Assembly: GCA_964641955.1 (NCBI GenBank)
Contig: CAZXNM010000018.1
Span: forward strand, 25,620 to 89,619
Direction of reading: 5' to 3'
Length of the DNA stretch: 64,000 nucleotides
Origin: an uncultured Planctomycetota bacterium
GTDB taxonomy: Bacteria; Planctomycetota; SKW154; DAOVDS01
Shown here: one piece after another, positions 1 through 64,000 of the stretch
How positions within the stretch are numbered: the stretch's first letter is position 1
How the letters are laid out: each line of letters opens with the position of its first letter
Notes under the pieces: model-generated
The model's database searches: none
What the model saw: only the letters and a program-made list of their open reading frames with translations
Told to the model about the DNA's origin: nothing
Translations under genes and position numbers: made by a program

Positions 1-689
1 AGCTGGCGAGCCCGCTCCATCAGCTCGCGCGCTTTGTCGTGGTCGCCGTTTTCCTTCGCCTCGGCGGCTTCCCTGTGCAGTTTCTCTATCTGGTTCTGCG
101 CACGCTTGAGCTTGGCTGCCATCTCGGGCGGAAACTCCGGCTTCTCGCGCTCAGGTCTCTCCCGTCTTTCTCGCTCGGGGCGCTTCTCCGGTTTCTCGCC
201 CCGCTCGGGTCTTTCACGCCGCTCACGCGTCTCCGGCCTGTCTTTCGGCAGGTGCTGGCTCAAGCGGTCAATCTCCTTAAGCAGCTTCTCGCACTCTTTG
301 AGCAGCTCGAGGGCTTCATCCTTTTTGCCTTGCTTCTCAGCTGCTTCGGCCTTACGCAGTAGCTGGGCGAGTTCGCGCTCCATCTGCGCAATCTGCTCGG
401 GCGTGACCCTGGGCTCTTCCCTGCGCGGCTTTTCCTTCTCGGGGCGCGCGGCTTCGAGCCTGCGCTTGAGCTGTTCGACTTGCTGGCGAAGCTGCTGCGC
501 CCTGCGCTCGTTGCCTTCTTCCTCGGCCTGCTCGGCGGCCCGGAGCAGTTCCTGTATGCGCTCCTTGGCCTGATCGATATCCCTCGGTCCCTCTCTTCGT
601 GGCCTGTCCGGCCTGGGCGGGCGCTCCTGCGCATACAGCATGCTCCCCGCCAGTACAAGCACTGCGGCCGCAATCAGAATCTTCCTCAC
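1..689 (-). CDS. Secreted coiled-coil/charged hypothetical protein, running off the window edge (3' end missing)
   Basis: Not in the ORF track because it is open-ended. Manual translation from GTG at 689, preceded by SD AGGAGG, gives MRKILIAAAVLVLAGSMLYAQERPPRPDRPRREGPRD..., a signal peptide with an AxA site followed by E/R/K-rich helices. The frame is open to position 3. Confidence 0.75.
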   Translation of the reverse strand, partial: MRKILIAAAVLVLAGSMLYAQERPPRPDRPRREGPRDIDQAKERIQELLRAAEQAEEEGNERRAQQLRQQVEQLKRRLEAARPEKEKPRREEPRVTPEQIAQMERELAQLLRKAEAAEKQGKKDEALELLKECEKLLKEIDRLSQHLPKDRPETRERRERPERGEKPEKRPERERRERPEREKPEFPPEMAAKLKRAQNQIEKLHREAAEAKENGDHDKARELMERARQ

Positions 690-1332
690 CGCCTCCTCCT
701 TTCAGACATGAGACGCCGGATTCGTCCTTCACTACGCATCAATAACGCGCCTGCATCGATGATTATTGTGCAGCCGGAAATAAATGTCAATACGGTTCGG
801 CTGGCAGCCGGTAATCAGTGACAGGCTCCCGGTCTCATCATTCTTTTCAATCCATAACTCGAAACCCACAACTATGAATCAGTAAGCAGTATCCAGTAGC
901 GAGTACACAGGGCATTCAAATCGAGAATCGGACTTGTAAACTGATTTGGTGCTATCAAAGGACTTGCGTCGTATTTTTACAAAAAATTCCTTCATAGTGC
1001 CCCTCAGTAGTATGCCACAATAATCAACCTTCTGGGCGTAACACGCGATGGTTAAAGAAGATGCAGAAACAGGTCTCCTCGCCGGAGGCAGGCAGGGTCT
1101 TGTAAAATCAGTAGACGGCAGACCATAAACGGCAGACAGGGCGCGCGCAATGCTTTGCGCATTAAGATGTTATGACGATTTCAGGGCATTCGCAAATTGG
1201 CAGATTGAGATACTTGCCTTCAGAGTCGGGAGAACAGAGTGTTTTTCACATCTCATTGGGACATTGGTGTCGCGAAGTTCTGCCAGAGTTGATTTCCGGG
1301 AAGCATTGGTGCTATGATGTATTCAGGGGAAT

Positions 1333-3306
1333 ATGATGAAAGCGACTGTCTGTATCATACTTGCATTCATCGGCCTTCTAGCCGGGTGTTCGGAGACACA
1401 GGAAGAGAAGATACAGGGACTGCTCCGGGAGATAGAGGTCAAGAGCTGGGATGATTCCCGGGACTCGGCAAGCGAGTTGGAAGATATCGGCAAGCCCGCC
1501 GTTCCATATCTGCTGAAAGCACTGAAGAGCGAGAGCGCGGATGTAAGAGGATGTGTAATACAGATTCTCTGCACGATGAATGTTCTCCACGATATCGACC
1601 AAGTTGCTGCTTGCAGGGAGATAGTCCCTCTGCTGGACGATGCGGATGACAACGTGCGCGCTCAGGCGGCGCGGGCGCTCGGGCTTATGGGCGAGAGGAG
1701 AGCTGTCAAGCGCCTTATCGAGCTTCTGAAAGACTCCAACAAGTGGGTCCGCCAGCAGGCGGCGGGTGCGTTGGGCGACCTGCGTGAAACAGGCGCGGCA
1801 GGTCCTCTTATCGAAGTGCTGGAAACGGACAACGACTACATGACGCGCAGCCATGCTGCCGAAGCCCTCGGCGAGCTCAGAGAAAAAAGCGCAATCCCCG
1901 CACTTGCCGAGGCGCTCGGGCACGGGCACTACCAGGTCAGAAACGAAGTCGCCGAAGCGCTGAGGGAAATCGGCGAAGATTCCTATGAGCATGTCGTGAA
2001 GGTCCTGAAGACCGGCAATGATGATGGGCGCTGGTATGCTGCATTAATATTGGCTGGCTTGAAGGGTAAAAGCGCGGTGAAACCGCTGTGCGAAGCGCTC
2101 AAAGACAAGTATCCTCTCGTCCGCGAGGCGGCTGCGAAATCGCTCGGCAGCCTCGGTTTCACAGAAGCGGTCGGGCCGCTTATCAGCCTTCTTGCCGACG
2201 ATAACTACAACGTCAGGGGGGCCACGGCCGAGGCGCTCGGTAAACTCAGAGATGAGAAAGCCGTTCCCGCCCTCGCCGGAGTGCTCGAAAACAAGCTGGA
2301 GAAATGGCATGTGCGCGTGGATGCCGCAGTGGCTCTCGGGGAGATAGGCGACGGGAGCGCAGTACCGAGCCTCATCAGAGCGCTGAAATGCGAGCACTCG
2401 AACATCAGGGGCTGCGCGGCAAAGGCACTTGGGGAAATCGGCGATGCGAGCGCAGCGAAGGCGTTGATAGATGCTCTCGAAACTACACCGCATACTGCGG
2501 CGATTGCGCTCGGGCAGCTCAGGGAAGAATCTGCAACCGTACGCCTCATTGAGCTTTGGAAAAAGGGATACATTGGCCCGGAGGAACCGAAAGGTTCTTG
2601 CGCCTTCATGGAGATGCCGCAGGCCAGGCTCGACGCCGCGTACGCGCTCTTCAAGATAACTGGTGACCGCAAGTACCTGAAAAACCTTGTAGATGCCCTG
2701 AAAAGCAACGAATGGTATGAACACAGATGCGCTGCGGAACTGCTCGGGATGCTCAGGCAAAAGAGCACCGCCGGGCCGCTCGTTATGAGATTCAAGGAAC
2801 GCGCGAAAACCACATCAGATGTCGAACTGCAGGACATGCCTTCCTATTGGGAAGCTCTGGCGAACATGGGTGAACTTGCAGTAGAACCTCTGATGAGTTT
2901 GTTGGATGACAAGAACGAGCTTGTACGTTTTCGCACAGTAGGTGTACTCAGTAGTATTTGCGATAAAAGGGCGGTTGAGCCGCTCATAGAAAGACTGAGC
3001 GATGAGTCCGAGCATGTTCGAAGGCAGGCTGCCGATGCCCTCGGCGACCTCGGTGATTGCAGGGCGGTCGAGCCGCTGGTCAGGATAATCGAGGGCGGCG
3101 GCAGGGGAATGCTCTACGCAAGCGCCATATCCCTGGGCAAGCTCGGCGATAAGCGCGCAGTCGGACCGCTGGTGGAGCTTCTGCGGCACAGGACAGGCTA
3201 CGTTCGCGGTGCGGCGGCGAAGGCGCTCAGGAAGCTGACGAATCAGGATTTCGGCTTCGACTATGATAAATGGAAAGCCTGGCACAAGAAGAATAAAGAT
3301 AAGTAA
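1333..3306 (+). CDS. HEAT-repeat (PBS lyase HEAT-like) lipoprotein, 657 aa
   Basis: Lipobox LLAG-C. About 15 repeats of the VRxxAAxALGxxG...AVxPLxxxL type. C-terminal cap LRKLTNQDFGFDYDKWKAW. Confidence 0.9.
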   Translation: MMKATVCIILAFIGLLAGCSETQEEKIQGLLREIEVKSWDDSRDSASELEDIGKPAVPYLLKALKSESADVRGCVIQILCTMNVLHDIDQVAACREIVPLLDDADDNVRAQAARALGLMGERRAVKRLIELLKDSNKWVRQQAAGALGDLRETGAAGPLIEVLETDNDYMTRSHAAEALGELREKSAIPALAEALGHGHYQVRNEVAEALREIGEDSYEHVVKVLKTGNDDGRWYAALILAGLKGKSAVKPLCEALKDKYPLVREAAAKSLGSLGFTEAVGPLISLLADDNYNVRGATAEALGKLRDEKAVPALAGVLENKLEKWHVRVDAAVALGEIGDGSAVPSLIRALKCEHSNIRGCAAKALGEIGDASAAKALIDALETTPHTAAIALGQLREESATVRLIELWKKGYIGPEEPKGSCAFMEMPQARLDAAYALFKITGDRKYLKNLVDALKSNEWYEHRCAAELLGMLRQKSTAGPLVMRFKERAKTTSDVELQDMPSYWEALANMGELAVEPLMSLLDDKNELVRFRTVGVLSSICDKRAVEPLIERLSDESEHVRRQAADALGDLGDCRAVEPLVRIIEGGGRGMLYASAISLGKLGDKRAVGPLVELLRHRTGYVRGAAAKALRKLTNQDFGFDYDKWKAWHKKNKDK

Positions 3307-3309
3307 CAG

Positions 3310-5037
3310 TTATTTCTTCTTGCGGGCGGCGTACCAATCGGACCATGCCTTGTAAGTCTTGCCGGGGTTCTGGCGGGTGATTTTCCTGAGCGTGTCGTGG
3401 GCGAGGCCGCGGGCGAATTCATCCTTATCTTTGAGCATTTCGATAAGCGGCTCCACGGCTGCCATACCGAACCGCTTCAGCTCGTTTGCAGCCACGAAAC
3501 GCGAGCCCTGGTCCCTGAGCTTCGCAATAAGAGGCTTTATGGCTCTCTCGTCGCCTATTCTGCCCAGCGCCTCCGCCGCCCGGCACCGAACGAGCCATGA
3601 TTTGTCGTCCAGAGCCTTGATAAGCGGCTTGAGAGCTTCCCTGCTGCTGGTCGCGCCAAGCGCCTTCGCCGCTTCTTCGCGTACTCCCTGCTCCTTGTGA
3701 TCCAGGCCACGAACCAGTGTCCCGACCACTGCTTCACCGAAGCAGGCAAGGTCCTCGGCGACAAAGGAGGATGCATGCTCATCCGCCAGAAAAGCCTCGG
3801 ACATGGGTTTTATGGCCTTCGGGTCACCTATAAGGCCCAGTGATTGCGAAACATGAATGCGGACTTCGATGTCCTCGTCCTTGAGAAGAGCAATCAGGGG
3901 ACCGACTGCTTTTTTGTCGCGAATGTCTCCGAGTGCCTGTGCCGCGATGCTGCGAACTTCCGGAAGCTCGTCCTTCAAGGCTTCGATGAACGGCTCCAGG
4001 GATGTTCCGTCATGCATTTTCCGCAGGGATTGCACTGCGTTGTAGCGCACGAACCACGACTTGTCCTTGAGCATCGGAATCAAGGCTCTGACCGTATCCG
4101 CGCCGGGCATGCCGCCCAGTTCTTCCGCAATGGCGCCGCGGACATCGGCGTCGTTCTCTTTCATGAGCATTTCAAGCAGCAGTTTCTTCGCTTCTGTCGG
4201 GACTATCTCTGCAAGCGCCTGGACGGCTGTTGTACGCACGGTGGCATCATCATCTTTCAACAACTCTTTCAGAGGCTTAACGGCAGCTTTATTGCCTGAC
4301 AGACGCATGGCATAAGCTGCCCACTCCCGAGCAGAGGCGCTCTTATAGAGGCAGACTTTCGCAAGGTGGGCAATTGCAGGTGTACCGATTGTGGAAAGCG
4401 CTTTTGCCGCCATATGGGCCTTGTTCGTGTCAGTATGACCAAGAAGTTCCGCCAGGTATGGGATTGAGTCTTCTCCTAACCGCACCAGGGCCTCAGACGC
4501 CACCCAGTCAGCATTGGGCATGCCGGCTTCTTCGAGTATGATGACGGGTCCACTGCTGGATTGGCATACAGTCCCGATTGTCTCGCGCATGAGAATTGCC
4601 GTAAACAATCCCGCGGCATCTTCTGAGTGCAGCTTATCAACTGCCCTGAGTGCGTGGCAGAGCTGTTCATCGGGGCCGTTCTCGCAGAGCCTGGTAATAT
4701 TGGGCACAGCTTTCAGTATATCCGGCGTTATTCTGTACTTGTCGTAGAGCCTGAGTATTCGCTTCAAGCGGACTTCGATTTCTTCATCGCCGGTGGTCTT
4801 GCGCGTTTCCTGCGCCATCTCGAGCGCGAGGGCAGAGCCGGATTCGAGCAGCTTGATGAGTTCCTGGTGCGCGCTTTCGCGCTCGCGCCATTCTTCGGAG
4901 CTGAGGCCGGTCAGCAGTTTGGATATTTTCGCCTTTTCTTTCTCCGCTTCCCGGTTTTTGGCAGGCTGCTTTTCCTGCGCGTGCGTGAGGTTCACCGCCA
5001 GAAACATCACCGCTGCTATAAGGAGTGCCTTTCTCAT
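3310..5037 (-). CDS. Secreted HEAT-repeat protein
   Basis: Start moved to ATG 5037 (SD GGAG; signal peptide MRKALLIAAVMFLAVNLTHA-Q). Many HEAT repeats. C-terminal cap LRKITRQNPGKTYKAWSDW. Confidence 0.88.
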   Translation of the reverse strand: MRKALLIAAVMFLAVNLTHAQEKQPAKNREAEKEKAKISKLLTGLSSEEWRERESAHQELIKLLESGSALALEMAQETRKTTGDEEIEVRLKRILRLYDKYRITPDILKAVPNITRLCENGPDEQLCHALRAVDKLHSEDAAGLFTAILMRETIGTVCQSSSGPVIILEEAGMPNADWVASEALVRLGEDSIPYLAELLGHTDTNKAHMAAKALSTIGTPAIAHLAKVCLYKSASAREWAAYAMRLSGNKAAVKPLKELLKDDDATVRTTAVQALAEIVPTEAKKLLLEMLMKENDADVRGAIAEELGGMPGADTVRALIPMLKDKSWFVRYNAVQSLRKMHDGTSLEPFIEALKDELPEVRSIAAQALGDIRDKKAVGPLIALLKDEDIEVRIHVSQSLGLIGDPKAIKPMSEAFLADEHASSFVAEDLACFGEAVVGTLVRGLDHKEQGVREEAAKALGATSSREALKPLIKALDDKSWLVRCRAAEALGRIGDERAIKPLIAKLRDQGSRFVAANELKRFGMAAVEPLIEMLKDKDEFARGLAHDTLRKITRQNPGKTYKAWSDWYAARKKK

Positions 5038-5193
5038 GCAGATACTCCGCAAATCCTGACGCTAAAAGTATACAACCGGCGCGTTTGCAGATGCAAAGGA
5101 GGGCAACATGGTTAATGCTTGACAGGGCCGAACGGAACTCTAAGCTTTCCGTATTGACAGTGCACAGGGCGACATGGCTCAAGGGGTGAAGCG

Positions 5194-6060
5194 TTGCCTG
5201 CTGAAGTCAACGGGCAGGACAAGCGAGAAAAAAGCAGGAGAAGTGTTGGACGCATTGTCAGGAGAGCGGCTATCACCGCGGTGGTTGTCTACGGAATTCT
5301 CCTGGTTGCGGCTATTATCTTTCAGAAGCGTATGACGTACTATCCACAGAAGCTTGATAAATCCGTGGACCTGATGCTTAAGCCGGGTGACAGGGAAGTA
5401 TGGATTGATGTCAAGGATGTCGGCAGAATCCACGGTATCCACCACCCGGCGCCTGAGGGTGCGCGTACCATTCTCTTCCTGCACGGGAACGCCGGCAGCG
5501 TGCTGACCTGGCGGGTTCTTCACGACCAGCTTGGCAAGCTCGGCACCGGCGTGCTGACAATCGACTATCCCGGCTACGGCAAGAGCGAGGGAACGCCGTC
5601 GGAAGAGGCGCTGTACGCCTCGGCGCGCGCCGCCGTGAAGTTCCTGAATAACTCTGGAATAGAGGACGGGAGCATCATCCTTTTCGGCAAATCGCTCGGA
5701 ACCGGCGTCGCAGTGGAAGTCGCATCCACGGAAAAGTTCGCGGGCCTGATTCTCGAATCTCCGTTCACGGACATTGCCTCGGTGGGGCAGGAGCATTTCT
5801 GGTTCCTGCCGGTGCGGTTCCTGCTGAGCGAGAAATATGACAGCCTCTCGAAGATTGGGCGGGTCGAGTGCCCGCTCCTCGTCATTGTCGGAACGGGTGA
5901 CACGCTCGTTTCTCCGGGGCTGTCGGAAGAGCTATTCTCCGCCGCGAACCAGCCGAAGGAATACCTCGAAATCGCGGGCGCGGGCCACAACGACATCCAG
6001 TCCGTCGGCGCAGAGCGCTACTGGGACAGCTTTTCATATTGGCTCAAGCAGTTGAAATAG
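5194..6060 (+). CDS. Alpha/beta hydrolase (ABHD12/13, Bem46-like) with an N-terminal TM helix
   Basis: LFLHGNAG, DYPGYGKSEG, nucleophile elbow GKSLG, Asp in GTGDTLV, His in AGHND. TTG start. Confidence 0.88.
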   Translation: MPAEVNGQDKREKSRRSVGRIVRRAAITAVVVYGILLVAAIIFQKRMTYYPQKLDKSVDLMLKPGDREVWIDVKDVGRIHGIHHPAPEGARTILFLHGNAGSVLTWRVLHDQLGKLGTGVLTIDYPGYGKSEGTPSEEALYASARAAVKFLNNSGIEDGSIILFGKSLGTGVAVEVASTEKFAGLILESPFTDIASVGQEHFWFLPVRFLLSEKYDSLSKIGRVECPLLVIVGTGDTLVSPGLSEELFSAANQPKEYLEIAGAGHNDIQSVGAERYWDSFSYWLKQLK

Positions 6061-6223
6061 GCTGCTGCGAGAATATTCCGGCTGCCGATTACGGCGGAAT
6101 TTATCTAAATTCTCAGGATAAATTTGACAGGCCAATTGTATGGATGATAAGGTATGTCGAGTTTGTTTCGCATTGCGGGCGTGTGGCTGAGAAAATCCTT
6201 GAGAACGGAAAGGAGAAAGTGTC

Positions 6224-6601
6224 ATGGCCGAGAAGCTTCAGATTTACAAGTGCGGGGCGTGCGGGAACATTGTCGAGGTCCTGCACGGAGGCAAGGGACA
6301 GCTTGTCTGCTGCGGCGCACCGATGAATCTCTATACGGAGAACACGACCGACGCCGCCACGGAGAAGCACGTGCCGGTAGTCGAAAAGGCGGGCGAGGGC
6401 ACGCTTGCGAAGGTCGGGAGCGTGGCGCACCCCATGGAGGAGAAGCATTACATCGAATGGATTGAGATGATAACCGCCGACGGGAAGGCGGTTCGCCAGT
6501 TCCTGAAGCCGGGCGATGCGCCGCAGGCCGGGTTCTGCGAGGGACCGGAAGGGGCAGTGGTGCGCGAGTACTGCAACGTGCACGGCCTGTGGAAGGCATA
6601 G
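6224..6601 (+). CDS. dfx: Desulfoferrodoxin (2Fe superoxide reductase)
   Basis: Desulforedoxin domain [12 protein letters not shown]...VCCG. SOR motifs [17 protein letters not shown] and [15 protein letters not shown]. Confidence 0.95.
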
Positions 6602-6686
6602 CCGCAGTCTGACGATAGAGAGATAACGATGCCGGGGTGTGCAGCGAATGACTGCGTGCCCCGGTCCTGCTGTCAGGGGGAAGCTC

Positions 6687-8198
6687 GTGAGGATAAATGT
6701 TTTTGCCATAGCGGCGGCGATTGGCCTTATTGTGGTTTTCGAGGTCGCCGGACAGCCAGAAACTGAGGAGAAGCCGGTCAGCGAGGCGACCGGGGAATGC
6801 CTCGACTGCCATGAGGTGGTCAGCCCGGGAATCGTGGCCGACTGGCGCCGCAGCAGGCACGCGAAGACGACCCCCGCCGAAGCGCTCAAGAAGGAGAAAC
6901 TCGAAAAGCGGGTCTCTTCGCAGGAAATTCCCGACGCGCTCTCGGGCGTCGTGGTGGGCTGCGCGGAGTGCCACAAGCTGAACCCCGGCAGCCACAAGGA
7001 CACGTTCGAGCACAGCGAACACAAGGTTCACACGGTCGTCACGCCCGCCGACTGCGCTGTCTGTCACAAGGTCGAGGCGGAGCAGTACGGCATGAACATC
7101 ATGGCGCACGCCTACGGCAACCTGAAGAACAACCCGGTCTTCCAGAGCCTTGAAAAATCTATAAACGGCCCGCAGTCATACGAAAACGGCAGGTTCTCCG
7201 AGAGCGATGCCGATTCGCTGACCGGCGAGGATTCGTGCTACGTCTGCCACGGGACGGAAATCACCGTGAAAGGTGCAAAGAAGGTCGAGACTGACTTCGG
7301 CGAGATGCAGTTTCCCGTCCTCGGGGGCTGGCCGAACCAGGGCACCGGCAGGCTGAACCCGGACGGCAGCATGGGGGCGTGCACGTCCTGCCACCCGCGC
7401 CACGTGTTCTCGATCGAGGTCGCGCGAAAGCCATACACGTGCTCGCAATGCCACAAGGGGCCCGACGTCCCCGCCTACAAGGTCTACGAGGTGAGCAAGC
7501 ATGGGAACATCTTCAAGTCGGCCGGCGGGAAGTGGGATTTCGCGGCGGTTCCATGGAAAGTAGGCAAAGATTTCACTGTGCCGACATGCGCGGGATGCCA
7601 CGTGAGCCTTGTCACGAGCGACGGGGAAGTTATCGCGGAACGCACTCACCGGATGAACGACAGGCTGGGCTGGCGGCTGTTCGGAGTAATATACGCCCAC
7701 CCGCACCCGAAATCCCCCGATACGTCGAAAATCAAGAACAGGGCGGGCCTGCCGCTCCCCACGGAGCTTACCGGCGAGCCTGCCGCGGAGTTCGTCATTG
7801 ATGCCAAAGAGAAGGCGAAGCGAGACGGGGCGATGCGAAAGGTCTGCGCCGCGTGTCACAGCGCGGGTTGGGTTGACGGACATTTCGCGCGCCTTGACAG
7901 GGCTGTCGAGACGACGAACAGGATGACCCTGGCCGCAACGAAGGTCCTGCTCGAAGCGTGGGAGAAAGGCGCGGCGAAGGGACTTGCGCAGGATGACAGC
8001 ATTTTCAACGAGCCCATCGAGAAAAAGTGGGTCGAGCAGTGGCTTTTCTATGCGAACTCGACGCGCTTTGCATCGGCGATGGCAGGCGCTGACCTGGGCG
8101 TGTTCGCAGGCGGACGCTGGCATTTGAGCAGGAATCTCCGGGAGATGTCCGACTGGCTTGAGTTAAAGATGATGAAGTATAACAAAGAGGGAAAATAG
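6687..8198 (+). CDS. Octaheme cytochrome c of the hydroxylamine oxidoreductase (HAO) family
   Basis: Eight CxxCH motifs: CLDCH, CAECH, CAVCH, CYVCH, CTSCH, CSQCH, CAGCH, CAACH. HAO-family segments WPNQGTGRLNPDGSMGACTSCH and CHKGPDVP..VYEVSKHG. Likely GTG start at 6687 (SD AGGGGG, hydrophobic N-terminus). Confidence 0.9.
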   Translation: MRINVFAIAAAIGLIVVFEVAGQPETEEKPVSEATGECLDCHEVVSPGIVADWRRSRHAKTTPAEALKKEKLEKRVSSQEIPDALSGVVVGCAECHKLNPGSHKDTFEHSEHKVHTVVTPADCAVCHKVEAEQYGMNIMAHAYGNLKNNPVFQSLEKSINGPQSYENGRFSESDADSLTGEDSCYVCHGTEITVKGAKKVETDFGEMQFPVLGGWPNQGTGRLNPDGSMGACTSCHPRHVFSIEVARKPYTCSQCHKGPDVPAYKVYEVSKHGNIFKSAGGKWDFAAVPWKVGKDFTVPTCAGCHVSLVTSDGEVIAERTHRMNDRLGWRLFGVIYAHPHPKSPDTSKIKNRAGLPLPTELTGEPAAEFVIDAKEKAKRDGAMRKVCAACHSAGWVDGHFARLDRAVETTNRMTLAATKVLLEAWEKGAAKGLAQDDSIFNEPIEKKWVEQWLFYANSTRFASAMAGADLGVFAGGRWHLSRNLREMSDWLELKMMKYNKEGK

Positions 8199-8336
8199 TC
8201 GGCCGCTACCTCGCAAACGAAGTGCCTGCGAGAGCGTACAAAGGATGGCGGTTTTGACGTGATATTAGAACTGGCGAAGCGTCTTACGGTATGCTAACAT
8301 ACCGGCGGGCTTGAAATATTGTTCCGGAGGGATCAA

Positions 8337-10109
8337 ATGCATTATCGCAATCTTCTTCTGTTGTTCTCGTTCTGCGTTGTGCTGCTGCTTTTCCTGCCGG
8401 GCGCTGCGCTTGCGGATACTATCTTCAAGACGGACGGCACGCAGCTAAAAGGCAAAATTACCAAGGAGAACGAGGACTATGTCTGGATTGAAACCAGATT
8501 CGGCGTCATGAAGGTGGACAGGCTCGACGTAGACTACATCGAGCGAGGCGGCAACGAGGAAGCGGAAAAGCCGAAGGTAGAAGAAGAGAAACCCGTCAAG
8601 CCGGAGAAGCCTGTCGAGAAAGAGACAATAAAGCCGGTCAAACCCGAAGAACCCGAGAAGCCAGACAAGGCCAAGAAACCGGAGGAGCCGGAAGACAAGC
8701 CGGCGCTCTTCGATGACAAGTTGATGAGCGAAACGAATCTCAAGAAACTCCAGAAGATTTGCCAGGATAGGATGAAGGCATACGAAGGAGTCTCATGGGA
8801 CCAGGCGTACAACCTGACGGTCGAGGGCGGTGGAAGGACGATTTTCAATATCAAGTGCAACAGCACCAAGAAAGTCGCGGAGCACTACAAGTGGCTGCTC
8901 AGCAAGCTTTATTCCAAGTACTGCAAGGTTTTCGCCGCGTTCAGGCCCAGCGCGATACCGTGCAACATTGAGATTTACCGCAACTACACCGAGTTCCGCC
9001 AGGTCAAGGGCGTGCAGCCGGGAGTGGGCGGGTTCTACCAGCCCGGCAGGCACGTGCTGTGCGCCTTCCACGGCACAATGGGCTCGTTGGACACCAAGGG
9101 AGTCCTGGCGCACGAGGGGTGTCATCTTTTCCAGGACCTTATCGGGCTGTTCGGCCGGGGCCGCGGGGGCGGCGGCTGCCCTATCTGGGTGCTCGAGGGC
9201 ATGGCGGTGCTTATGGAGGCAGCCAAGGTCGAGAGGGATGGAGAGATTCACATCAAGGGGGTATCACCCGACCGGCTCCAGAACCTCCAGAACAAGATAA
9301 AGAGCGGCACCGCGATACCTCTTGCAACGGTAATGAGCACGCCCCAGCCGCAGTTCAGGGCGGACCATTACGCGCATGCCGGCATGTTCACGTTCTGGCT
9401 GATTAAGGGCTCGAAGAAGAAGAGCACCGTCGCGCTTTACAACGACTATCTCAAGATTGCCGCGGGCGGCGTGACGAGTTCGGGCGCTACGCTTCGGCCC
9501 GGCAGGATAAACTCGGGCGATTTCGAGCGGCTCTGCCAGGCGCGCGGGACCACCTTGGACAAGCTCGAGGAGCAGTGGAAGAAGTGGGTCATGAAGCAGA
9601 AGATAGAGAGGCCGGGCAGGGTCGAGGGCAACAATTTCGTCTGCGACGAGTACGGTCTGATCGTCTCGAGGCCCGATTCCAAGTGGAAATTCGAGACCAA
9701 GGAAACCCACGGCGCGCTCTGCATGATGACGCACAAGGACATCAAAGGCTGGATTCTTGTCTCCTTAGGCGGGACTTTCGGAACGCCCAAACTGGACGAA
9801 TATCTCGCCATGGGCGACACGATGCGCAAGAACTACATATCGAGGTTCGACCGATACAAGCAGATTTCCCGGGAGACCAAGAAGTTCTTCAAGGATTCTC
9901 TCGACGGCTACGAATCGGTCAGCGAGTATGCCGACAAGGAAAGCCCTCTCACTAAGGAGTTCATGCGGCGCCGCGGCATCAGCGTGTCAATGGTGGACAC
10001 GCTCTACCACATAAGCTGCATGGCGCCCCCGGAAGGGTTCGACGAATACCAGAAGTACTTCGACAAGGTCGTCGCCTCGTTCCGGCTCGACGCCGACAAG
10101 ATCGAGTAG
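8337..10109 (+). CDS. Secreted DUF1570-like/peptidase-MA-like protein with an HExxH motif
   Basis: ATG 8337 with SD GGAGG and a signal peptide. N-terminal beta module DTIFKTDGTQLKGKI, PEK-rich linker, LAHEGCH, and WVLEGMA. Confidence 0.8.
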   Translation: MHYRNLLLLFSFCVVLLLFLPGAALADTIFKTDGTQLKGKITKENEDYVWIETRFGVMKVDRLDVDYIERGGNEEAEKPKVEEEKPVKPEKPVEKETIKPVKPEEPEKPDKAKKPEEPEDKPALFDDKLMSETNLKKLQKICQDRMKAYEGVSWDQAYNLTVEGGGRTIFNIKCNSTKKVAEHYKWLLSKLYSKYCKVFAAFRPSAIPCNIEIYRNYTEFRQVKGVQPGVGGFYQPGRHVLCAFHGTMGSLDTKGVLAHEGCHLFQDLIGLFGRGRGGGGCPIWVLEGMAVLMEAAKVERDGEIHIKGVSPDRLQNLQNKIKSGTAIPLATVMSTPQPQFRADHYAHAGMFTFWLIKGSKKKSTVALYNDYLKIAAGGVTSSGATLRPGRINSGDFERLCQARGTTLDKLEEQWKKWVMKQKIERPGRVEGNNFVCDEYGLIVSRPDSKWKFETKETHGALCMMTHKDIKGWILVSLGGTFGTPKLDEYLAMGDTMRKNYISRFDRYKQISRETKKFFKDSLDGYESVSEYADKESPLTKEFMRRRGISVSMVDTLYHISCMAPPEGFDEYQKYFDKVVASFRLDADKIE

Positions 10110-10155
10110 GCTCCCGGATCTGGGTGCCGGGACAAAATTTCGTTTCCGAAATTCG

Positions 10156-10183
10156 AGGGTCGCGTGAACCGCGGCCCTTTTTC
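10156..10183 (+). terminator. Intrinsic terminator
   Basis: AGGGTCGCG-TGAAC-CGCGGCCCT (9 bp including one U-G pair) followed by TTTTC. Confidence 0.7.
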
Positions 10184-10226
10184 TTGGTCTAAACACCTGA
10201 GACGGCATTTTCTAAGGCAGCTGTTT

Positions 10227-11321
10227 ATGCTTGGAACATCAATACTTGAGACAACGTGCAGCAGGTTTCTCGACGGGAACTGGTCGAGGGTTTGCTACAC
10301 GTACTATCGGATGAGGCAGAAGGCGGGGCTGCTCGCGCCGCCCGAGGACGTGCAGTGGCTCGCCACATCGCGGTGCAACCTGCACTGCAGGCACTGCGGC
10401 ACGGACGCCGGCGCTGCCGCGCCCAACGAGCTGACCACGGAAGAAATCAAGGGCGTTCTCGACGAGCTGGCCGCGCTGGACACGACGTATCTGACGCTCA
10501 CCGGCGGCGAGCCGCTTATGCGGGAAGACCTCTTCGAGGTGCTTCATTACGCGGCCGAGCTTGGCATTCGGTACAACATAGTCACGAACGCGACCTTCGT
10601 GCCGAGATTCGAGGATGAGTTCAGGAAGCTCCCGCCGGCGTCGGTGAAAGTCTCGATAGACGGCCCGCCCGAGACGCACGCCTACATCCGCGGCGACCGG
10701 GACAACTTCGAGGCCTGCATGCACGCGCTTACTTTCTTCAAGACGCTCGGAATCGACACGCGCGTTATCTGCACGACGCTCAACCAGCGCAATATCGGCG
10801 AAGTGGAAGAGCTTTTAAGGTACGTCAGGTCTTCGGACGCGACACTGTGGGAATTCCATCGCCCGACTCTCGAGGGCCGGGCGGCTGTCAACTCCGGCTG
10901 GATGTACCTGACGCAGGAGCAGTTCACGGGACTGTTCCGGTTCATAATGGAGAACCAGCACCTTTTCCCGATTTTCATGGGCGAGGGGTGCGGGTATACC
11001 GGCTCGATTACGCGCAGAATATACGACGGGCGCAGATTCTTCTGCGGGGCGGGGTGGTCCACGTTCACGATTATGCACGACGGCTCGGTCGCGGGCTGTC
11101 CTGCGTTCGAGAAACAGTGGACTGAGGGCTCCATCAGGGAAAAATCTGTCACCGAGCTGTGGCGGACGGGCTTCAGGCGCTTTCGCGAGATATACAGTAA
11201 CCTTAACGAGGAATGCAGGCAGTGCAAGTACCTGAGCGCCTGCCACGGCGGATGCTGGATGCACAGGCGCACCGGCGACCAGTGCCTGAAGGAAGTATGG
11301 GAAAAGATGACCCGGGCTTGA
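10227..11321 (+). CDS. Radical SAM/SPASM-domain protein, putative protein/peptide maturase (rSAM/lipoprotein-system-like, candidate splicease)
   Basis: CxxxCxxC motif RCNLHCRHC, GGEPLMR, and SPASM cysteines FFCGAG...DGSVAGCP...CRQC..LSACHGGC. Start assigned to ATG 10227, downstream of the terminator. Confidence 0.9.
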   Translation: MLGTSILETTCSRFLDGNWSRVCYTYYRMRQKAGLLAPPEDVQWLATSRCNLHCRHCGTDAGAAAPNELTTEEIKGVLDELAALDTTYLTLTGGEPLMREDLFEVLHYAAELGIRYNIVTNATFVPRFEDEFRKLPPASVKVSIDGPPETHAYIRGDRDNFEACMHALTFFKTLGIDTRVICTTLNQRNIGEVEELLRYVRSSDATLWEFHRPTLEGRAAVNSGWMYLTQEQFTGLFRFIMENQHLFPIFMGEGCGYTGSITRRIYDGRRFFCGAGWSTFTIMHDGSVAGCPAFEKQWTEGSIREKSVTELWRTGFRRFREIYSNLNEECRQCKYLSACHGGCWMHRRTGDQCLKEVWEKMTRA

Positions 11322-11336
11322 CGGGAGATTAAGACT

Positions 11337-12791
11337 ATGGAAAAGCTGCAGAATGTCGTGTTGTTCACGGCCGCGCTGTTCAGCGCGCTGGCGCTGTTCG
11401 CCGTCGGGAAGCGCTATATAGCCACGAGCGCCAACTCGCGCAGGGCAAGGAAATACCTGCTCTACACTTCCGCCGTGCTTGTCTTCCTCTGTGGGACGAC
11501 GGGCCTGCTCAGGTCCAACTCGGGAGGCGTTGCTTACGCGCAGGAAAAAGCCCGCCCCACCACTGACACGAATCTCAGCCAGTGCGCCGGGTGGCAGCGG
11601 ATACGCTCGTTTACCATGACGACAATCGGGCGTCTGCGGCTTCGTGAGAAGCTCGATACGGACAAGCTCAATAAGTTCAGGTCCGAGTTGAAGGAGCGAA
11701 TCTCCGATGCGGGCGAGTTGAAGAAATCGGGCACAATCTCCGAGCCGGTGAGATTTTACGTGGAGACCATTCTCAAGGACCTCGCGTGGCAGGTGGAGAA
11801 CGCCGCTTCCGGCAAAACGCCGGCGAAGAGCGAGGTGGCGAAAAGGTTCGCGTTCGAGCTGAGGCTGCATCGCGATGTTGCGCGATACCTTAACGGGTCG
11901 AGCCGCTGCGACGATTCTCAACGGCCGGAAAAGCTCAAGGATGTATTGGGCGACAAGGCGATAAGAAAGTCGGATATCACTCTGGCAGCACAGCTAAAGG
12001 CAACAGTCCAGGCCGCTTTCGACATGGCGAAAAGCCTTGCGTTCAAGGACAAGCTTACCGGCAGCGGTTGCGCCCGCGAGGGATACAAGAAACTCCTCTG
12101 TACACTTTCCGATGAGGTCTATGGTTTCGTCGCCCGCTCGCGCCCGGGCATTCACAGGGAGATTCCGCCCGACCCGGCACCGGTTCCCGAGTACGGTGTG
12201 AAACCGCTCTACGGCGTACGCCCAGAGCCGCCGCGCCGCATGCCAAAGCTGCAGGCTGCGCAGGGGCCGACTGTGGTTTCGCTCGAAGGCAAGCTGAAAG
12301 TCAGGCGCCCCGGCGGCGTCTGGCGCGGAGTCGGCACAGGGACCACGGTCACGGTTGCTTCGGTAGTCGAGAACTGCCGCGACAAGAAGGATGTCGTTAA
12401 ATTTTCGAACGGGCCTGCAGCGACAATCGAGCCGCGGGAAGTCCTCGCCGGATGGGAACTCCGGGCCGAGACCCCTCCGGAACTGCTGCGACGTGTGGCG
12501 AAGCTCATTGAGAACCTCGCAGGCGAGGACGAGGTGCGCTCCGGGGCAATGACCGAACTCAGGGGAATGGGGCTTTCGGTGTGGCCTTCGCTGCAGGAAA
12601 CGGCTTTCTGCGACGTGAGCCGGCGGGCCGAAGCGGCCATCCAGCTTCTGCGGGAGCTTGCGAACCGTTACGGGACGTACGGCGGCAGTCTGACGGCTGA
12701 CGACCTCTCGCTCAGCAGTTCCACGCTGCCAGCGGAGCCCGTGCCCCCGCCGTCCATGACCCGGTACGGGGTCAGGCCTCGCGGGCGTTAG
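11337..12791 (+). CDS. Membrane-anchored protein with repeated XYGV(K/R)P motifs; putative rSAM substrate
   Basis: Starts 15 nt after the rSAM stop. Two N-terminal hydrophobic helices. EYGVKP (E285), LYGVRP (L291) and RYGVRP (R476) lie in Pro-rich segments. Also a FecR-like beta segment and a HEAT-like module. Confidence 0.8.
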   Translation: MEKLQNVVLFTAALFSALALFAVGKRYIATSANSRRARKYLLYTSAVLVFLCGTTGLLRSNSGGVAYAQEKARPTTDTNLSQCAGWQRIRSFTMTTIGRLRLREKLDTDKLNKFRSELKERISDAGELKKSGTISEPVRFYVETILKDLAWQVENAASGKTPAKSEVAKRFAFELRLHRDVARYLNGSSRCDDSQRPEKLKDVLGDKAIRKSDITLAAQLKATVQAAFDMAKSLAFKDKLTGSGCAREGYKKLLCTLSDEVYGFVARSRPGIHREIPPDPAPVPEYGVKPLYGVRPEPPRRMPKLQAAQGPTVVSLEGKLKVRRPGGVWRGVGTGTTVTVASVVENCRDKKDVVKFSNGPAATIEPREVLAGWELRAETPPELLRRVAKLIENLAGEDEVRSGAMTELRGMGLSVWPSLQETAFCDVSRRAEAAIQLLRELANRYGTYGGSLTADDLSLSSSTLPAEPVPPPSMTRYGVRPRGR

Positions 12792-12900
12792 GGAGAGAAT
12801 TCGCCCGTACCGCGAAGATGAAGACACCAATTCCCGGCGGAACTCTCGCCTTTGCCGCGCGTTAAACTCACCGGACAGGCTTTACAAGGGAGGATTACCC

Positions 12901-13914
12901 GTGAAATATACGCTGTATATTGCGCTGGCAGTGGCGCTTCTTATGTATCCCGCCGCTGTCTTCGCCCAGGAAGGCCAGGGTGATGGTCCGCGCGACGCCC
13001 GACCTGCCGCGAAGAAAGCAGGCAGCAAGAAGGATGAGGCGGCGACCAGCGACCCGGCTTCGCTCAAGGACCTCAAGCACACCATCAGCTTCCTGAACCT
13101 CCTGAACGGGCTCAACCTGACGCAGGAACAGCTTGATAAGCTCATCAAGCTCAACAAAAAGTACGGGGAGACGGCGGTCGAATACGAAAAAAAGTACAGG
13201 GAAGTCCTGGATGACGAGAAGTCCGTGCTGTCGGAACTCGAAGAAGTCGTCCGTCAGAACAAGCCCATTCCCAAAAAGCTCGAGAACAGGGTCCACAAGG
13301 TCGAGGAGCGCTCCCGTGAGGTCAAGCGCGTTGTGGATGAAACGAACGTTAAGTTCATAAAGACGACGGAGTCGATTTTTACCGAGGAGCAGATGGAGGT
13401 TATCGAGGATTTCGAACCCTGCACTATACCCCCGAAAAACCTCAGCGACCCGGTCCGCGTCGGCCAGGCTTCAGACAACGAGCGCGTTGTCAGTATCATG
13501 CGCAGAATCCGGCAAATGCCCCAGCATATGTTCGATGCCAATCTCGATGGTATCCTGGACAAGCACATGGAACACCTCACAAAGAAGAAAAGGCTGTCAG
13601 ACAAGGAAAAACAGGCTGAGAGGGAGAGGCTCAAGGGATTCCTCAACATGGTCCGCAACATGGAGGAAGTGGAGTTCGAGATAAACAAAGACAAGCTCGC
13701 CGAGGATTACAAGTGGAAGGACCAGGCCAAGGAACTGCGCAAGGAACTCGACAAAGTCTCCAGGGTGAGGCACCCGAACCGCGGCCAGAGCAAGGCGGCT
13801 CGGTACTTCCTCGATCCGAAAATCATACCCGTGCTCGAAGAGAGGCTCGAAAAGGCCAGAGGCGACGAAGGCAAGCTCAGGGGCGGCAAGCGCTCCGGCG
13901 GGAAAAAGCGTTAG
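12901..13914 (+). CDS. Secreted helical protein with an LNLTxEQ (Spy/CpxP-like) motif; paralog A
   Basis: GTG start with SD GGAGG. Signal peptide ending AVFA-Q. Shares PPK(N/S)LSDPVRVGQA with 17534..18697. Confidence 0.8.
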   Translation: MKYTLYIALAVALLMYPAAVFAQEGQGDGPRDARPAAKKAGSKKDEAATSDPASLKDLKHTISFLNLLNGLNLTQEQLDKLIKLNKKYGETAVEYEKKYREVLDDEKSVLSELEEVVRQNKPIPKKLENRVHKVEERSREVKRVVDETNVKFIKTTESIFTEEQMEVIEDFEPCTIPPKNLSDPVRVGQASDNERVVSIMRRIRQMPQHMFDANLDGILDKHMEHLTKKKRLSDKEKQAERERLKGFLNMVRNMEEVEFEINKDKLAEDYKWKDQAKELRKELDKVSRVRHPNRGQSKAARYFLDPKIIPVLEERLEKARGDEGKLRGGKRSGGKKR

Positions 13915-13966
13915 ACGACCAGGCCGACAGGCTTATTTGACCCACGGACGGCTGCAATATGAAACC

Positions 13967-13995
13967 TTGCACCGGCGTTCCTGCTATTACATAAT
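13967..13995 (+). promoter_or_regulatory. Putative sigma70 promoter
   Basis: TTGCAC-17 nt-CATAAT, upstream of ATG 14030. Confidence 0.5.
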
Positions 13996-14029
13996 AGAAA
14001 AGGAACAAACACTGCGCAGGTGAATCAAA

Positions 14030-15163
14030 ATGCACATAACGAGAAGGGAATTCCTGAGGCAGGCGGGAAAAACCACGGTGGCCGTGGGGAGCCTGCCTTT
14101 GCTGCTGAAGGCGCTCGGCCTGATTGACGAGCCGCTCTTCGCCGCGGGCGGGTATCCCGAGGCAAAGTACTACGACAAGCTGTCCGGCAAGCAGGTCCAC
14201 TGCATGCTCTGCCCGATGCAGCACGTGCTCGACGACGGCGAGACGGGGCCCTGCCGCACGCGAAAGAATCACGGCGGAGTTCTGAAGACTCACGCATACG
14301 AGAATCCCGCAATTATCAAGGTGGACCCGATAGAGAAGCTGCCCTCGACGCATTTCCTTCCCGACACGAAGACGCTGACCATAGCGACAGGGGGCTGCAC
14401 CCTGAGATGCCTCTACTGCCAGAACTGGCAGCAGTCGCAAAGCGCGCCGGAGGCTCTCAAGACGGTTGACCTGCCGGCGGCGGAGGCGGTCAAGCGCGCC
14501 CTCGGCAAGGAAATCAAGGCGATTGCGTTCAGCTACACCGAGCCGTTCGTTTTCTACGAGTACGCGCTGGAGATTGCGAAAAAAGCCAAAGAGAAGAAGA
14601 TGCGCGTCGCGATTGCCACGGGTGGCTATATCGAGGAGAAGCCGCTCGTCGAGCTGTGCAAGTACGTGGATGCGATTACGGTCGGGCTAAAGGGATTCAC
14701 GGAGAAATGTTACGAAAAGCTGACGAGCCGGTCGCTTGACAATGTGAAAAAAACGCTGCAGACAATCAAGAAAAAGACCAAGGTCTGGCTCGAAATCACG
14801 AACTTGGTCGTTCCCACGTACAACGACGACCGGAAGATGATTACCGAGATGTGCAAATGGATTAAGAAAAACCTCGGTACGGACGTTCCGCTGCATTTCG
14901 GCCGGTTCGTGCCCAAGTACAAGCTCAAGAACCTGCCGCAGACGCCCCTGAAGAGCCTCGAAGAAGCCCGGCAAATCGGCTTGAAGGAAGGGCTCAGGTT
15001 CGTCTACATATCGAACGTGGCTCCGCACGAGGGCAATAACACCTACTGCCCGGGCTGCAAGAAGCCGCTGATAAAGCGCGTTGGCTTCAAGGTTCTCGAG
15101 AACGAGATAAAAGACGGCAAGTGCAGGTTCTGCGGCAGGAAGATACCGGGGGTGTGGAAATAG
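14030..15163 (+). CDS. amrS: AmmeMemoRadiSam-system radical SAM enzyme (PflA-like) with a twin-arginine leader
   Basis: N-terminal TRREFL. VHCMLCP..C...GPCRTRKN, DPIEKLP, GCTLRCLYCQNW, FSYTEP, WLEITNLVVP, PLHF, and C-terminal TYCPGC...CRFCG. Confidence 0.88.
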   Translation: MHITRREFLRQAGKTTVAVGSLPLLLKALGLIDEPLFAAGGYPEAKYYDKLSGKQVHCMLCPMQHVLDDGETGPCRTRKNHGGVLKTHAYENPAIIKVDPIEKLPSTHFLPDTKTLTIATGGCTLRCLYCQNWQQSQSAPEALKTVDLPAAEAVKRALGKEIKAIAFSYTEPFVFYEYALEIAKKAKEKKMRVAIATGGYIEEKPLVELCKYVDAITVGLKGFTEKCYEKLTSRSLDNVKKTLQTIKKKTKVWLEITNLVVPTYNDDRKMITEMCKWIKKNLGTDVPLHFGRFVPKYKLKNLPQTPLKSLEEARQIGLKEGLRFVYISNVAPHEGNNTYCPGCKKPLIKRVGFKVLENEIKDGKCRFCGRKIPGVWK

Positions 15164-17460
15164 CCTCCCGCCGAGCCACCGCCGCCGCGACCCTGGCCGC
15201 GCTTCTCGCGGTAGGCGCATTCGAGCAGATTTCCCAGGTCATCCTCGTCAGGGAATTCTTCGTCGTTTTCAAGGGCAACGAGGTCTCGTTCGGCGCTGTC
15301 TTTGCCTTCTGGATGCTCTGGACCGCCGCCGGTAGCTGGGTTGCGGGCATGCTCGCCAGCAGAATCGAAAAGCCCGCCCGCTGGTTCTGCGTGCTCAACC
15401 TGCTGCTCGGCGTGCTTCTGGTCGCGGAAATCTACCTCGCGCGCATCTCGCGCAGCTTCTTCGACATACCCTCCGGGGCTTATGTAAGCATCTTTTCCAT
15501 GGCGCTTTTCACTTTCATCATGCTTGCCGGGGTGTGCTTCGTCGGCGGGACGCTTTTCGTGGTCGGCGCGAAGCTTTACGCCGCCGTGCGTGACAGCTCC
15601 GGGGCGGACGTGCCCGCGAGGGCCTACATAGCCGACTCGCTCGGCTGTCTCGTCGGCGGGGTCGGTGCGACCTTCGTGTTCGTGATATTTTTCGATTCGT
15701 TCACGAGCGCTTTCATCGCATCCGCGGCGCTTCTTGCAGCGGCGGCGTGGCTTGCGTTCTCCAGCGGTCTGCGAGTGCTGCGCGTGGTCGTTCCGGCTGC
15801 CGGCGCGGCGTGCATTGTGCTCTGCTTCTTCGGGCCTTCGCTTAACTGGGCTGCGGAGAAGGCACAGTGGCGGCGCTACAACAAGGCCTACGAACTCGTC
15901 GATACGCGCAACTCGAAATACGGCAACCTCGCAGTACTTAAGTATGGCGAACAGCACTCGCTCTTCGGGAACGGCGACCTGTACTTCTCCATGCCTGACG
16001 AGGAAGCTCCGAAGAACGCGGCGAATCTCTTCATGCTGCAGCATCCAGCCCCGAAGGATGTCCTTGTCGTGGGAGGCGGAATATCCGGGATGCTGCGCTG
16101 GATTCTGCTCTACGATGTCGAGCGCCTCGACTACGTGGAGCTTGACCCCGAGGTTATCGAAATGGCGAGGAAGTATCTCGCGCCGGACGACTTGGAAGCA
16201 CTCGAGCACGAAGCGGTGCATATCCACAATACGGACGGCAGGATGTTCATCTGGCGCACGCAGCACATGTACGACCTCGTTATCTGCCAGCTTCCCGACC
16301 CGTCCACCGCGTCGCTGAACCGGTTCTACACGCTGGAATTTTTCGAGCGCGCGCGGAAGGTTCTCAAAAAAGGCGGCGTATTTGTCACGGGCGTGTCCGG
16401 CGAGGGTTTCTGGGAAAAGGAGCTGATGCAGCGCAACGGCTCCGTCTTTGTGACGCTCGCGCAGGCATTCCCGAAGGTGATAGCCACGCCGGGCGGGACT
16501 TTCGTTGCGGGCGAAGAGGACGCGCCGGTCTCGCTCGATGCGGACGAACTCGCGCACAGGTACAGGTCGCGCGGGCTGGAAGTGCCGGGCTTCGTGCCGG
16601 AGCTGTTCTGTCTCATGCTCGAACCCGATTCGGTGGAGGCTGTAAACAGCAAGCTACAGGCATTTTCATCGCGCAAGGGGCAAGAGGGAGCGATTATAAA
16701 CACCGACTCTTATCCCATCAGTTATTTCTACAATCTTCTGATATGGAACAGGTATTCCGAGTCGGAGTGGGTGGCGGCGTTCGACTGGATGATTACGGTC
16801 CGGGCGTGGTGGGTTTTCCCGGTGCTCGCGGTGCTGCTGCTGCCTCTGCTGGTTCTGGCGGTTCTGCCGCGGACGAGGAAGGGCGGGGCGCACGCCAGGT
16901 ACACGGTGCTCCTTCTCATGGCGGTTACGGGCCTGTTCGGCATGGTCGTCGAGATTACGCTGCTCTACTGGTTCCAGAATATCTACGGCTACGTTTACGC
17001 CATGGTGGGCCTGCTGACATCGATGTTCATGTTCGGTCTGGCGGTGGGGGCGCTGGTCTCGCGGCGGGTAATGGGTGGCTGGCGGTCAAAGAGCGCTACT
17101 CTCGTCTGGGGCGCCGCGGCGCTCGCCTTCTGCGCCATTGTGGGGCTTCTGGGCCGCGCAACGCTGGGAGTTTCCCCGTCTCTGTCGATCTGGTTCTTCC
17201 TTGTCCTTAACTTCGCGGGCGGGCTGATTGTGGGGGCGATATTCCGCATGATGGCGGTTGCTGCCGAAGGGCTGGGATGGAAGCCTGAAAAATCCGCGGG
17301 CCTGCTTTACGGCGCCGACCTGGGCGGGGCGTGTCTTGGCTCGCTTGCTGCAGGGTCGCTCCTCATTCCCGTCCTCGGCACCCAGACTACGTGCCTCGTC
17401 GTTGGGATTCTCATGGCCGGCGCGCTGGCGGGATTTGCGCTTGCAGTGCGGAAATCTTGA
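15154..17460 (+). CDS. Multi-pass membrane protein fused to a spermidine-synthase-like SAM-dependent transferase domain
   Basis: N- and C-terminal TM bundles around VLVVGGGISG, YVELDPEVI, DGRMFI, YDLVICQLPDP and NRFYTLEFF. Likely GTG start at 15154, overlapping the amrS stop. Confidence 0.85.
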   Translation: MEIASRRATAAATLAALLAVGAFEQISQVILVREFFVVFKGNEVSFGAVFAFWMLWTAAGSWVAGMLASRIEKPARWFCVLNLLLGVLLVAEIYLARISRSFFDIPSGAYVSIFSMALFTFIMLAGVCFVGGTLFVVGAKLYAAVRDSSGADVPARAYIADSLGCLVGGVGATFVFVIFFDSFTSAFIASAALLAAAAWLAFSSGLRVLRVVVPAAGAACIVLCFFGPSLNWAAEKAQWRRYNKAYELVDTRNSKYGNLAVLKYGEQHSLFGNGDLYFSMPDEEAPKNAANLFMLQHPAPKDVLVVGGGISGMLRWILLYDVERLDYVELDPEVIEMARKYLAPDDLEALEHEAVHIHNTDGRMFIWRTQHMYDLVICQLPDPSTASLNRFYTLEFFERARKVLKKGGVFVTGVSGEGFWEKELMQRNGSVFVTLAQAFPKVIATPGGTFVAGEEDAPVSLDADELAHRYRSRGLEVPGFVPELFCLMLEPDSVEAVNSKLQAFSSRKGQEGAIINTDSYPISYFYNLLIWNRYSESEWVAAFDWMITVRAWWVFPVLAVLLLPLLVLAVLPRTRKGGAHARYTVLLLMAVTGLFGMVVEITLLYWFQNIYGYVYAMVGLLTSMFMFGLAVGALVSRRVMGGWRSKSATLVWGAAALAFCAIVGLLGRATLGVSPSLSIWFFLVLNFAGGLIVGAIFRMMAVAAEGLGWKPEKSAGLLYGADLGGACLGSLAAGSLLIPVLGTQTTCLVVGILMAGALAGFALAVRKS

Positions 17461-17533
17461 AACCTGCCCGGCATGCCCGCGTTACTGATGTTTGAGGGAA
17501 ACAATTAAGGTTCGTAAATGCACGGAGGTCGAT

Positions 17534-18697
17534 ATGGGCAAGCTGGCGATTATCGTGGTCGCTGTCGCTCTTGCAATTGTTCTGGTAACGGGGTCGGCTG
17601 TCACGGCGCAGGAAAAGGACGGGGAGCAACCAGAAAAGAAATACGCCTCCTGGGACGAGCACCTGTACGAACTTGGCTACCGGCTCTACATCAACTCGAC
17701 GATTAACGTGATAAACGGCGTCAACCTTACAAGGGAACAGGCTGTCAAACTGCGCGACTTGGCAAAGGAAGTAGAGAAGAAAGGCATCAAAAAGCCGGAA
17801 AGCAAAGGTAAGTTCCTGCCGGAAGTCCAGAAAGTCCGGGACGTCTTCATGGGGATTCAAAAGACCTTATCTGAAAGGAAAGAGGTCGGCAAGGAACTGA
17901 ACGCGAAGCTTGTGGAGGCGAGAAAGCTCGAATCCAGGATTCTCAGGGACGGTTTGACTTCTCCCGTCGTGGGCGAGAAATACGCCTCGTGCCGCCGCTG
18001 TCACGCCGAGCCAGGTTCCGAGGATGGGAAAATCACTTACGACGTCAAGGGCAAGAAGTGGAAAGCCATGGGTGCACAGGCAAAGTCGTCACGGGTAAAG
18101 AGGGAAATGGCAATCGCCCACCTCGGCGCAATTCTCAAGGATGAAGCAGGGTTCAAGTTCATGAGCAAGGAGATGAGCAAGAAGGTTGCTGCAATACTCA
18201 CGGACAATCAGAAAGAGGTCGTAGGCAACTTCTCCTGCTGCCTCGTGCCGCCGAAGTCGCTGAGCGACCCGGTGCGCGTGGGGCAGGCCGATGTGGCCGA
18301 GTGGCAGGTCGAGATGCTCGAGAAGGCGCGCAAGTGCCCCGACAGGCTCTGGCCTGCCGCGAAGAAGCGCACCCTCGACGAGCTCGAGAAGGCGGCTGCG
18401 GTTACCGACCCCGGGATAACCGAGAAGAAGAAAAAAGAGGAGCGCGAACGGGTAGCCGCGATACTCGACAAGGCGCGCTCTCTTTCAGACGTAGATTTCG
18501 AGATGGAAAAAGAAGAACTCGCTGCGCAGATTAAACTCTCTGCGGCCGAGATGCCCGAGTACCTGAGAGATTTCAACAGCGCGTTCTTCCTTCTCATGCC
18601 GGGCTCGGTGGAAGTGTACGACGGGCTTATAAAGCACCTCGACAGCCAGGAGTCACTTAAAGGCACCAAAAAGGGCGAAGCCGAAAAGGACAAATAA
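17534..18697 (+). CDS. Secreted helical protein, paralog B of 12901..13914, with a single CxxCH heme c motif
   Basis: ATG 17534 with SD GGAGG and a signal peptide. VNLTREQ, SCRRCH (nt 17990-18004), CCLVPPKSLSDPVRVGQA. Confidence 0.8.
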   Translation: MGKLAIIVVAVALAIVLVTGSAVTAQEKDGEQPEKKYASWDEHLYELGYRLYINSTINVINGVNLTREQAVKLRDLAKEVEKKGIKKPESKGKFLPEVQKVRDVFMGIQKTLSERKEVGKELNAKLVEARKLESRILRDGLTSPVVGEKYASCRRCHAEPGSEDGKITYDVKGKKWKAMGAQAKSSRVKREMAIAHLGAILKDEAGFKFMSKEMSKKVAAILTDNQKEVVGNFSCCLVPPKSLSDPVRVGQADVAEWQVEMLEKARKCPDRLWPAAKKRTLDELEKAAAVTDPGITEKKKKEERERVAAILDKARSLSDVDFEMEKEELAAQIKLSAAEMPEYLRDFNSAFFLLMPGSVEVYDGLIKHLDSQESLKGTKKGEAEKDK

Positions 18698-18723
18698 CAA
18701 TCAGGGCGCTCTTTTTCCCATAC

Positions 18724-18757
18724 AGGCCGCGGGCCTCGAAATCCGCGGCCTTTTCTT
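18724..18757 (+). terminator. Intrinsic terminator
   Basis: AGGCCGCGG-10 nt loop-CCGCGGCCT followed by TTTCTT. Confidence 0.7.
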
Positions 18758-18782
18758 ATTCAGGCAGCTTTGCACTTGAAGT

Positions 18783-18810
18783 TTGACCCGGCGGGCAACG
18801 TTTCTATAAT
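18783..18810 (+). promoter_or_regulatory. Putative sigma70 promoter
   Basis: TTGACC-16 nt-TATAAT. Confidence 0.55.
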
Positions 18811-18864
18811 TGTACCGGAGCTTTGTGCTTCTTAACACCCGGCGTTGGCAGAGGGACGGTCCGA

Positions 18865-21800
18865 ATGACCAGGCGCGCGATTGCTGCCGCGTTGCTTTTA
18901 ATTCTCGCGCTTGGACTCTGCGATGCCGCGTTGGCCCAGGAAGAGAAGGAGTTCGAGGAGGATTTCCCCACCCACCGCTGGCCAATCGTGAACATCACGC
19001 GCGAGAAGCACAGATACAGCCTGAGGGCCCTCTACCTCCCTTTCCCGCTGTTCGAGCGGGAATGCAGGCCTAACGGATACGACTACCTGGCTGTGAGGCC
19101 GTTCTACTCGCGGACGATAGACCCGGAAAGGGAACTGGACTCTTTCAACCTGCTGTATCTCTTCGTGTACACGAAGGAAGCGGATGACACGCGCGTGGAG
19201 ATGCGACCCTTCTTCTGGCACGCGAACAGTCCCGAGAGGTCGCATACGGTGGTCTTTCCCATTTTCTGGCGATACCTGTGGGAGGACAGCGCGAGGACCG
19301 TGGTCTTCCCGTTCTTCTGGCGCTCGAGCTGGGGGGACGACCACACGACGGCGGTGTTCCCGCTGGTGTGGACGAGCCGCTGGGGAGATGATGCCTCCAC
19401 CGTAGTGTTCCCCTTCTTCTGGAAATACCGCTGGGGAAAAGACAGCGCGAGCGTCGTTTTCCCCTTCTACTGGCATCGCAGGGACGGCCCGGAGGTATCG
19501 GCGATATTCCTGCCTTTCTTCTGGTACGAGCGCAGGCCCGGATACTCTTCGGTCGATGTATGGCCGTTCTACGGGCGCTCGACTAGCGAGGATGGGAGCC
19601 GGTGGAACCGCCTGCTGGCGCCGGTCTTTTCGTGGGGCGGCGACTCTCCGGACGAGTTCCAGTTCAACATGCTCTGGCCGCTCAACACAGTCTACTGGAA
19701 CAGCGCTGAGAAGCGTTTCCTGATGCGGATATTTCCCCTGCTGTTTCATGAGAGCGGCGAGGGGACGCGCCCCTACACGGTTATCTTCCCGGTGTTCTGG
19801 AGCCTTCCTGCCGGCGAGGACGGGCGCTTCAACATGGTGTTTCCGCTTTTCTGGACAATGCGTGCCGGAGGCATATCGAACCTGTTTATTTTTCCGAGCT
19901 TCTATCGCAGTACCTGTGGCGATACCAGTCGGACGGTCTTCTTCCCGTTCTTCTGGCACGTCACCGACGGGGAAGCATACAAGACTTTCATCTTCCCGAG
20001 CTTCTTCAGCAGGCGCACGCAGGATGTCAAAGAGACGGGCTTCCTGCCGTTCTTCTGGCATCTGGCCAGAGAGGGAGAAACGAGGACGTTCATCTTTCCC
20101 GGTTACTATCGGCGGAACGCCGGGGAGAACACGGACACGGTCTTTTTCCCCGTTTACTGGGATTTCAGGAGGGGCGAGTCGCTCACGAGGCTCATTTTTC
20201 CGCTCTATTTCCACCGGAAGGCCGGCGACGAGGCGGCGACGGTTCTCTTCCCGTTATGGTGGAATTTCCGCAGGGGCGAGAACTCCACGAAACTGCTGCT
20301 ACCACTGTGCTACCGGCGAGTCGCGGGCGAGGAGAAGGATTTAGTCCTGTTCCCGTTCTACTGGTGCTTCGCCAGGCCCGGAGCCACAACGACGTGCATC
20401 TTTCCCAACTGCTACTTCCACTCCACGGAGGAGCAGAGCGAGAGCGTGGTTTTCCCGTTCTACTGGAACTTCCGCAAGGACGAATCCCTGACGAGGGTGC
20501 TGTTCCCCTTCCATTTCCACCGGACTTCCGGCGAGAAGAAGGCGAACGTATGGTTCCCATTCTACTGGAACTTCCGGGAAGGCGAGGACCACACGAAGCT
20601 GATTCTCCCGACTTACTACAGCCGCGTCTCCGGCGAGGAAAAGACGAAGGTTGTCTTCCCGTTCTACTACCACTCCGAGGATTCCGAAAGCAGCACGACC
20701 TTCATCGCCCCGAATTTCTACAAAGGCATTTCGGGAGTCGATAAAAAGACGATGCTCTTTCCGTTCTTCTGGGACCTGCGCGGTGAGAACTCGCGCTCGT
20801 TTCACGTATGGCCGTTTTACGGTTACGAGTACGAAGGCGAGAATTACCGGCGCCACTGGGTTTCGCTGCCGCTGTTTTCGTGGGCGACTCACGGCCCGGG
20901 CGACAGGGAGTACGACCTCCTCTGGCCGCTTTTCAAGTATCACACGAACAAAGAAAAGGGCCTGACCTACGCCCGCGCCTTCCCGCTGGCGTTCCACAAG
21001 CGAAGCAACGAAGGCAGGCAGTTCACTGTCATCTTCCCGACCCTGTGGCATTTCGCCGACCCCTCTTCGGACAGCAGCTTCACGTCGGTCTTTCCGTTCT
21101 ACTGGCACAGCAAGAGAGAGTCCGGCGCGCGCTTCACCTCGGTTTTTCCCGTGTACTGGAACAACACAAGCTCCGATGGCGGCAGGTTCACTTCCGTATT
21201 CCCGTTCTACTGGAAGAACGTCAACCCGGAGGGCGACAGATTCACGGCGGTGTTTCCCTTCTACTGGAACAACAAGCCCGCCGACGGCGGCGATTTTACA
21301 TCCCTCTTTCCCTTTTACTGGCATAACCGAACCAGGTCGGGTTCCGTTCTCAACGCGCTGTTTCCTTTCTACTGGGAGAAATACAGCCCGGACGGCGACC
21401 GATTCAGGGCGGTCTTTCCCGTCTACTGGTACAATCGCACGCTGGAAGGCTCGGTTTTCACGTCAGTGTTCCCGTTTTACTGGAAGCATTGGGGCGCGGG
21501 CGGGAACGTATTCACGGGAGTGTTCCCGTTCTACTGGCGCAATCGCAGCGCGAAAGGAGATGTTTTTACTTCCCTCTTCCCGCTTTACTGGCACAGTGCC
21601 AGGACCACGGGCTCGCGATTCACTTCCATCTTCCCGCTTTACTGGGACAACCTGAAAGCGGATGGCGACCGGCTTACGACACTCTTCCCGGTGTTCTGGA
21701 AAGTCAAAGAGGGCGACCAGCGCTGCGTCCACGTCTGGCCTTTGTTCGGGTACGACAGGTGGGGCGAGGAGCGCAGCAGGTACTCCTTCCTGTTTCCGCT

Positions 21801-22869
21801 GATAACGTACGACATTCGCACTGACAGCTTTTTCGACCCGGATTTCGAGCCGGAGGGAAAAGGGCGTTCGGGCGCCGAGCGCTCGTTCTGCATCAATCCG
21901 CTGTTCCGCTTCAAGACGAGCCCGCGGGGAATCAGCACTCATCTGTTTCCGCTCTACATATACGACCGCGACAGGTTCAGGGATTGGTCGCGCCTGTTTC
22001 TTTTCTGGCCCCTGTGGAGGACGGAGTGGAGCAGGGAACGCTTCAGCAGCTACCTCTTCCCGCTCTATATCTACGGCAGGGAGCCCGGCTCCTACAGCCT
22101 GCACCTTTTCTGGCCGCTCTTCCGCTTCGCGCGAGACCGGAACCGGACGGCCAGCCACCTGTTCCCCCTGTACATCTACAATCACAATAAAATCGACAAT
22201 TCCTGCGACCTGTCCGTGATGTGGCCGCTGTTTCAGTACGCCGGAGACGGAAACGAGACGACGAGCTATCTATTCCCGCTGTACTACTATCAGAGGAACC
22301 GGGCCGAGAAATCGGTGAATCTCAATCTCGCGGCGGGCCTTCTGGGCTACTCTTCCGACAGGCACGGGGTCAGGAGCTATCTTTTCCCGCTGTGCAGGTA
22401 CGAGAGCGACAGGCGCAAGGAAGAAAGGCGATTCTCGGTGCTCCAGGTTGCGCCCGACGACACGTTCTCGCTGTTCCGCTACGCATCGAACAAAGACTCG
22501 ACGAAATCCCACCTGTTTCCGCTGTACTACTACAGCCGCGACAAGACGAAGGATGAGACCAGATTCTCCGTGCTCTGGCCGATATTCATGTCGAAGAGCA
22601 GCCCGAAGGAGAAGAGATTCAACTTCCTCTGGAAAGTGTGCGACGGCTACCGCGACGCCGACGGAAACGGTCATTTCGCCATCCTCCACGAGCTTGTGAG
22701 GTCGGAGAAGGATGGCGAGTCCTACAGTTTCAGGGTCAATCCGTTCTACTCCTACGACAGGCGCGGTAAAGTATACCGGGTGAGCATCCTCTGGGGTACT
22801 CTTTACAGCGATGAGGTCCGAAAGGATGGTACGCGTAGAAGGAGAGTGCTGGGTTTCATACCGTTTTGA
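18865..22869 (+). CDS. Giant secreted aromatic-repeat protein (FP(F/L)(Y/F)W repeats), probable outer-membrane or surface beta-rich protein
   Basis: ATG 18865 with a signal peptide ending AALA-Q. Tandem 17-19 aa repeats over nearly the whole length. C-terminal Phe. Confidence 0.85.
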   Translation: MTRRAIAAALLLILALGLCDAALAQEEKEFEEDFPTHRWPIVNITREKHRYSLRALYLPFPLFERECRPNGYDYLAVRPFYSRTIDPERELDSFNLLYLFVYTKEADDTRVEMRPFFWHANSPERSHTVVFPIFWRYLWEDSARTVVFPFFWRSSWGDDHTTAVFPLVWTSRWGDDASTVVFPFFWKYRWGKDSASVVFPFYWHRRDGPEVSAIFLPFFWYERRPGYSSVDVWPFYGRSTSEDGSRWNRLLAPVFSWGGDSPDEFQFNMLWPLNTVYWNSAEKRFLMRIFPLLFHESGEGTRPYTVIFPVFWSLPAGEDGRFNMVFPLFWTMRAGGISNLFIFPSFYRSTCGDTSRTVFFPFFWHVTDGEAYKTFIFPSFFSRRTQDVKETGFLPFFWHLAREGETRTFIFPGYYRRNAGENTDTVFFPVYWDFRRGESLTRLIFPLYFHRKAGDEAATVLFPLWWNFRRGENSTKLLLPLCYRRVAGEEKDLVLFPFYWCFARPGATTTCIFPNCYFHSTEEQSESVVFPFYWNFRKDESLTRVLFPFHFHRTSGEKKANVWFPFYWNFREGEDHTKLILPTYYSRVSGEEKTKVVFPFYYHSEDSESSTTFIAPNFYKGISGVDKKTMLFPFFWDLRGENSRSFHVWPFYGYEYEGENYRRHWVSLPLFSWATHGPGDREYDLLWPLFKYHTNKEKGLTYARAFPLAFHKRSNEGRQFTVIFPTLWHFADPSSDSSFTSVFPFYWHSKRESGARFTSVFPVYWNNTSSDGGRFTSVFPFYWKNVNPEGDRFTAVFPFYWNNKPADGGDFTSLFPFYWHNRTRSGSVLNALFPFYWEKYSPDGDRFRAVFPVYWYNRTLEGSVFTSVFPFYWKHWGAGGNVFTGVFPFYWRNRSAKGDVFTSLFPLYWHSARTTGSRFTSIFPLYWDNLKADGDRLTTLFPVFWKVKEGDQRCVHVWPLFGYDRWGEERSRYSFLFPLITYDIRTDSFFDPDFEPEGKGRSGAERSFCINPLFRFKTSPRGISTHLFPLYIYDRDRFRDWSRLFLFWPLWRTEWSRERFSSYLFPLYIYGREPGSYSLHLFWPLFRFARDRNRTASHLFPLYIYNHNKIDNSCDLSVMWPLFQYAGDGNETTSYLFPLYYYQRNRAEKSVNLNLAAGLLGYSSDRHGVRSYLFPLCRYESDRRKEERRFSVLQVAPDDTFSLFRYASNKDSTKSHLFPLYYYSRDKTKDETRFSVLWPIFMSKSSPKEKRFNFLWKVCDGYRDADGNGHFAILHELVRSEKDGESYSFRVNPFYSYDRRGKVYRVSILWGTLYSDEVRKDGTRRRRVLGFIPF

Positions 22870-22887
22870 GCCGCACGCGGGTTGCTT

Positions 22888-23955
22888 CTAAGAGAACTTG
22901 AACGTCACGACCGTGATGTCGTCGTGCTGGGTAGCGCGGCCCTGGTGCTCGGTAAGCGCATTGACGAGCGTATTGAGAAACTCGGCCGAACTCTTGTCCC
23001 CGTACTCGGAGACGATGTCAAGGAACGCCTCCTCGCCGAACTCATCCTGGTGTTCGTTCATTGACTCGACCACGCCGTCGGTGTAGGCCACGATGCGGTC
23101 ACCGGGCTGTATTTGGATGAGGTCTTCCTTGAGAGTGCGCTCGAAGACGGGCCCCATGTCGAGGCCTATGGCGATGCCCTGTGGATTGACGAGGCGGTAG
23201 TTGTTGTCGCGCCAGAGGATGAGCGGGTTGTGGCCGGCGTTTATCACCTGCAGCGTCGTGGTGCGCACGTTGAGCACCATGTAGAGGACGGTCAGGAACA
23301 TGACGTTCTTTATGTCGCGGGTCATGAACTTGTTGACCTTGACGATGGTGTCGCGCGCGGAAGGATTGCCCCGCGCAAGGAGGCGCAGCGTCGTGCGCGC
23401 CATCGTCATAATCATGCCAGCGGGCACGCCCTTGCCCGAGACGTCCGCCACCACGATGCCGAGGTTCTCGTGGTCTATCGCGATGAAGTCGTAGTAGTCG
23501 CCGCCGATTTCCTTGGCGGAGTGGTAGTGCACCTTCATGTCGAAGCCGCGGATGGTCGGAATCCTGTCCGGCAACAGGTTGAACTGAATCTTCGTCGCGC
23601 GCGCGAGGTCTGCCTGCGCGGCCGCTTCTTCTCCCTTCATCTTGCCGATGGCCGAGAGCAGCATCTTCTTGCCGGTGCTCATCGGCGGCGGCCTCCGCCG
23701 GCGTGGCGGCGGGGCATACCCTCTGCCCTTGCTGGGTCCCCGGTGTCGTGGAGGGGGATGGTAGGCTGGGGGAGGGTGGCGTGTCGGCGTGCGCCTCGGT
23801 GCGCGTGGCGGTCCCGGCTTCTTGTCTCTTCCCCCTTCCGTTTCGGAAGGCCTGAACTTGTTCCCGCAGACGGGACACTTCACTGAGAGTTCGTAATACT
23901 CATCAGGGATTGACAGGAGCTTGCCGCATTCGGAACAGGTCACCTTCTTAGCCAC
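22888..23955 (-). CDS. PP2C/SpoIIE-family Ser/Thr phosphatase with an N-terminal zinc ribbon
   Basis: CSECG...CPVCG ribbon, Pro/Arg linker, then GGDYYD, VADVSGKG, YTDGV and DDIT. Likely GTG start at 23955. Confidence 0.92.
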   Translation of the reverse strand: MAKKVTCSECGKLLSIPDEYYELSVKCPVCGNKFRPSETEGGRDKKPGPPRAPRRTPTRHPPPAYHPPPRHRGPSKGRGYAPPPRRRRPPPMSTGKKMLLSAIGKMKGEEAAAQADLARATKIQFNLLPDRIPTIRGFDMKVHYHSAKEIGGDYYDFIAIDHENLGIVVADVSGKGVPAGMIMTMARTTLRLLARGNPSARDTIVKVNKFMTRDIKNVMFLTVLYMVLNVRTTTLQVINAGHNPLILWRDNNYRLVNPQGIAIGLDMGPVFERTLKEDLIQIQPGDRIVAYTDGVVESMNEHQDEFGEEAFLDIVSEYGDKSSAEFLNTLVNALTEHQGRATQHDDITVVTFKFS

Positions 23956-24002
23956 GGCCAATTCTCCGCCATGCACTGCCAGGCTGCACGATGAGTTTAA
24001 AC

Positions 24003-24031
24003 AGTATAACCCATTACCGGCAGGTTGTCAA
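24003..24031 (-). promoter_or_regulatory. Near-consensus sigma70 promoter for the PP2C gene
   Basis: Minus strand TTGACA-17 nt-TATACT. Confidence 0.7.
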
Positions 24032-24036
24032 GGAGG

Positions 24037-24137
24037 CGGCCCCGATAATTTGCCGGAGGTGATGTTACTTCAGCAGATGCCTGCTCAACGCAACGTATTC
24101 CCCGGCAAGCAGTTATCGTACTTATACTGAGGGGCCG
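24037..24137 (+). ncRNA. Candidate structured RNA of unassigned family
   Basis: Nested stems CGGCCC/GGGCCG, CGATAA/TTATCG and TTTGCCGG/CCGGCAAG enclose the hairpins GAGGT/ACTTC and AGCAG/CTGCT. Confidence 0.3.
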
Positions 24138-24420
24138 ACGGGCTGCAGCAGACCGAGCACATCTGGCGTCACTTTTTTCGGAACAAGCAAATCGAGCACC
24201 ATGGTCGCGCCTGACACGATATGTTCGCATGCGACTTCGCCTGATTGCAGGCAACTGTGAAATGCCGTTACAGTGGGCCGGCGGACAGGTCGATATAACC
24301 GGTGGCAACGGTATGTAAGTCGCTCTTTGACAATCGGTTGGAAAGGAGGTGCTTATCGAGCGAAGCTGTTGAGCATTTCTATACCAGTCAGTCCAGTAGC
24401 GCATCAGAAAGGAGACTTTT

Positions 24421-25290
24421 ATGCGCACGGTACTGAGAAGACTGGTGCTTCTTTTCGTTGTTGCGTTCGCGCTGACTGTCCTGGGACAGCCGGCAGGTGC
24501 GCACTATGACCCGTGGGCGAAGGAGCGAGCCGCAATCGCCAGGCAGTACGAGGCGAAGATGAAGCAGCTTGCTTCCGAGAACGCGGAGCTGAAGAATGAG
24601 CTTGAAGAGTCTCACAGGCATGCTCAGGAAGTAGAGAAGCAGCTTGACGAGTACAAGCTCAGGCTCCAGCACCTGCACAACGCGATTGCGCTGCGCAACA
24701 AGCGCCACGACAGGCTTGCGGAAAAGAAGGAAGCTGTGTGCACGAAAAGCGTGGAAAGCATGCCCACCGTCGAATCCACGGCGGTAGTGAATGTCCCCAC
24801 GACTCTAGCACAAAAGCTCGCCCCGGTTCAGGCAGTCTCCGTCGAGACTGCCGCCAAACCGGACAACTCGAGCGCATTCGGGCGTTTCCGGACGTTCGAC
24901 CATGCGCGAAAAGCCGTCAGGAGTCTGCTGCTTTCCTTGTGCTGCCCGCCCTGGATGTCGGCGGCGGCCAGTCACGAGAGCGGCGAGACATGCCGGGAAA
25001 TCGCTAAACCTGTCACGGAGAAGCCCGTCCCGAACCTTGAGAGCCTTCGCAGGCGCGTCAGGGAACTCGGGACCCGGCTGAAGGGTGCTGTAGAGAAAAG
25101 GCCCGTCCCGCAGAAAGTCAAGTCGGAGAAACACTCCCCGGCGCCACAAGCTCCCAGAGGACTCAGGGAAAAACTGCTTGAGGAACTACGGGAAGCGTTC
25201 CGCAGCGAGCTTCAGAAGAGGCTCGAAGCGCTCAGACGCCATCTGGAGGGAAGGTTCACAACGCAAAAGCACCGAAGCACGTGGTTCTAA
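24421..25290 (+). CDS. Secreted coiled-coil hypothetical protein
   Basis: SD AGGAG, signal peptide ending PAGA-H, long heptad-like helices, followed by a terminator. Confidence 0.7.
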   Translation: MRTVLRRLVLLFVVAFALTVLGQPAGAHYDPWAKERAAIARQYEAKMKQLASENAELKNELEESHRHAQEVEKQLDEYKLRLQHLHNAIALRNKRHDRLAEKKEAVCTKSVESMPTVESTAVVNVPTTLAQKLAPVQAVSVETAAKPDNSSAFGRFRTFDHARKAVRSLLLSLCCPPWMSAAASHESGETCREIAKPVTEKPVPNLESLRRRVRELGTRLKGAVEKRPVPQKVKSEKHSPAPQAPRGLREKLLEELREAFRSELQKRLEALRRHLEGRFTTQKHRSTWF

Positions 25291-25308
25291 CGAAGAGGAG
25301 ACACCTGC

Positions 25309-25335
25309 AAAAGGCGGCCTTCAGGGCCGCCTTTT
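25309..25335. terminator. Bidirectional intrinsic terminator
   Basis: AAAA-GGCGGCC-TTCAG-GGCCGCC-TTTT between convergent genes. Confidence 0.85.
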
Positions 25336-25367
25336 CGTATTTTAGCCAAAGATGCGTGCGCCGGGGC

Positions 25368-26471
25368 TTATGATGCTCGAATGTGCTGCACCTGGCAGCC
25401 TTCGACCACGAGCTTGGCCGCTTCGGCGAATTTCCACTGGCTCACGTAGGCTTGAACGGCTTTCTTCCTCAGCTCCCCGTTCTGGGGAGAGATTTCGAGT
25501 GCTCCCTTGAGTATGCCCGCGGCCGTTTGGTGGTTCCCCTCCCGGCTTGCGAGGTCCGCGAGGTCGGCCATTCTCGACGCGGCTTCTTCGTGCGAACCGG
25601 CGCTCAGGACAATCTCGTCCAGCCTCGCCCGGTAGCCGAGGTCGTCCACTGCCCAGGACTTCGGTTTTCGCCACTGCTCCTCGGTCTTATTCTCTGCGGG
25701 AGGCGGAGGCGGCGCTGGCTCCGCGGCAAGCTCGCCGGCTGCTTCGCGTATCCGGCCCCGCCGTATCAGGTAGGTAACGAGCTTGGCGGTCGAGTCGCGG
25801 TCGAGCCCGAGGCGGCTCGATATCTCATCGATTGTGAGCGGTTTGTCGAGTATAAACGGCAGCCTGCTGACGATGGCCAGCGGTATGCCGAACGGCGAAG
25901 TGTCGGGCATTACGGGATAGCCGTTCTTGTAAATGTACCTGGACCCGGAGTTCTGTACGTTTACCAGAAGTACCGTCCATTCGTCAACGTTCCTGGCGGC
26001 CTCGACGAGAAGGCGGCTCACGTTTATATCGAAGACGCGGCCCTCGCCGGTCGGGTCGAAGTAGCTTTCCCTCGGGAGGCCCGGCTCGAACGAAAACTCA
26101 GCGTTGTTCCAAAGGAATATCTCGCAGATTTCCTCTTCTATCTGGCGGCGCAGGCAGTCCTCGATTTCCTCGCGGCTGAGCAGGCCGTACTCCACCAGAA
26201 TATCACCCAGCTTCCTGCCGGTGGACCTGTTAATCTGAAGCGCGAACTCGAGGTCTTCCGGAGAGAAATCTTCCTTCTCCAGCAGAATGCTGCCGAGTCT
26301 CGTGTGTCTCAGGGAACCCGTGGACAGCAGCCGGACGCCGCCGGTGCTGAAGTGGACCTTGATTTCCTTGCCGCCGGACGAAACTGAGAGGATGCCCTCG
26401 CGCTTGCTCAATGCGAGCGCCTGGAAGATATCGGCCAGTCCTACTGCCCGCGTATCACCCTTCAAAGCCAT
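25368..26471 (-). CDS. DUF4388-domain protein with a GspE/PilB-N-like LGxxL segment and a C-terminal TPR-like region
   Basis: MALKGDTRAVGLADIFQAL...EGILSV, RLGSILLE...KLGDILVEYG, and EIFLWNNAEFSFEPG. Confidence 0.8.
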   Translation of the reverse strand: MALKGDTRAVGLADIFQALALSKREGILSVSSGGKEIKVHFSTGGVRLLSTGSLRHTRLGSILLEKEDFSPEDLEFALQINRSTGRKLGDILVEYGLLSREEIEDCLRRQIEEEICEIFLWNNAEFSFEPGLPRESYFDPTGEGRVFDINVSRLLVEAARNVDEWTVLLVNVQNSGSRYIYKNGYPVMPDTSPFGIPLAIVSRLPFILDKPLTIDEISSRLGLDRDSTAKLVTYLIRRGRIREAAGELAAEPAPPPPPAENKTEEQWRKPKSWAVDDLGYRARLDEIVLSAGSHEEAASRMADLADLASREGNHQTAAGILKGALEISPQNGELRKKAVQAYVSQWKFAEAAKLVVEGCQVQHIRAS

Positions 26472-26766
26472 GCCTGTCCCCCTGCAAATATCACCACTTC
26501 GCCGGGGAATACACCGAACCCCGCAGCGACAGGCCCGGCTGTTCGTGCATTTCTTTCAGCGAATCAGTGCCGGGTACGATTTCGAAATAAGTTAGCGGCG
26601 AAGAGGCGTGAATTCAAGTAAAATCGCATCGAGACGAAATTTTTCGGCAGGTTCTTGCGGGCTGCCGCATGCCGCCGCTTGGTCATTCGGCAGAAGGCTT
26701 GCATACTCTGGCCGAGTTCGTTAGAATCTGCACGCCAACCCGGAAAAATATAAGGAGAAATATGAT

Positions 26767-27486
26767 ATGGGCGAACGTACCCGGAAGCTCGAAAGGCTGC
26801 ACGATGATAGGGAACTGCTGCAAAGCAGGCCGAAAGTCGCGGAGCCTGATTTCACTTCTTCGGACCCGTGGCGGGTTTTTCGCATACTCGGTGAGTTTGT
26901 AGAAGGGTTTGACACGCTGCACAATCTCGGACCTGCCGTGGCGTTTTTCGGCTCGTCGCGGCTTGCCCCTGGCAGCGAATACTACAGGTCGGCGGAACTC
27001 GCGGCGCAGATTGTCGCAAGAAGGGGACTGAATGTAATCACCGGAGGTGGCCCCGGAATCATGGAGGCTGCTAACAAGGGCGCCTTCGCGGAAAAAGGAG
27101 TGTCGGTCGGGTGCAACATCCAGCTCCCCATGGAGCAGGAGCCGAACGAATACCAGAAAATCTCCCTGCAGTTCAGATACTTCTTCGTCCGCAAGATGAT
27201 GTTCGTCAAGTACTCGGTGGCGTTCGTCATTTTTCCCGGCGGGTACGGCACGATAGACGAACTCTTCGAGGCGCTCACGCTCGTGCAGACCGAGAAAATA
27301 GAGCATTTCCCCATTATCCTCTTCGGTTCCGAGTACTGGACGCCCCTGGTGGATTGGCTGAGAAATACCATGCTCGCAGAGGGCTGCATCTCGGAAGAGG
27401 ACCTCGACATTTTCACAATAACGGACGACTACGAAGAGCTGGCCAGGGTTATCGAGGACAACTGCAGGGCGCAGGGATACATGTAA
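26767..27486 (+). CDS. LOG-family (TIGR00730-type) nucleotide phosphoribohydrolase
   Basis: ITGGGPGIMEAANKGA, FRYFFVRKMMF, and PGGYGTIDELFE. Confidence 0.92.
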   Translation: MGERTRKLERLHDDRELLQSRPKVAEPDFTSSDPWRVFRILGEFVEGFDTLHNLGPAVAFFGSSRLAPGSEYYRSAELAAQIVARRGLNVITGGGPGIMEAANKGAFAEKGVSVGCNIQLPMEQEPNEYQKISLQFRYFFVRKMMFVKYSVAFVIFPGGYGTIDELFEALTLVQTEKIEHFPIILFGSEYWTPLVDWLRNTMLAEGCISEEDLDIFTITDDYEELARVIEDNCRAQGYM

Positions 27487-27509
27487 GCTTGCGGATATGA
27501 GGGGCTGCG

Positions 27510-29342
27510 CTGGAAAATACCGTACAGGTACAGATACTGTGCATCGGGCTGCTGGTGCTGGGCTCGTACTTCATGGGTAAACTCACCAGGCACCTGAAGA
27601 TAGGCGAGACGACCGGCCAGATGATAGGCGGGCTCCTGGTCGGCCCGTACTTCCTTATCCTGACCGGAATCCTGCCCGCCGGACGCGAGTTCTCGACTGA
27701 TTACAAGCAGGCGTTCAATACGTTCCACTTCTTCACGTTTGCATTTCTCGGACTCGTCGCGTTCGGCATCGGCGAGGAGCTGCACGTTGACCGGCTCAAG
27801 GCCGTCGGCATGAAGGCGGTTGTAATCTGCGTCATCCAGGGCGCCCTGACCTTCGTGTTGACCACGGTGGTCTTCCTGTACGTGCTCGATTACGACCTGC
27901 TCTACGCCCTGCTTATCGGGTCCATAGGAATTGCCACCGCTCCCGCGACCACGTTCGCGATAATGAACAAGATAGCACTCGAAGGCAAGCTGCGCGACAT
28001 GCTCGCCAACATTGTCGTTCTCGCTGACATTATCGAGGTTATAGTATTTTCAATTATCATGCAGCTTGCCTGGATGAAACATCGGGGCATAGCATCACAG
28101 AACGCAGGCGCCGCACTCCTGCCTGCCTTCACGGATATAGGGCTGGCAGTGTGTATAGGAGTTGCGATATTCGTGGCGCTCAAGCTGATTATTCGCGAAA
28201 GGGGGAAAGTTGGCGCCAGCACGTCGCGCCCGCTGAAGTATACAGGATTCGACTTCCTGTCCAGCATATTCCAGGAAACTCCGACTCCTTCCATCGAGGT
28301 GCTTCTTGTCATACTCGGTTTCGTCGCCGTCGGCGTTGGCATAGGGATGTCATTGCACCTGCCTTTCCTGATAATCACCGTCGTGGCGGGATTCTGCATC
28401 GCCAATTTCCACAGTCCCGTCCTGTTCGACTCGCTCAAAATCGCCAACGTGATGCCCATGTTCCACCTGCTGTTCTTCGCGATAATCGGGGCTAACATAC
28501 GGCTCGACACATTCCGCGGTGAGACCATCACCTTCGTGCTGGCCTACATTGCCACGAGGGGCATTGGCAAAATTTTCGGTACGTGGCTCGGCGCCGTTCT
28601 TACGGGGCAGGGCGCCAAGCTGCGCCGCGTCCTGCCGCTTCTGATGATGCCGCAGGCGGGAGTCGCAGCCGTCGAGGCCTATTTCGTGGGAGTCATGCTT
28701 GGTGAGAGAGGAGACCTGATAGTCCAGGTGATACTCCCCGCGCTGGTTGTCTTCGAAATGTCGGGAGTGATTATTTCCGAGCGCGTGCTGACCAAATGGA
28801 AGAGTTGGACTGTCGGCGAGGAGCAGGCTATCAGGCGTCCGGAAAAGACATCACGCATCGAGCGGCTGAAGGGCGGCGCCCTGCTTGCGAAGGTACTTTG
28901 CGATGAGACTATCAAGATACCTCTTTTCGCGTCCGACAGGGCAGGCGCCGTGGCCGAACTCGCCGGACTGCTCGAGAAGGCGGGGAAGATACCCCCCGGC
29001 ACGCCGCTCGTCGAGGAGGTCATGGAGCGCGAAAGGCTCGCGCCCACGGGGCTTGGAAGCGGCGTGGCCCTGCCTCATGGCAGGAGCCCCGAGATAACAT
29101 CGCCGGTCTGCGCCCTCGGCATCAAGCACCACGGCGAGGGCATAGACTTCGGCAGTCCTGACGGCGCGCCCGCCGATATAATCTTCCTGATTGTCTCGCC
29201 GGAGGCTTCTTCGGGCGAGCACCTGCAGATGCTCGCGGCAATAGCGCTTATCGCCAGGCGGGAGGAAAACCGGGAAGCGCTCAGGCACGCGCACGATGCG
29301 CACGACGTTCTCGGCATTCTGAGAAAGGCGACTCCCGCGTAA
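27510..29342 (+). CDS. Cation:proton antiporter (CPA2/Na+-H+ exchanger family) fused to a C-terminal PTS EIIA domain
   Basis: About 12 TM helices with IATAPA and PQAGVA. C-terminal ERERLAPTGLGSGVALPHGR and HLQMLA. Start probably CTG 27510 (SD GAGGGG, in-frame TGA at 27498); the track start is GTG 27555. Confidence 0.88.
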   Translation: MENTVQVQILCIGLLVLGSYFMGKLTRHLKIGETTGQMIGGLLVGPYFLILTGILPAGREFSTDYKQAFNTFHFFTFAFLGLVAFGIGEELHVDRLKAVGMKAVVICVIQGALTFVLTTVVFLYVLDYDLLYALLIGSIGIATAPATTFAIMNKIALEGKLRDMLANIVVLADIIEVIVFSIIMQLAWMKHRGIASQNAGAALLPAFTDIGLAVCIGVAIFVALKLIIRERGKVGASTSRPLKYTGFDFLSSIFQETPTPSIEVLLVILGFVAVGVGIGMSLHLPFLIITVVAGFCIANFHSPVLFDSLKIANVMPMFHLLFFAIIGANIRLDTFRGETITFVLAYIATRGIGKIFGTWLGAVLTGQGAKLRRVLPLLMMPQAGVAAVEAYFVGVMLGERGDLIVQVILPALVVFEMSGVIISERVLTKWKSWTVGEEQAIRRPEKTSRIERLKGGALLAKVLCDETIKIPLFASDRAGAVAELAGLLEKAGKIPPGTPLVEEVMERERLAPTGLGSGVALPHGRSPEITSPVCALGIKHHGEGIDFGSPDGAPADIIFLIVSPEASSGEHLQMLAAIALIARREENREALRHAHDAHDVLGILRKATPA

Positions 29343-29356
29343 CCGGCGGGTGTCGG

Positions 29357-31894
29357 CTACTTCTGGCGGGCCTTTTCCCACTCCTCCTGGACCCGGCGCG
29401 CTTCCTCCTCTTTGCCGAGCCGGTGAAGCGCCTCGAAGCGGCCCTGCGCCGCTGTGGGGTCGGCAGGATTTATCCGGCCGCTGCGCCCGAAAGAGGACAG
29501 GGCAAGTCCGGGCTCTCCCTGCTCGAGGTACAGGCTGCCGAGCGCGTTCCAGAGGATAGGGTTGCCCGGGTTAAGAGTCAGGGCCTTGCGGTAGTACTGG
29601 ACGGCCTCGGCGGTCAGCTTCTTCTGCGCGGCGCACCCGGCGAGCATGCTCCACGCGTCCCGCTCGGCCGGATTGATGCTCAGCGCCTCTTTCAGCATAA
29701 GGTACGCCCTGTCCCAGTCGCGCCGTTGTATCTGCTCGTGGGCGCTGTCCACAATCTTGGCTGCTCGGCGGATGTCGAGAGGGTCTTCCGGCTGAGGCAA
29801 CGGTCGCCCGGAACCCATTGGCATTGCCGAGAGCATCTCCAGCTTTCTCTCATAACGCGAATACGATTCGTCTTCGATGCGCGATTCAAGTCCTGCCAGC
29901 AGCGCACGCGCCCTGGTGAGGCTCCCGTGATACAGTTCGTAAAGCATGGAAGTCAGCACAGTCTCGGGCTTGTCCACGCCCATGCCCGCGAGCTTGAGCA
30001 CGTTCGCCGGAGCAAGGTCCGCCGGGCGTATGCGCCACGTCTTATTTTCGCCGAGCTTCAGGTAGTATCCGTCAGCTTCTGCAGAGACCGTGCCGCTTAT
30101 GGTCCTGCCATCCGCCAGCGTGAAGTCGGTCGTGCCCTCCCTGCCCGCCGCATCGCCCAGCGCCGCCTCGAAGTTTTCCATTACTTTCTGCAGGCTCGAA
30201 ATATCCTGCTTTTCCCACTGGAGAATCTGCTCCACGCCGGCCGGCAAGGAACTCGAAAGAAACTCCTCGTACAGCGCCATCGCACCGTCGTATTCGTGTT
30301 CGACAATCCGGCTCGCCGCGGTCGCCAGCATTGGACTGGCCGCCTGCCACGCTGCGCTGTAAGTCTTCTGGAGCGCCTGGGAACCGGCGTTGGCGAGTTC
30401 CCTGTCAAAATCCCGCCTCGCTTTGTCCCTGAGTTCCGGGGTGCTGTAGCTTAGTATCCCTGCCAGCACCGCCCGCGCCTGGTCGGTCTTTCCTTCCTGA
30501 ATCAGCGTTCCCGCTTCGAGCATGTTCCTGTTGTAGTTGTCTCTAATCATGTCGAGCAGGTGCGCCTTTTCTTGCGCGGCTTCCTTGCTCTGCGGCGCAT
30601 CGGGATACTGGTTTGCGTATATCTCGTATGCCAGGACGGCATCATACAGCCGGTTCTCCCGGCCAAGCCTGGTCGCGTCCGCCGCGGCCGCCTTGTAGGC
30701 AATCCTTCTTTCCGCTTCCTTCGCCTTGCCGACCACGCTCGTGTCCGGGAAAAATCGGGAGATGCTCTTGTATTTTTCCAGCGTTACCACGAAGTCGTCA
30801 GCGTGCTCCGCCTCGTACGTTTTCGCATCTTTAAGCGCCGCCGCCGCCTGCTCTTCGATGGTCGGGGTTTTACGGCCGGTTCCTTCTCCCGGCCCGCCGC
30901 TCGGCAGGAGGAAGATGAAAATCGTCCCCGCGACAATCGCTGCAATAATCGCGTATACCAGCACCGGCTGCCACTCCCTGACCGTGCGCCTTGTCATGGC
31001 GGCCCGGGCTTCCTCCGTGGGGGCCGCACCCACGACGACCGGCGTGTACTTTGCCGCAAGCTTCTCCATCTCGGAAATCACTTCCAGCATGTCCGTCGGC
31101 CTGTCTCCCGGATACTTGGCGGTCATCCTCGCTATCAGGTCCGCCATGTCGTCCGGCACGCCTTTCATGTCCGACACGGGCAGCGGCTCGTTCATTATTC
31201 GAAGCACCGTCTCGTGCGGCGTCGCTCCCTTAAAGGGCATGGTGCCCGTCAGCGCCTCGAACGCCGTTATGCCCAGCGAGTAAATATCTGCCCGGTGGTC
31301 GATGTTGGTCGGCCCCTTCACCAGTTCCGGCGCCAGGTACACCGGCGTAACTTGCACCTTGGCCTTGATTTGCTTTGGCCGCAGGAGAAGCTTCTTGGCC
31401 AGCCCGACGTCCACGAGCTTCACCTCGCCCATGGGAGTCGTTCTTATGTTGCCGGGATTGACGCCGCCGTGGATTATGCCGTGCGAGTGAAGGTGTCTGA
31501 GCGCCTTGGCGATGGTAAGAATCAGCGACAGCACAACTTCCGGGTCGAGGCGACCCTGGCGTTCGATGCGCGAGGCGAGCGTGTCGCCGGGAACGAACTC
31601 GCTTGCCGTATAGAGCACGTTGTCAACCGTTCCCGCGGCGTAGAGCTTGGCGACGTGCCTGTGCTCGGTCTCGATTGCGGCCGAAGCCTGCTCCTCGAAC
31701 CACCTGACGTAAGCCTCGTCCTTAACAAGCTCGGGCTGCAATATCTTGAGGGCCACGCGCTTGACGGAAGTCGTGTCACGGGCGAGGTAGACCATCCCCA
31801 TTATTCCCGGGCCGAGCTTCTCGACCACCCTGTACCCGGCGAAAACATCGCCCGGCTTGAGTTCGCTGCGCTCTTCTTCCATGCCGCTATCCAT
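29357..31894 (-). CDS. Transmembrane Ser/Thr kinase-like protein (probable pseudokinase) with a TPR-rich extracytoplasmic region
   Basis: GPGIMG, VALK, HGGVNPGN, DVG, YLAPE and DIYSLG. One TM helix (VLVYAIIAAIVAGTIFIFLL) and C-terminal TPRs. Start at ATG 31894 or 31882. Confidence 0.88.
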   Translation of the reverse strand: MDSGMEEERSELKPGDVFAGYRVVEKLGPGIMGMVYLARDTTSVKRVALKILQPELVKDEAYVRWFEEQASAAIETEHRHVAKLYAAGTVDNVLYTASEFVPGDTLASRIERQGRLDPEVVLSLILTIAKALRHLHSHGIIHGGVNPGNIRTTPMGEVKLVDVGLAKKLLLRPKQIKAKVQVTPVYLAPELVKGPTNIDHRADIYSLGITAFEALTGTMPFKGATPHETVLRIMNEPLPVSDMKGVPDDMADLIARMTAKYPGDRPTDMLEVISEMEKLAAKYTPVVVGAAPTEEARAAMTRRTVREWQPVLVYAIIAAIVAGTIFIFLLPSGGPGEGTGRKTPTIEEQAAAALKDAKTYEAEHADDFVVTLEKYKSISRFFPDTSVVGKAKEAERRIAYKAAAADATRLGRENRLYDAVLAYEIYANQYPDAPQSKEAAQEKAHLLDMIRDNYNRNMLEAGTLIQEGKTDQARAVLAGILSYSTPELRDKARRDFDRELANAGSQALQKTYSAAWQAASPMLATAASRIVEHEYDGAMALYEEFLSSSLPAGVEQILQWEKQDISSLQKVMENFEAALGDAAGREGTTDFTLADGRTISGTVSAEADGYYLKLGENKTWRIRPADLAPANVLKLAGMGVDKPETVLTSMLYELYHGSLTRARALLAGLESRIEDESYSRYERKLEMLSAMPMGSGRPLPQPEDPLDIRRAAKIVDSAHEQIQRRDWDRAYLMLKEALSINPAERDAWSMLAGCAAQKKLTAEAVQYYRKALTLNPGNPILWNALGSLYLEQGEPGLALSSFGRSGRINPADPTAAQGRFEALHRLGKEEEARRVQEEWEKARQK

Positions 31895-31973
31895 GTTCAA
31901 AGTTGCACCAATATATACAAGCCTGCCCTTCCTGACAAGCGTTTTGTCCGAGGAAACCGCTTTGCTTTTCAAT

Positions 31974-32001
31974 TTGCACGCATTACTGACACCTGTATAA
32001 T
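31974..32001 (+). promoter_or_regulatory. Putative sigma70 promoter of pcrA
   Basis: TTGCAC-16 nt-TATAAT. Confidence 0.5.
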
Positions 32002-32022
32002 CGCCTCGCACGCAAGGGAGAC

Positions 32023-33951
<1,929 letters not shown>

Positions 33952-33954
33952 TTC

Positions 33955-34130
33955 TAACCGCAGAGCCGCTGAGCAGCGCAGAGGTACGCAGAGGAAGAAC
34001 TCTTGGATATGTTTGAAAACATAATCGGCGCTCCGGTCAAAAGGCGGTGTTAAAAGACTGGTTTTAGGTCTTGAAGAATAGTAAAAAAATCTCAGCGAAC
34101 CTCAGCGTATTCTCTGCGTCTCTGCGGTTA
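33955..34130. repeat. REP/MITE-like intergenic element with CGC(A/T)GAG unit arrays in inverted orientation
   Basis: Perfect 11-bp terminal inverted repeat TAACCGCAGAG...CTCTGCGGTTA. Each arm has four CGC(A/T)GAG units around an AT-rich core. Confidence 0.65.
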
Positions 34131-34145
34131 AGAGGAGGATAAGGC

Positions 34146-35057
34146 TTGGCTGACCTTTCAGTGAACATAGGACCTCTCAAGCTCAAGAATCCCATCATGC
34201 CCGCGTCCGGTACGTTCGGATGGGGCGAGGAGATGGAACCGTTCTGCGACATCTCGAAGCTCGGCGCGGTAGTCCCGAAAAGCGTTACGGTCGGCCCGCG
34301 CGAGGGCAACCCGCCGCCGCGCACCGCCGAGACGCCCTGCGGCATGGTCAATGCAATCGGCCTGCAGAATCCCGGCATCGATGCCTTCCTCAAGAAGCAC
34401 ATGCCGAAGCTGCGCTCTTACGGCGTCCCCGTAATCGTCTCGATAGCAGGCTTCGCGATAGACGAGTACAGACAGCTTGCGGAACTCCTCGACGGCGTCG
34501 AAGGCGTGTCCGCAATCGAGGTCAACATATCATGCCCCAACGTCGAGGGCGGCGGCGTCGAGTTCGGCACGAAAGCGGAATCAGTAACAGTCGTTATAGA
34601 GAAGGTCAAGGAAGCGACTAAGCTGCCAGTAATTCCCAAGCTCAGCCCGAACGTACAGAACATCGATGCAATCGCCCGCGCGGCCGAAGCGGCGGGTGCG
34701 GACGCTTTGACCGTGGCGAACACGCTCAAGGCGCTTGCCGTTGACTGGAAGACCCGCAGGCCGCTTCTTGGCAACGTGACGGGCGGGCTCTCCGGCCCGG
34801 CAATCAAGCCGCACGCGCTCTACCTCGTGTGCGAGGTCAGCAAGGCGGTGAAAATCCCCGTAATCGCAAGCGGCGGCGTGATGAGCGCCTCCGACGTGCT
34901 CGAATTCATCGTCTGCGGCGCGACTGCGGTGCAGGTCGGCACGGCTACATTCGTGGACCCCGCCACCTGCAGCCGCTTGCCAGACGAAATCGACAAGCTC
35001 CTCACTAAAAACGGAATTGACAAACTATCTGATTTGATAGGAACATTGCAGGGATGA
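34146..35057 (+). CDS. pyrD: Dihydroorotate dehydrogenase, family 1 catalytic subunit
   Basis: NPIMPASGTFG, NAIGLQNPG, EVNISCPNV, KLSPNV, GGLSGPAIKP and AVQVGTA. TTG start with SD GAGGAGG. Confidence 0.95.
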   Translation: MADLSVNIGPLKLKNPIMPASGTFGWGEEMEPFCDISKLGAVVPKSVTVGPREGNPPPRTAETPCGMVNAIGLQNPGIDAFLKKHMPKLRSYGVPVIVSIAGFAIDEYRQLAELLDGVEGVSAIEVNISCPNVEGGGVEFGTKAESVTVVIEKVKEATKLPVIPKLSPNVQNIDAIARAAEAAGADALTVANTLKALAVDWKTRRPLLGNVTGGLSGPAIKPHALYLVCEVSKAVKIPVIASGGVMSASDVLEFIVCGATAVQVGTATFVDPATCSRLPDEIDKLLTKNGIDKLSDLIGTLQG

Positions 35058-35079
35058 CTGCTTATCCCCGGAGGCCGGT

Positions 35080-36072
35080 ATGCGACAAACAGCCTTCGTA
35101 ATCCTGATTGTGCTTTTCATCTTCTCCTGTGCATCGCAGGACAGACTTCAGCCTGTTGAGCCGAAAGACCCCGACCCGTTGTTCCCCATTCAGGTTGATG
35201 GCAAATGGGGATTTATCAATAAAAACAGCGAGGTAGTTATCGAACCTCATTTTGAACACGCAAAGGATTTTATAAATGGAATGGCAAGAGTAAAAATAAA
35301 TGATCTCTTTGGCTGGATTGATGTATCAGGTAGATTTGTTATAGAACCACAATTCAAATGGGCTAGAGTTTTTTCAGAGAACTTATGCTTTGTTGGTAAT
35401 GGGGAATATTGGGGATGCATAGATAAATCAAGTCAAATAGTGATTGATTATATTTATGAGGATGCTTGGCCTTTCAACGAAGGATTAGCATCTGCTAAAG
35501 TTAATGGTAAATATGGTTATATAAACAAAAAAGGAGTTTTTGTTTTAAAGCCTGAATATGACTTTACAGGTAGATTTACAGAAGAACGCGGGACTGTCGA
35601 AGTCGATTATAAATGGGGTTATTCTGATAGAAATGGTGTTATTGTAATTCCTATAAAATTTGATTCGATCTTATGGTTCTCTGAAGGAATTGCGCCAGTC
35701 AAAACCGAAGGGAAGTATTTCTACATTAATAGATTCGGAAAAAAGATAATTGATTCTACTTATGAAGATGCTGATGCGTTTACTGAAGGTCTTGCTCCAG
35801 TGCAAATTAGTAGTAAGTGGGGTTTCATTGATAAAACAGGAAATTTTGTTATCAAACCGACATTTGAGGAAGCATATAGTTTCGTAGATGGGTATGCGAT
35901 AATCAAGATGAATGGAAAGTTGGGATATATAGACAAAAAAGGATCAATTGCAATAAAGCCTCAATTTGACTGCTGTTGGCCTTTCTCCAATGGCTTGGCT
36001 AAGGTAGAGATCGGCGAAAAATCAGGATATATCGATAAAAAAGGCGAGTATGTCTGGAAACCTACTAAATGA
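35080..36072 (+). CDS. WG-repeat (KWG) lipoprotein with an AT-rich core
   Basis: Lipobox-like IFS-C and repeated GKWGFIDKxG...F(S/T)EGLAxV units. Confidence 0.88.
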   Translation: MRQTAFVILIVLFIFSCASQDRLQPVEPKDPDPLFPIQVDGKWGFINKNSEVVIEPHFEHAKDFINGMARVKINDLFGWIDVSGRFVIEPQFKWARVFSENLCFVGNGEYWGCIDKSSQIVIDYIYEDAWPFNEGLASAKVNGKYGYINKKGVFVLKPEYDFTGRFTEERGTVEVDYKWGYSDRNGVIVIPIKFDSILWFSEGIAPVKTEGKYFYINRFGKKIIDSTYEDADAFTEGLAPVQISSKWGFIDKTGNFVIKPTFEEAYSFVDGYAIIKMNGKLGYIDKKGSIAIKPQFDCCWPFSNGLAKVEIGEKSGYIDKKGEYVWKPTK

Positions 36073-36103
36073 TGCGAAAATCAAAAAGGGAAGGGGGAAG
36101 AGA

Positions 36104-37159
36104 ATGAGAGGAACGGTTTTTCTGTTGTTTGTGATTGGCATTGCGGCTGCGGCTGTCTCGTGCAGCGCGGACGAGGCGGAGCAGAGGGCGGCCGAGGACA
36201 AGGCCGCGGATGAGAAGGGCGTCGGCCCGCTGTTTCCCGTGACGGTCGAGGGCAGGTACGGCTTTATCGACCAGAAGGGCAGGACCATAATCCAGCCGCA
36301 GTACGAGTGGGCTTCGGTCTTCCGGGGCGGGCTGGCTGCTGTGCAAATCGGCGGGAAGTACGGCTTTATCGACAAGACAGGCAAGGTCATCATAAACCCA
36401 GAGTTCGACAAGGCGGGCGACTTCTCGGAAGGCCTCGCAACCATCGAGAGGGATGACAAGTGGGGCTATATTGACAAGAACGGCAAAATAGCGGTCGAGC
36501 CGATTTACGCGTGGGCAATGGCGTTCTCGGAAGGGCTCGGGGCGGTGAATATCGGCGGCATCTGGGCGCAGAACGGCTTCGAGGGCGGCAAGTGGGGCTA
36601 CGTTGACCCGAAGGGCAAGATTGTCATAGACCCGCAGTACGACTTCGCGCTCGCGTTCTCGGAGGGCCTGGCAGCCGTGAGTTCGGACAGCAAGTGGGGC
36701 TACGTGGACAAGACGGGCGCCTTGAAAATAGAGTGCAAGCTCGACGGTCGGCCTGGCAGCTTCTCCGGTAATTTCGCTGTTTTCCAGACCGACGGGAAAT
36801 GGGGTTTCATAAACACGTCCGGCAACGTGGCAATCGAGGCGAAGTTCCAGCACGCAGACCGGTTCTCCGAAGAGCTTGCGCCCGTGAGGGCCGGGGACAA
36901 GTCCGGCTATATCGACACCGGTGGCAGCTTCGTCATCGAGCCGCAGGCTTACGGCTGGGCTGAGTGCTTTTCGGAAGGTCTTGCGCGCGTCTGGGTCGGG
37001 CAGAAGCACGGTTTCATAGACAAGACGGGCAAGCTTGTCATAGAAGCGCAGTACGACCGCGCGGACGACTTCCACAATGGCCTTGCGCTGGTCTGGGTCG
37101 GCGACAAGTACGGCTACATCAACAAAAAGGGCGAGTACGCCTGGCAGCCGACGAGGTAA
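36104..37159 (+). CDS. WG-repeat (KWG) lipoprotein, GC-rich paralog
   Basis: ATG 36104, lipobox-like AVS-C, and repeated KWGYIDKxG...FSEGLAxV units. Confidence 0.9.
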   Translation: MRGTVFLLFVIGIAAAAVSCSADEAEQRAAEDKAADEKGVGPLFPVTVEGRYGFIDQKGRTIIQPQYEWASVFRGGLAAVQIGGKYGFIDKTGKVIINPEFDKAGDFSEGLATIERDDKWGYIDKNGKIAVEPIYAWAMAFSEGLGAVNIGGIWAQNGFEGGKWGYVDPKGKIVIDPQYDFALAFSEGLAAVSSDSKWGYVDKTGALKIECKLDGRPGSFSGNFAVFQTDGKWGFINTSGNVAIEAKFQHADRFSEELAPVRAGDKSGYIDTGGSFVIEPQAYGWAECFSEGLARVWVGQKHGFIDKTGKLVIEAQYDRADDFHNGLALVWVGDKYGYINKKGEYAWQPTR

Positions 37160-37399
37160 ATTCATTCGATTTGACACAAGGCTATGCGCATCTGCATGTT
37201 ATGACGAGAAACGAATCCTGCGCTAACACAAGTGCAGGTTTGGTAACAGGTTAGGGCTGTCCACGCCGCCTTAGACCCACGCAGACGTTTCACAGGCCTT
37301 TGATTTTCTTGTAAATATTTGCCATAAGTCGTTGTCGCGTAAGAGACTCTTGTCACAAACAGACAGAGTGGCTTTCAAGCATCGGGACATCGTATCGGC

Positions 37400-37428
37400 T
37401 TGACATCGGCGCTGTTCGGTTGTCTAAT
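37400..37428 (+). promoter_or_regulatory. Putative sigma70 promoter of secA
   Basis: TTGACA-17 nt-TCTAAT. Confidence 0.55.
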
Positions 37429-37457
37429 AAGATGTAGAGGTTTGTGGAGGATAGAGC

Positions 37458-40073
37458 GTGTTCTTCCTGGTGACGGACTTTCTCGGGAAGATGATAACGA
37501 AGATATTCGGCTCGGCCAACGAGCGCATGCTCAGGTCGATGGCGCCGATTGTGGAGGCGGTGTGCGAGCTCGAGCCGAAGATGAGCCGGCTGACGGACGA
37601 GGAGCTTCGCAACCTCACGCCGCACTTCAAGGAGCGCCTGGGGAAGGGCGAGACGCTCGACGACCTGCTGCCGGAGGCGTTCGCGGCGTGCCGCGAGTCG
37701 GCGCGGCGCAACATCCGCACGCAGGACGGCATGCCCATGCGCCACTTCGACGTGCAGGTAATCGGCGGGATTGTGCTGCACAGGGGCAGCATCGCCGAGA
37801 TGCAGACGGGCGAGGGAAAGACGCTCGTGGCGACGCTTGCGGCGTACCTGAACGCGCTCGGGACGAAGGGCGTGCATGTCGTCACGGTAAACGACTACCT
37901 CGCGAGGCGCGATGCGGAATGGATGGGGCCGGTGTACCGGGCGCTGGGGCTGACCGTCGGATTCATCCAGTCGCACATGCCCTACGACGAGCGCAAGACG
38001 GCCTACTCGTGCGATATAACCTACGGCACGAACAACGAGTTCGGATTCGACTACCTGCGCGACAACATGAAGATGGCCATCGAGGAGCAGGTGCAGGGCC
38101 ATCTCGGCTATGCCATTGTTGACGAGGTGGACTCGATACTCATAGACGAGGCGCGAACGCCGCTTATCATATCCGGCTCGGCCGAGAAGGCGACAGACCT
38201 CTACTACCAGGCCGACAAAGTAATCAAGCGCCTCCGCAAGGACATCGACTACGAAGTCAAGGAGAAGGACCACACCGTGACCCTCACCGACGAGGGGCAG
38301 GAGAAGGCGGAGGAGTTCGCGGGCATTCCCGGCCTCTACAACATCGAGGAAGACGACATCAAGGCGCACGAACTTCGCCACTGCATCGACCAGGCGCTCG
38401 TAGCGCACAATCTCTACCATCTCGACCAGCAGTACATTATCAAGGACGGTGAGGTGGTGATAGTGGACGAGTTCACCGGCCGGCTCATGCCGGGCCGGGT
38501 CTGGAGCGACGGCCTGCACCAGGCGGTCGCAGCCAAGGAGAACGTGAAAATCCGCGAGGAGACCCAGACGCTCGCGACCGTCACGCTGCAGAACTACTTC
38601 CGCATGTACGACAAGCTGGCGGGGATGACCGGTACGGCCCTGACCGAGGCGGTCGAGTTCATGAAGATATACAAGCTGGGCGTAACCACCATCCCGACCA
38701 ACCGCCCGCTCCTTCGCACAAACTACCCGGACGTCATATTTCGCACCAGGGATGAGAAGTGGAAGGCGGTCGTCGAAGAAATCTGGCGCCAGAACCAGGA
38801 GGGCAGGCCCGTCCTCGTCGGGACGCGCTCGGTCGAGGATTCCGAGCGGCTCTCGCGCATGCTCAAGAAGCGCGGCATAGTCAAACACGAGGTCCTCAAC
38901 GCCAAGCACCACGAGCGCGAGGCGCTCATCGTTACGAACGCCGGCCAGGAGGGGGCAGTCACAATCGCCACGAACATGGCGGGCCGCGGGACCGACATCG
39001 TGCTGGGCGAGGGCGTCGCGGAACTCGGCGGACTGCACATCATAGGAACCGAGCGCCACGAGGCGCGTCGAATCGACAACCAGCTTCGCGGGCGCTCGGG
39101 CCGCCAGGGCGACCCGGGCTCCAGCGTGTTCATCGTTTCGCTCGAAGACGACCTCATGCGCATCTTCGCGGGCGAGAGGGTCCGCAAGATACTCGGTTTC
39201 ATTGGCATGAAGGAAGGCGTCTCGATATCGCACGGCATGGTCTCCCGGGCGGTCGAGCGGGCGCAGAAGAAGGTCGAGGAACGCAACTTCGAGATTCGCA
39301 AGAACCTGCTCGACTACGATGAGGTGATGGACAAGCAGCGAAAGGGCGTCTATTCAAGCCGCCAGAAAATACTGCGCGGGGAGAGCCTTAAGGAGGACTT
39401 CGTTGTCCCGTGGCTGGAAGATTCGGTAGCCGCAACGGTGGAAGAGCATATCGGGGGCCATCTCGACAAGGACGAGCGGGACGTCGAGGTGCTCAAGAAG
39501 AAGCTCGAAGAGAAATACGGCCTGAAAGCACCGGCGAGCGCACTTGCCGGCGACCCCGGGGAAGTCGCCGAGAAGCTCACAAAGGCCGTCATCGAGGCAT
39601 ACGAGGCAAGGGAACGGACGGTCGGCCCCGAGACGATGCGCAGGATTGAATGCTGGGTAATGCTGCAGAAGCTCGACGAAAAATGGAAGGACCATCTCTA
39701 CTTCATGGACATCCTCAGGTCGAACATAGGCTTGGAGGCTTACGCGCAGAAGGACCCCAAGGTTCAGTACATTATCAAGGGTTCTCAGGCGTTCGAGGAC
39801 ATGCTGGACTCGTGGCGCGAGGAGGTGGTGGAGCTTGTCCCGCGCGTGAAGCTCAGAGATGAGGAAGAAACGCCGGAGACCGTCTGGAACGTCACCGACT
39901 ACTCCGGAACTTCGTGGTCGAGCGAGCAGGCCATGCGCGAGGCCGCGATGGAGGCCGCGAGCGGCGAAGAAGGTATCGAGCCAATTAAGGCAGAGCGCAA
40001 GGTGGGTCGCAACGACCCGTGCCCGTGCGGCAGCGGGAAAAAGTACAAGAAATGCTGCGGCCGGACGCAGTAG
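37458..40073 (+). CDS. secA: Preprotein translocase ATPase SecA
   Basis: EMQTGEGKT, IVDEVDSILIDEARTPLIISG, RRIDNQLRGRSGRQGDPG, and C-terminal SEC-C motif GRNDPCPCGSGKKYKKCC. Confidence 0.98.
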   Translation: MFFLVTDFLGKMITKIFGSANERMLRSMAPIVEAVCELEPKMSRLTDEELRNLTPHFKERLGKGETLDDLLPEAFAACRESARRNIRTQDGMPMRHFDVQVIGGIVLHRGSIAEMQTGEGKTLVATLAAYLNALGTKGVHVVTVNDYLARRDAEWMGPVYRALGLTVGFIQSHMPYDERKTAYSCDITYGTNNEFGFDYLRDNMKMAIEEQVQGHLGYAIVDEVDSILIDEARTPLIISGSAEKATDLYYQADKVIKRLRKDIDYEVKEKDHTVTLTDEGQEKAEEFAGIPGLYNIEEDDIKAHELRHCIDQALVAHNLYHLDQQYIIKDGEVVIVDEFTGRLMPGRVWSDGLHQAVAAKENVKIREETQTLATVTLQNYFRMYDKLAGMTGTALTEAVEFMKIYKLGVTTIPTNRPLLRTNYPDVIFRTRDEKWKAVVEEIWRQNQEGRPVLVGTRSVEDSERLSRMLKKRGIVKHEVLNAKHHEREALIVTNAGQEGAVTIATNMAGRGTDIVLGEGVAELGGLHIIGTERHEARRIDNQLRGRSGRQGDPGSSVFIVSLEDDLMRIFAGERVRKILGFIGMKEGVSISHGMVSRAVERAQKKVEERNFEIRKNLLDYDEVMDKQRKGVYSSRQKILRGESLKEDFVVPWLEDSVAATVEEHIGGHLDKDERDVEVLKKKLEEKYGLKAPASALAGDPGEVAEKLTKAVIEAYEARERTVGPETMRRIECWVMLQKLDEKWKDHLYFMDILRSNIGLEAYAQKDPKVQYIIKGSQAFEDMLDSWREEVVELVPRVKLRDEEETPETVWNVTDYSGTSWSSEQAMREAAMEAASGEEGIEPIKAERKVGRNDPCPCGSGKKYKKCCGRTQ

Positions 40074-40085
40074 CCGAAGGTTGCC

Positions 40086-41378
40086 ATGGAATTCGTCCTG
40101 GATTCTCTTTACATAGCGCTTCTTGTGGTCGGCATGCCGCTTGTTCTTGCCAGCCGCAAGCTGCGAAGGGGGCTCTGGGTCCGGCTGAAGGCCGCACTCG
40201 GCGGGAGGCCACCGCAGTTCGACCCGGACCGCGGCGTGATACTCATACACTGTGTGAGCGTTGGCGAGGTCGCCGGCGCGGTCTCGCTGATTGAGGCTCT
40301 CGAAGACTCGTTCCCGCGCCACCAGGTGGTCGTCTCGACCACAACGCCGCAGGGCATGGAGACAGCGCGCAAGCGCCTTCCCGGCCGCGCGCTTGCTTAC
40401 TTCCCTTTCGACTTCTCACTCGGCGTGCGGAAATTCCTCGGGCAACTCTCGCCGGACCTCATTGTGCTCATGGAACTCGAGGCATGGCCCAATTTCCTCG
40501 CCGAAGCGAAGCGCCGCAGCGTTCCCGTGGTTCTGGCCAACGGGCGCCTGACGGAGCTGAGCCTGCGCCGGTACATGAAGTTCAGCTTCTTCCCGCGCGA
40601 GGTATTCAGCCGGATAGACCGGTTTCTTGTGCAGACCGAGGAATACGGGAAACGCTTCCTGCGCCTCGGCGTGCCGGAGTCGAAGATAATCTTGGCCGGC
40701 AATATCAAGTACGACTCGGTGCGTCTGAAGGCGGATGAAGAGAAGCTCGCCGCGCTTCGTAATTTATTCGGTCTGGGAAACGATGCCTTGACAATCGTCG
40801 GCGGCAGCACTTACGTCGAAGAGGAAAAGGCGCTCGCGGAGATATACAAGGACTTAAAAGGTTCCCGGCCCCGGCTGCGGCTCGTGCTCGCTCCGCGACA
40901 GCTTGACAGGCTTGGCGAGGTTATATCAGTCGTCGAACAGGCAGGGCTGAAGTACGCACTTCGCTCGAAGCTCGAGCGCGACAAACCGGCGGACCTCGGC
41001 GAGCGTGTGATTATCCTCGATACGGTCGGTGAGCTTGCAAACGCATACGGCCTTGCGGATGTGGCTTTCGTCGGGGGAAGCCTCATTGACCGCGGCGGGC
41101 ACAACATGGTCGAGCCTGCCGCGCTGGGCGTGCCGACGCTTTTCGGGCCTCATACCTACAATTTCAACGCGACGACGCGGTTTCTTCTCGACGCGCGCGG
41201 CGCGTTGATGGTGGGAGACCGTCACGAGCTGAAGCAGGTCATTATGCACTTGCTGGACAACCCGCAGGACCGCGAGGGAATGGGCAAAAACGCCGTCGCG
41301 GCAATCCGGCGCGAACAAGGCGCAGTCGAGAGACACATCGGCGAAATCAGGAACGTTCTGGAGCAGCATACCTGCTGA
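40086..41378 (+). CDS. waaA: 3-deoxy-D-manno-octulosonic acid (Kdo) transferase
   Basis: HCVSVGEV, PFDF, ELEAWPN, GNIKYD, LDTVGEL, FVGGSL and GGHNMVEPAA. Confidence 0.93.
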   Translation: MEFVLDSLYIALLVVGMPLVLASRKLRRGLWVRLKAALGGRPPQFDPDRGVILIHCVSVGEVAGAVSLIEALEDSFPRHQVVVSTTTPQGMETARKRLPGRALAYFPFDFSLGVRKFLGQLSPDLIVLMELEAWPNFLAEAKRRSVPVVLANGRLTELSLRRYMKFSFFPREVFSRIDRFLVQTEEYGKRFLRLGVPESKIILAGNIKYDSVRLKADEEKLAALRNLFGLGNDALTIVGGSTYVEEEKALAEIYKDLKGSRPRLRLVLAPRQLDRLGEVISVVEQAGLKYALRSKLERDKPADLGERVIILDTVGELANAYGLADVAFVGGSLIDRGGHNMVEPAALGVPTLFGPHTYNFNATTRFLLDARGALMVGDRHELKQVIMHLLDNPQDREGMGKNAVAAIRREQGAVERHIGEIRNVLEQHTC

Positions 41379-41379
41379 A

Positions 41380-42618
41380 TCACTGGTTCTGGATTTTGAT
41401 GATGGTCTCGGGCGGGTTGGCGGGGAAATCCTTGTTAGGGTGCTTCCACTTCGGGTATTTCTGCAGAATTTTCGCCCAGCAGTCCTCGCACCACTTGGGC
41501 GCGCCCTTCGGACCTGCCATTATACACTTGCCATCCTTGGAGCCGTCGTACTCGTCGCGCAGCTTGAACAGTAGGTGTCCCAGTTCGTGTGTGACCGTGT
41601 AGGGGTCTACCGTTCCGCCCGTGACAATCTTGCGGAAATCGCAGTAGGCATACGCTTTTGTGCCATCGGGAGTCTCCACGCGGTTTTCTTCAAGATTTTG
41701 AATCCACCAGTTACCTTTTTCGCACTTGTCGGTTATTACCGCCGTGGAGATGTAAGCCTGGCCTTCCGTGAGCTTCCAGAGATAGGCGGAGGCGCTTTTC
41801 ACCCGCCCCGCGAACTTCTCCAGCCACTCCTCCTCCACGTCCTGCTTGACATAAACCTGGGCGTCCCAGCACAGCATCTTGCCTTCAAGCTGCTTTTTCT
41901 TCTGCTCGAGCGCTTTTCTCTTTGCTTCGCGCTCGGCCTCCTGTTTCTTCAGCTTCTCGGCCTTCTCCGGAGTGACCCACTTGTTGTCGTGTCTTACGTA
42001 GCCCTTGGCCTTGTAGTATTCGTCTTCCGAGACCCACTTGCCTTCGAGCCTGCGGAAGCCTTTCTTGCGCATGTCGAGTTCTTCTTTCTTGACCCACTCG
42101 CCGCGATACTTGATGAAACCGGTCTTGAGCTTTTCGGCCTCTTCCTTCAGAACCCATTTGCCTTCGTATTTGACGTATCCTTCGGATTTCTTGTACTCTT
42201 CCTGCGTAAGCCATTTGCCGCCCTTGCGGACATAGCCGAGTTCGCATCGCGCGTAGTCGTGGTTCGGGTCTATTTTTATGACTTTCTCGAACTCTTTTTT
42301 GGCTTCGTCGTACATGCCGACGTTGCGCAGCCACACGCCGAGATTGTAGTGGGCCGTGGCATCGTCGTCTTTTATCTGCTTGAGACGCTCCTGGTACATC
42401 TCCTTTAGCGAGCCGCCTTCCTCGATATAGTCCACGTCATCGGTGCTCACTGTAGTGACGCCGTGAGGGGTACGGACGACGAGCTTGTCGAGGTCGCGCT
42501 TGATTATCTTGCCCTTGATTACGCCGCCGGTGTTGAGATAGATGATGTCGCCGGCGCAAACCGCGCACAGGAACAGCACAAGCCCCCCGACAAGCAGCGC
42601 CGATTTAATATTCCCCAT
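41380..42618 (-). CDS. Secreted metzincin-like zinc peptidase with an N-terminal beta module, TPR and GxW repeats; paralog 1
   Basis: Signal peptide, DIIYLNTGGVIKGKII, HELGHLLFKLRDEY, and Met-turn-like CIM. Confidence 0.78.
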   Translation of the reverse strand: MGNIKSALLVGGLVLFLCAVCAGDIIYLNTGGVIKGKIIKRDLDKLVVRTPHGVTTVSTDDVDYIEEGGSLKEMYQERLKQIKDDDATAHYNLGVWLRNVGMYDEAKKEFEKVIKIDPNHDYARCELGYVRKGGKWLTQEEYKKSEGYVKYEGKWVLKEEAEKLKTGFIKYRGEWVKKEELDMRKKGFRRLEGKWVSEDEYYKAKGYVRHDNKWVTPEKAEKLKKQEAEREAKRKALEQKKKQLEGKMLCWDAQVYVKQDVEEEWLEKFAGRVKSASAYLWKLTEGQAYISTAVITDKCEKGNWWIQNLEENRVETPDGTKAYAYCDFRKIVTGGTVDPYTVTHELGHLLFKLRDEYDGSKDGKCIMAGPKGAPKWCEDCWAKILQKYPKWKHPNKDFPANPPETIIKIQNQ

Positions 42619-42633
42619 TAGCAGCGTCTCTGC

Positions 42634-43911
42634 TCAGTTGTTTGTGATGGTTATCTTGGTTTCCGGCGGCTCGCCGAAGTCCTGCCCGGGCTGCGTTGGC
42701 CTTTTCAGACCCGGGTATTTCTTAAGAATAGTTTCCCAGCAGCCTGACCCTTTGCTCGGGTCACGGGTCTTACCTGTGCAGTACATGAACTTCATATGCC
42801 TTGCGCCGTCGCCTGCATTCATGATGCAGTCAACCTGCTCGCCGTAATGGTCGGGCAGGCCGAACTTAGCATGGCCGAACTCGTGGACGAAAGTCAGAAT
42901 AAGGCATTTCCCGCCGACGAACATGCGTCGGCCCGGCTCCGCGTATCCGTAAGCGGTTTTGCCATCTTTGGTCTGGACCTTGTTCTGGTCGAGGTTCTTT
43001 ACCACGACGTCGCCGTCCGATTTCTTGTCGTATATGTGCGCTTCGGCAATATAGATGCCGCCTCCGGTCATATCCCAGATTTTCGCGGAGGCTTCCTGCA
43101 CTATTTTTCCGAAACGTTCGAGGTGCATGTCTTGCGCGTCCGGTTCGAACGAGCATCGAATCTTGAACGCCATCTTGATCTGCTTTGACAGCTTGAGCAT
43201 CTTCTCCCGGCGCTCGCGCTCTTCCTCGGCCTTCTTGATTTTTTCGAGCTGTTCGGGTCTGACCCACTTGTCCTTGTACTTGACGTATCCCTTTGCCTTG
43301 AAGTATTCGTCCTTTGAGACCCACTTGCTGCCGAGTTTGCGGAAGCCCTTCCTGGCCATTTCGAGGTCTTCCTTCTTAATCCATTCATCAGCGTACTTGA
43401 CGAAGCCTGCCTTGAGCTTCTGATGTTCTTCTTTCGTGACCCAATTCCCCTCGTACTTGACCAGCCCCATGGCCTTGTTGTATTCGTCCTCGCTCATCCA
43501 TTTGCCCTTGTGCTTGCGGTGGCCGAGTTCCATTCGGGCGAAGTAATGGTCGGGATTCAGTTTTATGGCTTTTTCGAACATCTGCTTCGCTTCTTCGGCG
43601 AGGCCGACGCTCTGGGCCCAGCCGCCCAGCTCGACGCAGGCATCTGCGTTGTCCTTCTTGAGCTTCTTCAGCCGCTGCTGGAATATCTCCTTGTCGGTGC
43701 CTCTCTCGATGAATTCGACGTCGTCCCTGTTGACCGGGATGGGGCCGTACTTGGTCTTGACTATGTATCTGTCGTCATCCTCTTCTATAATCTTGCCTTT
43801 GACTACTCCGCCCGTGTTGAGGTAGATTATGTCCGCCGAGGCTGCTCCCACCAGCCCGAGAAGCATGACGACGAGCGCAATCCAGCGCAGAGAGATGTTT
43901 CCAGACTCCAT
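42634..43911 (-). CDS. Secreted metzincin-like zinc peptidase; paralog 2
   Basis: ATG 43911, signal peptide, DIIYLNTGGVVKGKII, HEFGHAKFGLPDHY, and CIM. Confidence 0.78.
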   Translation of the reverse strand: MESGNISLRWIALVVMLLGLVGAASADIIYLNTGGVVKGKIIEEDDDRYIVKTKYGPIPVNRDDVEFIERGTDKEIFQQRLKKLKKDNADACVELGGWAQSVGLAEEAKQMFEKAIKLNPDHYFARMELGHRKHKGKWMSEDEYNKAMGLVKYEGNWVTKEEHQKLKAGFVKYADEWIKKEDLEMARKGFRKLGSKWVSKDEYFKAKGYVKYKDKWVRPEQLEKIKKAEEERERREKMLKLSKQIKMAFKIRCSFEPDAQDMHLERFGKIVQEASAKIWDMTGGGIYIAEAHIYDKKSDGDVVVKNLDQNKVQTKDGKTAYGYAEPGRRMFVGGKCLILTFVHEFGHAKFGLPDHYGEQVDCIMNAGDGARHMKFMYCTGKTRDPSKGSGCWETILKKYPGLKRPTQPGQDFGEPPETKITITNN

Positions 43912-44010
43912 GCGTCTGCCCCTTTCAGAAGGCATAATGAGTTGATATCTGGCTGTCTATTATTATCATGCCGCTGAAGTCACATGCGTTAAGTCACTGA
44001 AATGTAACTT

Positions 44011-45426
44011 CTACTTTCCCAGGACCCTTATCTGAAGCGAGTTCGTTGTGCCCGATGTGCCGATTGGCAGTCCGGCGGTGAAGATGACGGCATCTCCCTT
44101 CTTCGCGAGCCCTCGTGCCGAAACTGCCTGCTCGGCGCTGGCAATCATTTCCTCGAAGTATTTGCGGTTCTCCGTCCTGACGGGACAGACCCCGAAATAG
44201 AGCGCCATACGCCTGAGAGAGGTGGCGTGAGGGCTGAGGCCGGCTATGGGTGTGACCGGGCGATACTTGGACATGAGCAGCGCGGTCCGGCCCGTTATGG
44301 TGAATATTCCGATAAGGGCGGCGTCAGCGTCGCGGGCGACCTGATAGACGCCGTGGCAGACTGCGTCGCTGACGGGCGAATCCTTGCTTATCTGCGTGTG
44401 CGGCTCGGAGCTGCAGGTTTCCCGGAGGTACTTCTCCGCCCGCTGCGCTATCCTGTCCATCATCTGGACCGACCGGACCGGGTATTCGCCCACCGCAGTC
44501 TCGCCGGAGAGCATCACGCAGTCGGTCCCGTCGATAATGGCATTTGCGACGTCGGAGGCTTCGGCGCGGGTGGGGCGTGCGTTGTGGGTCATGGATTCGA
44601 GCATCTGGGTCGCTGTTATGACGGGCTTGTCCATTTCGTTGCACTTGCGAATGAGCGACTTCTGCACTTCCGGCACGGCTTCCGGGTTCATCTCGACGCC
44701 GAGGTCACCGCGCGCCACCATTATCCCGTCGGACGCTTCGATAATGTCGCCTATGACGTCGAGCGCTTCCGGCTTCTCGATTTTTGCGATTACCCGCGCG
44801 GAGCCGCTATGCTCCGTAACGAGTTCCTTTACTTCCTTGACGTCTTCGGGACTCCTGACGAATGAAAGGGCGATGTAGTCAATCTCGTGCTCGACACCCC
44901 ATCTAAGGAACTCCCTGTCTCGCATCCCGAGTGTAGGCGCGGATACTGTGGTGCCGGGCAGGTTGATGCCTTTCCTCGAAGTCACGACCCCGCCTTCGAT
45001 GACTTTGCATTGCAGGCGGTCCCCGCTCTTCTCTACGACGGTCAGCTCGATATTGCCATCATCAATCAGGATTCTCGCGCCTTCGGCGACGTCCGAGACA
45101 ATCTGCTCGTACTGCACGGGGAGGACGTTCGGTTCCGACACTGTGCCTGCCGCAAGCTGAATATCCTGTCCGTTTTCGAGGGTGACGGGCGCGGCGAGGT
45201 CGCCGATTCTTATTTTCGGCCCCGGCAGGTCCTGGAGGACAGCGACGTATGCGTCCAGCTTCTCCGACATGTCTCGCACGGTTTGAAGGGTCTTCTCGTG
45301 CTCTTCAGGCTTTCCATGCGAGAAATTGAGCCTGAACGCGTTCGCGCCTGCTTCTATGAGTTTGCCTATAATTTCCGGGCTTGAGCTGGCAGGCCCGAGC
45401 GTCGCGATTATCTTTGTCTTTCTCAT
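44011..45426 (-). CDS. pyk: Pyruvate kinase
   Basis: RKTKIIATLGPAS, RLNFSHG, DLPGPKIR, AKIEK, DGIMVARGDLGVE, TATQMLESM and MLSGETA. Confidence 0.98.
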   Translation of the reverse strand: MRKTKIIATLGPASSSPEIIGKLIEAGANAFRLNFSHGKPEEHEKTLQTVRDMSEKLDAYVAVLQDLPGPKIRIGDLAAPVTLENGQDIQLAAGTVSEPNVLPVQYEQIVSDVAEGARILIDDGNIELTVVEKSGDRLQCKVIEGGVVTSRKGINLPGTTVSAPTLGMRDREFLRWGVEHEIDYIALSFVRSPEDVKEVKELVTEHSGSARVIAKIEKPEALDVIGDIIEASDGIMVARGDLGVEMNPEAVPEVQKSLIRKCNEMDKPVITATQMLESMTHNARPTRAEASDVANAIIDGTDCVMLSGETAVGEYPVRSVQMMDRIAQRAEKYLRETCSSEPHTQISKDSPVSDAVCHGVYQVARDADAALIGIFTITGRTALLMSKYRPVTPIAGLSPHATSLRRMALYFGVCPVRTENRKYFEEMIASAEQAVSARGLAKKGDAVIFTAGLPIGTSGTTNSLQIRVLGK

Positions 45427-45455
45427 TTTTCCACCAGGTGTCCGAAGGGAGTCTC

Positions 45456-46655
45456 CTACTCGTCGAGTTCGGCCAGCTTGCGTGCAGCGTCACGCGCCTC
45501 GGATGAGTCCGGGAATTCGTCCACAAGCCGCTGGAGTATCTGCCGCGCCGCATCCTTCATGCCTGAATCCAGATACCTGGAGGCTTTCGCCATGAGGCTT
45601 TGCGGCGTGTCCTCCTTCTTCTCTGGCGGAGTCTCCTTCGCCTCGCCGGGCTCCGCTTTCTTCGGAGTCACTTTGGGAGCGGGCTCCTTCGCATCGAGCT
45701 TGTCGAGAGCTGCTTTGGCCTTATCGGCTACTGGTGTGTCCTTGAAGGCGGACATTACCTTCTTGAGGAGCTTTTTCGCCTTTGAGCTGCTCTTCTCGGC
45801 GGCGCTGAGGGCTTCCTCGATTTCCTTGCCGCCGAGTTCTTCTATCTGTTTCATGCCGGACTGGGCCTCTTCCTTCTTCACGCCCGTGGCCAGCGCCTCC
45901 TTGTAAGCTTTGTAGGCCTTGTCGTAATCTTTTTTCTCGAAGGCATTTTTTGCCTCTTCGAGCTTCTCTTTCGCAACAAGTTCGGGCGGGTCTTTAGGCG
46001 GGTGCTTTTTTACCCATTCCCACGCCTGCCGGTTGTACTGAGGGTTATAGGCGTGGCCCTGGCCGGGTATTTCCTTGTACCAGACGGGCCAGCCGGCGGC
46101 CTTGAGCGTCTCGTGTAATTTTCGCGTGCCATCCACCTTGATGTTGCCGTCCTTCTCGCCGTGAACGAGTGCCACCGGTATCTTGCGGGGGCCCAGCGCG
46201 GGACCGCTGCAGCCGGCGTAGGTAATAATGCCGGCGAAGTAGTCGCTGTTCGGTATTCCAATGCGGCAGGAATGGCATGCGCCCGCGGAGTAGCCGCCGA
46301 TATAGATGCGCTTACTGTCAATCCTGTACTTCTTCGCGACCTCTTTAACAAGGGCCTTGATGAAGTCGATGCCTTCGTTCTCGTTGTCGCGCCACGCCGC
46401 AGCCTGATTGAGCGAGTTGGGGCCGACACAGAGGACCCCGTCCGGGTGGACAATCTTCGTCCATCTCCCGGCAGCCATTCCCCCGTTCCCGCCGTTGCAG
46501 TGCAGAGTAACGAAGACGCCGAGCGGCCTAGATGATCTCGGTGCTGAGACCACGTAGGTTCTCTGTCGCCCCTTGAACGTGAACGAGTCTGCCATGAGAG
46601 GCGATGTGAAGAGCAGGATGGCAATCACAACCGCAAGCGTTGTCAGGCGTTTCAT
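45456..46655 (-). CDS. Secreted serine esterase (PHB-depolymerase/phospholipase-like alpha/beta fold) with a C-terminal TPR-like region
   Basis: ATG 46655, signal peptide, GYSAG nucleophile, HGEKDG Asp and GQGHAY His. Confidence 0.82.
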   Translation of the reverse strand: MKRLTTLAVVIAILLFTSPLMADSFTFKGRQRTYVVSAPRSSRPLGVFVTLHCNGGNGGMAAGRWTKIVHPDGVLCVGPNSLNQAAAWRDNENEGIDFIKALVKEVAKKYRIDSKRIYIGGYSAGACHSCRIGIPNSDYFAGIITYAGCSGPALGPRKIPVALVHGEKDGNIKVDGTRKLHETLKAAGWPVWYKEIPGQGHAYNPQYNRQAWEWVKKHPPKDPPELVAKEKLEEAKNAFEKKDYDKAYKAYKEALATGVKKEEAQSGMKQIEELGGKEIEEALSAAEKSSSKAKKLLKKVMSAFKDTPVADKAKAALDKLDAKEPAPKVTPKKAEPGEAKETPPEKKEDTPQSLMAKASRYLDSGMKDAARQILQRLVDEFPDSSEARDAARKLAELDE

Positions 46656-46677
46656 AGGGGACCCTCCGCGAAACGTG

Positions 46678-47814
46678 TTACTTGCTCTTACCTTCGGAAG
46701 CTTGCAGCGCCTTGGCGCGCTCCTGCGCCGCCGCTGCCTCGGGCGCATCCTTGTATTTCTTGGCAAAGGCGGCGTATTCCTTCACTGTTTTCTTGGCAGA
46801 GCTGCCCTTCAGGTCGCTCTCGAAGGCTTTCTCGATTTTTTTCCTGCGTTGCTGCGTCTTCTTCAGAGTCTTTTCAAGCTCCTTGTAATTATCAAGCTTC
46901 TCGAGTTCCGCGAGCTTGTCGGTGAACATCTTCTCGTGTTCGGTGTCCTTGAAGTCTTCCGCGCCGAACGAGGCGCATTCAAGCGCACCGGCGTCGTTTC
47001 CGGCAAGGGTTTTCTCGGCCGAGGCCAGGTGTGCCTTGAGTGCTTCGTCGAAGGATTTAGAGGCCTCCTCTATTTTCTTGTATTTCCTTTGCATGCGAAC
47101 GTCGTCGGTTTTTTCGGGCTTAAGCTTTTCGGCCTTCTTGCGCGCTTCGAGAGCCTGGCCCCACAGGCCGAACTTTGGCCCCCATACAAGGGCAAGCTCG
47201 GTTTCCCCGAAGGGCTTGAGCTTCTTGGCGTATTTTTCTTCGAACGAGTAATTCTGCGACACCCACTGCTTCTGGCTCTTGGCCTCGACGAACTCGATGG
47301 GCACCGACTCGAGCATCTCGAACTTGTTGACGGAGAAATGCAAGTGCGGCGTGCCCGTCCCGGACGCGCCGGAGTAGGCCACGACGTCGCCCTGGAAGAC
47401 AAAATCACCGAGCCTGGGGATGACACCCTTGTTCTTGAGGTGCAGGTAGCACGTGCACATGCCATCCGCGTGCTGGATTATGAGGGAGTTCTGCTTTCCG
47501 CCCCGGTCGGGTCCGGATTCGATGATTTTTATGACGATACCGTCAGCCGACGCGCAGACGGGGGAGCCTATGCGCATGGAGAAGTCTATGGCGTGCTTGT
47601 TCTGCAGCACGGTATGGCTTGCGCCGCCGGGGAGTTGTCCGAAACTCTTTCCGGCGGGGAAGGGGAGGTAGAATTTCGCCGGGGTGGTCTTCGGAACGTC
47701 CGCAGGCCACTTGCCGCCGTAAAACTCGCCTTCCTCGTCGCCTTCACCTGCAGTCGCAGCACCCGCGCACAGGCATGCCGCCAGTAATGCCAGAAATATA
47801 CCTGATAGCCTCAT
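46678..47814 (-). CDS. Secreted M23-family metallopeptidase with a helical C-terminal extension
   Basis: ATG 47814 (SD GGAGG). LPF...SH...AIDF, YLHL, VFQGDVVAYSGASG and PHLHF. Confidence 0.85.
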   Translation of the reverse strand: MRLSGIFLALLAACLCAGAATAGEGDEEGEFYGGKWPADVPKTTPAKFYLPFPAGKSFGQLPGGASHTVLQNKHAIDFSMRIGSPVCASADGIVIKIIESGPDRGGKQNSLIIQHADGMCTCYLHLKNKGVIPRLGDFVFQGDVVAYSGASGTGTPHLHFSVNKFEMLESVPIEFVEAKSQKQWVSQNYSFEEKYAKKLKPFGETELALVWGPKFGLWGQALEARKKAEKLKPEKTDDVRMQRKYKKIEEASKSFDEALKAHLASAEKTLAGNDAGALECASFGAEDFKDTEHEKMFTDKLAELEKLDNYKELEKTLKKTQQRRKKIEKAFESDLKGSSAKKTVKEYAAFAKKYKDAPEAAAAQERAKALQASEGKSK

Positions 47815-47947
47815 CTCGACCGCCTCCATATTCCCACGTCTAAGTGTATCTGCAGTCCGGCCTGCGGTCAAACTCTTTCAGCATTTGCTTGCGCGGTTGA
47901 GAGATTCAAGCTATGATGCATATAGGCGGTTATGGGAGTCTCCGACC

Positions 47948-50116
47948 GTGCGAATATGGTTTATTTTCCTGCTGGTGTGTGCCGTTCCCGGTGCAGTCTG
48001 TCTTGCTCAGGACAAGAAGCAGCCGGAGCAGCCTCCGGAACCCTGTACAGAACCCGGGGGAGATTTCGAGTTGCTGGCCGAATTGCGGCTTTTGGAGCAG
48101 AGAGGCCGTATCAATTCATTCGCCTTGAGCGATGACGACAAGCTCCTGGCAACTGCCGGTGCAGACAACACAGTCCGCATATGGGATTTTCAGGCTGTCA
48201 GGTGCCTTCGTACACTCAGGGCGCACAGGGACCAGGTCCTGACGGTCGCGTTTAGTCCCGGCGCGGAGCTCCTGTCTTCGGGCAGCGCAGACAAGACGGC
48301 GTGCATCTGGCATGTGAAATCCGGCGAGCGCTATTACACTCTCAAGAAGCACACCGGCGTGGTCAACGCCGTCGAGTTCAGCCGGGACGGCAAGCTGCTC
48401 GCGACCGCAAGCTCTGATAAGACACTGCGGCTGTGGGAGCCGGTCAGGGGCCAGTGTCTTCGCACGTTCCGGGGGCACGTGAAAGGAGTCAACTCCACCG
48501 CGTTCAGCCCGGACGGCAAGGTTCTGGCCTCGGCGGGCGGGGATAAGCTGGTCTATCTCTGGGATACGCAGACGGCTAAACGCCTGCGGGAGTTCGGGGA
48601 GCACTCTGGCAGCATCAGCTCGCTTGCATGTAGCAGAGACGGCACACTGCTGGCGTCCGCGGGCGATGACAAGGTAATCTTCATGTGGAATCCTCGGACG
48701 GGAAAGCAGCTCCGCAAACTCATTGGGAGCAAGAAGACAATCAGCTCGATCGCCCTGAGTCCGGACGGCATGCTCCTGGCATCTGCAAGCTCCGGCAGCC
48801 CGGTGCGGCTCTGGAACGTGGGTTCAGGTAGGATTAAGCAGGAAATCAAGCCTGAACCGGACCCGTCAATCATGGTTTCGTTCACTTCCAAGGGGGAGCT
48901 ACTGATACTGACGGGGGAAGCGAAGACTCTCCAAATCTGGGGCGTGCTCGGGCGGGACGTGAAGCTCAAATGCGAGCAGCTGATGAAGGAGATGGGGAGC
49001 GAAGCTTACAGGGAGCGGGAAGACGCAAGCGGGAACCTGCGTAAGTTGCTCAAATACTCTCTTATGAAGCGCCACACCCTCCTCGTATTCCTCCGGAAGC
49101 GGTTGAAAGAAACCGAGGACCCCGAGGTAATACACCGTCTGGGACGCGAACTCGATTACTACTTGAAGCCGTGGAAGTTCATCAAGGTGCTCCGAACAAT
49201 CAAGACCGGGACTTACCCTCAGAGTGTCGGGTTGAGTTCCGACGGCAGCCTGTTAGTTCTCGCCGGCGGCGGGTCCGACCAGGCGGGTATCTGGGACCTT
49301 CGAACCGGGAAGTGCAACTGTACGCTGCCTGTGAAGAATGCGACCTGGACTTCTTTTGCGTTCAGCCCGGACGGGAAGGTCCTGGCGGCAGCCAACTTCG
49401 GCGGCCTAATCTGTCTATATGACCCGAAGACAGGCAAGGATTTCTCTTCACTCAAGCAAGATGTGGAACGGCCGTGCAGTGTGAGGACGATCGCCTTTAG
49501 CCACAATGGCAGGCTGCTTGCATCCGGGCAGGAAGATGGCATTGTGCGGTTGTGGAATCCCAGTTCGGGCAAATGCCTTCATGTGCTCAAGGGGCACGAA
49601 AGGGAAGTCGTGTTATTGACGTTCGGCCCATACGGCAGGATGCTGGCTTCGGCGGATGGGGCGGGCATGCTGAAGCTCTGGGATGTCAAAACCGGCAAAC
49701 AACTGCGCTCCATCGAAAAGGATTCCACTCGCGGCATAACAATTGCGGTCGGTCCCGATGGCGGGCAAATGGCCGCCGTCTTTGGACCGCAGGGGCTGCG
49801 AATCTGTAATCCGGATACGGCAAAGCGCCTCCTGGGAAAACGCACTGACTCCCAGCGTAAGAGGATGTTGCGGCGCATGAGATGGCGTTCGCCCTTTGAC
49901 TCCTCGCGCGTATACAGCCCGGACGGGAAGATTGCGGTGAGTGCGGGCTTTTGGGATGGCGTGGATGTATATGATGCTCAGACCGGCAAGTGTGTCCGCA
50001 ATCTCGAGGGACACGGCGAGAGCGTACATTCCGTGTCTTTCGACAGGTCGGGCAGACGCATAATATCAATAGATCAGGGCGGGGTGGTGATTATCTGGAG
50101 CTGTCCCGGGCAGTAA
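47948..50116 (+). CDS. Secreted WD40-repeat protein with two propeller blocks separated by a helical module
   Basis: Likely GTG start 47948. Many AFSPDGxxLAS...DxTVRLWD repeats. Confidence 0.88.
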   Translation: MRIWFIFLLVCAVPGAVCLAQDKKQPEQPPEPCTEPGGDFELLAELRLLEQRGRINSFALSDDDKLLATAGADNTVRIWDFQAVRCLRTLRAHRDQVLTVAFSPGAELLSSGSADKTACIWHVKSGERYYTLKKHTGVVNAVEFSRDGKLLATASSDKTLRLWEPVRGQCLRTFRGHVKGVNSTAFSPDGKVLASAGGDKLVYLWDTQTAKRLREFGEHSGSISSLACSRDGTLLASAGDDKVIFMWNPRTGKQLRKLIGSKKTISSIALSPDGMLLASASSGSPVRLWNVGSGRIKQEIKPEPDPSIMVSFTSKGELLILTGEAKTLQIWGVLGRDVKLKCEQLMKEMGSEAYREREDASGNLRKLLKYSLMKRHTLLVFLRKRLKETEDPEVIHRLGRELDYYLKPWKFIKVLRTIKTGTYPQSVGLSSDGSLLVLAGGGSDQAGIWDLRTGKCNCTLPVKNATWTSFAFSPDGKVLAAANFGGLICLYDPKTGKDFSSLKQDVERPCSVRTIAFSHNGRLLASGQEDGIVRLWNPSSGKCLHVLKGHEREVVLLTFGPYGRMLASADGAGMLKLWDVKTGKQLRSIEKDSTRGITIAVGPDGGQMAAVFGPQGLRICNPDTAKRLLGKRTDSQRKRMLRRMRWRSPFDSSRVYSPDGKIAVSAGFWDGVDVYDAQTGKCVRNLEGHGESVHSVSFDRSGRRIISIDQGGVVIIWSCPGQ

Positions 50117-50125
50117 TCCCGGTTC

Positions 50126-51424
50126 TCAATCCATCTTCTTGAAGTTACCGCCGGTGGCTTTGGCGAGCGCTTCCATGAACTGGGCGCACTTGGCCTTATC
50201 TTCCTCGAAGCCGAAATCCTCGCCCTTGCCCACCATGAACGCGATGGTGTGGACCTTCCTGCTGCCCACAAGGTTCATGGCCTTGGTCTGGCCGAGAATC
50301 CAGTCGCGGTTGGCCTCGTCGCTGTTGGGCGGGTGCGTCGGCTCGCCGTCTGAGAGGAAGTAAATCGTGTCGATGTCCTCGTTCTGGAAGGCCTCCTTCA
50401 GGGCGCCGTAAGTGTATGTAACGCCATCGGCCTTGAGTTTCTTGATAAAGCCCTTAGCGCTGCTCTTGTTCCCGGCGGTTGCCTTGACGGGCTTCTTCTT
50501 CCAGGATTTGACCGACAGGTCGAAAGTGATTATGTTGAACTTGCACTTTTCGTCTATCTGCGTGTCGAGGACCTTGCAAAGCTCATCCTTGACAATGTCG
50601 AGCCGGCTCATTTTCTTCTTGGACTCTCCCCATTCCCCTTCGGTCTTCATGGAACCGGACGTATCGACTACGAATATCACTTTCTTGCTCTTGATTCGCC
50701 CGTAGATGGGACTGACCGCCACGGTCTTGGGCTCACCGATAATCGGCCTTGCGGTCTCGGGATTGTCATCATACCCACCGCCGCCTGCCGGCGGGGCCCA
50801 GGAGTCCCTCTTTTTCTTCCACCAGTTTTTCCAGTCCTCGGGCTCTTCGAGCCCGGTAGCGCCGGTCATCTTTTCGAGCACTTCGCCGATTTCATAGACG
50901 AGTCGGCCCTGCTCCTTCTGCACCTGCGCTATCAGCGCATCGACGAGCCTCGTGCTCGGGGTCATCGCGCCGAGCGCCTTCGCCACCGCAAGACGGACCT
51001 CCCATTTCTTGTCGCCGAGAATCTTGAGCAGCCCGTCAATCGAGAAGTCGTCTCCATACTCGCCGAGCACCTTGGCCATGACGGCGCGCAGCCGCCAGCT
51101 CTTCTCTTTCGTTATGTTTTCCGACATCCAGTGAACTATTTCCTGAGTGCGCATGCGGGAGAGGGCATCGTATGCAGCCTGCGTGGCGATATAGGAGGCA
51201 TCCTTCTCGAACGCAACAGCGAGGATGGCCTTGGCGGCCTCGACTGTCATCTGGCGGGAGACCTTATTTATTGCGGCTTTCTGATTGAGCGGGAAGTTCT
51301 TGGCATCTGCCCATTCCTTCTGGAATTCCTTGATGGCGTCGCTCTGGGCGAGACACAGCGGCACCGTCAGGAACACCAGTAGGAGAGCCGCGAGAATAAA
51401 ACGCAAATGTCCGGAAAACAGCAT
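50126..51424 (-). CDS. Secreted HEAT-repeat + VWA-domain protein
   Basis: SD AGGAGG, signal peptide, HEAT repeats, and MIDAS DTSGSM...T...FLSDG. Confidence 0.88.
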   Translation of the reverse strand: MLFSGHLRFILAALLLVFLTVPLCLAQSDAIKEFQKEWADAKNFPLNQKAAINKVSRQMTVEAAKAILAVAFEKDASYIATQAAYDALSRMRTQEIVHWMSENITKEKSWRLRAVMAKVLGEYGDDFSIDGLLKILGDKKWEVRLAVAKALGAMTPSTRLVDALIAQVQKEQGRLVYEIGEVLEKMTGATGLEEPEDWKNWWKKKRDSWAPPAGGGGYDDNPETARPIIGEPKTVAVSPIYGRIKSKKVIFVVDTSGSMKTEGEWGESKKKMSRLDIVKDELCKVLDTQIDEKCKFNIITFDLSVKSWKKKPVKATAGNKSSAKGFIKKLKADGVTYTYGALKEAFQNEDIDTIYFLSDGEPTHPPNSDEANRDWILGQTKAMNLVGSRKVHTIAFMVGKGEDFGFEEDKAKCAQFMEALAKATGGNFKKMD

Positions 51425-51463
51425 CTGTAATCCTCCTGTCCCGCGAGCAGGAACCCGGCTGCC

Positions 51464-53683
51464 TTACTTGCTGTTGCCGTCGGCCTTGAAGAAGAGCCGG
51501 TGCCTGAACTCGCCGTAGTTTCTCTTTGAGAGGTCTCGCAGGAAGTCCACGCTGGGTCCCACGGGCACGGGGTTGTTGGCTCCATCGGTGTGTTGAACCG
51601 TGTAGAAGCCTACTGCGTGGATGCGCGTTTTGCCCTGCAGGTTCTGGTCGGCAATAACTCGCACAAGCTTCGGGGGGTAGACATAACGCCCTTCGTTCGG
51701 CACGCCGTCGCTGATGATGACTAGGTCGTCCGGCTTGCTGCGCAGGACCGTTGTCAGGGCGTGGTAGAAATTGGTTTTTCTTTCTTGGGGCAGCAGCACC
51801 CTGTCGAGCCACTGCAGAGCCTTGGCTTTGTTGAGCTTGTCGGCGCGCGGGAGAGATGTCTGGGAAAAGCCCCGTATGTTCGAGCTGAAGAAGACTATGT
51901 TGAACTTGGTTTCCTTCGGGAGGCCGATTATGGACTGCTTGATTAGGTTTTTCGCCTCGTCCAGCTTGCCGTCGTTTCTCATGCTGCCCGATGCATCCAC
52001 GAGGTAAACAACCGAGTTTGTCCACAGCGGGATGTCGATAAACGATGCGGGCGCGCCCGGAATCGCCCCGGGGTCGGGATTTGTCTCGGGGTATGGCCCC
52101 ATCTTCTTGAACCAGGAACTCCAGTCGGAGCCTTTCACGTAGCGCTCGCCCGTAATCCGCCACAGAGCAGTCAGGACGGCGCCGCGCAGTCTCAGGTCTG
52201 TCTGGGTCTTGTGGCTCTTGTAAAGCTTAATCAGCGGTTCGACCGCCCTCACATCGGGATTCTCGGAAAGCGCCATGGCGGCGGCTTCCTCGACGAGCGG
52301 CTGGGCATCGTTGAGGAGGCGGATCAGCGGCATCACGCAGCTAAATGTTCCCGTCCTGCCGAGTGCCCGGAGCGCGGCTTCTCTTACGACCCACTGCCTG
52401 TCCTTGAGAGCCTTTAGCAGGACCTCCTCGGCGGCCGTGTCCTTAGTTGCGCCGAGCGCCATGCAGATAGCCACACGCACCTTTTCGTCCGGTTCCTTAA
52501 GCAACGCGGCCGCAAGCGGCTTGTAAGATACGGGCTTGTCCACGATGGCGAGTACTTCGGCGACCATCTTGCGCACGTTCGCTTGCCGCTTCTGAGAAGA
52601 CAGGACTTCGCTGACCAGCCAGTCGAGAGTCTCCTGCCGTTCTATCTGGGCAAGCGCGTCCGGTACGGTCTCGCGAATTTCCCCTTCTTCTGCTGCGTCA
52701 TCGTAGATGTAGAGCATTACGCCTGCAGCCTGCTTGCTGCCGTTTTCCGCAAGCGCAAACAGCGCCTCCCGCCGCACGGAAGTATCAACTTTCCTGCGTT
52801 CGCCTATCAGGATGCTCTTGAAGAAATTCAGGGTTTTTTCAATAGGCAGACTTGCCAGCTTGTGCAGAGCATCCACCTGGCCGTCAACGTTGCGGGCCTT
52901 GGCCGCCGAGAAGAAATCGTTCTCGAGCGTCCGCAGATTTGCCGCGGCAACCTTGACTTCTTTGTCGGGTTCCTGCTTCAGAGGTTCTTCGCCGGGGCCT
53001 TCGACGTGTGTGCCTTCACTGCCCGGTGCGGGTGGCGTTTCGGGAATTTCAGGTTTCTCCTCGACATCATGCTCCCTGGGCTTGTCTTTAACGATAGCTT
53101 CTGGTTTTTCTTGCCTGCCTTCGTCTACAAAGGATGGTAATTCAGGCGCCTTGGGTCTGTCAGGCACCTCTACCGGTTTCTCGCGCTCAGATTCTATCGG
53201 GAACAGCTCGGCCAAATGCTGCTTCTTCTTTTCCTCTTCATACTGCTCCGGACTTACGTATGTAGTCTTCACGAATGGCTGCTTCTCCTGGCTGTCGTCC
53301 GCAGCGGTAATATCAGGCTCGTCCGGTATATCGGTTGGCTCTTTTACGCCGGATTTGGACATGATAAGCACTATGACTATCAACGCTGCTGCGGCAATGC
53401 CGGCCGATATGGCTTTCCTGACCCAGTTGCGCGACATCACCGGTACCATGTAGGCCCCGGTGCCCTCCCTGTGCAGCCGGGCTTCCAGGCGTCTTACGAA
53501 CGAGGGCGAGGCTGCAAGGCGGGGTGCCTGCTTGAGCGCTTTCTTCGCATCCCGGAGATCCTTGAAGTACTGCGAACACTCCCGGCACGAACTTATGTGA
53601 TTGAGCAGGGACCGGGCCTCTTCCGGCTCAAGCTGTCCGTCCACAAGGTACGATAATTTTATCTTGTTCTCTTCGCAGCCCAT
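51464..53683 (-). CDS. Zinc-finger (zf-HC2/ZAS) anti-sigma-like membrane protein with HEAT repeats and a VWA domain
   Basis: YLVDGQL...HISSCREC, one TM helix, PE/K-rich linker, HEAT repeats, and MIDAS DASGSM...ISDG. Confidence 0.85.
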   Translation of the reverse strand: MGCEENKIKLSYLVDGQLEPEEARSLLNHISSCRECSQYFKDLRDAKKALKQAPRLAASPSFVRRLEARLHREGTGAYMVPVMSRNWVRKAISAGIAAAALIVIVLIMSKSGVKEPTDIPDEPDITAADDSQEKQPFVKTTYVSPEQYEEEKKKQHLAELFPIESEREKPVEVPDRPKAPELPSFVDEGRQEKPEAIVKDKPREHDVEEKPEIPETPPAPGSEGTHVEGPGEEPLKQEPDKEVKVAAANLRTLENDFFSAAKARNVDGQVDALHKLASLPIEKTLNFFKSILIGERRKVDTSVRREALFALAENGSKQAAGVMLYIYDDAAEEGEIRETVPDALAQIERQETLDWLVSEVLSSQKRQANVRKMVAEVLAIVDKPVSYKPLAAALLKEPDEKVRVAICMALGATKDTAAEEVLLKALKDRQWVVREAALRALGRTGTFSCVMPLIRLLNDAQPLVEEAAAMALSENPDVRAVEPLIKLYKSHKTQTDLRLRGAVLTALWRITGERYVKGSDWSSWFKKMGPYPETNPDPGAIPGAPASFIDIPLWTNSVVYLVDASGSMRNDGKLDEAKNLIKQSIIGLPKETKFNIVFFSSNIRGFSQTSLPRADKLNKAKALQWLDRVLLPQERKTNFYHALTTVLRSKPDDLVIISDGVPNEGRYVYPPKLVRVIADQNLQGKTRIHAVGFYTVQHTDGANNPVPVGPSVDFLRDLSKRNYGEFRHRLFFKADGNSK

Positions 53684-53794
53684 TTAATTCCTCTGAGCGC
53701 GACCACGTTCCTGTAGCACGAACCCCGGCAACCGGGGTGCCGCAATCGAAACCAGGCACCTCCATATAGTGGGTTCCTGCATAAATATATACAC
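53684..53794 (-). CDS. Candidate 36-aa small ORF/leader peptide (MYIFMQEPTIWRCLVSIAAPRLPGFVLQERGRAQRN)
   Basis: SD AGGAGAGG 8 nt upstream of GTG. Its stop TAA directly abuts the ATG of the anti-sigma gene. Confidence 0.3.
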   Translation of the reverse strand: MYIFMQEPTIWRCLVSIAAPRLPGFVLQERGRAQRN

Positions 53795-53929
53795 GTAAAT
53801 TTCCTCTCCTATTGCACAATTCAGCAACTTCTCAGAAATTTCAGGAAAAAATCTCGGAGTTCTTTGTCGATGGTCCGGGCGGGATGTTTAATGCTACCCC
53901 GGGATGCGTTTTTTTGCTACAATATCTTC

Positions 53930-54415
53930 ATGGAAACGGAAGGCGATGATTTCTTCATGGGCGAGGCTTTGAAGCTTGCGCGCCGCGCCGCGCAGGAGAA
54001 TGAGGTCCCGGTCGGGTGCGTGATTGTACACGGAGGCAGGATAATCGCGCGCGCACACAATCAGGTCGAAACGCTGCGGGACCCGACGGCGCATGCCGAG
54101 ATGATTGCCATAACCCAGGCGGCGGAGGCACTCGGGAACCACAGGTTCGCGGGAACATGCCTGTACGTTACCTGCGAGCCGTGCGCCATGTGTTCCGGCG
54201 CCATGCTGCTTGCGAGAATCGAAAGAGTAGTATACGGCGCTTCGGAGCCCAAGACGGGTTGCGCGGGGTCGCTAATGGACTTGCTGCGAGATGGGCGGTT
54301 TAACCACCGCTGCGAGGTCACCGGCGGCGTTATGGCGCAGGAGGCAGCGGAGCTTATGAAGCAGTTTTTCGAAGACATGAGGAAGAAGAAGGGTTTAAAA
54401 AACGTCGAAAGCTGA
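53930..54415 (+). CDS. tadA: tRNA adenosine(34) deaminase
   Basis: EVPVGCVIV, DPTAHAEM and EPCAMC. Start assigned to ATG 53930. Confidence 0.95.
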   Translation: METEGDDFFMGEALKLARRAAQENEVPVGCVIVHGGRIIARAHNQVETLRDPTAHAEMIAITQAAEALGNHRFAGTCLYVTCEPCAMCSGAMLLARIERVVYGASEPKTGCAGSLMDLLRDGRFNHRCEVTGGVMAQEAAELMKQFFEDMRKKKGLKNVES

Positions 54416-54431
54416 TAGAATTGCTTGGATG

Positions 54432-54516
<85 letters not shown>

Positions 54517-54719
54517 TTTTGTAACCCGCGTGAATGCTGGCTTTCAGCGCGGTTGCCCGAGTTCGGGTTGGAGTGGCTTTGCAACTCCTCAACGGGGATT
54601 TCTGTCGAAACCTTGTCGGAATCGGGCAGGGACTCAACCGTGCCATGCTGCCTTTCGGTGTTACCTCAGCCTGCATTATGAGCCCGAGTAAAGTGTGAAG
54701 ACTGGAACTCATCTCATAT

Positions 54720-55094
54720 TCAATTCGATGGGACGACTGGGTTTTCCGGTATGTAGACGACTTCTCCCGTCTTGAGCCTGTAGCATACACCGAGTCTCTT
54801 TCCCTCGCCTCCTATCCGGTCGGTGGTCATCCTGTATTTTTCCAGCTTGATTCCTCTCTTGTTGATAATCTCCATATCCGGCTTGCCGGGATTCTTGACC
54901 AGAGTTACATCCTCTCTCTCTGCCAGGAATTCCGGCAGGCTGAAATAGGTGACCAGCGCCAGAAGCAGCGCAACGGCGAAGACCATGCCTGCATCAAAGA
55001 GATTGGCCATGCCCGCGAGAGGGTCGTCTTCAGCCGGAGACAATATTTTCCTGAACCGCCTTGCCTGCCTGTATCCTGCCGGCGTTTCCGTCAT
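54720..55094 (-). CDS. DUF2149-family protein (HmuV-like)
   Basis: DDPLAGMANLFDAGMVFAVALL, KNPGKP.MEII, and G.G.RLG..YRL.TGEVVYIPE. Confidence 0.88.
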   Translation of the reverse strand: MTETPAGYRQARRFRKILSPAEDDPLAGMANLFDAGMVFAVALLLALVTYFSLPEFLAEREDVTLVKNPGKPDMEIINKRGIKLEKYRMTTDRIGGEGKRLGVCYRLKTGEVVYIPENPVVPSN

Positions 55095-55728
55095 CCTGTA
55101 TTTCTCCTCCCTTGTTCCGGGTGGACCAGTTCATGACGAATTCAATATCCGCCATGTCCTGCGCATACCACCTGCGGCGCGCGAGATTCATTCCGTAACA
55201 GAGGCCGCCGACGGCAAGCCCCAGAACGGTCGTGCTGAAGGCAACCACGAGGTTCATCGCCATTTCATGGATGTTTCCCGATGTCAGCCCTATCAGAGCG
55301 GGCCCCAGGGGAATGAGGGTTCCCATCAGGCCCAGCATGGGCCCCAACCGGGTGCCAAAAGACATTCGGGAGAGCTTCCCTGCAATCTCGATTTCCAAAT
55401 CGGCCATCAGTTTGTGCATCAAGATCAAGTCGCCGTGCAGTTGCTGCGCCATATACGAGAACTTTCCCAGGAAGCCCGGCAACGCAGGCTTGCCGAAGAA
55501 CTCCAGGTTGAAACCGGCGGGGTTTTTCCGGGAGCTTCCGGAGCTTTTCGCGGAAAGGTTTTTGTACAGCCGCCTCCATTCTTTCCGCCCCTTGCGACGG
55601 TCGAGATACTCTCGAACGAAACCGCCGGCTTCCATGAGCGACCATCCCAGCATGAACAGCAAGGTGAGAATGACAGGCACCAGCAGCGCCGTAGAGACGA
55701 CATAGAGAATTCTAATAAGGGACTCCAA
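55030..55728 (-). CDS. MotA/TolQ/ExbB proton-channel-family protein (HmuU-like)
   Basis: Likely TTG start 55728 (SD GAGGGG). LGPMLGLMGTLIPLGPAL and VVAFSTTVLGL. Confidence 0.9.
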   Translation of the reverse strand: MESLIRILYVVSTALLVPVILTLLFMLGWSLMEAGGFVREYLDRRKGRKEWRRLYKNLSAKSSGSSRKNPAGFNLEFFGKPALPGFLGKFSYMAQQLHGDLILMHKLMADLEIEIAGKLSRMSFGTRLGPMLGLMGTLIPLGPALIGLTSGNIHEMAMNLVVAFSTTVLGLAVGGLCYGMNLARRRWYAQDMADIEFVMNWSTRNKGGEIQDDGNAGRIQAGKAVQENIVSG

Positions 55729-55742
55729 CGCATTCCCCTCCT

Positions 55743-58700
55743 TTATTTTGCCTCGAAACGAGGAGCGCCTTTCCGAAACCGGTAGCCCGCATATATGACA
55801 AGGATGACCACAAGGCCTATCAGCATCTCGGTCAGGGGCCAAGTCCGTGCGACCGACGAAGTTTCTTTTACGGGCTCCATCTTCTTGCCTTCCACAGTCT
55901 CTTCTTCAGGCTCCTCGACCGGCGGCGCGGGCGCAGCTTCTTCCGGCCTGGATGATGCCATCTCGGCGGCCGTCTTCTGGCGGTACTGCTCAAGGAGCGC
56001 CCGGGTTACCTTTCCCGTCGTGCTGTCGGGGCCCGGCGCCGAGAGCGTCCGCGCGAGGAAGAAATCGAGCTTCTCGTTGACCTCGCCGGGCTCGCTGTGG
56101 CCGTGGCGGACGACCGACTCTGCATACGCAGTCGCTATTTCCAGAAGAGTCGCCTCGTCGGGACGCCAGTACTCCTTCCTGATTGCCTCCAGCAGGTTTT
56201 CCGTCAGCCCCTGGAAAGCATACGGATTCTTGGCTTCGAACCACTCCCGGATATTCAGGTTCTTCTTGTCGCGCAGGTAGACATTGACAATCTCCTCCCA
56301 GATGTCGGCGGAGACGCTGTCTTCCCGGTTGATTTCCCATCCCAGCGTGCAGAATACTCCGCCAGCCATCTGCTGGGCACCGGCGTAACCCTCCTCCATC
56401 ATACCCTCAATCCACTTGCGATTGAAGAGCGTCGCGCGGATATCCTTGCGCATGGCGTCTTCCGCCCGGACGACTTCTTCCTCACCGGGATTGCGAAGGT
56501 CCGAAATAAAATAATCCGGCTCCTTGCCCGTCACTTCCTTGATAACCAGACACAGGTTTCCGCCGTTGTACCATCCGCCCCTGTGCGGGCCGCCCCGGGT
56601 GACATTTTTCAGCACGACCCCGGTTCCCTGGAGGTGACGCCTGTATGCTTCGCGCGTCTTCTCGCCCCAGCATCCCTCGGTGTACGCGTAGTCCCGCTCT
56701 TCGAGATACACATCGACCAGCTCCAGGCGCGAGTCCCATTTGCCCGTCTCTTCGAGCAGAAGGAAGTGAGTATAGCTTACCAGTTCCGGTGCCATTGCGA
56801 AAATGCGGGCGCGGGACAACGTTTCCGCGCGCTCCTGCGACAGGCCGTCCACCTTGAGCTCTCGATAGACTCGCGTCCGGTTCTTGAAGAGATTGTTGTT
56901 CGGTTCGTCAAGCTCGGAGACCATTCGAATAGCCTTGTCCCACAGGCGCAGCCGGCCTTCGAGATAGTCAACGTAATAATCGTATGTCTCGACGAAAACA
57001 TCGATTCTCGGACGGCCCAACTCCTTTGAGGGAATAAGCGCAACATCCATCACCCGGTTGCTCGCGTCCCAGACTGGACGGACCCCAATCAGATAGAGAA
57101 TCTGCGACTCCAGAACGCCGTAATCCATAAGGGTGCTGCGGAAATTCAGGGAAAGGCCGATTTTCTCCGGATAGCACCCGTCGGTTTTGAGTTTCTCGGC
57201 AAGCAGTTGGTCCACGAGCTGCTTGCCAAGCTCCCATGAGGGCTTGCTGGGAATTTCTTCCGGGTTCATGATATACATGTTCCGGCCCGTGGGGAGCACG
57301 GCCGGGTTGCGTTCGGGCAGGTTTCCCGGACCCGGCGGCATGAACCGCCCGTTCAGCGCGACGAGGTAATTGTCGATTTCCATGTGCGTTCGGGCGAAGC
57401 CGTCGTGCAGGTGCTTGGCGGCGTCGAAACCTTCCTTGAGCTTCCTCGGCATCCCCTGCTCGCCTATCTTGCCTCCGACCGAGGCGATGGCTTCCCCCGG
57501 AGATTGATTCTGCTTGAGAACCTTTTCAATCACTTCCTGCGCCTTTTGCCGGAGATATTTCTTGCGGTCTCCCGGCAGGCGGTCATGTTCCGGCGGGACC
57601 GGGACCGTTTCATCCAACCCGTCCAGGAAATGTCCCCCCAGACAGGTCACGACATAAGGTGCCAGCAAGTCGTCGCGCGGAGGCTGCCCCATCACGTGAT
57701 AGTTCACGTTTATCTTCTCGTGGTAAATCTCGCTTAAATATCCGGCGATGCTCCTGATTTCCTCGGGTGTCAGTAACTGGTCCCTCTTCAAGTCAAGGCG
57801 CAGGTCCTGGTCCAGATGCGTTTCGCGCACCTGCTGCGTGATGGATGCCCGGAATTTTTCTTCGAGCGCACCTTCGGGCGTCCGGTCCCACTTGATGATA
57901 TCGGTCTGGAGGTTCAAGAGCTCGTCCGCCAGTTCCGCGTTCACGTCCGGCGAGACGAGATGGTCATCGAGGACGGCGCGCGTCTTGCGTCGCGCCGGCA
58001 GGGACCAGTTCAGCTCGCAAATCGGCCATACCCGGACGTTTGGCATATTCCCCATGAGGATGTCGGGCCAGTCCGCCCGGCGCAGGCCTATCGCCTTGCG
58101 GGGCAGGCAGTAGTCCATTATCAGGAACTCCCACACGACTAGGGCATCGGTCTTGAAGCCCTCCTCGATCCAGAAATTGGCCGCCAGCTCGTTGTGGCTG
58201 GGCTGGACGTTGTAGGGGTCCTCTCTCAGTCGCTTCAGGAGCGCCTCGCGGTTGTCTTGGTCCAGGGCGTCCTCGCCCTCCGGGAACTGCTTGGGCACGA
58301 GAATCACCTTGCTGCCGTCCAGGTCAATCTTGGGAATGACGAGGAACTGTTTCCCCCGGTCATCCTTCCAGACCATGAACTTGCCCGGTATCTCACCCCA
58401 CTCCTTGATTACGGCCTTTCTCTGCTCCTCGGGCACTTTCGCTTCGAACCACTTCCGGTACGTCTCCACGGGAAGCAGGACGGCTTTCCCGCTGCGGGCC
58501 AGCTTGTCCAGTTCGTCCGGCGCGTCGGACAGAATCTGCCGGCCGTGGTCTATCATCCAGTCAATCAGCTCGTCCTGGTCCTTCGGTATCTTGTTAACCA
58601 CATAGCCTTCCCGCTTCATCCGTTTAAGTAGATTAATGATGCTCTCGGCGTAAAGCGTGTCCTGCGTGCCTACCAGCATCTCCCCCTTGTCCGGAGGCCC

Positions 58701-59864
58701 GAGATACTGGATGGCGAGTTTCTTGTCCCGGTTGTGCTTGCGGCGAAGGTTGCACCACGCCGCCGCCCGGGCGATGAAGTGTTCCATGCGGTCCGGAATG
58801 GGAACCACCTGCGAGAAGAAATCCCGGCTGCTGACGGTCGGACCTGCGACTGCATGCGGCTCGATAATGCCACGGCTTTCCGATATCATCTGGAAGCCCC
58901 TGACCCTGCTTCGGGGGCGCTTCGTATCCCCGGCTTCCGGGTGCAGCCACTCGTCAATCGTCTCGCCCATCAGGGACATCGGCTGAATCACGGGCGCGCC
59001 GAGGGAGATGTAGAACTCGACCTTTCCGCTCTTGCCGGTGTGCCTCATAAGCAAATCGGGCTTGAACTCCCTCATGTATTTCTCGTAAGTCTCACCGATT
59101 GTGTTTATGGCGGCTGCAAGCATTCCATGCTTCTCGAACGCACGTATCAGCATGTCCACGTATTCCGGGCGGTGAACGACATGACCCATGTTCGTCTCTA
59201 TGAGCGCCCGCGGGGCGTCGATGTCCCTGCCCTGCTTGCGGGCCCACTGCAGGAACTCCTCCACGCTCGCGAAAGTCCCCTCGTGGTCGGGGTGATAGAA
59301 CCACCGGCTCTCGTATTTCTCCGGGGGCTCGACCTTCCCGGGCCGTCCCAGGTACGTCACGGCCAGGTATACCAGGTATCGCCGCATGTTTTCCTGCGAT
59401 ATGGCCTGGAACCAGGTGTACTTTTCAATCTCGGCATCTTTCTCGACCGTCCCGCTTTCAATCAGGCCCGGAAAGCTCTTCTGGAACTGGCCGGCACCCC
59501 GGCCGCCCACCACGATGCGCATATTCGGATGCTGTTTATTCGCGGAAACAAGGAACTTTTCAAGAAGCTCCTTGTCTTCCTTGCTGTCCAAACCTCTTAT
59601 TCCCCCTAGGATAATGAGCCGGCAGGAGGACAGGTCCACTGCTTTTCGCTTGATGTCCTCGTTCGTGAAGGATACGACCTGCACGCCCAGCGATTCCTTG
59701 AGCTCCTTGAAGCGGTCTGCCAAGAATCCCCCCATGCCGTAGATGCAGATAACTTCCGGCTTCTCCGGCTCCTGCCCGCGGACCTTTCCGGGCAATCCGA
59801 CGCTGGCAATCAGGACCGCAAGACTTATCAGGACGGCGATTGTCAGGCTCTTTTTCTTTACCAT
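55743..59864 (-). CDS. CobN/Mg-chelatase-family protein with a signal peptide and C-terminal TM anchor (HmuS-like), divergent
   Basis: ATG 59864, hydrophobic N-terminus, VLPTGRN, LGRPRIDV, KWIEGMMEEGYAGA, WFEAKNPYA, and a C-terminal TM helix. Confidence 0.88.
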   Translation of the reverse strand: MVKKKSLTIAVLISLAVLIASVGLPGKVRGQEPEKPEVICIYGMGGFLADRFKELKESLGVQVVSFTNEDIKRKAVDLSSCRLIILGGIRGLDSKEDKELLEKFLVSANKQHPNMRIVVGGRGAGQFQKSFPGLIESGTVEKDAEIEKYTWFQAISQENMRRYLVYLAVTYLGRPGKVEPPEKYESRWFYHPDHEGTFASVEEFLQWARKQGRDIDAPRALIETNMGHVVHRPEYVDMLIRAFEKHGMLAAAINTIGETYEKYMREFKPDLLMRHTGKSGKVEFYISLGAPVIQPMSLMGETIDEWLHPEAGDTKRPRSRVRGFQMISESRGIIEPHAVAGPTVSSRDFFSQVVPIPDRMEHFIARAAAWCNLRRKHNRDKKLAIQYLGPPDKGEMLVGTQDTLYAESIINLLKRMKREGYVVNKIPKDQDELIDWMIDHGRQILSDAPDELDKLARSGKAVLLPVETYRKWFEAKVPEEQRKAVIKEWGEIPGKFMVWKDDRGKQFLVIPKIDLDGSKVILVPKQFPEGEDALDQDNREALLKRLREDPYNVQPSHNELAANFWIEEGFKTDALVVWEFLIMDYCLPRKAIGLRRADWPDILMGNMPNVRVWPICELNWSLPARRKTRAVLDDHLVSPDVNAELADELLNLQTDIIKWDRTPEGALEEKFRASITQQVRETHLDQDLRLDLKRDQLLTPEEIRSIAGYLSEIYHEKINVNYHVMGQPPRDDLLAPYVVTCLGGHFLDGLDETVPVPPEHDRLPGDRKKYLRQKAQEVIEKVLKQNQSPGEAIASVGGKIGEQGMPRKLKEGFDAAKHLHDGFARTHMEIDNYLVALNGRFMPPGPGNLPERNPAVLPTGRNMYIMNPEEIPSKPSWELGKQLVDQLLAEKLKTDGCYPEKIGLSLNFRSTLMDYGVLESQILYLIGVRPVWDASNRVMDVALIPSKELGRPRIDVFVETYDYYVDYLEGRLRLWDKAIRMVSELDEPNNNLFKNRTRVYRELKVDGLSQERAETLSRARIFAMAPELVSYTHFLLLEETGKWDSRLELVDVYLEERDYAYTEGCWGEKTREAYRRHLQGTGVVLKNVTRGGPHRGGWYNGGNLCLVIKEVTGKEPDYFISDLRNPGEEEVVRAEDAMRKDIRATLFNRKWIEGMMEEGYAGAQQMAGGVFCTLGWEINREDSVSADIWEEIVNVYLRDKKNLNIREWFEAKNPYAFQGLTENLLEAIRKEYWRPDEATLLEIATAYAESVVRHGHSEPGEVNEKLDFFLARTLSAPGPDSTTGKVTRALLEQYRQKTAAEMASSRPEEAAPAPPVEEPEEETVEGKKMEPVKETSSVARTWPLTEMLIGLVVILVIYAGYRFRKGAPRFEAK

Positions 59865-59923
59865 GTCTGATTTCTCCCATGTCAGAAACGGCACGTCTGC
59901 CGAGTGTTTCTCCGTATTCCTTA

Positions 59924-62113
59924 TTAGAATTCGGCTGTCACGCTCAGCTTGAGGCTGAACGGGTCGCCGGGGCTGACCCTTATCTTGTGGCGGGCGCCCG
60001 TGTAGTATTTCTCGTTCGTGAGGTTGTCGATGTTCACACGGAATTTCCACGTGGCGTCCTTGCGCTTCAGCGGATACTCGAAAAACAGGCCCGCCACGCC
60101 GTATGCGGGAAGCTCGTATCCCGGCAGCGTCCCGTCGGTGTCCAGGTTCTTTGCGCCTTTGAACTTGAGGCTCGTTCCCATCTTCAGGTTGGCGAGCCTG
60201 CCGTAAGGAACCTTGTACGCCACCTGCGCTGCAATGTCATACCTCGGCTCTTGCCAGTAGCCTTCGTTGTTGAGTTTGCACGAAGGCACCAAAGTGCACG
60301 ACAACCGGGCGGACCAGTCTTTGGTTACCTGCCCGGCCGCGGTGAATTCGTAGCCGCGCGACCCCGTCTTGCTCGTAAGCTCTACGTAGGTACGGGTGGC
60401 GTCCCACTCGGGAAGGTTGTCCTGCTTCAGATAATAGGCCGAGACGGTGCACATGAGTTTCTTCGCGGGCTTCACCTTGAAGCCGCACTCGTTGAGTCTC
60501 GCCGACCATCCCTCGGTGATTCTGTCTCCATTGATATCGACCATGCCAAGGTTCGGCCCGTTGGTGTCCATGTACGCCGCGTAAACCGCAAAGGCGGGGT
60601 CGAAGAGATACGTGATGCCGTATCTGGTGGAGTTGTCACGCCCTCTGACGCCATCATCGTAGTGCTCGTCGTAGCGTCCGCCCGCAAGAAAGCGCCACGA
60701 TTTCCAGGAGAACTGGTCCTGCAGGAATATACCCGTGCGCTTGACGATAGACTCGCTCGGTGAACTTATCCTTCCACCAGGCTGGAGGGCGGGAAAGTCC
60801 AGAATCTCCGGGTCGGTCACATCGTACCAGTCGGCTGTCGTCAACCAGGCTCCAACACCTCTACGGTCCCTGATATCCAGGACCTCCACGCCCCCGACAA
60901 GCTTGTTGTCTAACTCCTTCCCGGATTTGTTATGAAGCATGAAGCTCACGTTGTATCCCTTACGCGTGGATACGTTGTCCCCGACGAATATACCCATGGG
61001 AGAGGTGCCCGTATTGCGTATCTCGTTAAAGAAATTGATATCCATCTTCCATCCCGCAGCGCTGTAGGCCAGCCCGCGGGTGACATACTGATTCCTGCCG
61101 CGGAACCACGATACTCCGGCATTGACGGTCAGAATTTCGTTGGGCTTCCATCTTATTCTGGATTGCCCGAGCTGTCCCGCGTAATAGGTGCGCGTGTCCT
61201 CGTTGCCGTAGTAGGTGTCATAGTCGCTTATCAGCTTGCCCTCTATCAGGGGGACACCGAAGTAAGAGGCTATATCCTTCCCCAGGCAGGAATAGTCGAA
61301 GAGTATCTCCAGACCTTCGGCGGGCAGCAGCTTGATGCTCGGAGCCACGATGTAGCCGACATCCGGCTTGATTTCACTCGGCAGGTAATGCGGCCGCTCC
61401 GTGTCCCTGGCCACGTTCAGGCGGAAAAGTACCCCTTTGGATACCGGTATGTTGTAATCTGCGTGAACACGGCGGGAATCATCTCCTTCATCCAGCCCCA
61501 GCAGCCCCACCGCGCTGAAAGTCGTCTTCAAAGACTGCTTCTCGAATGGCTCCTTCGTTACGATATTAATGCCGCCCCCGAGGCCGGCCGAGTTGTCACT
61601 GGAAAGAAACTGACCCTGGACCGCTGCAGCCGAGCCCTTGAAATACTCGATACGCTCGACTATCGCCGAGTCCAGAAACATGTTCATGTTCTTGGGAAGC
61701 GCGAACCCGTTGATTGTGGTCTCCGTGTCCCCGAATCCGCGAACCTTCGCGGCGGGCCCCCATCGTAACCCGAGAAACGGCGCTTCCGTGTAATCCACTC
61801 CCGATACCAGTTGCCAGGCATCCGCGAACTGCGTAACACCCAGCTCATGCAGCATCTGCCTGCCCAGCACTTCATACGAGAGGGGCAGCTCGATGGGCGG
61901 AGTATCGGTCAGCGTCAAACTCCTCGCCGGCGGTATCTCTTCGTCTTTTTCTCCCTTGACAACGACTTCGGGCAGCTCGACCTCCTTTTTCGGCTCATCT
62001 TTCTTGACTTTTTCCGTCGTCCCCGTCTGGGTGGATTTGCCTTCATCATCTTGGGCCAGGCCGGTTGAAGGTGTCAGGACTGCCAGAAACACGGCGATGC
62101 GCAGCCACTTCAT
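59924..62113 (-). CDS. TonB-dependent outer-membrane receptor
   Basis: ATG 62113 (SD AGGGG), signal peptide, TonB-box-like ELPEVVVKG, plug motifs RGF and ERIEYFKG, and C-terminal NIDNLTNEKYY...SVTAEF. Confidence 0.92.
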   Translation of the reverse strand: MKWLRIAVFLAVLTPSTGLAQDDEGKSTQTGTTEKVKKDEPKKEVELPEVVVKGEKDEEIPPARSLTLTDTPPIELPLSYEVLGRQMLHELGVTQFADAWQLVSGVDYTEAPFLGLRWGPAAKVRGFGDTETTINGFALPKNMNMFLDSAIVERIEYFKGSAAAVQGQFLSSDNSAGLGGGINIVTKEPFEKQSLKTTFSAVGLLGLDEGDDSRRVHADYNIPVSKGVLFRLNVARDTERPHYLPSEIKPDVGYIVAPSIKLLPAEGLEILFDYSCLGKDIASYFGVPLIEGKLISDYDTYYGNEDTRTYYAGQLGQSRIRWKPNEILTVNAGVSWFRGRNQYVTRGLAYSAAGWKMDINFFNEIRNTGTSPMGIFVGDNVSTRKGYNVSFMLHNKSGKELDNKLVGGVEVLDIRDRRGVGAWLTTADWYDVTDPEILDFPALQPGGRISSPSESIVKRTGIFLQDQFSWKSWRFLAGGRYDEHYDDGVRGRDNSTRYGITYLFDPAFAVYAAYMDTNGPNLGMVDINGDRITEGWSARLNECGFKVKPAKKLMCTVSAYYLKQDNLPEWDATRTYVELTSKTGSRGYEFTAAGQVTKDWSARLSCTLVPSCKLNNEGYWQEPRYDIAAQVAYKVPYGRLANLKMGTSLKFKGAKNLDTDGTLPGYELPAYGVAGLFFEYPLKRKDATWKFRVNIDNLTNEKYYTGARHKIRVSPGDPFSLKLSVTAEF

Positions 62114-62148
62114 AGAGTATCCCCTATAAGCATGTGGAGCATTGATAA

Positions 62149-62265
62149 TGAAAGGGTACTCCAGCGGCTTCGAGGATAAATCCCCGCTGCGACACTGGGA
62201 CTTGACACACGCAAGTCCTTCAACAGAAGAGTGTTCCTGCCCATCTGCCGAAGAGTACCCTTTCA
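62149..62265 (-). promoter_or_regulatory. Candidate cis-regulatory RNA (four-way junction) in the 5' leader of the TBDR-CobN operon
   Basis: 13-bp perfect closing stem TGAAAGGGTACTC/GAGTACCCTTTCA around three hairpins. The G-U pairs work only on the mRNA strand. Ends 35 nt upstream of the ATG. Confidence 0.5.
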
Positions 62266-62529
62266 ACCGGGATTTCGATGAGGATTGAATCCGCGAAGCA
62301 ACCGACAGGCAGGAACTATCCGACCTCAAACAGCAAATGATGTGCCACAGGCGGGTATCCCCGAGATGCGTTTCACATAGAAGCGCGTAATTGTCAGCCA
62401 GACAAACATTTATAAGCGATTGCTCTGGTTGCCGGCTTCCTCAGGATGGCAGGAGGCGGCGCTCAATTCCTATGCACACCGTGTCCACTTGCTGGCCAGT
62501 AGCCAGGTGCGCTGGGGCGTGGCGGATGG

Positions 62530-63969
62530 TCATTTCCGAGGGTAGACGCCGAGTTCGAGCGTCAGTTCAATCTCCTCACCCGCGCGCTTCACCTTGAATA
62601 CCGCCTTGTCGCCACGTTTCTTCTTCTTGAGGAGTTCGAGGTTGGCCTTGTGGTCATCCACCTGCTTGCCATCCATTGCGAGGATAATATCGCCGGCCTG
62701 TATTCCACCTTTTTGGGCAGGGGAGCCCGCGACGACTTCGCGGACCTTTGCGCCCTTGCCATTGTAGTTCTCGTCGAAGTAGACGCCCATCATGGGCTTG
62801 TTCACGCTTGAGACCCAGTTCTTCCATTCCGGTTCGAAGTCGTCGATCTTCTTCCCGACGACCTTCTCGAGTGCCTTGACGGCGGCTGCCGTCGTGTTTG
62901 TGGCATTGGGGTCATCCGGATATGTCTTTGTGTACTCCTTGTAGAACTTGTAAAGCAGGCCTTCTTCCTGCAGATAAAGGAACAGGTACTTCACAATCTG
63001 GTAGGCATGGGCGATATTCACTGCCGACCAGTTGTAAAACACGTTCTTGAATCCCTTGTATGTCCCGTTTTGTATCGACTGTTGAAGGCCCGGAAGCCGC
63101 CAGTGGTGCTGCCAGGAGAGATGACTCTTTATCTCGCCCGATTTCGTAAAAGTGGGACTTTCGTATAAAGTGCCGAATCCCTCGACTACCCACTGGGGCT
63201 GCGCGTCCTGTTTCCGGGCAAGCGCATCGGCCCAGTGCAGCGCATGGGTGAATTCGTGCGTGACAGTGCCAATTCCCGTGTCGATTCTCACGTAAAGGGT
63301 CTTGTGGGCGTGTACGTAAGCTCCCGCAGCTCTCGAATATCCTGCGCCGAGCAGTCTCGTGAAAGCCTGTCCGCCCGCGCAGATTACGACCGAGAGGTAG
63401 TAGTCGGGTTTCTTGGTGAAAAGGTGCTTCGCGTGAGAATCCGCCGTGAGCTGCAAGTTGCGAATTATATTCTGCATCTGCGCCGCCGACACCTCGTAGG
63501 CCACGATGAATTTGTACTTGTCGTCGCGGGCGTACTTGAACGGGTCGCCGAGCTTGCCTTTCCAGTATTCCAGTTTCTTGTCTGCTGCTGCCCTGACGTA
63601 CTTGTCCTTTTCCTTGAGGATAGCTTTGAAGTCATTGTCGTTCTTGAGCTTCTTGAGGTCCGGGTCGTCCTTCATCCGCTCGAAATACACGTAGCCCTTA
63701 TCCACGGCCATCTTGAGGCTCTCGACGGCGCTCTTCCTGTCGCCCTTGAGAGCTTGCGCGCATGCGAGGTCGTAATAGCCCACGGCGAAGTCCGGGCTGA
63801 GTTCCAGCACCTTCCTGTACAGCCCGATTGCCTCGTCGTAATTCTTGGACTGCTTGGCCTTGTTTGCCTGCGCGTAGAGCTGGTTCACATCCTGGGCCTG
63901 TGCCGGCAGACAGAGAATGGAAAGCAGTATAGGGACTGCGAAAACAATCGGTATCCTGCTCGAATGCAT
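62530..63969 (-). CDS. Secreted TPR + HExxH (DUF1570/peptidase-MA-like) + PDZ protein
   Basis: Signal peptide ending AQA-Q, TPR (YYDLACAQAL), THEFTH, WVVEGFG, and PDZ (GSPAQKGGIQAGDII). Confidence 0.85.
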   Translation of the reverse strand: MHSSRIPIVFAVPILLSILCLPAQAQDVNQLYAQANKAKQSKNYDEAIGLYRKVLELSPDFAVGYYDLACAQALKGDRKSAVESLKMAVDKGYVYFERMKDDPDLKKLKNDNDFKAILKEKDKYVRAAADKKLEYWKGKLGDPFKYARDDKYKFIVAYEVSAAQMQNIIRNLQLTADSHAKHLFTKKPDYYLSVVICAGGQAFTRLLGAGYSRAAGAYVHAHKTLYVRIDTGIGTVTHEFTHALHWADALARKQDAQPQWVVEGFGTLYESPTFTKSGEIKSHLSWQHHWRLPGLQQSIQNGTYKGFKNVFYNWSAVNIAHAYQIVKYLFLYLQEEGLLYKFYKEYTKTYPDDPNATNTTAAAVKALEKVVGKKIDDFEPEWKNWVSSVNKPMMGVYFDENYNGKGAKVREVVAGSPAQKGGIQAGDIILAMDGKQVDDHKANLELLKKKKRGDKAVFKVKRAGEEIELTLELGVYPRK

Positions 63970-64000
63970 AATGAAATCCTTTCCCTCTCATTCGGGAGCG

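Follow-up and report, generated by a model that had tools for sequence, protein, structure and literature searches.

Spliceases act on an XYG target in which Y-G is fixed and X is variable (PMC11414181, PMC11626197), and MYGVVFP and LYGLPI are natural cores (PMC10533398). The PlpX family of these radical-SAM (rSAM) enzymes corresponds to TIGR04103 (IPR026482; PMC11002830). Splicing of the Plp type is leader-independent and effective on whole proteins (PMC10533398, PMC11414181), and full proteins were modified by spliceases once they had been tagged (PMC10533398). Binary spliceases that lack a Y/RRE protein exist (PMC11414181). The mining of rSAM-SPASM genes for YG-rich neighbours is an already published strategy (PMC10849128), and binary spliceotide systems were located via YG enrichment beside such genes (PMC10849128, PMC11414181, PMC11626197). 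At the reference loci compared here, an XYG was found in the adjacent substrate in each of the TIGR04133, TIGR04103 and GDL-motif systems, and the core of the Nostoc TIGR04103 substrate reads LYGLPP. To our knowledge, all characterised spliceases have been described on short RiPP precursors, and the splicing of proteins has been presented as an engineering feat. Scott et al. reportedly listed 27 validated and 939 predicted spliceotide systems in 2022, and the clade described below may be among the predicted ones. Literature searches on TIGR04133/TIGR04134, on Planctomycetes in combination with ketoamides and on DUF1843 or the GDL motif returned nothing relevant.

The window (the whole 64-kb stretch of DNA that was analysed) contains an rSAM/SPASM gene and, directly after it, the gene of a putative substrate, here called the partner (Table 1). 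Open reading frames, motifs and an AF2 model agree with the first-pass annotation, which had described intact rSAM and SPASM cysteines and, 15 nt further on, a partner of 484 aa with two TM helices and three hexamers. Both open reading frames are on the same strand and in the same frame. Two rSAM starts are possible, GTG 10164 and ATG 10227, and the ATG was favoured because a terminator-like hairpin overlaps the GTG. This hairpin marks the 5' limit of the two-gene unit. The rSAM and its partner are a self-contained two-gene module and, in contrast to the Plp systems, come without epimerase, protease or exporter genes. The absence of an adjacent RRE/PqqD gene had been noted correctly; the accompanying claim that no protease is adjacent did not stand as worded, since a DUF1570-like gene with an HExxH motif is located just upstream. 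This gene was considered as the protease of the system and rejected, as the hairpin lies in between and the gene is absent from the other loci. The explanation considered best as a whole, to which we assign a probability of about 0.5, is that this module edits Tyr residues of the partner before export and displays the products as ketoamides.

Table 1. Features of the two-gene module; positions refer to the window.
Feature	Position	Strand	Remarks
Terminator-like hairpin	10155..10179	+	10-bp stem, 7 GC, T-run; separates DUF1570-like gene from rSAM
rSAM/SPASM gene	10227..11321	+	364 aa; orthologues 354-367 aa
CNLHCRHC, CxxxCxxC of radical-SAM [4Fe-4S] cluster	10374..10397	+	invariant in 19 clade members
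SPASM auxiliary-cluster Cys: C-x17-C, CRQCKYLSACHGGC, final C	11043..11285	+	all seven Cys invariant in alignment A2
Partner gene, putative substrate	11337..12791	+	484 aa; no Pfam/NCBIfam match, no structural match
Two N-terminal hydrophobic helices with Lys/Arg-rich loop GKRYIATSANSRRARKY between	11340..11498	+	AF2 model, distant-partner comparison
AYA/Q, candidate signal-peptidase-I site past TM2	11532..11543	+	A-x-A/Q also in L002 and L004
Site 1, EYGVKP (Y286)	12189..12206	+	disordered Pro-rich linker; Tyr invariant in alignment A1
Site 2, LYGVRP (Y292)	12207..12224	+	in tandem with site 1
Site 3, RYGVRP (Y477)	12762..12779	+	disordered C-terminal tail, 7 residues before stop; YGVRP invariant in A1

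The SPASM cysteine pattern of the enzyme was complete (C-x17-C ... CxxCx5Cx3C ... C), and Pfam scores of 80 bits for Radical_SAM and 42 bits for SPASM were obtained. An N-terminal RRE domain is missing, with only 49 residues ahead of CxxxCxxC. TIGR04133 was the top curated family at 159.1 bits, which is far from its cutoff of 425 and leaves the enzyme outside the family. Scores also fell short of the respective cutoffs for MftC as the second-best NCBIfam match (133.3 bits, cutoff 265), TIGR04103 (105.8 bits, cutoff 725), the NirJ, AhbC, AhbD and PqqE models (95-123 bits, cutoffs 381-650) and anSME (62.6 bits, cutoff 349), even though the anSME structure 4k37 was among the best PDB sequence matches. 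Direct comparison placed TIGR04103, TIGR04133, GDL-motif maturases and MftC at equal distance from the window's enzyme (105-118 bits, 25-29% identity); tblastn gave 111 bits for MftC versus 107 bits for the PlpX-type enzyme. In a neighbour-joining tree with one outgroup and a single TIGR04103 reference (Nostoc), TIGR04133 formed a clade apart from the window's enzyme (99% support) and the GDL-motif maturases grouped with TIGR04103 (100%), while deep nodes had a support of 18-54% and the bacterial and DPANN clades were united at 56% only. In the best-supported sister group of the window's clade, the neighbours are YG-rich ORFs or, within a RiPP cluster, a YYG precursor. For the DPANN relatives of the enzyme, TIGR04103 ranked second to fourth, and a Nostoc TIGR04103 enzyme was the best plasmid match. 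The resemblance to the TIGR04133 branch suggested by the first-pass annotation is upheld insofar as this is the best-scoring curated family, whereas score and tree place the enzyme outside it. MftC and the GDL-motif maturases are as near to the enzyme as the PlpX type is. The expectation that TIGR04133 partners carry YG-x-P-like motifs was confirmed by CYGTP (L034, L038) and EYGSP (L045), with CYGDM at L039 lacking the Pro; true TIGR04134 members show FQACYG, in which the lipobox Cys is followed by YG.

Related loci with sufficient flanking sequence were used to analyze the conservation of the gene pair. At every such locus, 10 bacterial and three of four DPANN, the rSAM gene of the clade adjoins the gene of a membrane-anchored protein in which X-Y-G-V occurs one to four times. 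A homologous TM-hairpin protein with YG followed by V, I, A or S was found beside it in the window and at L002, L003, L004, L035/L036, L037, L040, L041 and L043. The partner precedes the rSAM in four lineages and follows it in the rest. The YGV protein is the only neighbour conserved over more than 12 loci; the remaining neighbours are unrelated between loci, and no alternative small ORF was found to be conserved beside the rSAM. The DPANN enzymes are 40-43% identical and their adjacent TM proteins are tiny (52-143 aa), consisting of TM helices, a terminal or internal motif (PMYGVEP, PMYGVPM, PEYGVGA, AMYGVRMP, PLYGVYSR) and little else. Some other rSAMs (L009, L018; 36-39% identity) are without a YG neighbour. 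A metagenome scan with the partner alignment A1 yielded one further locus, L040, and the broad partner alignment A3 offered no conserved stretch that could serve as a query, which is why the co-occurrence statistic on the partner side is small. These comparisons support the view of rSAM and YGVxP protein as a functional pair that has been conserved.

The Y-G is constant in all 33 sites of 13 partners and is preceded by E (10), L (6), K (6), M (5), R (4), A (1) or V (1). The +2 position is V at 28 of the 33 sites and otherwise I, A or S; R at +3 and P at +4 each occur 21 times. Pro makes up 24% of the residues near the sites, compared with 6% overall. The pattern agrees with the XYG target of spliceases and with the natural cores named above, including that of Nostoc. 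The number and placement of sites change between partners; in P0007, for example, site 2 was lost and an additional C-terminal copy gained. The motif nevertheless stays and is the sole element common to all partners. Site 1 retains an invariant Tyr in alignment A3 as well, where the L004 row has Tyr-Ala. The conserved core is X-Y-G-V, with V-R-P usual after Y-G, which revises the XYGV(K/R)P motif of the first-pass annotation. Whether homologous neighbours keep YGVxP while the remainder diverges had been posed there as a check; in the alignments the motifs are kept and the flanking linkers diverge. Additional YG sites had been listed at Y262, Y445 and Y448 and were rejected: Y262 lies inside a confidently predicted helix and its Gly is not kept in homologues, and the YG of Y445 and Y448 is not conserved. 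This leaves the YGVxP sites, three in number, as the only credible targets. Spliceases are not known to require a Val at +2, and its near-invariance could point to a Tyr-Val reaction.

The partner is composed of a TM hairpin, a helical bundle (about residues 80-267), a Pro-rich linker, a small beta domain with a GWEL motif, HEAT-like helices and a disordered tail. The AF2 model, built on a shallow MSA of 7 sequences with a mean pLDDT of 55, placed the N-terminal helices at residues 2-28 and 31-54. All three YGV sites are contained in residues 270-312 and 446-484, which were modelled as low-confidence or disordered and match the earlier description of the hexamers as lying in Pro-rich, probably disordered segments. 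The TM hairpin is the most conserved region among distant partners. No significant match was retrieved when the PDB was searched with the model in Foldseek (best E = 0.07, TM 0.1-0.2). Pfam and NCBIfam searches of the partner retrieved no leader-like RiPP domain, and neither a TIGR04134 match nor a lipobox was found in it. As with the biological role considered below, we infer the topology: by the positive-inside rule, the loop would lie inside and the C-terminal bulk outside the membrane. Sequences of the A-x-A/Q type are also found in L002 (AWA/Q) and L004 (AVA/Q), and cleavage by signal peptidase I at AYA/Q is possible.

In the proposed mechanism, a cytoplasmic rSAM/SPASM enzyme would recognise the adjacent membrane-anchored protein and modify the Tyr of each exposed P-x-X-Y-G-V-R-P (X being E, L, K, M or R) ahead of export of the C-terminal bulk. 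Since the positive-inside rule puts the sites outside the membrane, any action of a cytoplasmic enzyme would have to precede translocation. The window's partner would offer three target sites, all within flexible Pro-rich segments, and the mature protein would show electrophilic ketoamides on flexible tethers beyond the cytoplasmic membrane. These could plausibly serve as traps for Ser or Cys proteases with differing P1 specificities, or they could offer points for covalent attachment. Conservation of pair and motif makes it very probable that the enzyme acts on Tyr residues of its partner. The odds that tyramine excision is the reaction are about even, and somewhat better than even once action on these Tyr residues is granted; excision is proposed by analogy, because the window's enzyme is no closer to the PlpX type than to MftC or the GDL-motif maturases.

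The same pair could instead perform another radical reaction on the Tyr of Y-G-V without excision of the backbone, such as a Tyr-Val C-C or C-O crosslink, either MftC-like or as a Tyr1-Gly2-Val3 cyclophane, or a side-chain change. Every residue observed at +2 has C-beta hydrogens, the window's enzyme is as near to MftC, by which Val and Tyr of ...GVY are joined, as to the PlpX type, and the deep nodes of the tree are poorly supported. A fixed Gly and a variable residue before Tyr are, however, the signature of spliceases, and in cyclophane motifs it is usually the middle residue that varies. A reaction of the MftC kind requires a C-terminal Tyr and the chaperone MftB, neither of which applies to the window pair, and what the substrates of the Nostoc, TIGR04134 and GDL systems have in common is YG and not the Val. 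A different Tyr chemistry is considered rather unlikely.

It is improbable that the partner is not a substrate at all and instead anchors the rSAM at the membrane, provides a scaffold for it there or is a co-regulated envelope protein, with YGV used for docking, proteolysis or sorting and the rSAM target located elsewhere. The strong conservation of the TM hairpin, the predicted position of the sites outside the membrane and distant from a cytoplasmic enzyme, and the lack of a recognisable leader domain would suit this role, but the DPANN version is pared down to TM helices and the motif, YG is the dipeptide of known or presumed substrates of related rSAM families, and no other small ORF is kept beside the enzyme. 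There is very little to suggest a cofactor enzyme of the NirJ/AhbC/AhbD/PqqE type with an incidental YGV neighbour. TIGR04133 outscores NirJ2 (123 bits) and AhbD (121 bits) by no more than a moderate margin, but every score is far under its cutoff, no nir, ahb (heme-d1, alternative heme), pqq or mycofactocin genes were detected among the scanned ORFs of the window, and the sole conserved neighbour is the YGV protein. Clustering with NirJ, AhbC or PqqE combined with unconserved motifs, which the first-pass annotation had named as evidence against its own proposal, was not observed. A chance origin of the three hexamers in a compositionally biased, Pro-rich linker has a negligible probability: with a YGV background rate of 1.3-3.4e-4 per residue, composition-preserving shuffling produced at least three YGV in only 4 of 200,000 trials, and the motif occurs in 13 partners of independent lineages, including archaeal proteins of 52-106 aa. 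The comparative data effectively refute this origin.

If the 484-aa envelope protein is spliced, backbone beta-amino acids and ketoamides would count among the post-translational modifications that structural proteins undergo in nature. A compact RRE-free enzyme and a short portable tag (about P-x-P-X-Y-G-V-R-P) would then become available for protein engineering, and a function would be suggested for TIGR04133/4 of gut Bacteroidota and for the tiny TM peptides of DPANN. Should the chemistry differ, for example as a Tyr-Val crosslink, a new rSAM reaction on proteins would be at hand. More tentatively, the locus may exemplify a natural system for the splicing of proteins, as opposed to peptides, that is common to Bacteria and DPANN Archaea and performs leader-independent tyramine excision from P-x-X-Y-G-V. 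The outer face of the membrane would then carry, on flexible tethers, arrays of alpha-keto-beta-amino-acid warheads for which Glu, Leu, Arg, Lys or Met is the source and which would trap proteases covalently or serve for attachment, and the TIGR04133/4 lipoproteins of Bacteroidota would be a variant of the membrane-proximal X-Y-G theme.

Compared with described systems, the window pair resembles PlpX/PlpY/PlpA and PcpXYA of Pleurocapsa (type I), in which an rSAM/SPASM gene adjoins the substrate and X-Y-G is targeted, sometimes at several sites; the local contexts of type I Plp/Pcp cores, including that of Nostoc, are similar to the window sites. In contrast to PlpX, the window's enzyme (27% identity) is accompanied by neither a PlpY-like protein nor a Nif11/NHLP leader: using the Nostoc locus L044 as reference, no PlpY-like small RRE-related activator and no precursors with such leaders were found in the window. 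Type I precursors have roughly 90-120 aa, whereas the putative substrate in the window has 484 aa and is membrane-anchored and multidomain. RhaX/RhaA and RcsX/RcsA of Rheinheimera (binary type II) likewise consist of enzyme and substrate without an RRE protein, a likeness drawn from published descriptions (PMC10849128, PMC11414181, PMC11626197). In those systems the substrates are secreted peptides of short length, and their helical leader activates the enzyme, while TM hairpin and helical bundle make up the conserved non-core part of the window's partner.

TIGR04133/TIGR04134 of Bacteroidota share an exported, membrane-anchored partner with YG near the membrane and the lack of an RRE. Identity to the window's enzyme is 25-27%, and the TIGR04134 lipoprotein differs in that its only site lies at the lipobox and its sequence is unrelated. 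The GDL-motif maturase (TIGR03913; 113 bits) is linked to DUF1843 peptides with an N-terminal LYGG or PYGV, but this enzyme has about 515 aa and its peptides are small, cytoplasmic-looking, helical and present in triplicate. MftC is also an rSAM/SPASM enzyme, and its target Tyr adjoins Gly-Val (...CGVY at the end of MftA); unlike the proposed reaction, it modifies a C-terminal Tyr by decarboxylation and a Val-Tyr crosslink and needs MftB (reference locus L047), and neither MftA with its C-terminal GVY nor MftB is present beside the window's rSAM. The anSME enzymes provide an rSAM/SPASM precedent in which exported proteins of full size are edited while still in the cytoplasm, although the residue changed there is a Cys or Ser within CxPxR, which is oxidised to formylglycine; no sulfatase gene is found next to the window's rSAM. 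The window pair is best filed as a binary splicease-like system that would act on large, probably exported proteins.

In Pfam searches rSAM, the radical-SAM/SPASM gene product, scored 80 bits against Radical_SAM and 42 bits against SPASM, and the CNLHCRHC and SPASM cysteines, judged intact in the first-pass annotation, were all invariant in 19 clade members. Because the hairpin preceding the gene covers the GTG start, translation probably begins at the ATG, which yields 364 residues (orthologues, 354-367 aa). The enzyme has no RRE domain and the module likewise lacks a Y protein. Directly upstream (8319-10109, +), beyond the hairpin, lies the gene for a possible metallopeptidase that is unconserved at other loci; its secreted product of 596 aa bears an HEGCH (HExxH) motif and matches DUF1570 weakly.

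Features of the rSAM gene and its partner (window coordinates)
Feature	Coordinates	Strand	Basis
Terminator-like hairpin, 10 bp, GC-rich, dividing rSAM ORF from upstream gene	10155-10179		
rSAM ORF	10164 (GTG)/10227 (ATG)-11321	+	ORF call
CNLHCRHC in rSAM	10374-10397	+	motif search
Seven-Cys SPASM pattern in rSAM	11043-11285	+	motif search
Partner ORF, 484 aa, 15 nt past rSAM, frame shared with rSAM	11337-12791	+	ORF call
Conserved A-x-A|Q after partner TM2	11532-11543		sequence comparison
EYGVKP-LYGVRP tandem in partner (Y286, Y292; sites 1 and 2)	12189-12224	+	
RYGVRP in partner (Y477; site 3)	12762-12779	+	

The position and length of the partner gene, its three near-identical YGV hexamers and their placement in probably disordered segments had all been proposed earlier and were borne out. 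In an AF2 model built from 7 sequences (mean pLDDT 55), the partner begins with a pair of helices (2-28 and 31-54) and continues with a helical bundle modelled with confidence (approximately 80-267, pLDDT 75-93), and a beta module and HEAT-like helices of low confidence; sites 1 and 2 fall in a predicted disordered segment (270-312) and site 3 in a predicted disordered tail (446-484). Further YG sites named in the annotation were rejected as targets, since Y262 belongs to a helix and the Gly after it is variable in homologues, and Y445 and Y448 are unconserved. No match to the partner was found in Pfam or NCBIfam, and searches recovered only six homologues (45-89% identity). Among these, neither the Tyr and Gly of site 1 nor any residue of the C-terminal YGVRP varies, while the surrounding linkers diverge, the pattern that the annotation had asked after; site 2 has been lost from one homologue, which has acquired an additional C-terminal copy.

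The pairing was compared across 33 genome loci around rSAM relatives, plus further contigs. Wherever the flank of a bacterial locus sufficed, the clade rSAM (47-93% identity) adjoined a homologous protein with a TM hairpin and YG[VIAS] sites. Partner sites include MYGVD, EYGVT, KYGVM and EYGVR (L002); EYGVRP, KYGVRE and AYGVRE (L003); a C-terminal EYGVRP-LYGAQE-RYGIRPR (L004); KYGVIP and a C-terminal VYGSRPK (L035); EYGVRP and LYGVRP-RYGVRP (L037/L040); MYGIEP and KYGVQP (L041); and KYGVRD and EYGVRP (L043). As the two genes occur in reversed order in four lineages and the remaining neighbours differ between bacterial loci, only the rSAM-partner pair is conserved. At L041, the full-length partner is followed directly by a truncated second copy (4327-4728, 133 aa) that comprises the N-terminal TM hairpin and the first helices. 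The rSAM clade is deeper than the set of partner homologues. DPANN archaeal rSAMs (40-43% identity to the window rSAM) adjoin very small TM proteins (52-143 aa) in which a YGV motif comes after the last TM helix (PMYGVEP/PMYGVPM/PEYGVGA; AMYGVRMP or PLYGVYSR at the end). One DPANN partner homologue adjoining an rSAM (L006, 165-752) ends in FFGVRILH where the motif is expected, versus AMYGVRMP in its L007 relative. This is either a natural substitution of Phe for Tyr or a copy in decay. Over 33 sites from 13 partners, Y-G is fixed and the preceding residue X varies (E10, L6, K6, M5, R4, A1, V1); V follows at +2 in 28 sites, and R at +3 and P at +4 in 21 each. Proline makes up 24% of residues around the sites versus 6% overall.

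The earlier suggestion that rSAM resembles the TIGR04133 branch, the enzymes of the Bacteroidota rSAM/lipoprotein pair, holds insofar as this family gave the top NCBIfam score, which at 159 bits is nevertheless below the cutoff of 425. Scores for MftC (133 bits, cutoff 265), NirJ2 (123, 500), AhbD (121, 500), TIGR04103 (106, 725) and PqqE (95, 381) were also below cutoff, so that rSAM belongs to none of the six families, and the system lies outside both TIGR04133 and the PlpX-type TIGR04103. In direct comparison the named reference families are equidistant from the window rSAM (Phocaeicola TIGR04133-like, 118 bits; GDL-motif, 113; MftC, 111; Nostoc TIGR04103, 107; Parabacteroides TIGR04133, 105). 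For DPANN and YG-rich-associated relatives TIGR04133 and TIGR04103 ranked top or near top, and the best plasmid match of the L007 enzyme was a Nostoc 'nif11-class peptide radical SAM maturase 3' (TIGR04103, 165 bits). PlpX is itself a member of TIGR04103/IPR026482 (PMC11002830). A neighbour-joining tree (45 sequences, 300 bootstraps) supported the bacterial core and the DPANN clade (100% each), their union (56%), a YG-rich/RiPP sister group (95% internally, 63% for its union with the YGV clade), TIGR04133 (99%) and TIGR04103 plus GDL (100%), with deep-branch order, MftC included, lacking resolution.

In the sister group, HflK-fused rSAMs adjoin YG-rich ORFs, other enzymes have neighbours rich in GYG, and one belongs to a RiPP cluster whose precursor carries MYYGWF. 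The fusions (L020-L026, L032; e.g. L024 2452-4524; 650-690 aa) carry an N-terminal HflK/SPFH-like membrane domain, followed in L024 and L026 by a second rSAM and a 190-216-aa ORF with 4-6 YG sites (LLYGINP, LLYGVFP, AYYGVGI). In L033, an ORF of 253 aa (11143-11904, -) is built almost wholly from G(L/M)YGG repeats and has 25 YG sites; approximately 2.4 kb separate it from a related rSAM/SPASM gene, an interval that holds another YG-rich ORF (8872-9624) and another rSAM. The classic RiPP-like cluster (L042, 3751-9140) encodes a 63-aa MYYGWFGG peptide, an rSAM/SPASM relative (39% identical), two B12-binding rSAMs, one further rSAM and a protein with a PqqD domain.

From their substrate sequences, the near families are all Tyr-directed, with X-Y-G in three of four. 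The C-terminus of the Nostoc Nif11 precursor reads SIALYGLPPELF and that of MftA CGVY, and DUF1843 'GDL' peptides begin MLYGGA or KPYGVA. The latter occur in triplicate upstream of TIGR03913-type (GDL-motif) maturases (L046 1552-2267, L049 1662-2375); in the Azospirillum triplet two of three begin in this way and the third has PMYMAT. TIGR04134-type lipoproteins adjoin true TIGR04133 rSAMs at L034 (2668-3000), L038 (2108-2494), L039 (2139-2504) and L045 (611-1453); three carry an invariant FQA-C-Y-G at the lipobox and the P. distasonis protein C-EYGSP, placing X at or beside the lipidated Cys. This suggests that the uncharacterised Bacteroidota system targets the lipobox-adjacent Tyr.

That the partner is a substrate of rSAM is well supported. 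At least three YGV occurred in 4 of 200,000 composition-preserving shuffles of the partner, and a chance origin of the hexamers is excluded for all practical purposes. Among those window ORFs that were scanned, none was a nir, ahb, pqq or mft gene, and a role of rSAM as a cofactor enzyme is very nearly as firmly dismissed. A partner acting as scaffold instead of substrate is improbable, a reading weakened by archaeal partners that are hardly more than TM helices and a motif. The serious rival is other Tyr chemistry at the same site, such as a Tyr-Val crosslink, which is favoured by the near-invariant Val at +2 and by MftC being as close to rSAM as PlpX-type enzymes are, and which we consider possible though rather unlikely. 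The full statement, that rSAM splices the partner by tyramine excision, is given a probability of about 0.5, because the splicing chemistry is drawn by analogy.

Elsewhere in the window, a gene group (12901-13914, 14030-15163, 15121-17460, 17492-18697, +) may be another module of an rSAM and its substrate. There, an AmmeMemoRadiSam-family rSAM (TIGR04337, 331 bits) and a spermidine-synthase-like, membrane-fused protein are flanked by two secreted paralogues (28% identical, E = 6e-20), both with an N-terminal region of LTxxQ/Spy-CpxP type and a conserved block, C-x-(I/V)-PPK-x-LSDPVRVGQA; neither AMMECR1 nor Memo turned up in the window ORFs that were scanned. A small CxxC...CC protein (6224-6601, +), desulfoferrodoxin-like by eye only, adjoins a 519-aa multiheme cytochrome c (6639-8198, +) with weak hydrazine-dehydrogenase/HAO-like matches, which suggests an anaerobic lifestyle. 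GC content drops to 0.485 at 34001-36000 (approximately 0.58 elsewhere), a stretch that takes in the gene for dihydroorotate dehydrogenase (34146-35057) and the ORF after it. A 1348-aa ORF (18823-22869, +) matches nothing in Pfam at E <= 1e-5.

Applied to the partner, the positive-inside rule would place the Lys/Arg-rich loop that joins its two TM helices in the cytoplasm and its C-terminal bulk outside, and the A-x-A|Q after TM2 may be a signal-peptidase site. With this topology the enzyme would have to act before translocation, as anSME does on sulfatases. Splicing, if it occurs, would turn Glu285, Leu291 and Arg476 into ketoamide residues; since spliceotides reportedly inhibit proteases, the partner could, speculatively, be a set of tethered protease traps of differing P1 specificities.

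Known splicease types are mostly binary, without a Y/RRE protein; their leader is chiefly an activator, a core tag of approximately 10-25 residues suffices for splicing within unrelated proteins, and spliced products inhibit Ser/Cys proteases (PMC11414181, PMC10533398, PMC11626197, PMC9811515). Scott et al. 2022, whose title includes 'peptides and proteins', mined rSAM-SPASM genes for YG-rich neighbours, validated 27 pairs and predicted 939 systems (PMC10849128, PMC10533398), which may already include the rSAM clade. With no RRE or Y protein, exposed disordered sites and an invariant YG after a variable X, the module fits splicease logic and by analogy would work like a binary splicease system. 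It resembles such systems in dispensing with an RRE domain or Y protein, and their substrates in its fixed YG and variable X. By inferred topology, YG would lie just outside the membrane anchor in archaeal partners and TIGR04134 lipoproteins likewise. Unlike the partners of binary splicease systems, those found here are large, membrane-anchored and probably exported, and in DPANN archaea they are minimal TM peptides.

What the first reader, a model, noticed from the sequence alone, without database searches (positions are those of the whole stretch)
55743..59864. Exported CobN-like protein has lost the conserved HxGxHG histidine motif
Seen in sequence: GFKTDALVVWEFLIMDYCLPRK (about nt 58100-58165). 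Established knowledge, from my recall of family alignments: CobN, ChlH and HmuS read approximately GFKADA(L/I)(I/V)H(F/V)G(T/K)HG(S/N)LE(F/W)xP(R/G)K here. The flanks align without gaps, and both histidines are replaced (by V and L). The usual SGxFRD after GRPRIDV is also changed (GRPRIDVFVETYDYYVD), while LPTGRN and the C-terminal WIEGMM..GYAGA are retained. The other frames do not restore the motif, so this is not a frameshift artefact. Inference: a non-canonical member that may be a tetrapyrrole-binding or shuttling protein, or may act on a different metal or macrocycle, rather than a standard chelatase or heme dechelatase.
Basis: partly seen in the sequence, partly recalled or inferred. 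Interest (0 to 1): 0.7.

Follow-up and report, generated by a model that had tools for sequence, protein, structure and literature searches.

The report
Catalytically dead exported CobN-like protein
This is a large exported relative of the tetrapyrrole metal enzymes CobN, ChlH and HmuS that has lost every residue known to carry out their metal chemistry, yet it stays strongly conserved inside an outer-membrane uptake gene cassette, so the scaffold must have a non-catalytic or rewired role.

Summary
ORF 55743-59864 (-) is a full-length CobN/Mg-chelatase superfamily protein (Pfam E 3e-216; AF2 pLDDT 89; best fold match HmuS, TM 0.83).

- **Residues lost:** both His of HxGxHG (V577, L581), the partner Glu (HmuS E577 / ChlH E660, now W620), the second catalytic His motif (LSLDHxxEF, now GGWYN), the predicted propionate-binding residues, and 5 of 6 cleft acidic residues.
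- **Not an artefact:** nine orthologues (60-67% identity) share the new motifs. The remodelled positions are more conserved than the rest of the protein.
- **Phylogeny:** the clade lies inside a wider His-less group. That group is sister to a planctomycete clade that keeps the motif.
- **Wider pattern:** H538 loss recurs in at least four other lineages, contradicting its published "strict conservation".
- **Context:** a TonB-dependent receptor, the CobN-like gene, an ExbB-like gene and a DUF2149 gene. This is the order of P. aeruginosa PA1922-1925 and of hmuR/S/U/V.

Best reading: a non-catalytic, membrane-tethered periplasmic ligand-handling module coupled to the ExbB-like/DUF2149 stator. A rewired enzyme is not excluded, because a clade-specific His (H1033) sits near the old Na2 site. 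I class it as a new variant of a known kind, of moderate interest.

The parts
59924..62113 (-). TonB-dependent outer-membrane receptor. It is the first gene of the cassette and has a signal peptide and a TonB-box-like PEVVVKG.
   Evidence: Pfam Plug domain E 1.9e-9. NCBIfam TonB-siderophore subfamily E 2e-33, below cutoff. Best PDB matches are the enantio-pyochelin receptor, CntO, FoxA and FhuA. Start ATG 62113 (MKWLRIAVFLAV...) and the TonB box were read.
55743..59864 (-). CobN/ChlH/HmuS-superfamily protein of 1373 aa. It is periplasmic, membrane-tethered and lacks the catalytic residues.
   Evidence: PF02514 covers residues 151-1239, E 3.3e-216. It scores below all NCBIfam CobN/BchH equivalog cutoffs. 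Best PDB sequence hit is HmuS 9d26, E 1e-106. The AF2 model of residues 151-1280 has pLDDT 89.3 and pTM 0.90. Foldseek gives HmuS TM 0.83, CobN 0.79 and ChlH 0.75.
59772..59864 (-). N-terminal signal peptide or membrane anchor (residues 1-31, MVKKKSLTIAVLISLAVLIASVGLPGKVRGQ).
   Evidence: Read from the sequence. Comparable hydrophobic N-termini are present in all exported relatives and absent from ChlH/BchH. Whether it is cleaved was not tested.
58119..58136 (-). Degenerate HxGxHG motif. VWEFLI (residues 577-582) replaces HFGTHG, so HmuS H534 becomes V and H538 becomes L.
   Evidence: Gap-free alignments. It sits in a confidently modelled strand-loop-helix, with block pLDDT 89-95. V577, W578, F580, L581, M583, D584 and Y585 are invariant in the nine subclade-A sequences.
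58005..58007 (-). W620 replaces the catalytic Glu (HmuS E577, ChlH E660), which is the carboxylate partner of the lost His.
   Evidence: NxGES/NPSEA becomes ELNWS. Loss of H538 and of this Glu is coupled across the superfamily: 27 of 28 sequences lacking H538 also lack it.
57132..57146 (-). NFRST (residues 907-911) replaces HmuS W1013-S1014-S1015-E-F. The predicted propionate-binding Ser becomes Phe, and a new invariant Arg909 appears.
   Evidence: Conservation is 0.92 in subclade A.
56973..56990 (-). ETYDYY (residues 959-964) replaces QTSGQL / SGxFRD after GRPRIDV. HmuS S1067 becomes Y961.
   Evidence: All six residues are invariant in subclade A. Subclade B has E(T/P/S)KH(Y/H)Y.
56748..56771 (-). 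THFLLLEE (residues 1032-1039), containing the clade-specific conserved His1033. It aligns to HmuS I1141-E1146, next to the Na2 ligands Q1142 and E1146.
   Evidence: His is present in 15 of 16 His-less (A+B) sequences, and Tyr, Ile or another residue occupies the position in all other groups.
56553..56600 (-). TRGGPHRGGWYNGGNL (residues 1089-1104) replaces QSNTWGALSLDHVYEFMGG. HmuS D1208, H1209 and E1212 (ChlH H1174 and D1177) are lost, and W1202 becomes R.
   Evidence: Conservation is 0.88 in subclade A.
55782..55838 (-). C-terminal transmembrane helix (residues 1343-1361). It is preceded by a Pro/Glu/Ala-rich linker with a conserved GxK(L/M)EP and followed by RFRKG.
   Evidence: the same architecture is found in all exported relatives, including HmuS-like P0028. 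In locus L001 two paralogues that are about 40% identical overall share this segment almost nucleotide for nucleotide.
55030..55728 (-). MotA/TolQ/ExbB-family proton-channel protein (232 aa, three TM helices). The start is TTG at 55728, 8 nt after AGGAGG and 12 nt after the CobN-like stop codon.
   Evidence: Pfam PF01618. Start and SD. Orthologues follow the CobN-like gene in every related locus.
54720..55094 (-). DUF2149 protein: one TM helix with a membrane-embedded Asp (NLFDAGMVF) plus a small periplasmic domain. It is ExbD/TolR-like in architecture and is the last gene of the cassette.
   Evidence: Pfam PF09919, E 1.2e-29. Sequence. HmuV and PA1925 are DUF2149 proteins (PMC11681262, PMC9431628). 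The resemblance to ExbD is an inference from the architecture.

Best explanation
The gene encodes a periplasmic, membrane-tethered member of the CobN/ChlH/HmuS superfamily. It keeps the complete six-domain fold but has lost the whole set of residues that perform metal insertion or removal in its characterised relatives.

It is the central gene of a four-gene cassette: TonB-dependent receptor, CobN-like protein, ExbB-like proton channel, DUF2149 (ExbD-like). Measured against the window's own genes, it is also the best-conserved gene of that cassette.

**Proposed mechanism.**
1. It acts as a non-catalytic ligand-handling module, not as a (de)chelatase.
2. Cargo brought into the periplasm by the receptor is captured in the former active-site cleft. 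That cleft has been re-lined from a His/Glu/Asp, cation-attracting pocket into a neutral, aromatic one (Trp, Phe, Tyr x3, Leu, plus Arg909 and Asp962).
3. The proton-driven ExbB-like/DUF2149 stator acts through the protein's C-terminal transmembrane helix and drives the open/close cycle. In His-bearing relatives that cycle is presumed to power (de)metalation. Here it would only capture and release the ligand, passing it to an inner-membrane transporter or, in some genomes, to a catalytic paralogue.

**Shown:** the residue losses, their clade-wide conservation, the intact fold, the export signals and the cassette.

**Inferred:** that a ligand is still bound, that the stator's client is the CobN-like protein, and the direction of hand-over.
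For: 1. **Catalytic residues gone.** H534 becomes V, H538 becomes L, E577 becomes W, D1208/H1209 become G or a gap, and E1212 becomes N. H538A abolishes HmuS activity (PMC12583661). H621, E660 and H1174 are essential in ChlH (PMC13297055). Five of the six acidic cleft residues of HmuS are lost.
2. **Not decay.**
   - Nine orthologues at 60-67% identity share the new motifs.
   - Remodelled positions have mean pairwise identity 0.845, against 0.70 for the body (block permutation p about 0.01).
   - In the NJ tree a long stem leads to the clade, followed by shallow within-clade divergence.
3. **Fold intact.** pLDDT is 89.3 and pTM 0.90. TM is 0.83 to HmuS.
4. **Part of the binding face kept.** LPTGRN and GRPRIDV are retained, and residues 851-1000 are the most conserved stretch (0.79-0.89).
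5. **Cassette conserved.**
   - It is present in every subclade-A locus whose contig extends past the gene, with or without the same receptor type.
   - Against the window, CobN-like is 61-67% identical, ExbB-like 39-44%, DUF2149 32-47% and the TBDR 21-40%.
6. **The stator goes with the CobN-like protein, not the receptor.** Sister-clade and subclade-B loci keep ExbB-like and DUF2149 but have no TBDR.
7. **Shared anchor.** In L001 a His-less and a His-bearing paralogue flank a single ExbB-like/DUF2149 pair and share a gene-converted C-terminal TM anchor.
Against: - No ligand, binding or coupling has been demonstrated, and model coordinates could not be inspected. The hydrophobic replacements might simply fill and lock the cleft, making it a purely structural scaffold rather than a new pocket. 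High conservation fits both readings.
- The residues predicted to bind porphyrin propionates are also replaced, so what the ligand would be is open.
- The receptor partner differs between the two halves of the clade. That argues against a tight cargo-specific partnership.
- A clade-specific conserved His (H1033) and several conserved Asp, Glu and Tyr residues leave room for a relocated active site.
- The receptor has an ordinary TonB-box-like motif, so the cassette probably still needs a conventional TonB encoded elsewhere.
Confidence: 0.5

Rival explanations
1. Rewired enzyme. The clade still catalyses a (de)chelation or related reaction, but with a relocated or re-typed active site built from H1033, E1038, D584, E959, D962 and the Tyr cluster. 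It would act on a different substrate, for example a ferric or other metal chelate delivered by a siderophore-type receptor rather than a porphyrin.
For: - H1033 is conserved in 15 of 16 His-less sequences and absent elsewhere. It aligns next to the HmuS Na2 ligands inside the cleft.
- Subclade B has additional clade-specific His residues (HDH, WHTLGW).
- The remodelled positions are highly conserved.
- New invariant carboxylates and tyrosines (D584, E959, D962, Y961, Y963, Y964) are the kind of ligands used for hard metal ions. This last point is my inference.
- The window's receptor is closest to siderophore or metallophore receptors.
Against: - Five of the six acidic residues that give the HmuS cleft its cation-attracting patch are lost. 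The Na1 site is replaced by Leu/Trp, which looks like packing rather than ligation.
- E579 is not invariant: it is G or D in some orthologues.
- No geometry could be checked.
- The receptor type is not constant in the clade.
Confidence: 0.25
2. Regulatory or accessory pseudoenzyme partner of a catalytic paralogue. The His-less protein has no ligand-handling role of its own. Instead it pairs with, or competes against, a His-bearing CobN-like paralogue for the same ExbB-like/DUF2149 stator, tuning or scaffolding the active enzyme.
For: In L001 the His-less gene (P0004) and a His-bearing paralogue (P0016) sit in one locus, each behind its own receptor. A single ExbB-like/DUF2149 pair lies between them, and their C-terminal TM anchors are nearly identical at the nucleotide level.
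Against: - No second CobN-like gene lies within the stretches examined around the His-less gene: the 64-kb window, up to 10 kb on either side in L002 and L003, the 8 kb flanks of L040, and the 12-kb contig L043.
- The His-less gene always has its own complete cassette.
- Whole genomes were not available, so distant paralogues could not be checked.
Confidence: 0.15
3. Decaying relic or assembly artefact. On this view it is a chelatase gene that has lost function and is drifting, or the motif was scrambled by sequencing error.
For: All catalytic residues are missing. One orthologue (L043) is split into two ORFs in a long-read assembly.
Against: - The ORF is intact at 1373 aa.
- Nine orthologues from independent assemblies have the same new motifs, and the remodelled sites are more conserved than average.
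- The fold is predicted with confidence.
- The operon partners are conserved.
- No alternative frame restores the motif.
Confidence: 0.03
4. Ordinary cobaltochelatase subunit CobN of aerobic cobalamin synthesis, as the source annotations of several homologues state.
For: The Pfam CobN-Mg_chel match. JGI and NCBI name the relatives 'cobaltochelatase CobN'.
Against: - Scores are far below every NCBIfam CobN equivalog cutoff, for example 561 against 1248 bits.
- The protein is exported and membrane-anchored.
- The catalytic residues are absent.
- No cobS/cobT or other cob genes, and no cobalamin riboswitch, occur in the window.
Confidence: 0.01

Closest known systems
HmuS heme dechelatase (Bacteroides thetaiotaomicron, PDB 9D26/9P4S; P. 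gingivalis hmuYRSTUV operon)
   Same: - It is the best sequence hit (E 1e-106) and the best structural hit (TM 0.83).
- Both are exported and membrane-anchored, with a C-terminal TM helix in HmuS-like P0028.
- The operon logic is the same: TBDR (HmuR), CobN-like (HmuS), MotA/ExbB (HmuU), DUF2149 (HmuV) (PMC11681262).
   Different: - Identity is only about 24-26%.
- It lacks the HFG(T/A)HG motif with the essential H538, and it lacks E577.
- It lacks the LSLDHxxEFMGG motif (H1209, E1212).
- It lacks the predicted propionate binders, the Met-rich insertion and a conserved His254 equivalent.
- There is no hmuY or hmuT gene in the cassette.
P. aeruginosa Zur-regulated PA1922-PA1925 operon (TBDR, CobN-like PA1923, ExbB/D-family PA1924, DUF2149 PA1925)
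   Same: The four-gene order and composition are identical (PMC4542158, PMC9431628). That system is also biochemically uncharacterised, and it is linked to metal (Zn/Co) limitation rather than to heme.
   Different: No Zur-like or Fur-like box was found upstream of the window's receptor, although that test was weak.
Planctomycete 'HTCHS' sister clade of exported CobN-like proteins (e.g. Singulisphaera acidiphila DSM 18658, Pirellulaceae SH501; uncharacterised)
   Same: - These are the closest relatives outside the His-less group (37-48% identity).
- They share the N-terminal signal and the C-terminal anchor.
- ExbB-like and DUF2149 genes lie downstream in the same way.
   Different: - The sister clade keeps HFGTHG and the partner Glu (NLGES) and has a conserved HTCHS motif at the HmuS His254 position.
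- It also lacks H1209, which is Tyr.
- Its upstream gene is a DUF1559 / N-methyl pseudopilin-like protein rather than a TBDR.
ChlH/BchH (Mg-chelatase) and CobN (aerobic cobaltochelatase)
   Same: They belong to the same Pfam family and share the overall fold (TM 0.75-0.79). The LPTGRN, GRPRIDV and W(I/Y)EGM..GY.G motifs are retained.
   Different: - Those enzymes are cytoplasmic, partnered with AAA+ subunits, and have H621, E660 and H1174 (ChlH numbering) intact.
- ChlH/BchH also carry the N-terminal PF11965 domain.
- None of these features holds here.
B. fragilis BtuS1/BtuS2 (CobN-like proteins needed to use heme iron)
   Same: They are exported CobN-like proteins linked to TonB-dependent uptake (PMC6460266, title and abstract only).
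   Different: They are genetically implicated in releasing iron from heme, which implies they are active. Their sequences were not compared here.

Membership tests
CobN/Mg-chelatase superfamily (Pfam PF02514) | Full-length match to the family profile above the gathering score | tested here: met
   721 bits against a cutoff of 24.5. Residues 151-1239 match profile positions 3-1089 of 1090.
CobN/Mg-chelatase superfamily (Pfam PF02514) | Multi-domain 'body' fold of ChlH, CobN and HmuS | tested here: met
   AF2 pLDDT 89.3 and pTM 0.90. Foldseek TMq is 0.83 for HmuS, 0.79 for CobN and 0.75 for ChlH.
CobN/Mg-chelatase superfamily (Pfam PF02514) | Second His of HxGxHG, described as strictly conserved superfamily-wide (PMC12583661) | tested here: not met
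   It is L581 here. The 'strict' conservation itself does not hold: 28 of the 177 aligned relatives that have all three motif columns lack this His.
HmuS heme dechelatase family (sensu Nath et al. 2025) | HFG(T/A)HG motif with catalytic His538 and its Glu577 partner | tested here: not met
   VWEFLI replaces the motif, and E577 is W620.
HmuS heme dechelatase family (sensu Nath et al. 2025) | LSLDHxxEFMGG motif (Asp1208, His1209, Glu1212) | tested here: not met
   The aligned query segment is PHRGGWYN-GGN.
HmuS heme dechelatase family (sensu Nath et al. 2025) | Site-1 heme ligand His254 | tested here: not met
   In the MAFFT and hmmalign alignments the column is Gly in all nine subclade-A sequences, query included. 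phmmer alone pairs the query's nearby His, which the other clade members lack, with His254.
HmuS heme dechelatase family (sensu Nath et al. 2025) | Site-1 heme ligand Met79 in the head domain | not testable with these tools
   The head domain (residues 1-330) finds no PDB sequence match. No reliable alignment to HmuS residue 79 could be made.
HmuS heme dechelatase family (sensu Nath et al. 2025) | Methionine-rich insertion | tested here: not met
   HmuS residues of about 710-933 correspond to only about 94 query residues (734-828), and these contain a single Met.
HmuS heme dechelatase family (sensu Nath et al. 2025) | Operon with a TonB-dependent receptor, a MotA/ExbB-family protein and a DUF2149 protein | tested here: met
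   compared with PMC11681262. No hmuY-like or hmuT-like genes are present.
HmuS heme dechelatase family (sensu Nath et al. 2025) | NADH-dependent conversion of heme to protoporphyrin IX and Fe(II) | not testable with these tools
   This needs a biochemical assay.
Aerobic cobaltochelatase CobN | Score above the NCBIfam CobN equivalog cutoffs | tested here: not met
   The best score is 560.8 bits against a cutoff of 1248. All nine models fall below cutoff.
Aerobic cobaltochelatase CobN | Cytoplasmic enzyme working with CobS/CobT and encoded among cob genes | tested here: not met
   The protein has a signal sequence and a TM anchor. No cob, AAA+ or VWA chelatase partners were recognised next to it, and no cobalamin riboswitch was found. 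Only the 64-kb window was checked.
Mg-chelatase ChlH/BchH | N-terminal PF11965 (DUF3479) domain | tested here: not met
   It is absent from the query and present in the BchH/ChlH hits P0030-P0040.
Mg-chelatase ChlH/BchH | Essential catalytic residues H621, E660 and H1174 (PMC13297055) | tested here: not met
   They are L581, W620 and G/gap respectively.
PA1922-PA1925-type metal-limitation cassette | Gene order TBDR, CobN-like, ExbB/D-family, DUF2149 | tested here: met
   compared with PMC4542158 and PMC9431628.
PA1922-PA1925-type metal-limitation cassette | Zur (zinc) regulation | tested here: inconclusive
   No match to proteobacterial Zur or Fur consensus boxes was found upstream of the receptor in the window or in L001-L003. 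The planctomycete operator sequences are unknown.
Pseudoenzyme (catalytically disabled homologue kept by selection) | Loss of the residues essential for catalysis in active relatives | tested here: met
   together with the mutagenesis reported in PMC12583661 and PMC13297055.
Pseudoenzyme (catalytically disabled homologue kept by selection) | Retention under purifying selection | tested here: met
   Nine orthologues, with remodelled sites at 0.845 identity against 0.70 for the body. The tree shows a long stem followed by a shallow crown.
Pseudoenzyme (catalytically disabled homologue kept by selection) | Demonstrated absence of the ancestral activity | not testable with these tools
   This needs a biochemical assay.

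The most novel reading that the evidence does not exclude
In the exported branch of the superfamily, the CobN scaffold may be primarily a proton-motive-force-driven mechanical device. On this reading the ExbB-like/DUF2149 stator engages the protein's C-terminal transmembrane helix and drives its domain motions, replacing the AAA+ motor of the cytoplasmic chelatases. Metal chemistry would then be an optional add-on. The His-less clades would reveal this second, chemistry-independent function: energised capture, extraction or transfer of receptor cargo across the periplasm, a new kind of client for ExbB/ExbD-type motors besides TonB, TolA and flagellar or gliding machinery.
Probability: 0.15. 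Interest if true: 0.8.

Novelty: new variant of a known kind. Interest (0 to 1): 0.55.

Why it matters
The CobN/ChlH/HmuS superfamily is currently understood only as (de)chelatases. The 2025 HmuS study reports the second motif His as strictly conserved across the superfamily and essential for activity.

This work finds a strongly conserved clade that has discarded that His, its Glu partner, the second catalytic His and the acidic cleft. Even so, the clade keeps the fold, the membrane anchor and the receptor/ExbB-like/DUF2149 cassette. At least four further lineages have lost the His independently.

Together these results indicate that the scaffold has a selectable role apart from the known chemistry. 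That gives a natural 'separation-of-function' variant for asking two questions:
- What do the ExbB-like/DUF2149 partners do in Hmu-type and PA1922-1925-type systems?
- What do the many unannotatable 'CobN' paralogues in bacteria and archaea do?

It also shows that automatic 'cobaltochelatase CobN' annotations for these proteins are wrong.

Tried and rejected
- **Frameshift or compensated-frameshift origin.** All six frames around nt 58060-58200 were translated, and none encodes an HxGxHG-like peptide.
- **Riboswitch control.** Rfam at gathering thresholds on the window, L001, L002 and L003 found only a tRNA. There is no cobalamin riboswitch or other riboswitch.
- **Fur/Zur operators.** Consensus scans upstream of the receptors found nothing convincing. 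This is a weak test, because planctomycete operators are unknown.
- **Head domain against HmuS site 1.** Residues 1-330 gave no significant PDB sequence match, so Met79 could not be mapped.
- **131-aa ORF 54395-54790 (-) as an 'hmuV-like' fifth gene.** Rejected. It has no Pfam hit and overlaps tRNA-Ser on the opposite strand.
- **A second CobN-like paralogue in the window.** The 1348-aa ORF 18823-22869 has no Pfam hit. tblastn of the CobN-like protein finds only itself in the window.
- **'The receptor is unconserved'.** I first inferred this from 21-23% identity to the window's TBDR. I corrected it after finding that type-1 loci share a 64-68% identical receptor. The window and L010 carry a different receptor type.
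- **Expression evidence.** Only DNA runs hold the sequence (sediment, marsh and an unspecified metagenome). No RNA runs were found.
- **Enlarging the clade from metagenome contigs.** The scan returned only two loci, one of them in subclade A.
- **Cleft geometry.** The structure tool returns no coordinates, so cavity volume and possible new metal sites could not be examined.

Full report
**1. The observation**

The long ORF 55743-60050 (-) contains an ATG at 59864 preceded by GGAG. The product is 1373 aa.

A phmmer search of the PDB aligns this stretch without gaps to HmuS (9d26): HGFKADALIHFGTHGSLEFTPRK. HmuS H534 therefore corresponds to V577 and H538 to L581. M. tuberculosis CobN (7c6o) and Synechocystis ChlH (6ytn) keep both His. 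GRPRIDVFVETYDYYVD replaces GRPRIDVVVQTSGQLRD. LPTGRN and WIEGMM..GYAGA are retained. No other reading frame restores the motif.

**2. The loss is more extensive than reported**

The same alignments show several further replacements.

| Residue in relatives | Role (source) | Query |
|---|---|---|
| HmuS E577 / ChlH E660 | Carboxylate partner of the His | W620 |
| HmuS D1208, H1209, E1212 (ChlH H1174, D1177) | Second catalytic motif LSLDHxxEFMGG | Within RGGWYN; the MAFFT alignment shows a two-residue deletion |
| S1014, S1067, Q1198, S1199, W1202 | Predicted porphyrin propionate binders (Nath et al.) | F, Y, gap, N, R |
| E577, E1143, E1146, D1208, E1212, E1281 | Acidic patch of the cleft | 5 of 6 lost |

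H538A abolishes heme dechelation in HmuS, and the authors describe H538 as strictly conserved across the superfamily (PMC12583661). In ChlH, H621 (the same His), E660 and H1174 are the essential catalytic residues (PMC13297055). All three are gone here.

**3. What the protein is**

- Pfam CobN-Mg_chel matches end to end (E 3.3e-216).
- Every NCBIfam CobN/BchH equivalog model scores far below its cutoff.
- An AlphaFold2 model of residues 151-1280, built on a 37-sequence alignment, is confident (mean pLDDT 89.3, pTM 0.90). The region around the former motif is also confident.
- Its best structural neighbours are HmuS (TM 0.83), CobN (0.79) and ChlH (0.75).
- The protein has an N-terminal signal-type sequence.
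- It also has a Pro/Glu-rich linker, a C-terminal TM helix (residues 1343-1361) and a basic tail. All exported relatives, including HmuS-like ones, share this architecture, and the cytoplasmic ChlH/BchH lack it.

**4. It is a conserved clade, not an accident**

A search of 5.8 billion proteins found nine orthologues at 60-67% identity from independent assemblies. I call these subclade A. They share the same new motifs:
- VVWEFLxMDY
- ELNWSLPARR
- NFRST
- ETYDYY
- GGP..GWYNGGNL

An exhaustive HMMER scan of 1.84 billion cluster representatives added a more divergent group, subclade B (36-49% identity). It has related but different replacements: (W/F)G(S/A)(F/L)..DLLLP, TFAxPA(K/R)R and E(T/P/S)KH(Y/H)Y.

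In a neighbour-joining tree, A+B form one group of 16 tips, with A nested inside B. This group is sister to a planctomycete clade that includes Singulisphaera acidiphila and Pirellulaceae. The sister clade keeps HFGTHG and the Glu but has Tyr for H1209. Subclade A sits on a long stem (about 0.37) and has a shallow crown (0.24). Root-to-tip distances are 0.73 for A and 0.82 for B, against 0.57 for the sister clade. This suggests a burst of change followed by constraint.

Within subclade A the remodelled cleft positions are more conserved (0.845 mean pairwise identity) than the body as a whole (0.70; block permutation p about 0.01). The most conserved stretch is domain V, residues 851-1000.

In the GTDB species representatives, only two genomes carry subclade A. 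The JGI metagenome scan added one more locus. The clade is therefore rare.

**5. Loss of the 'invariant' His recurs**

Among the 177 aligned relatives that have all three motif columns, 28 lack H538, and 27 of those also lack the partner Glu. All 149 sequences with H538 keep the Glu. In the tree the losses fall in at least five places:
- A+B
- P0067, P0068, P0090
- The P0076/82/96/100/117/123/163 group
- P0087
- P0128

The His-Glu dyad therefore behaves as one unit that is kept or discarded together. The published 'strict conservation' does not hold in the wider sequence space.

**6. Genomic context**

On the minus strand the cassette reads as follows.

| Coordinates | Gene | Notes |
|---|---|---|
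| 62113-59924 | TonB-dependent receptor | Plug domain; closest to siderophore or metallophore receptors; TonB-box-like PEVVVKG |
| 59864-55743 | CobN-like gene | 59-nt spacer after the receptor gene |
| 55728-55030 | ExbB/TolQ/MotA-family gene | TTG start 8 nt after AGGAGG |
| 55094-54720 | DUF2149 gene | One TM helix with an embedded Asp; ExbD-like in architecture |

The cassette ends at a convergent tRNA-Ser(CGA) at 54432-54516.

This is the gene order of the Zur-regulated P. aeruginosa PA1922-PA1925 operon (PMC4542158, PMC9431628). It is also the order of hmuR-S-(T)-U-V in P. gingivalis (PMC11681262). The same cassette is found in every subclade-A locus whose contig extends past the gene: L001, L002/L008/L040, L003/L004 and L043.

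Relative to the window, identities are:
- CobN-like protein: 61-67%
- ExbB-like protein: 39-44%
- DUF2149 protein: 32-47%
- Receptor: 21-40%

Type-1 loci share a different, mutually 64-68% identical receptor plus a secreted alpha/alpha-toroid protein. The window lacks that toroid protein.

The sister clade and subclade B keep ExbB-like and DUF2149 but have a DUF1559 pseudopilin-like gene instead of a receptor. The constant partnership is therefore CobN-like + ExbB-like + DUF2149.

In L001 a His-less and a His-bearing paralogue, about 40% identical overall, flank a single ExbB-like/DUF2149 pair. They share their last ~38 codons almost nucleotide for nucleotide, covering GxKLEP, the TM helix and RRKGSM. 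This looks like gene conversion of the anchor alone. It is what would be expected if that helix docks to the shared stator, which is my inference.

No riboswitch and no recognisable Fur or Zur box was found.

The organism is an uncultured planctomycete from a sediment metagenome. The nearest named SecA relatives are Planctomycetota MAGs (63% identity) and Candidatus Brocadiia (59%).

**7. How it most likely works**

Shown:
- The canonical metal chemistry cannot be carried out by the canonical residues.
- The fold, export signals, cassette and strong purifying selection are intact.

Inferred (confidence about 0.5):
- The protein is a non-catalytic, membrane-tethered periplasmic module that still uses the former active-site cleft, now neutral and aromatic, to hold receptor cargo.
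- Its conformational cycle is driven by the ExbB-like/DUF2149 stator through the C-terminal helix.
- The ligand is released to an inner-membrane transporter or to a catalytic paralogue.

Rivals:
- **Rewired enzyme (0.25).** It would use the clade-specific H1033, aligned next to the HmuS Na2 ligands, together with new Asp, Glu and Tyr residues, possibly on a non-porphyrin chelate.
- **Accessory or regulatory partner of a catalytic paralogue (0.15).** This is suggested by L001, but no second CobN-like gene lies in the stretches examined around the other His-less genes.
- **Relic or artefact (0.03) and genuine CobN (0.01).** The data argue against both.

I could not inspect model coordinates. Whether the hydrophobic replacements make a pocket or fill the cleft therefore remains open, and this is the most important missing test.

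**8. Comparison with known families, and novelty**

The protein is a member of the PF02514 superfamily by sequence and fold. It fails the defining features of each characterised family:
- **HmuS:** both motifs, His254 and the Met-rich insertion are missing.
- **CobN:** equivalog scores, cytoplasmic location and partner genes are not met.
- **ChlH/BchH:** the PF11965 domain and the catalytic triad are missing.

It works in the same kind of cassette as HmuS and PA1923. No paper found in the library describes His-less members. I rate it a new variant of a known kind.

Interest is moderate (0.55). The case is real, clean and conserved, and it contradicts a recent conservation claim. It also offers a natural separation-of-function variant. 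Against that, pseudoenzymes are common, the clade is rare and uncultured, and the mechanism is still inferred.

Noticed in passing
L001:8000-8119 and L001:15245-15364: Two CobN-like paralogues in one locus, His-less P0004 and His-bearing P0016, are about 40% identical overall. They nevertheless share their last ~38 codons (GxKLEP, TM helix, RRKGSM) with only three synonymous and a few non-synonymous differences. This looks like gene conversion confined to the membrane anchor. A single ExbB-like/DUF2149 pair lies between the two genes.
   Followed up: partly
Proteins P0067, P0068, P0090; P0076, P0082, P0096, P0100, P0117, P0123, P0163; P0087; P0128: At least four further lineages of the CobN superfamily have independently lost the 'strictly conserved' motif His, usually together with its Glu partner. 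P0067 keeps an HH..E second motif and sits in a CobN-like, TBDR, ExbB-like, DUF2149 cassette (L039). P0076 sits next to a flavodoxin gene and ABC exporter genes (L042).
   Followed up: partly
L005, L006, L007, L038 (and Singulisphaera acidiphila L026): The planctomycete sister clade has a conserved HTCHS motif at the position of the HmuS heme ligand His254, and Tyr in place of H1209. In L005 and L006 (and in the subclade-B loci L007 and L038) the cassette has a DUF1559 / N-methyl pseudopilin-like gene where other lineages have a TonB-dependent receptor. L026 was not annotated. This family is itself uncharacterised.
   Followed up: partly
L001:2-1072, L002:17185-18333, L003:6426-7556: A secreted alpha/alpha-toroid protein of about 380 aa accompanies the cassette in all type-1 subclade-A loci. 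It has a weak SQHop_cyclase_C / prenyltransferase-like hit and is 37-45% identical between loci. It has no homologue in the window.
   Followed up: partly
L003:7563-7790: A 75-aa ORF lies between the toroid protein gene and the receptor gene. By eye it looks like a small winged-helix, FeoC-like protein. It has no Pfam hit on record, and this reading is unverified.
   Followed up: no
window 18823-22869 (+): A 1348-aa ORF has no Pfam match at all (E <= 0.001).
   Followed up: no
window 6639-18697 (+): A same-strand run of genes comprises a multihaem cytochrome c, two radical-SAM proteins (one with a SPASM domain), a 779-aa protein with a spermidine-synthase-like domain, and four ORFs without Pfam hits. 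It may be a peptide-modification or polyamine-related cluster.
   Followed up: no
window 34001-37159: GC drops to 0.485, against about 0.58 elsewhere. The dip covers a dihydroorotate dehydrogenase gene and two tandem genes for WG-repeat (PF14903) proteins.
   Followed up: no
window 50126-53683 (-): Two adjacent HEAT-repeat + VWA proteins lie downstream of the cassette. The larger one has an N-terminal zf-HC2 anti-sigma-type domain. Their relation to the cassette is unknown. L003 has an ECF sigma / zf-HC2 anti-sigma pair upstream of its cassette.
   Followed up: no
window 53864-54516 (+): A TadA-like cytidine/adenosine deaminase gene is immediately followed by tRNA-Ser(CGA). The 131-aa ORF on the opposite strand (54395-54790) is spurious.
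   Followed up: yes
L043:6937-11107: The subclade-A orthologue in this long-read contig is called as two ORFs (1168 + 218 aa). This is probably a homopolymer frameshift in the assembly rather than a real pseudogene.
   Followed up: no
L038:10251-15185 versus window 37458-41378: The subclade-B locus L038 has SecA followed by a Kdo-transferase gene a few kb from its CobN-like gene. The same pair occurs in the window, hinting at conserved regional synteny between these planctomycete lineages.
   Followed up: no

Follow-up and report, generated by a model that had tools for sequence, protein, structure and literature searches.

What kind of element occupies the leader of the TonB receptor/CobN-like operon encoded on the minus strand of this DNA, and does it act as an RNA? 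The window, i.e. the whole 64-kb stretch of DNA that was analysed, had been described in an earlier note as carrying a riboswitch-like four-way junction in this leader. The parts of the element are as follows.

62265-62149, minus strand: structured RNA element of 117 nt, in which the helix P1 encloses three hairpins.
62253-62265, minus strand: 5′ strand of P1, UGAAAGGGUACUC, recognised in the sequence, by RNAfold and by a repeat search.
62219-62252, minus strand: P2 hairpin of 9 bp plus 3 bp, with the loop CAGGAACA at 62239-62232.
62198-62218, minus strand: P3 hairpin, GGACUUG/CAAGUCC, perfect 7 bp with a 7-nt loop.
62162-62197, minus strand: P4 hairpin with two possible registers; in the MFE structure 5+2+6 bp, interrupted by a 2-nt bulge and a 2x2 AG/AA loop.
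62149-62161, minus strand: 3′ strand of P1, GAGUACCCUUUCA, recognised in the sequence and by RNAfold, a candidate anti-Shine-Dalgarno (anti-SD) sequence.

All of the helices listed in the earlier note, P1 to P4, are present in the minus-strand sequence at these positions. The two strands of P1 (62265-62253 and 62161-62149) comprise 13 nt each, are 100% complementary, and have 91 nt between them. In P2, the 9 bp, two of which are G-U pairs, are followed by a U/U 1x1 loop and the GGG/CUC stem that carries the terminal loop. The hairpin assigned to P4 was recovered, but not its pairing register: the MFE structure is built from CAGUG/CGCUG, GC/GC, and CGGGGA/UCCUCG and leaves zero unpaired bases at the junction (-52.2 kcal/mol for the earlier model versus -58.7 kcal/mol). 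The complementarity behind the suggested ACACU/AGUGU pseudoknot is also present; however, it shares bases with the inner P2 helix and with the base of the MFE P4 and is only mildly unusual, being matched by 506 of 20000 shuffles (2.5%).

The four-way junction was reproduced by RNAfold on the mRNA strand, with -59.8 kcal/mol for 136 nt. Dinucleotide shuffles of this sequence reached -38.5 ± 4.0 kcal/mol (z -5.35 for the element), and none of the 200 shuffles equalled it. Among 6388 windows of 130 nt from both strands of the 64 kb, the element was the top outlier after GC correction, with a residual of -26 kcal/mol versus -19 kcal/mol for the runner-up. The second most stable 130-nt fold of the window, at 46961-47090 on the plus strand, has -56.7 kcal/mol and a residual of -19. 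No GC anomaly was detected at the element itself.

The complementary strand reached -45.5 kcal/mol, i.e. the mRNA strand was better by 14 kcal/mol. The MFE structure contains 46 base pairs (25 G-C, 16 A-U, and 5 G-U) and about 77% of its bases are paired. On the mRNA strand, every one of the five imperfect pairs is G-U, a bias expected in about 1 of 32 cases if the pairs were strand-neutral. Since a G-U pair on the mRNA strand corresponds to an A-C mismatch on the other strand, these data support the original argument for an RNA structure over a DNA palindrome. The structure model rests on one sequence; the only other instance, the leader in an independent Logan assembly (run SRR14802574) of the same sample, is identical, so the element is not a one-off assembly artefact. 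By thermodynamic prediction, the transcript strand of the leader folds into an exceptionally stable, strand-specific four-helix junction.

The cmscan comparison with Rfam, which had been proposed as a check, revealed no match of a known family to the element. With Rfam 15 at the gathering score, the sole match in the whole window was a tRNA-Ser at 54432-54516. The region 61900-62600, searched with lax filters at E<=10, yielded only a meaningless match to a lncRNA (E 6.2). No cobalamin, NiCo, SAM-I, or ribozyme match appeared at either threshold, in agreement with the initial view that the RNA belongs to no known family. ARAGORN detected nothing at the element, and no terminator was found after it on the mRNA strand. 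As judged by these models, the element is not a cobalamin, NiCo, or SAM-I riboswitch, a known ribozyme, or a representative of any other curated Rfam 15 family.

The operon downstream of the element consists of the following genes.

59924-62113, minus strand: TonB-dependent receptor of 729 aa with the signal peptide MKWLRIAVFLAVL; Pfam Plug domain and weak NCBIfam matches to siderophore/hemin receptors.
55743-59864, minus strand: CobN-family protein of 1373 aa, HmuS-like; PF02514, E 4e-216.
55030-55728, minus strand: MotA/ExbB-like membrane protein; PF01618, also a gene call in the short extension L054.
54720-55043, minus strand: DUF2149 protein, the last gene of the operon; PF09919, E 1e-29.

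These Pfam domains bear out the position claimed for the element, namely the leader of a TonB receptor/CobN-like operon. In the receptor, Pfam recognises the Plug domain only; the barrel model misses its barrel. Among solved structures, the CobN-like protein is most closely related to that of the heme dechelatase HmuS (9d26, E 1.3e-106), followed by CobN (7c6o, 6e-80) and ChlH. The operon, which encodes an HmuS-type CobN-family protein with a TonB receptor gene immediately upstream, is therefore called hmu-like. The full HmuYRSTUV set, including the hemophore HmuY, is absent: there are four genes only, and the upstream neighbour encodes a TPR/PDZ protein. Because HmuY is missing, the name does not go beyond 'hmu-like'; the substrate may be heme or another tetrapyrrole. 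In the hmu system of Bacteroidota, HmuS strips iron from heme, and anaerobic heme dechelation of this type was characterised only recently (PMC12583661). Cobalamin riboswitches are present in the hmu-like clusters of Bacteroides that lack HmuY, and these clusters may handle corrinoids (PMC10100974). The operon in the window is a probable heme-uptake operon.

Just past the downstream end of the hmu-like operon is a tRNA-Ser(CGA) gene, which directly follows a gene for a TadA-like deaminase with MafB19/dCMP deaminase domains (together 53864-54516, plus strand). The distant locus L052 also has a tRNA after the DUF2149 gene. Two adjacent genes at 50126-53683 on the minus strand encode proteins with HEAT repeats and a VWA domain, the larger of which has an N-terminal zf-HC2 anti-sigma motif.

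The host is a member of the Planctomycetota and probably an anaerobe. This assignment is based on named relatives and on the presence of desulfoferrodoxin, radical SAM enzymes, multiheme cytochromes, and HEAT/VWA, WD40, and DUF1570 proteins. At 6639-15160 on the plus strand, the gene for a multiheme cytochrome is clustered with those for two radical SAM enzymes, of which one has a SPASM domain, and for proteins without assigned function; the desulfoferrodoxin gene is located just upstream of the cytochrome gene (7863-8240 of the extension L055). The cluster and the desulfoferrodoxin gene suggest an anaerobic lifestyle. Also on the plus strand, a patch at 35421-35570 has a G+C content of 0.28-0.31 compared with 0.58 for the window. 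It lies inside the first of two adjacent genes with WG repeats (PF14903; 35080-36069 and 36050-37156) and, by composition, looks like horizontally acquired DNA.

Two signals flank the element on the transcript strand.

62332-62347, minus strand: sigma-54-type promoter consensus TGGCAC-N5-TTGCT (-24/-12), TGGCACATCATTTGCT, 11/11 match.
62111-62126, minus strand: ribosome-binding region UAGGGGAUACUCUAUG, with the Shine-Dalgarno (SD) sequence GGGGA at 62124-62120 and the ATG at 62113-62111.

The sigma-54 consensus has the same orientation as P1, precedes it by about 67 nt, and is the only exact match on either strand of the 64-kb window (128 kb). It agrees with TGGCAC-N5-TTGCW, has GG at -24 and GC at -12, and stands upstream of a gene. 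Assuming the usual spacing from the -12 element, we infer a transcription start near 62321 and a 5′ UTR of about 208 nt; the hmu-like operon is probably transcribed from this sigma-54 promoter. No Sigma54_activat domain was found in the scanned large ORFs of the window or in the short extensions (about 7 kb). In a related locus, L042, genes for a sigma-54-activator two-component pair stand beside the receptor/CobN-like operon in divergent orientation. About 35-45 nt ahead of the -24 element of the window is the palindrome TGTC-N5-GACA (TGTCTGGCTGACA; 62382-62394, minus strand), which could be a binding site for a regulator.

As had been noted earlier, the fold ends 35 nt ahead of the ATG at 62113. 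This start codon is well supported by the SD sequence GGGGA, the signal peptide, and the identical 729-aa product predicted by a gene caller. An N-terminal extension via an in-frame TTG ORF was rejected: it has no RBS or other support, and the signal peptide begins at the ATG at 62113. A 44-codon upstream ORF (62244-62110, minus strand) was likewise rejected as a leader peptide; it has no recognisable RBS or other support and is probably due to chance. Its AUG lies inside P2, and its UGA overlaps the start of the receptor gene (AUGA), as in translational coupling.

Parts of the leader can also pair in ways that compete with the junction. One partner lies upstream of P1.

62304-62316, minus strand: 5′-terminal segment of the predicted leader, GUUCCUGCCUGUC, which complements the 5′ strand and loop of P2.

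This segment pairs with GAUGGGCAGGAAC (62245-62233) through 13 contiguous ungapped base pairs, two of them G-U. The complementarity was equalled by 4 of 2000 dinucleotide shuffles of the flank, and two control flanks were not significant. Seven bases of the segment, GUUCCUG, complement the P2 loop CAGGAAC, so this pairing would be possible without opening P2. On the other side of the element, the P1 3′ strand UGGAGUACCCUU can pair with AGGGGAUACUCUA (62125-62113), which covers the SD sequence and the A of the AUG; the RBS is a near-copy of the P1 5′ strand, i.e. a direct repeat. The predicted energy of this duplex is -15.0 kcal/mol versus -8.9 ± 2.4 kcal/mol for shuffles, 31 of 2000 being as good. 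Neither statistic is more than modest (p about 0.002 and 0.015), and both are post hoc. The forced state with the 5′ flank paired to P2 has -78.1 kcal/mol versus -87.4 kcal/mol for the junction state, a gap of only 9 kcal/mol, with a paired RBS predicted for both. The MFE structure also contains a long-range helix that joins the 5′ flank to the SD-AUG region; it is no better than shuffles (127/300 and 242/300) and was discarded. Comparison of the global duplex energies of flanks and core was uninformative.

The receptor, searched for with its sequence and with a profile, is a near-orphan, with two relatives of >40% identity among 5.8 billion proteins; both sit mid-operon behind other genes, and their spacers are unstructured. 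For the CobN-like protein, about eight relatives with 60-67% identity were found, all from metagenomes. Their loci keep the order receptor, CobN-like, ExbB-like, and DUF2149. The receptor of locus L040, the one compared, is 22% identical to that of the window and is non-orthologous. Compared with a related planctomycete locus, the receptor of the window has taken the place that a non-orthologous receptor occupies there in the operon. A scan of GTDB representative genomes with the CobN-like protein retrieved only CobN paralogues of methanogens and other archaea with about 28-35% identity, which were of no use for the leader. Control genes are present beside some of the relatives: the sigma-54-activator two-component pair in L042, a two-component pair in L044, and ECF sigma/anti-sigma genes in L040. 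These neighbours suggest protein-based control in the CobN-like relatives.

A covariance model, R1, made from the sequence and structure of the element in the window, matched only itself in the window, L001, L002, L040-L044, L051-L053, and L054. Eight related leaders displayed no significant structure (z -1.35 to +1.07) and no Rfam match, which at the distances compared (receptor 22-42%, CobN-like protein 38-67% identical) is absence of evidence, not disproof. Since no homologous leader was found, there is no conservation to report and covariation is impossible to assess. A lack of conservation or covariation in homologous leaders had been named beforehand as what would refute the idea of a metal- or tetrapyrrole-responsive riboswitch. 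As far as the data extend, this lack is observed, with the motif, an Rfam match, and significant structure all missing in the eight leaders; the relatives are so distant, however, that the missing conservation is weak evidence against a riboswitch. The claim is neither supported nor excluded. As far as found, the element appears to be lineage-specific.

The explanation that we regard as best, at somewhat less than an even chance, is a lineage-specific cis-acting RNA gate or structure, its trigger unspecified, in the 5′ UTR of the hmu-like operon. The element would act as a conformational gate on translation of the receptor gene. In the folded state, the 13-bp P1 would lock away its own 3′ strand (GGAGUACCCUU, complementary to the RBS), and initiation would be possible. 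In the alternative state, 62316-62304 would pair with the 5′ half and loop of P2, and the junction would fail to form or would open. The freed P1 3′ strand could then pair with the SD/AUG region, and translation would be blocked. Co-transcriptional kinetics might shift the balance between the two states, or else a small molecule, an sRNA, or a protein might do so; protection of the 5′ region of the mRNA may also be all that the fold provides. A kinetic choice, a protein, mRNA stabilisation, or RNase III processing is at least as likely an explanation as a small molecule.

We infer the gate from the z score of -5.35 and the top rank among 6388 windows, the strand specificity, the position before the start codon and downstream of the only exact sigma-54 consensus, the alternative pairings, and the absence of any sign of foreign DNA. 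Weighing against it are the lack of a homologue, the unstructured related leaders, a 13-bp P1 that is very hard to open thermodynamically, the modest statistics of the alternative pairings, and the lack of a sigma-54 activator gene in the window and its short extensions. The length of P1, the high proportion of paired bases (about 77%), and the junction without unpaired bases argue against both a classical ligand pocket and a thermodynamic switch. With the RBS paired in both states and the long-range MFE helix at chance level, a clear ON state is not predicted.

The rival that survives best, although we consider it unlikely, is a MITE/REP-like palindromic insert between promoter and start codon, with a neutral or incidental effect on expression. 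The perfect 13-bp terminal inverted repeats, the length of 117 bp, and the absence from all related loci fit such an insert, as do the helices, which are nearly undecayed as in a young insertion. The interior, however, forms three separate hairpins and not one long hairpin, and the exclusive occurrence of G-U among the imperfect pairs of the mRNA strand (5/5) would be a rare outcome for a strand-neutral insert. Nor was a target-site duplication found around the inverted repeats (flanks ...CCCGGT and TTATCAA...), and the GC content is not anomalous. The possibility of a repeat scattered over the genome had been raised earlier; no second copy was detected in the 64-kb window plus about 7 kb of extra sequence (L054/L055), some 70 kb of genome in all, which makes copy number a weak test. 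A scan of JGI metagenome contigs for the P1 arms with a gap of 80-100 nt gave six chance matches in a collection that does not contain this organism. The four that were read have nothing to do with the element, and the covariance model fits none of the six. BLAST of the element against plasmids and phages returned no match. With normal composition, a single copy, and no plasmid or phage match, the element bears no sign of foreign DNA in the sequence searched.

Rather improbable, in our estimate, is a passive element, namely a 5′-UTR stabiliser or RNase III site that would set the mRNA half-life without switching. Such a role agrees with the extreme stability of the fold, in which P1 stacked coaxially on P2 or P4 would give a helix of about 22 bp, and with the long leader, for which no convincing pair of ON and OFF structures is predicted. 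It leaves the complementarities between the 5′ flank and P2 and between the P1 3′ strand and the RBS unexplained, however, and the relatives give no precedent. The translational gate would make use of both complementarities.

Less probable again is a new class of small-molecule riboswitch that responds to heme or another tetrapyrrole, to a corrinoid, or to a metal; the junction would be its aptamer and the pairing of the P1 3′ strand with the RBS its expression platform. The missing Rfam assignment leaves room for it, and the context is apt: a receptor and an HmuS-like dechelatase, in an operon type that elsewhere carries cobalamin riboswitches (PMC10100974). The anti-SD logic resembles that of translational ON switches, and two tertiary partners are conceivable for the P2 loop. 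A riboswitch class would normally occur in many lineages, however, and the element is absent from eight of eight related leaders; its near-perfect long helices and fully paired MFE junction offer no obvious pocket, and ligand energy could not tip a 13-bp P1. Small-molecule sensing by the element is possible but unsupported, and its anatomy is atypical for an aptamer. The more specific proposal, that the junction is the aptamer of the first natural heme, protoporphyrin, or iron riboswitch and turns translation on by locking the anti-SD sequence into P1, would be a long shot. Action at the DNA level, in which a regulator would bind the 13-bp inverted repeat downstream of the promoter, as an operator or as a cruciform, is the least probable reading: the repeat is perfect and near the promoter, but a distance of 91 bp between its arms is large for a dimeric operator, and the strand asymmetry of 14 kcal/mol and the nested hairpins point to RNA.

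To our knowledge, no natural RNA sensor exists for heme or non-corrin tetrapyrroles. A structured leader before an HmuS-type operon is a cheap and specific candidate for probing. Even without a ligand, the RNA gate favoured here would be a clean de novo, lineage-specific example, with P1 as the anti-SD sequence, a competitor strand at the 5′ side, and a sigma-54 promoter. RNA regulation in the Planctomycetota is almost unexplored, and the lineage that carries the element is almost unsampled. If the element were a selfish palindromic insert, it would be ordinary. Its value is that of an experimental candidate, not of a comparative proof.

Several known systems resemble the element in part. Cobalamin riboswitches (RF00174 and variants) occupy the same position before TonB receptor/CobN-like operons, such as the hmu-like operons of Bacteroides (PMC10100974). 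The element differs from them in having no cmscan match at E<=10, no B12 box, and another architecture; the related planctomycete operons have no cobalamin riboswitch either. The NiCo riboswitch (czcD motif, RF02683) also arranges four helices around a junction and occurs in a metal-related context. It binds metal at conserved junction bases, whereas the MFE junction of the element has no unpaired bases, its P1 is 13 bp long, and it has no cmscan match to this family. The SAM-I riboswitch (RF00162) shares the P1-P4 four-way junction and a possible pseudoknot between the P2 loop and J3-4 (ACACU/AGUGU in the element). The element displays no sequence or covariance-model similarity to SAM-I and has an unrelated gene context, and its pseudoknot competes with predicted helices and is weakly above chance.

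MITE and REP-type elements, e.g. Correia and ERIC, are intergenic palindromic elements. They are comparable to the element in their size of about 100-150 bp, perfect terminal inverted repeats, location in a leader, and transcription into stable RNA. The element differs in its single copy in the sequence searched, the lack of a target duplication, its three hairpins, and its strand-biased G-U pairs.

The adenine riboswitch of the Vibrio vulnificus add gene is a translational ON switch in which the P1 3′ strand doubles as the anti-SD sequence. Its aptamer has a three-way junction, a short P1, and a conserved pocket. The element has no known ligand, pocket, or conservation, but it shares the logic of the add riboswitch: in both, the formation of P1 would remove the anti-SD strand from the RBS.
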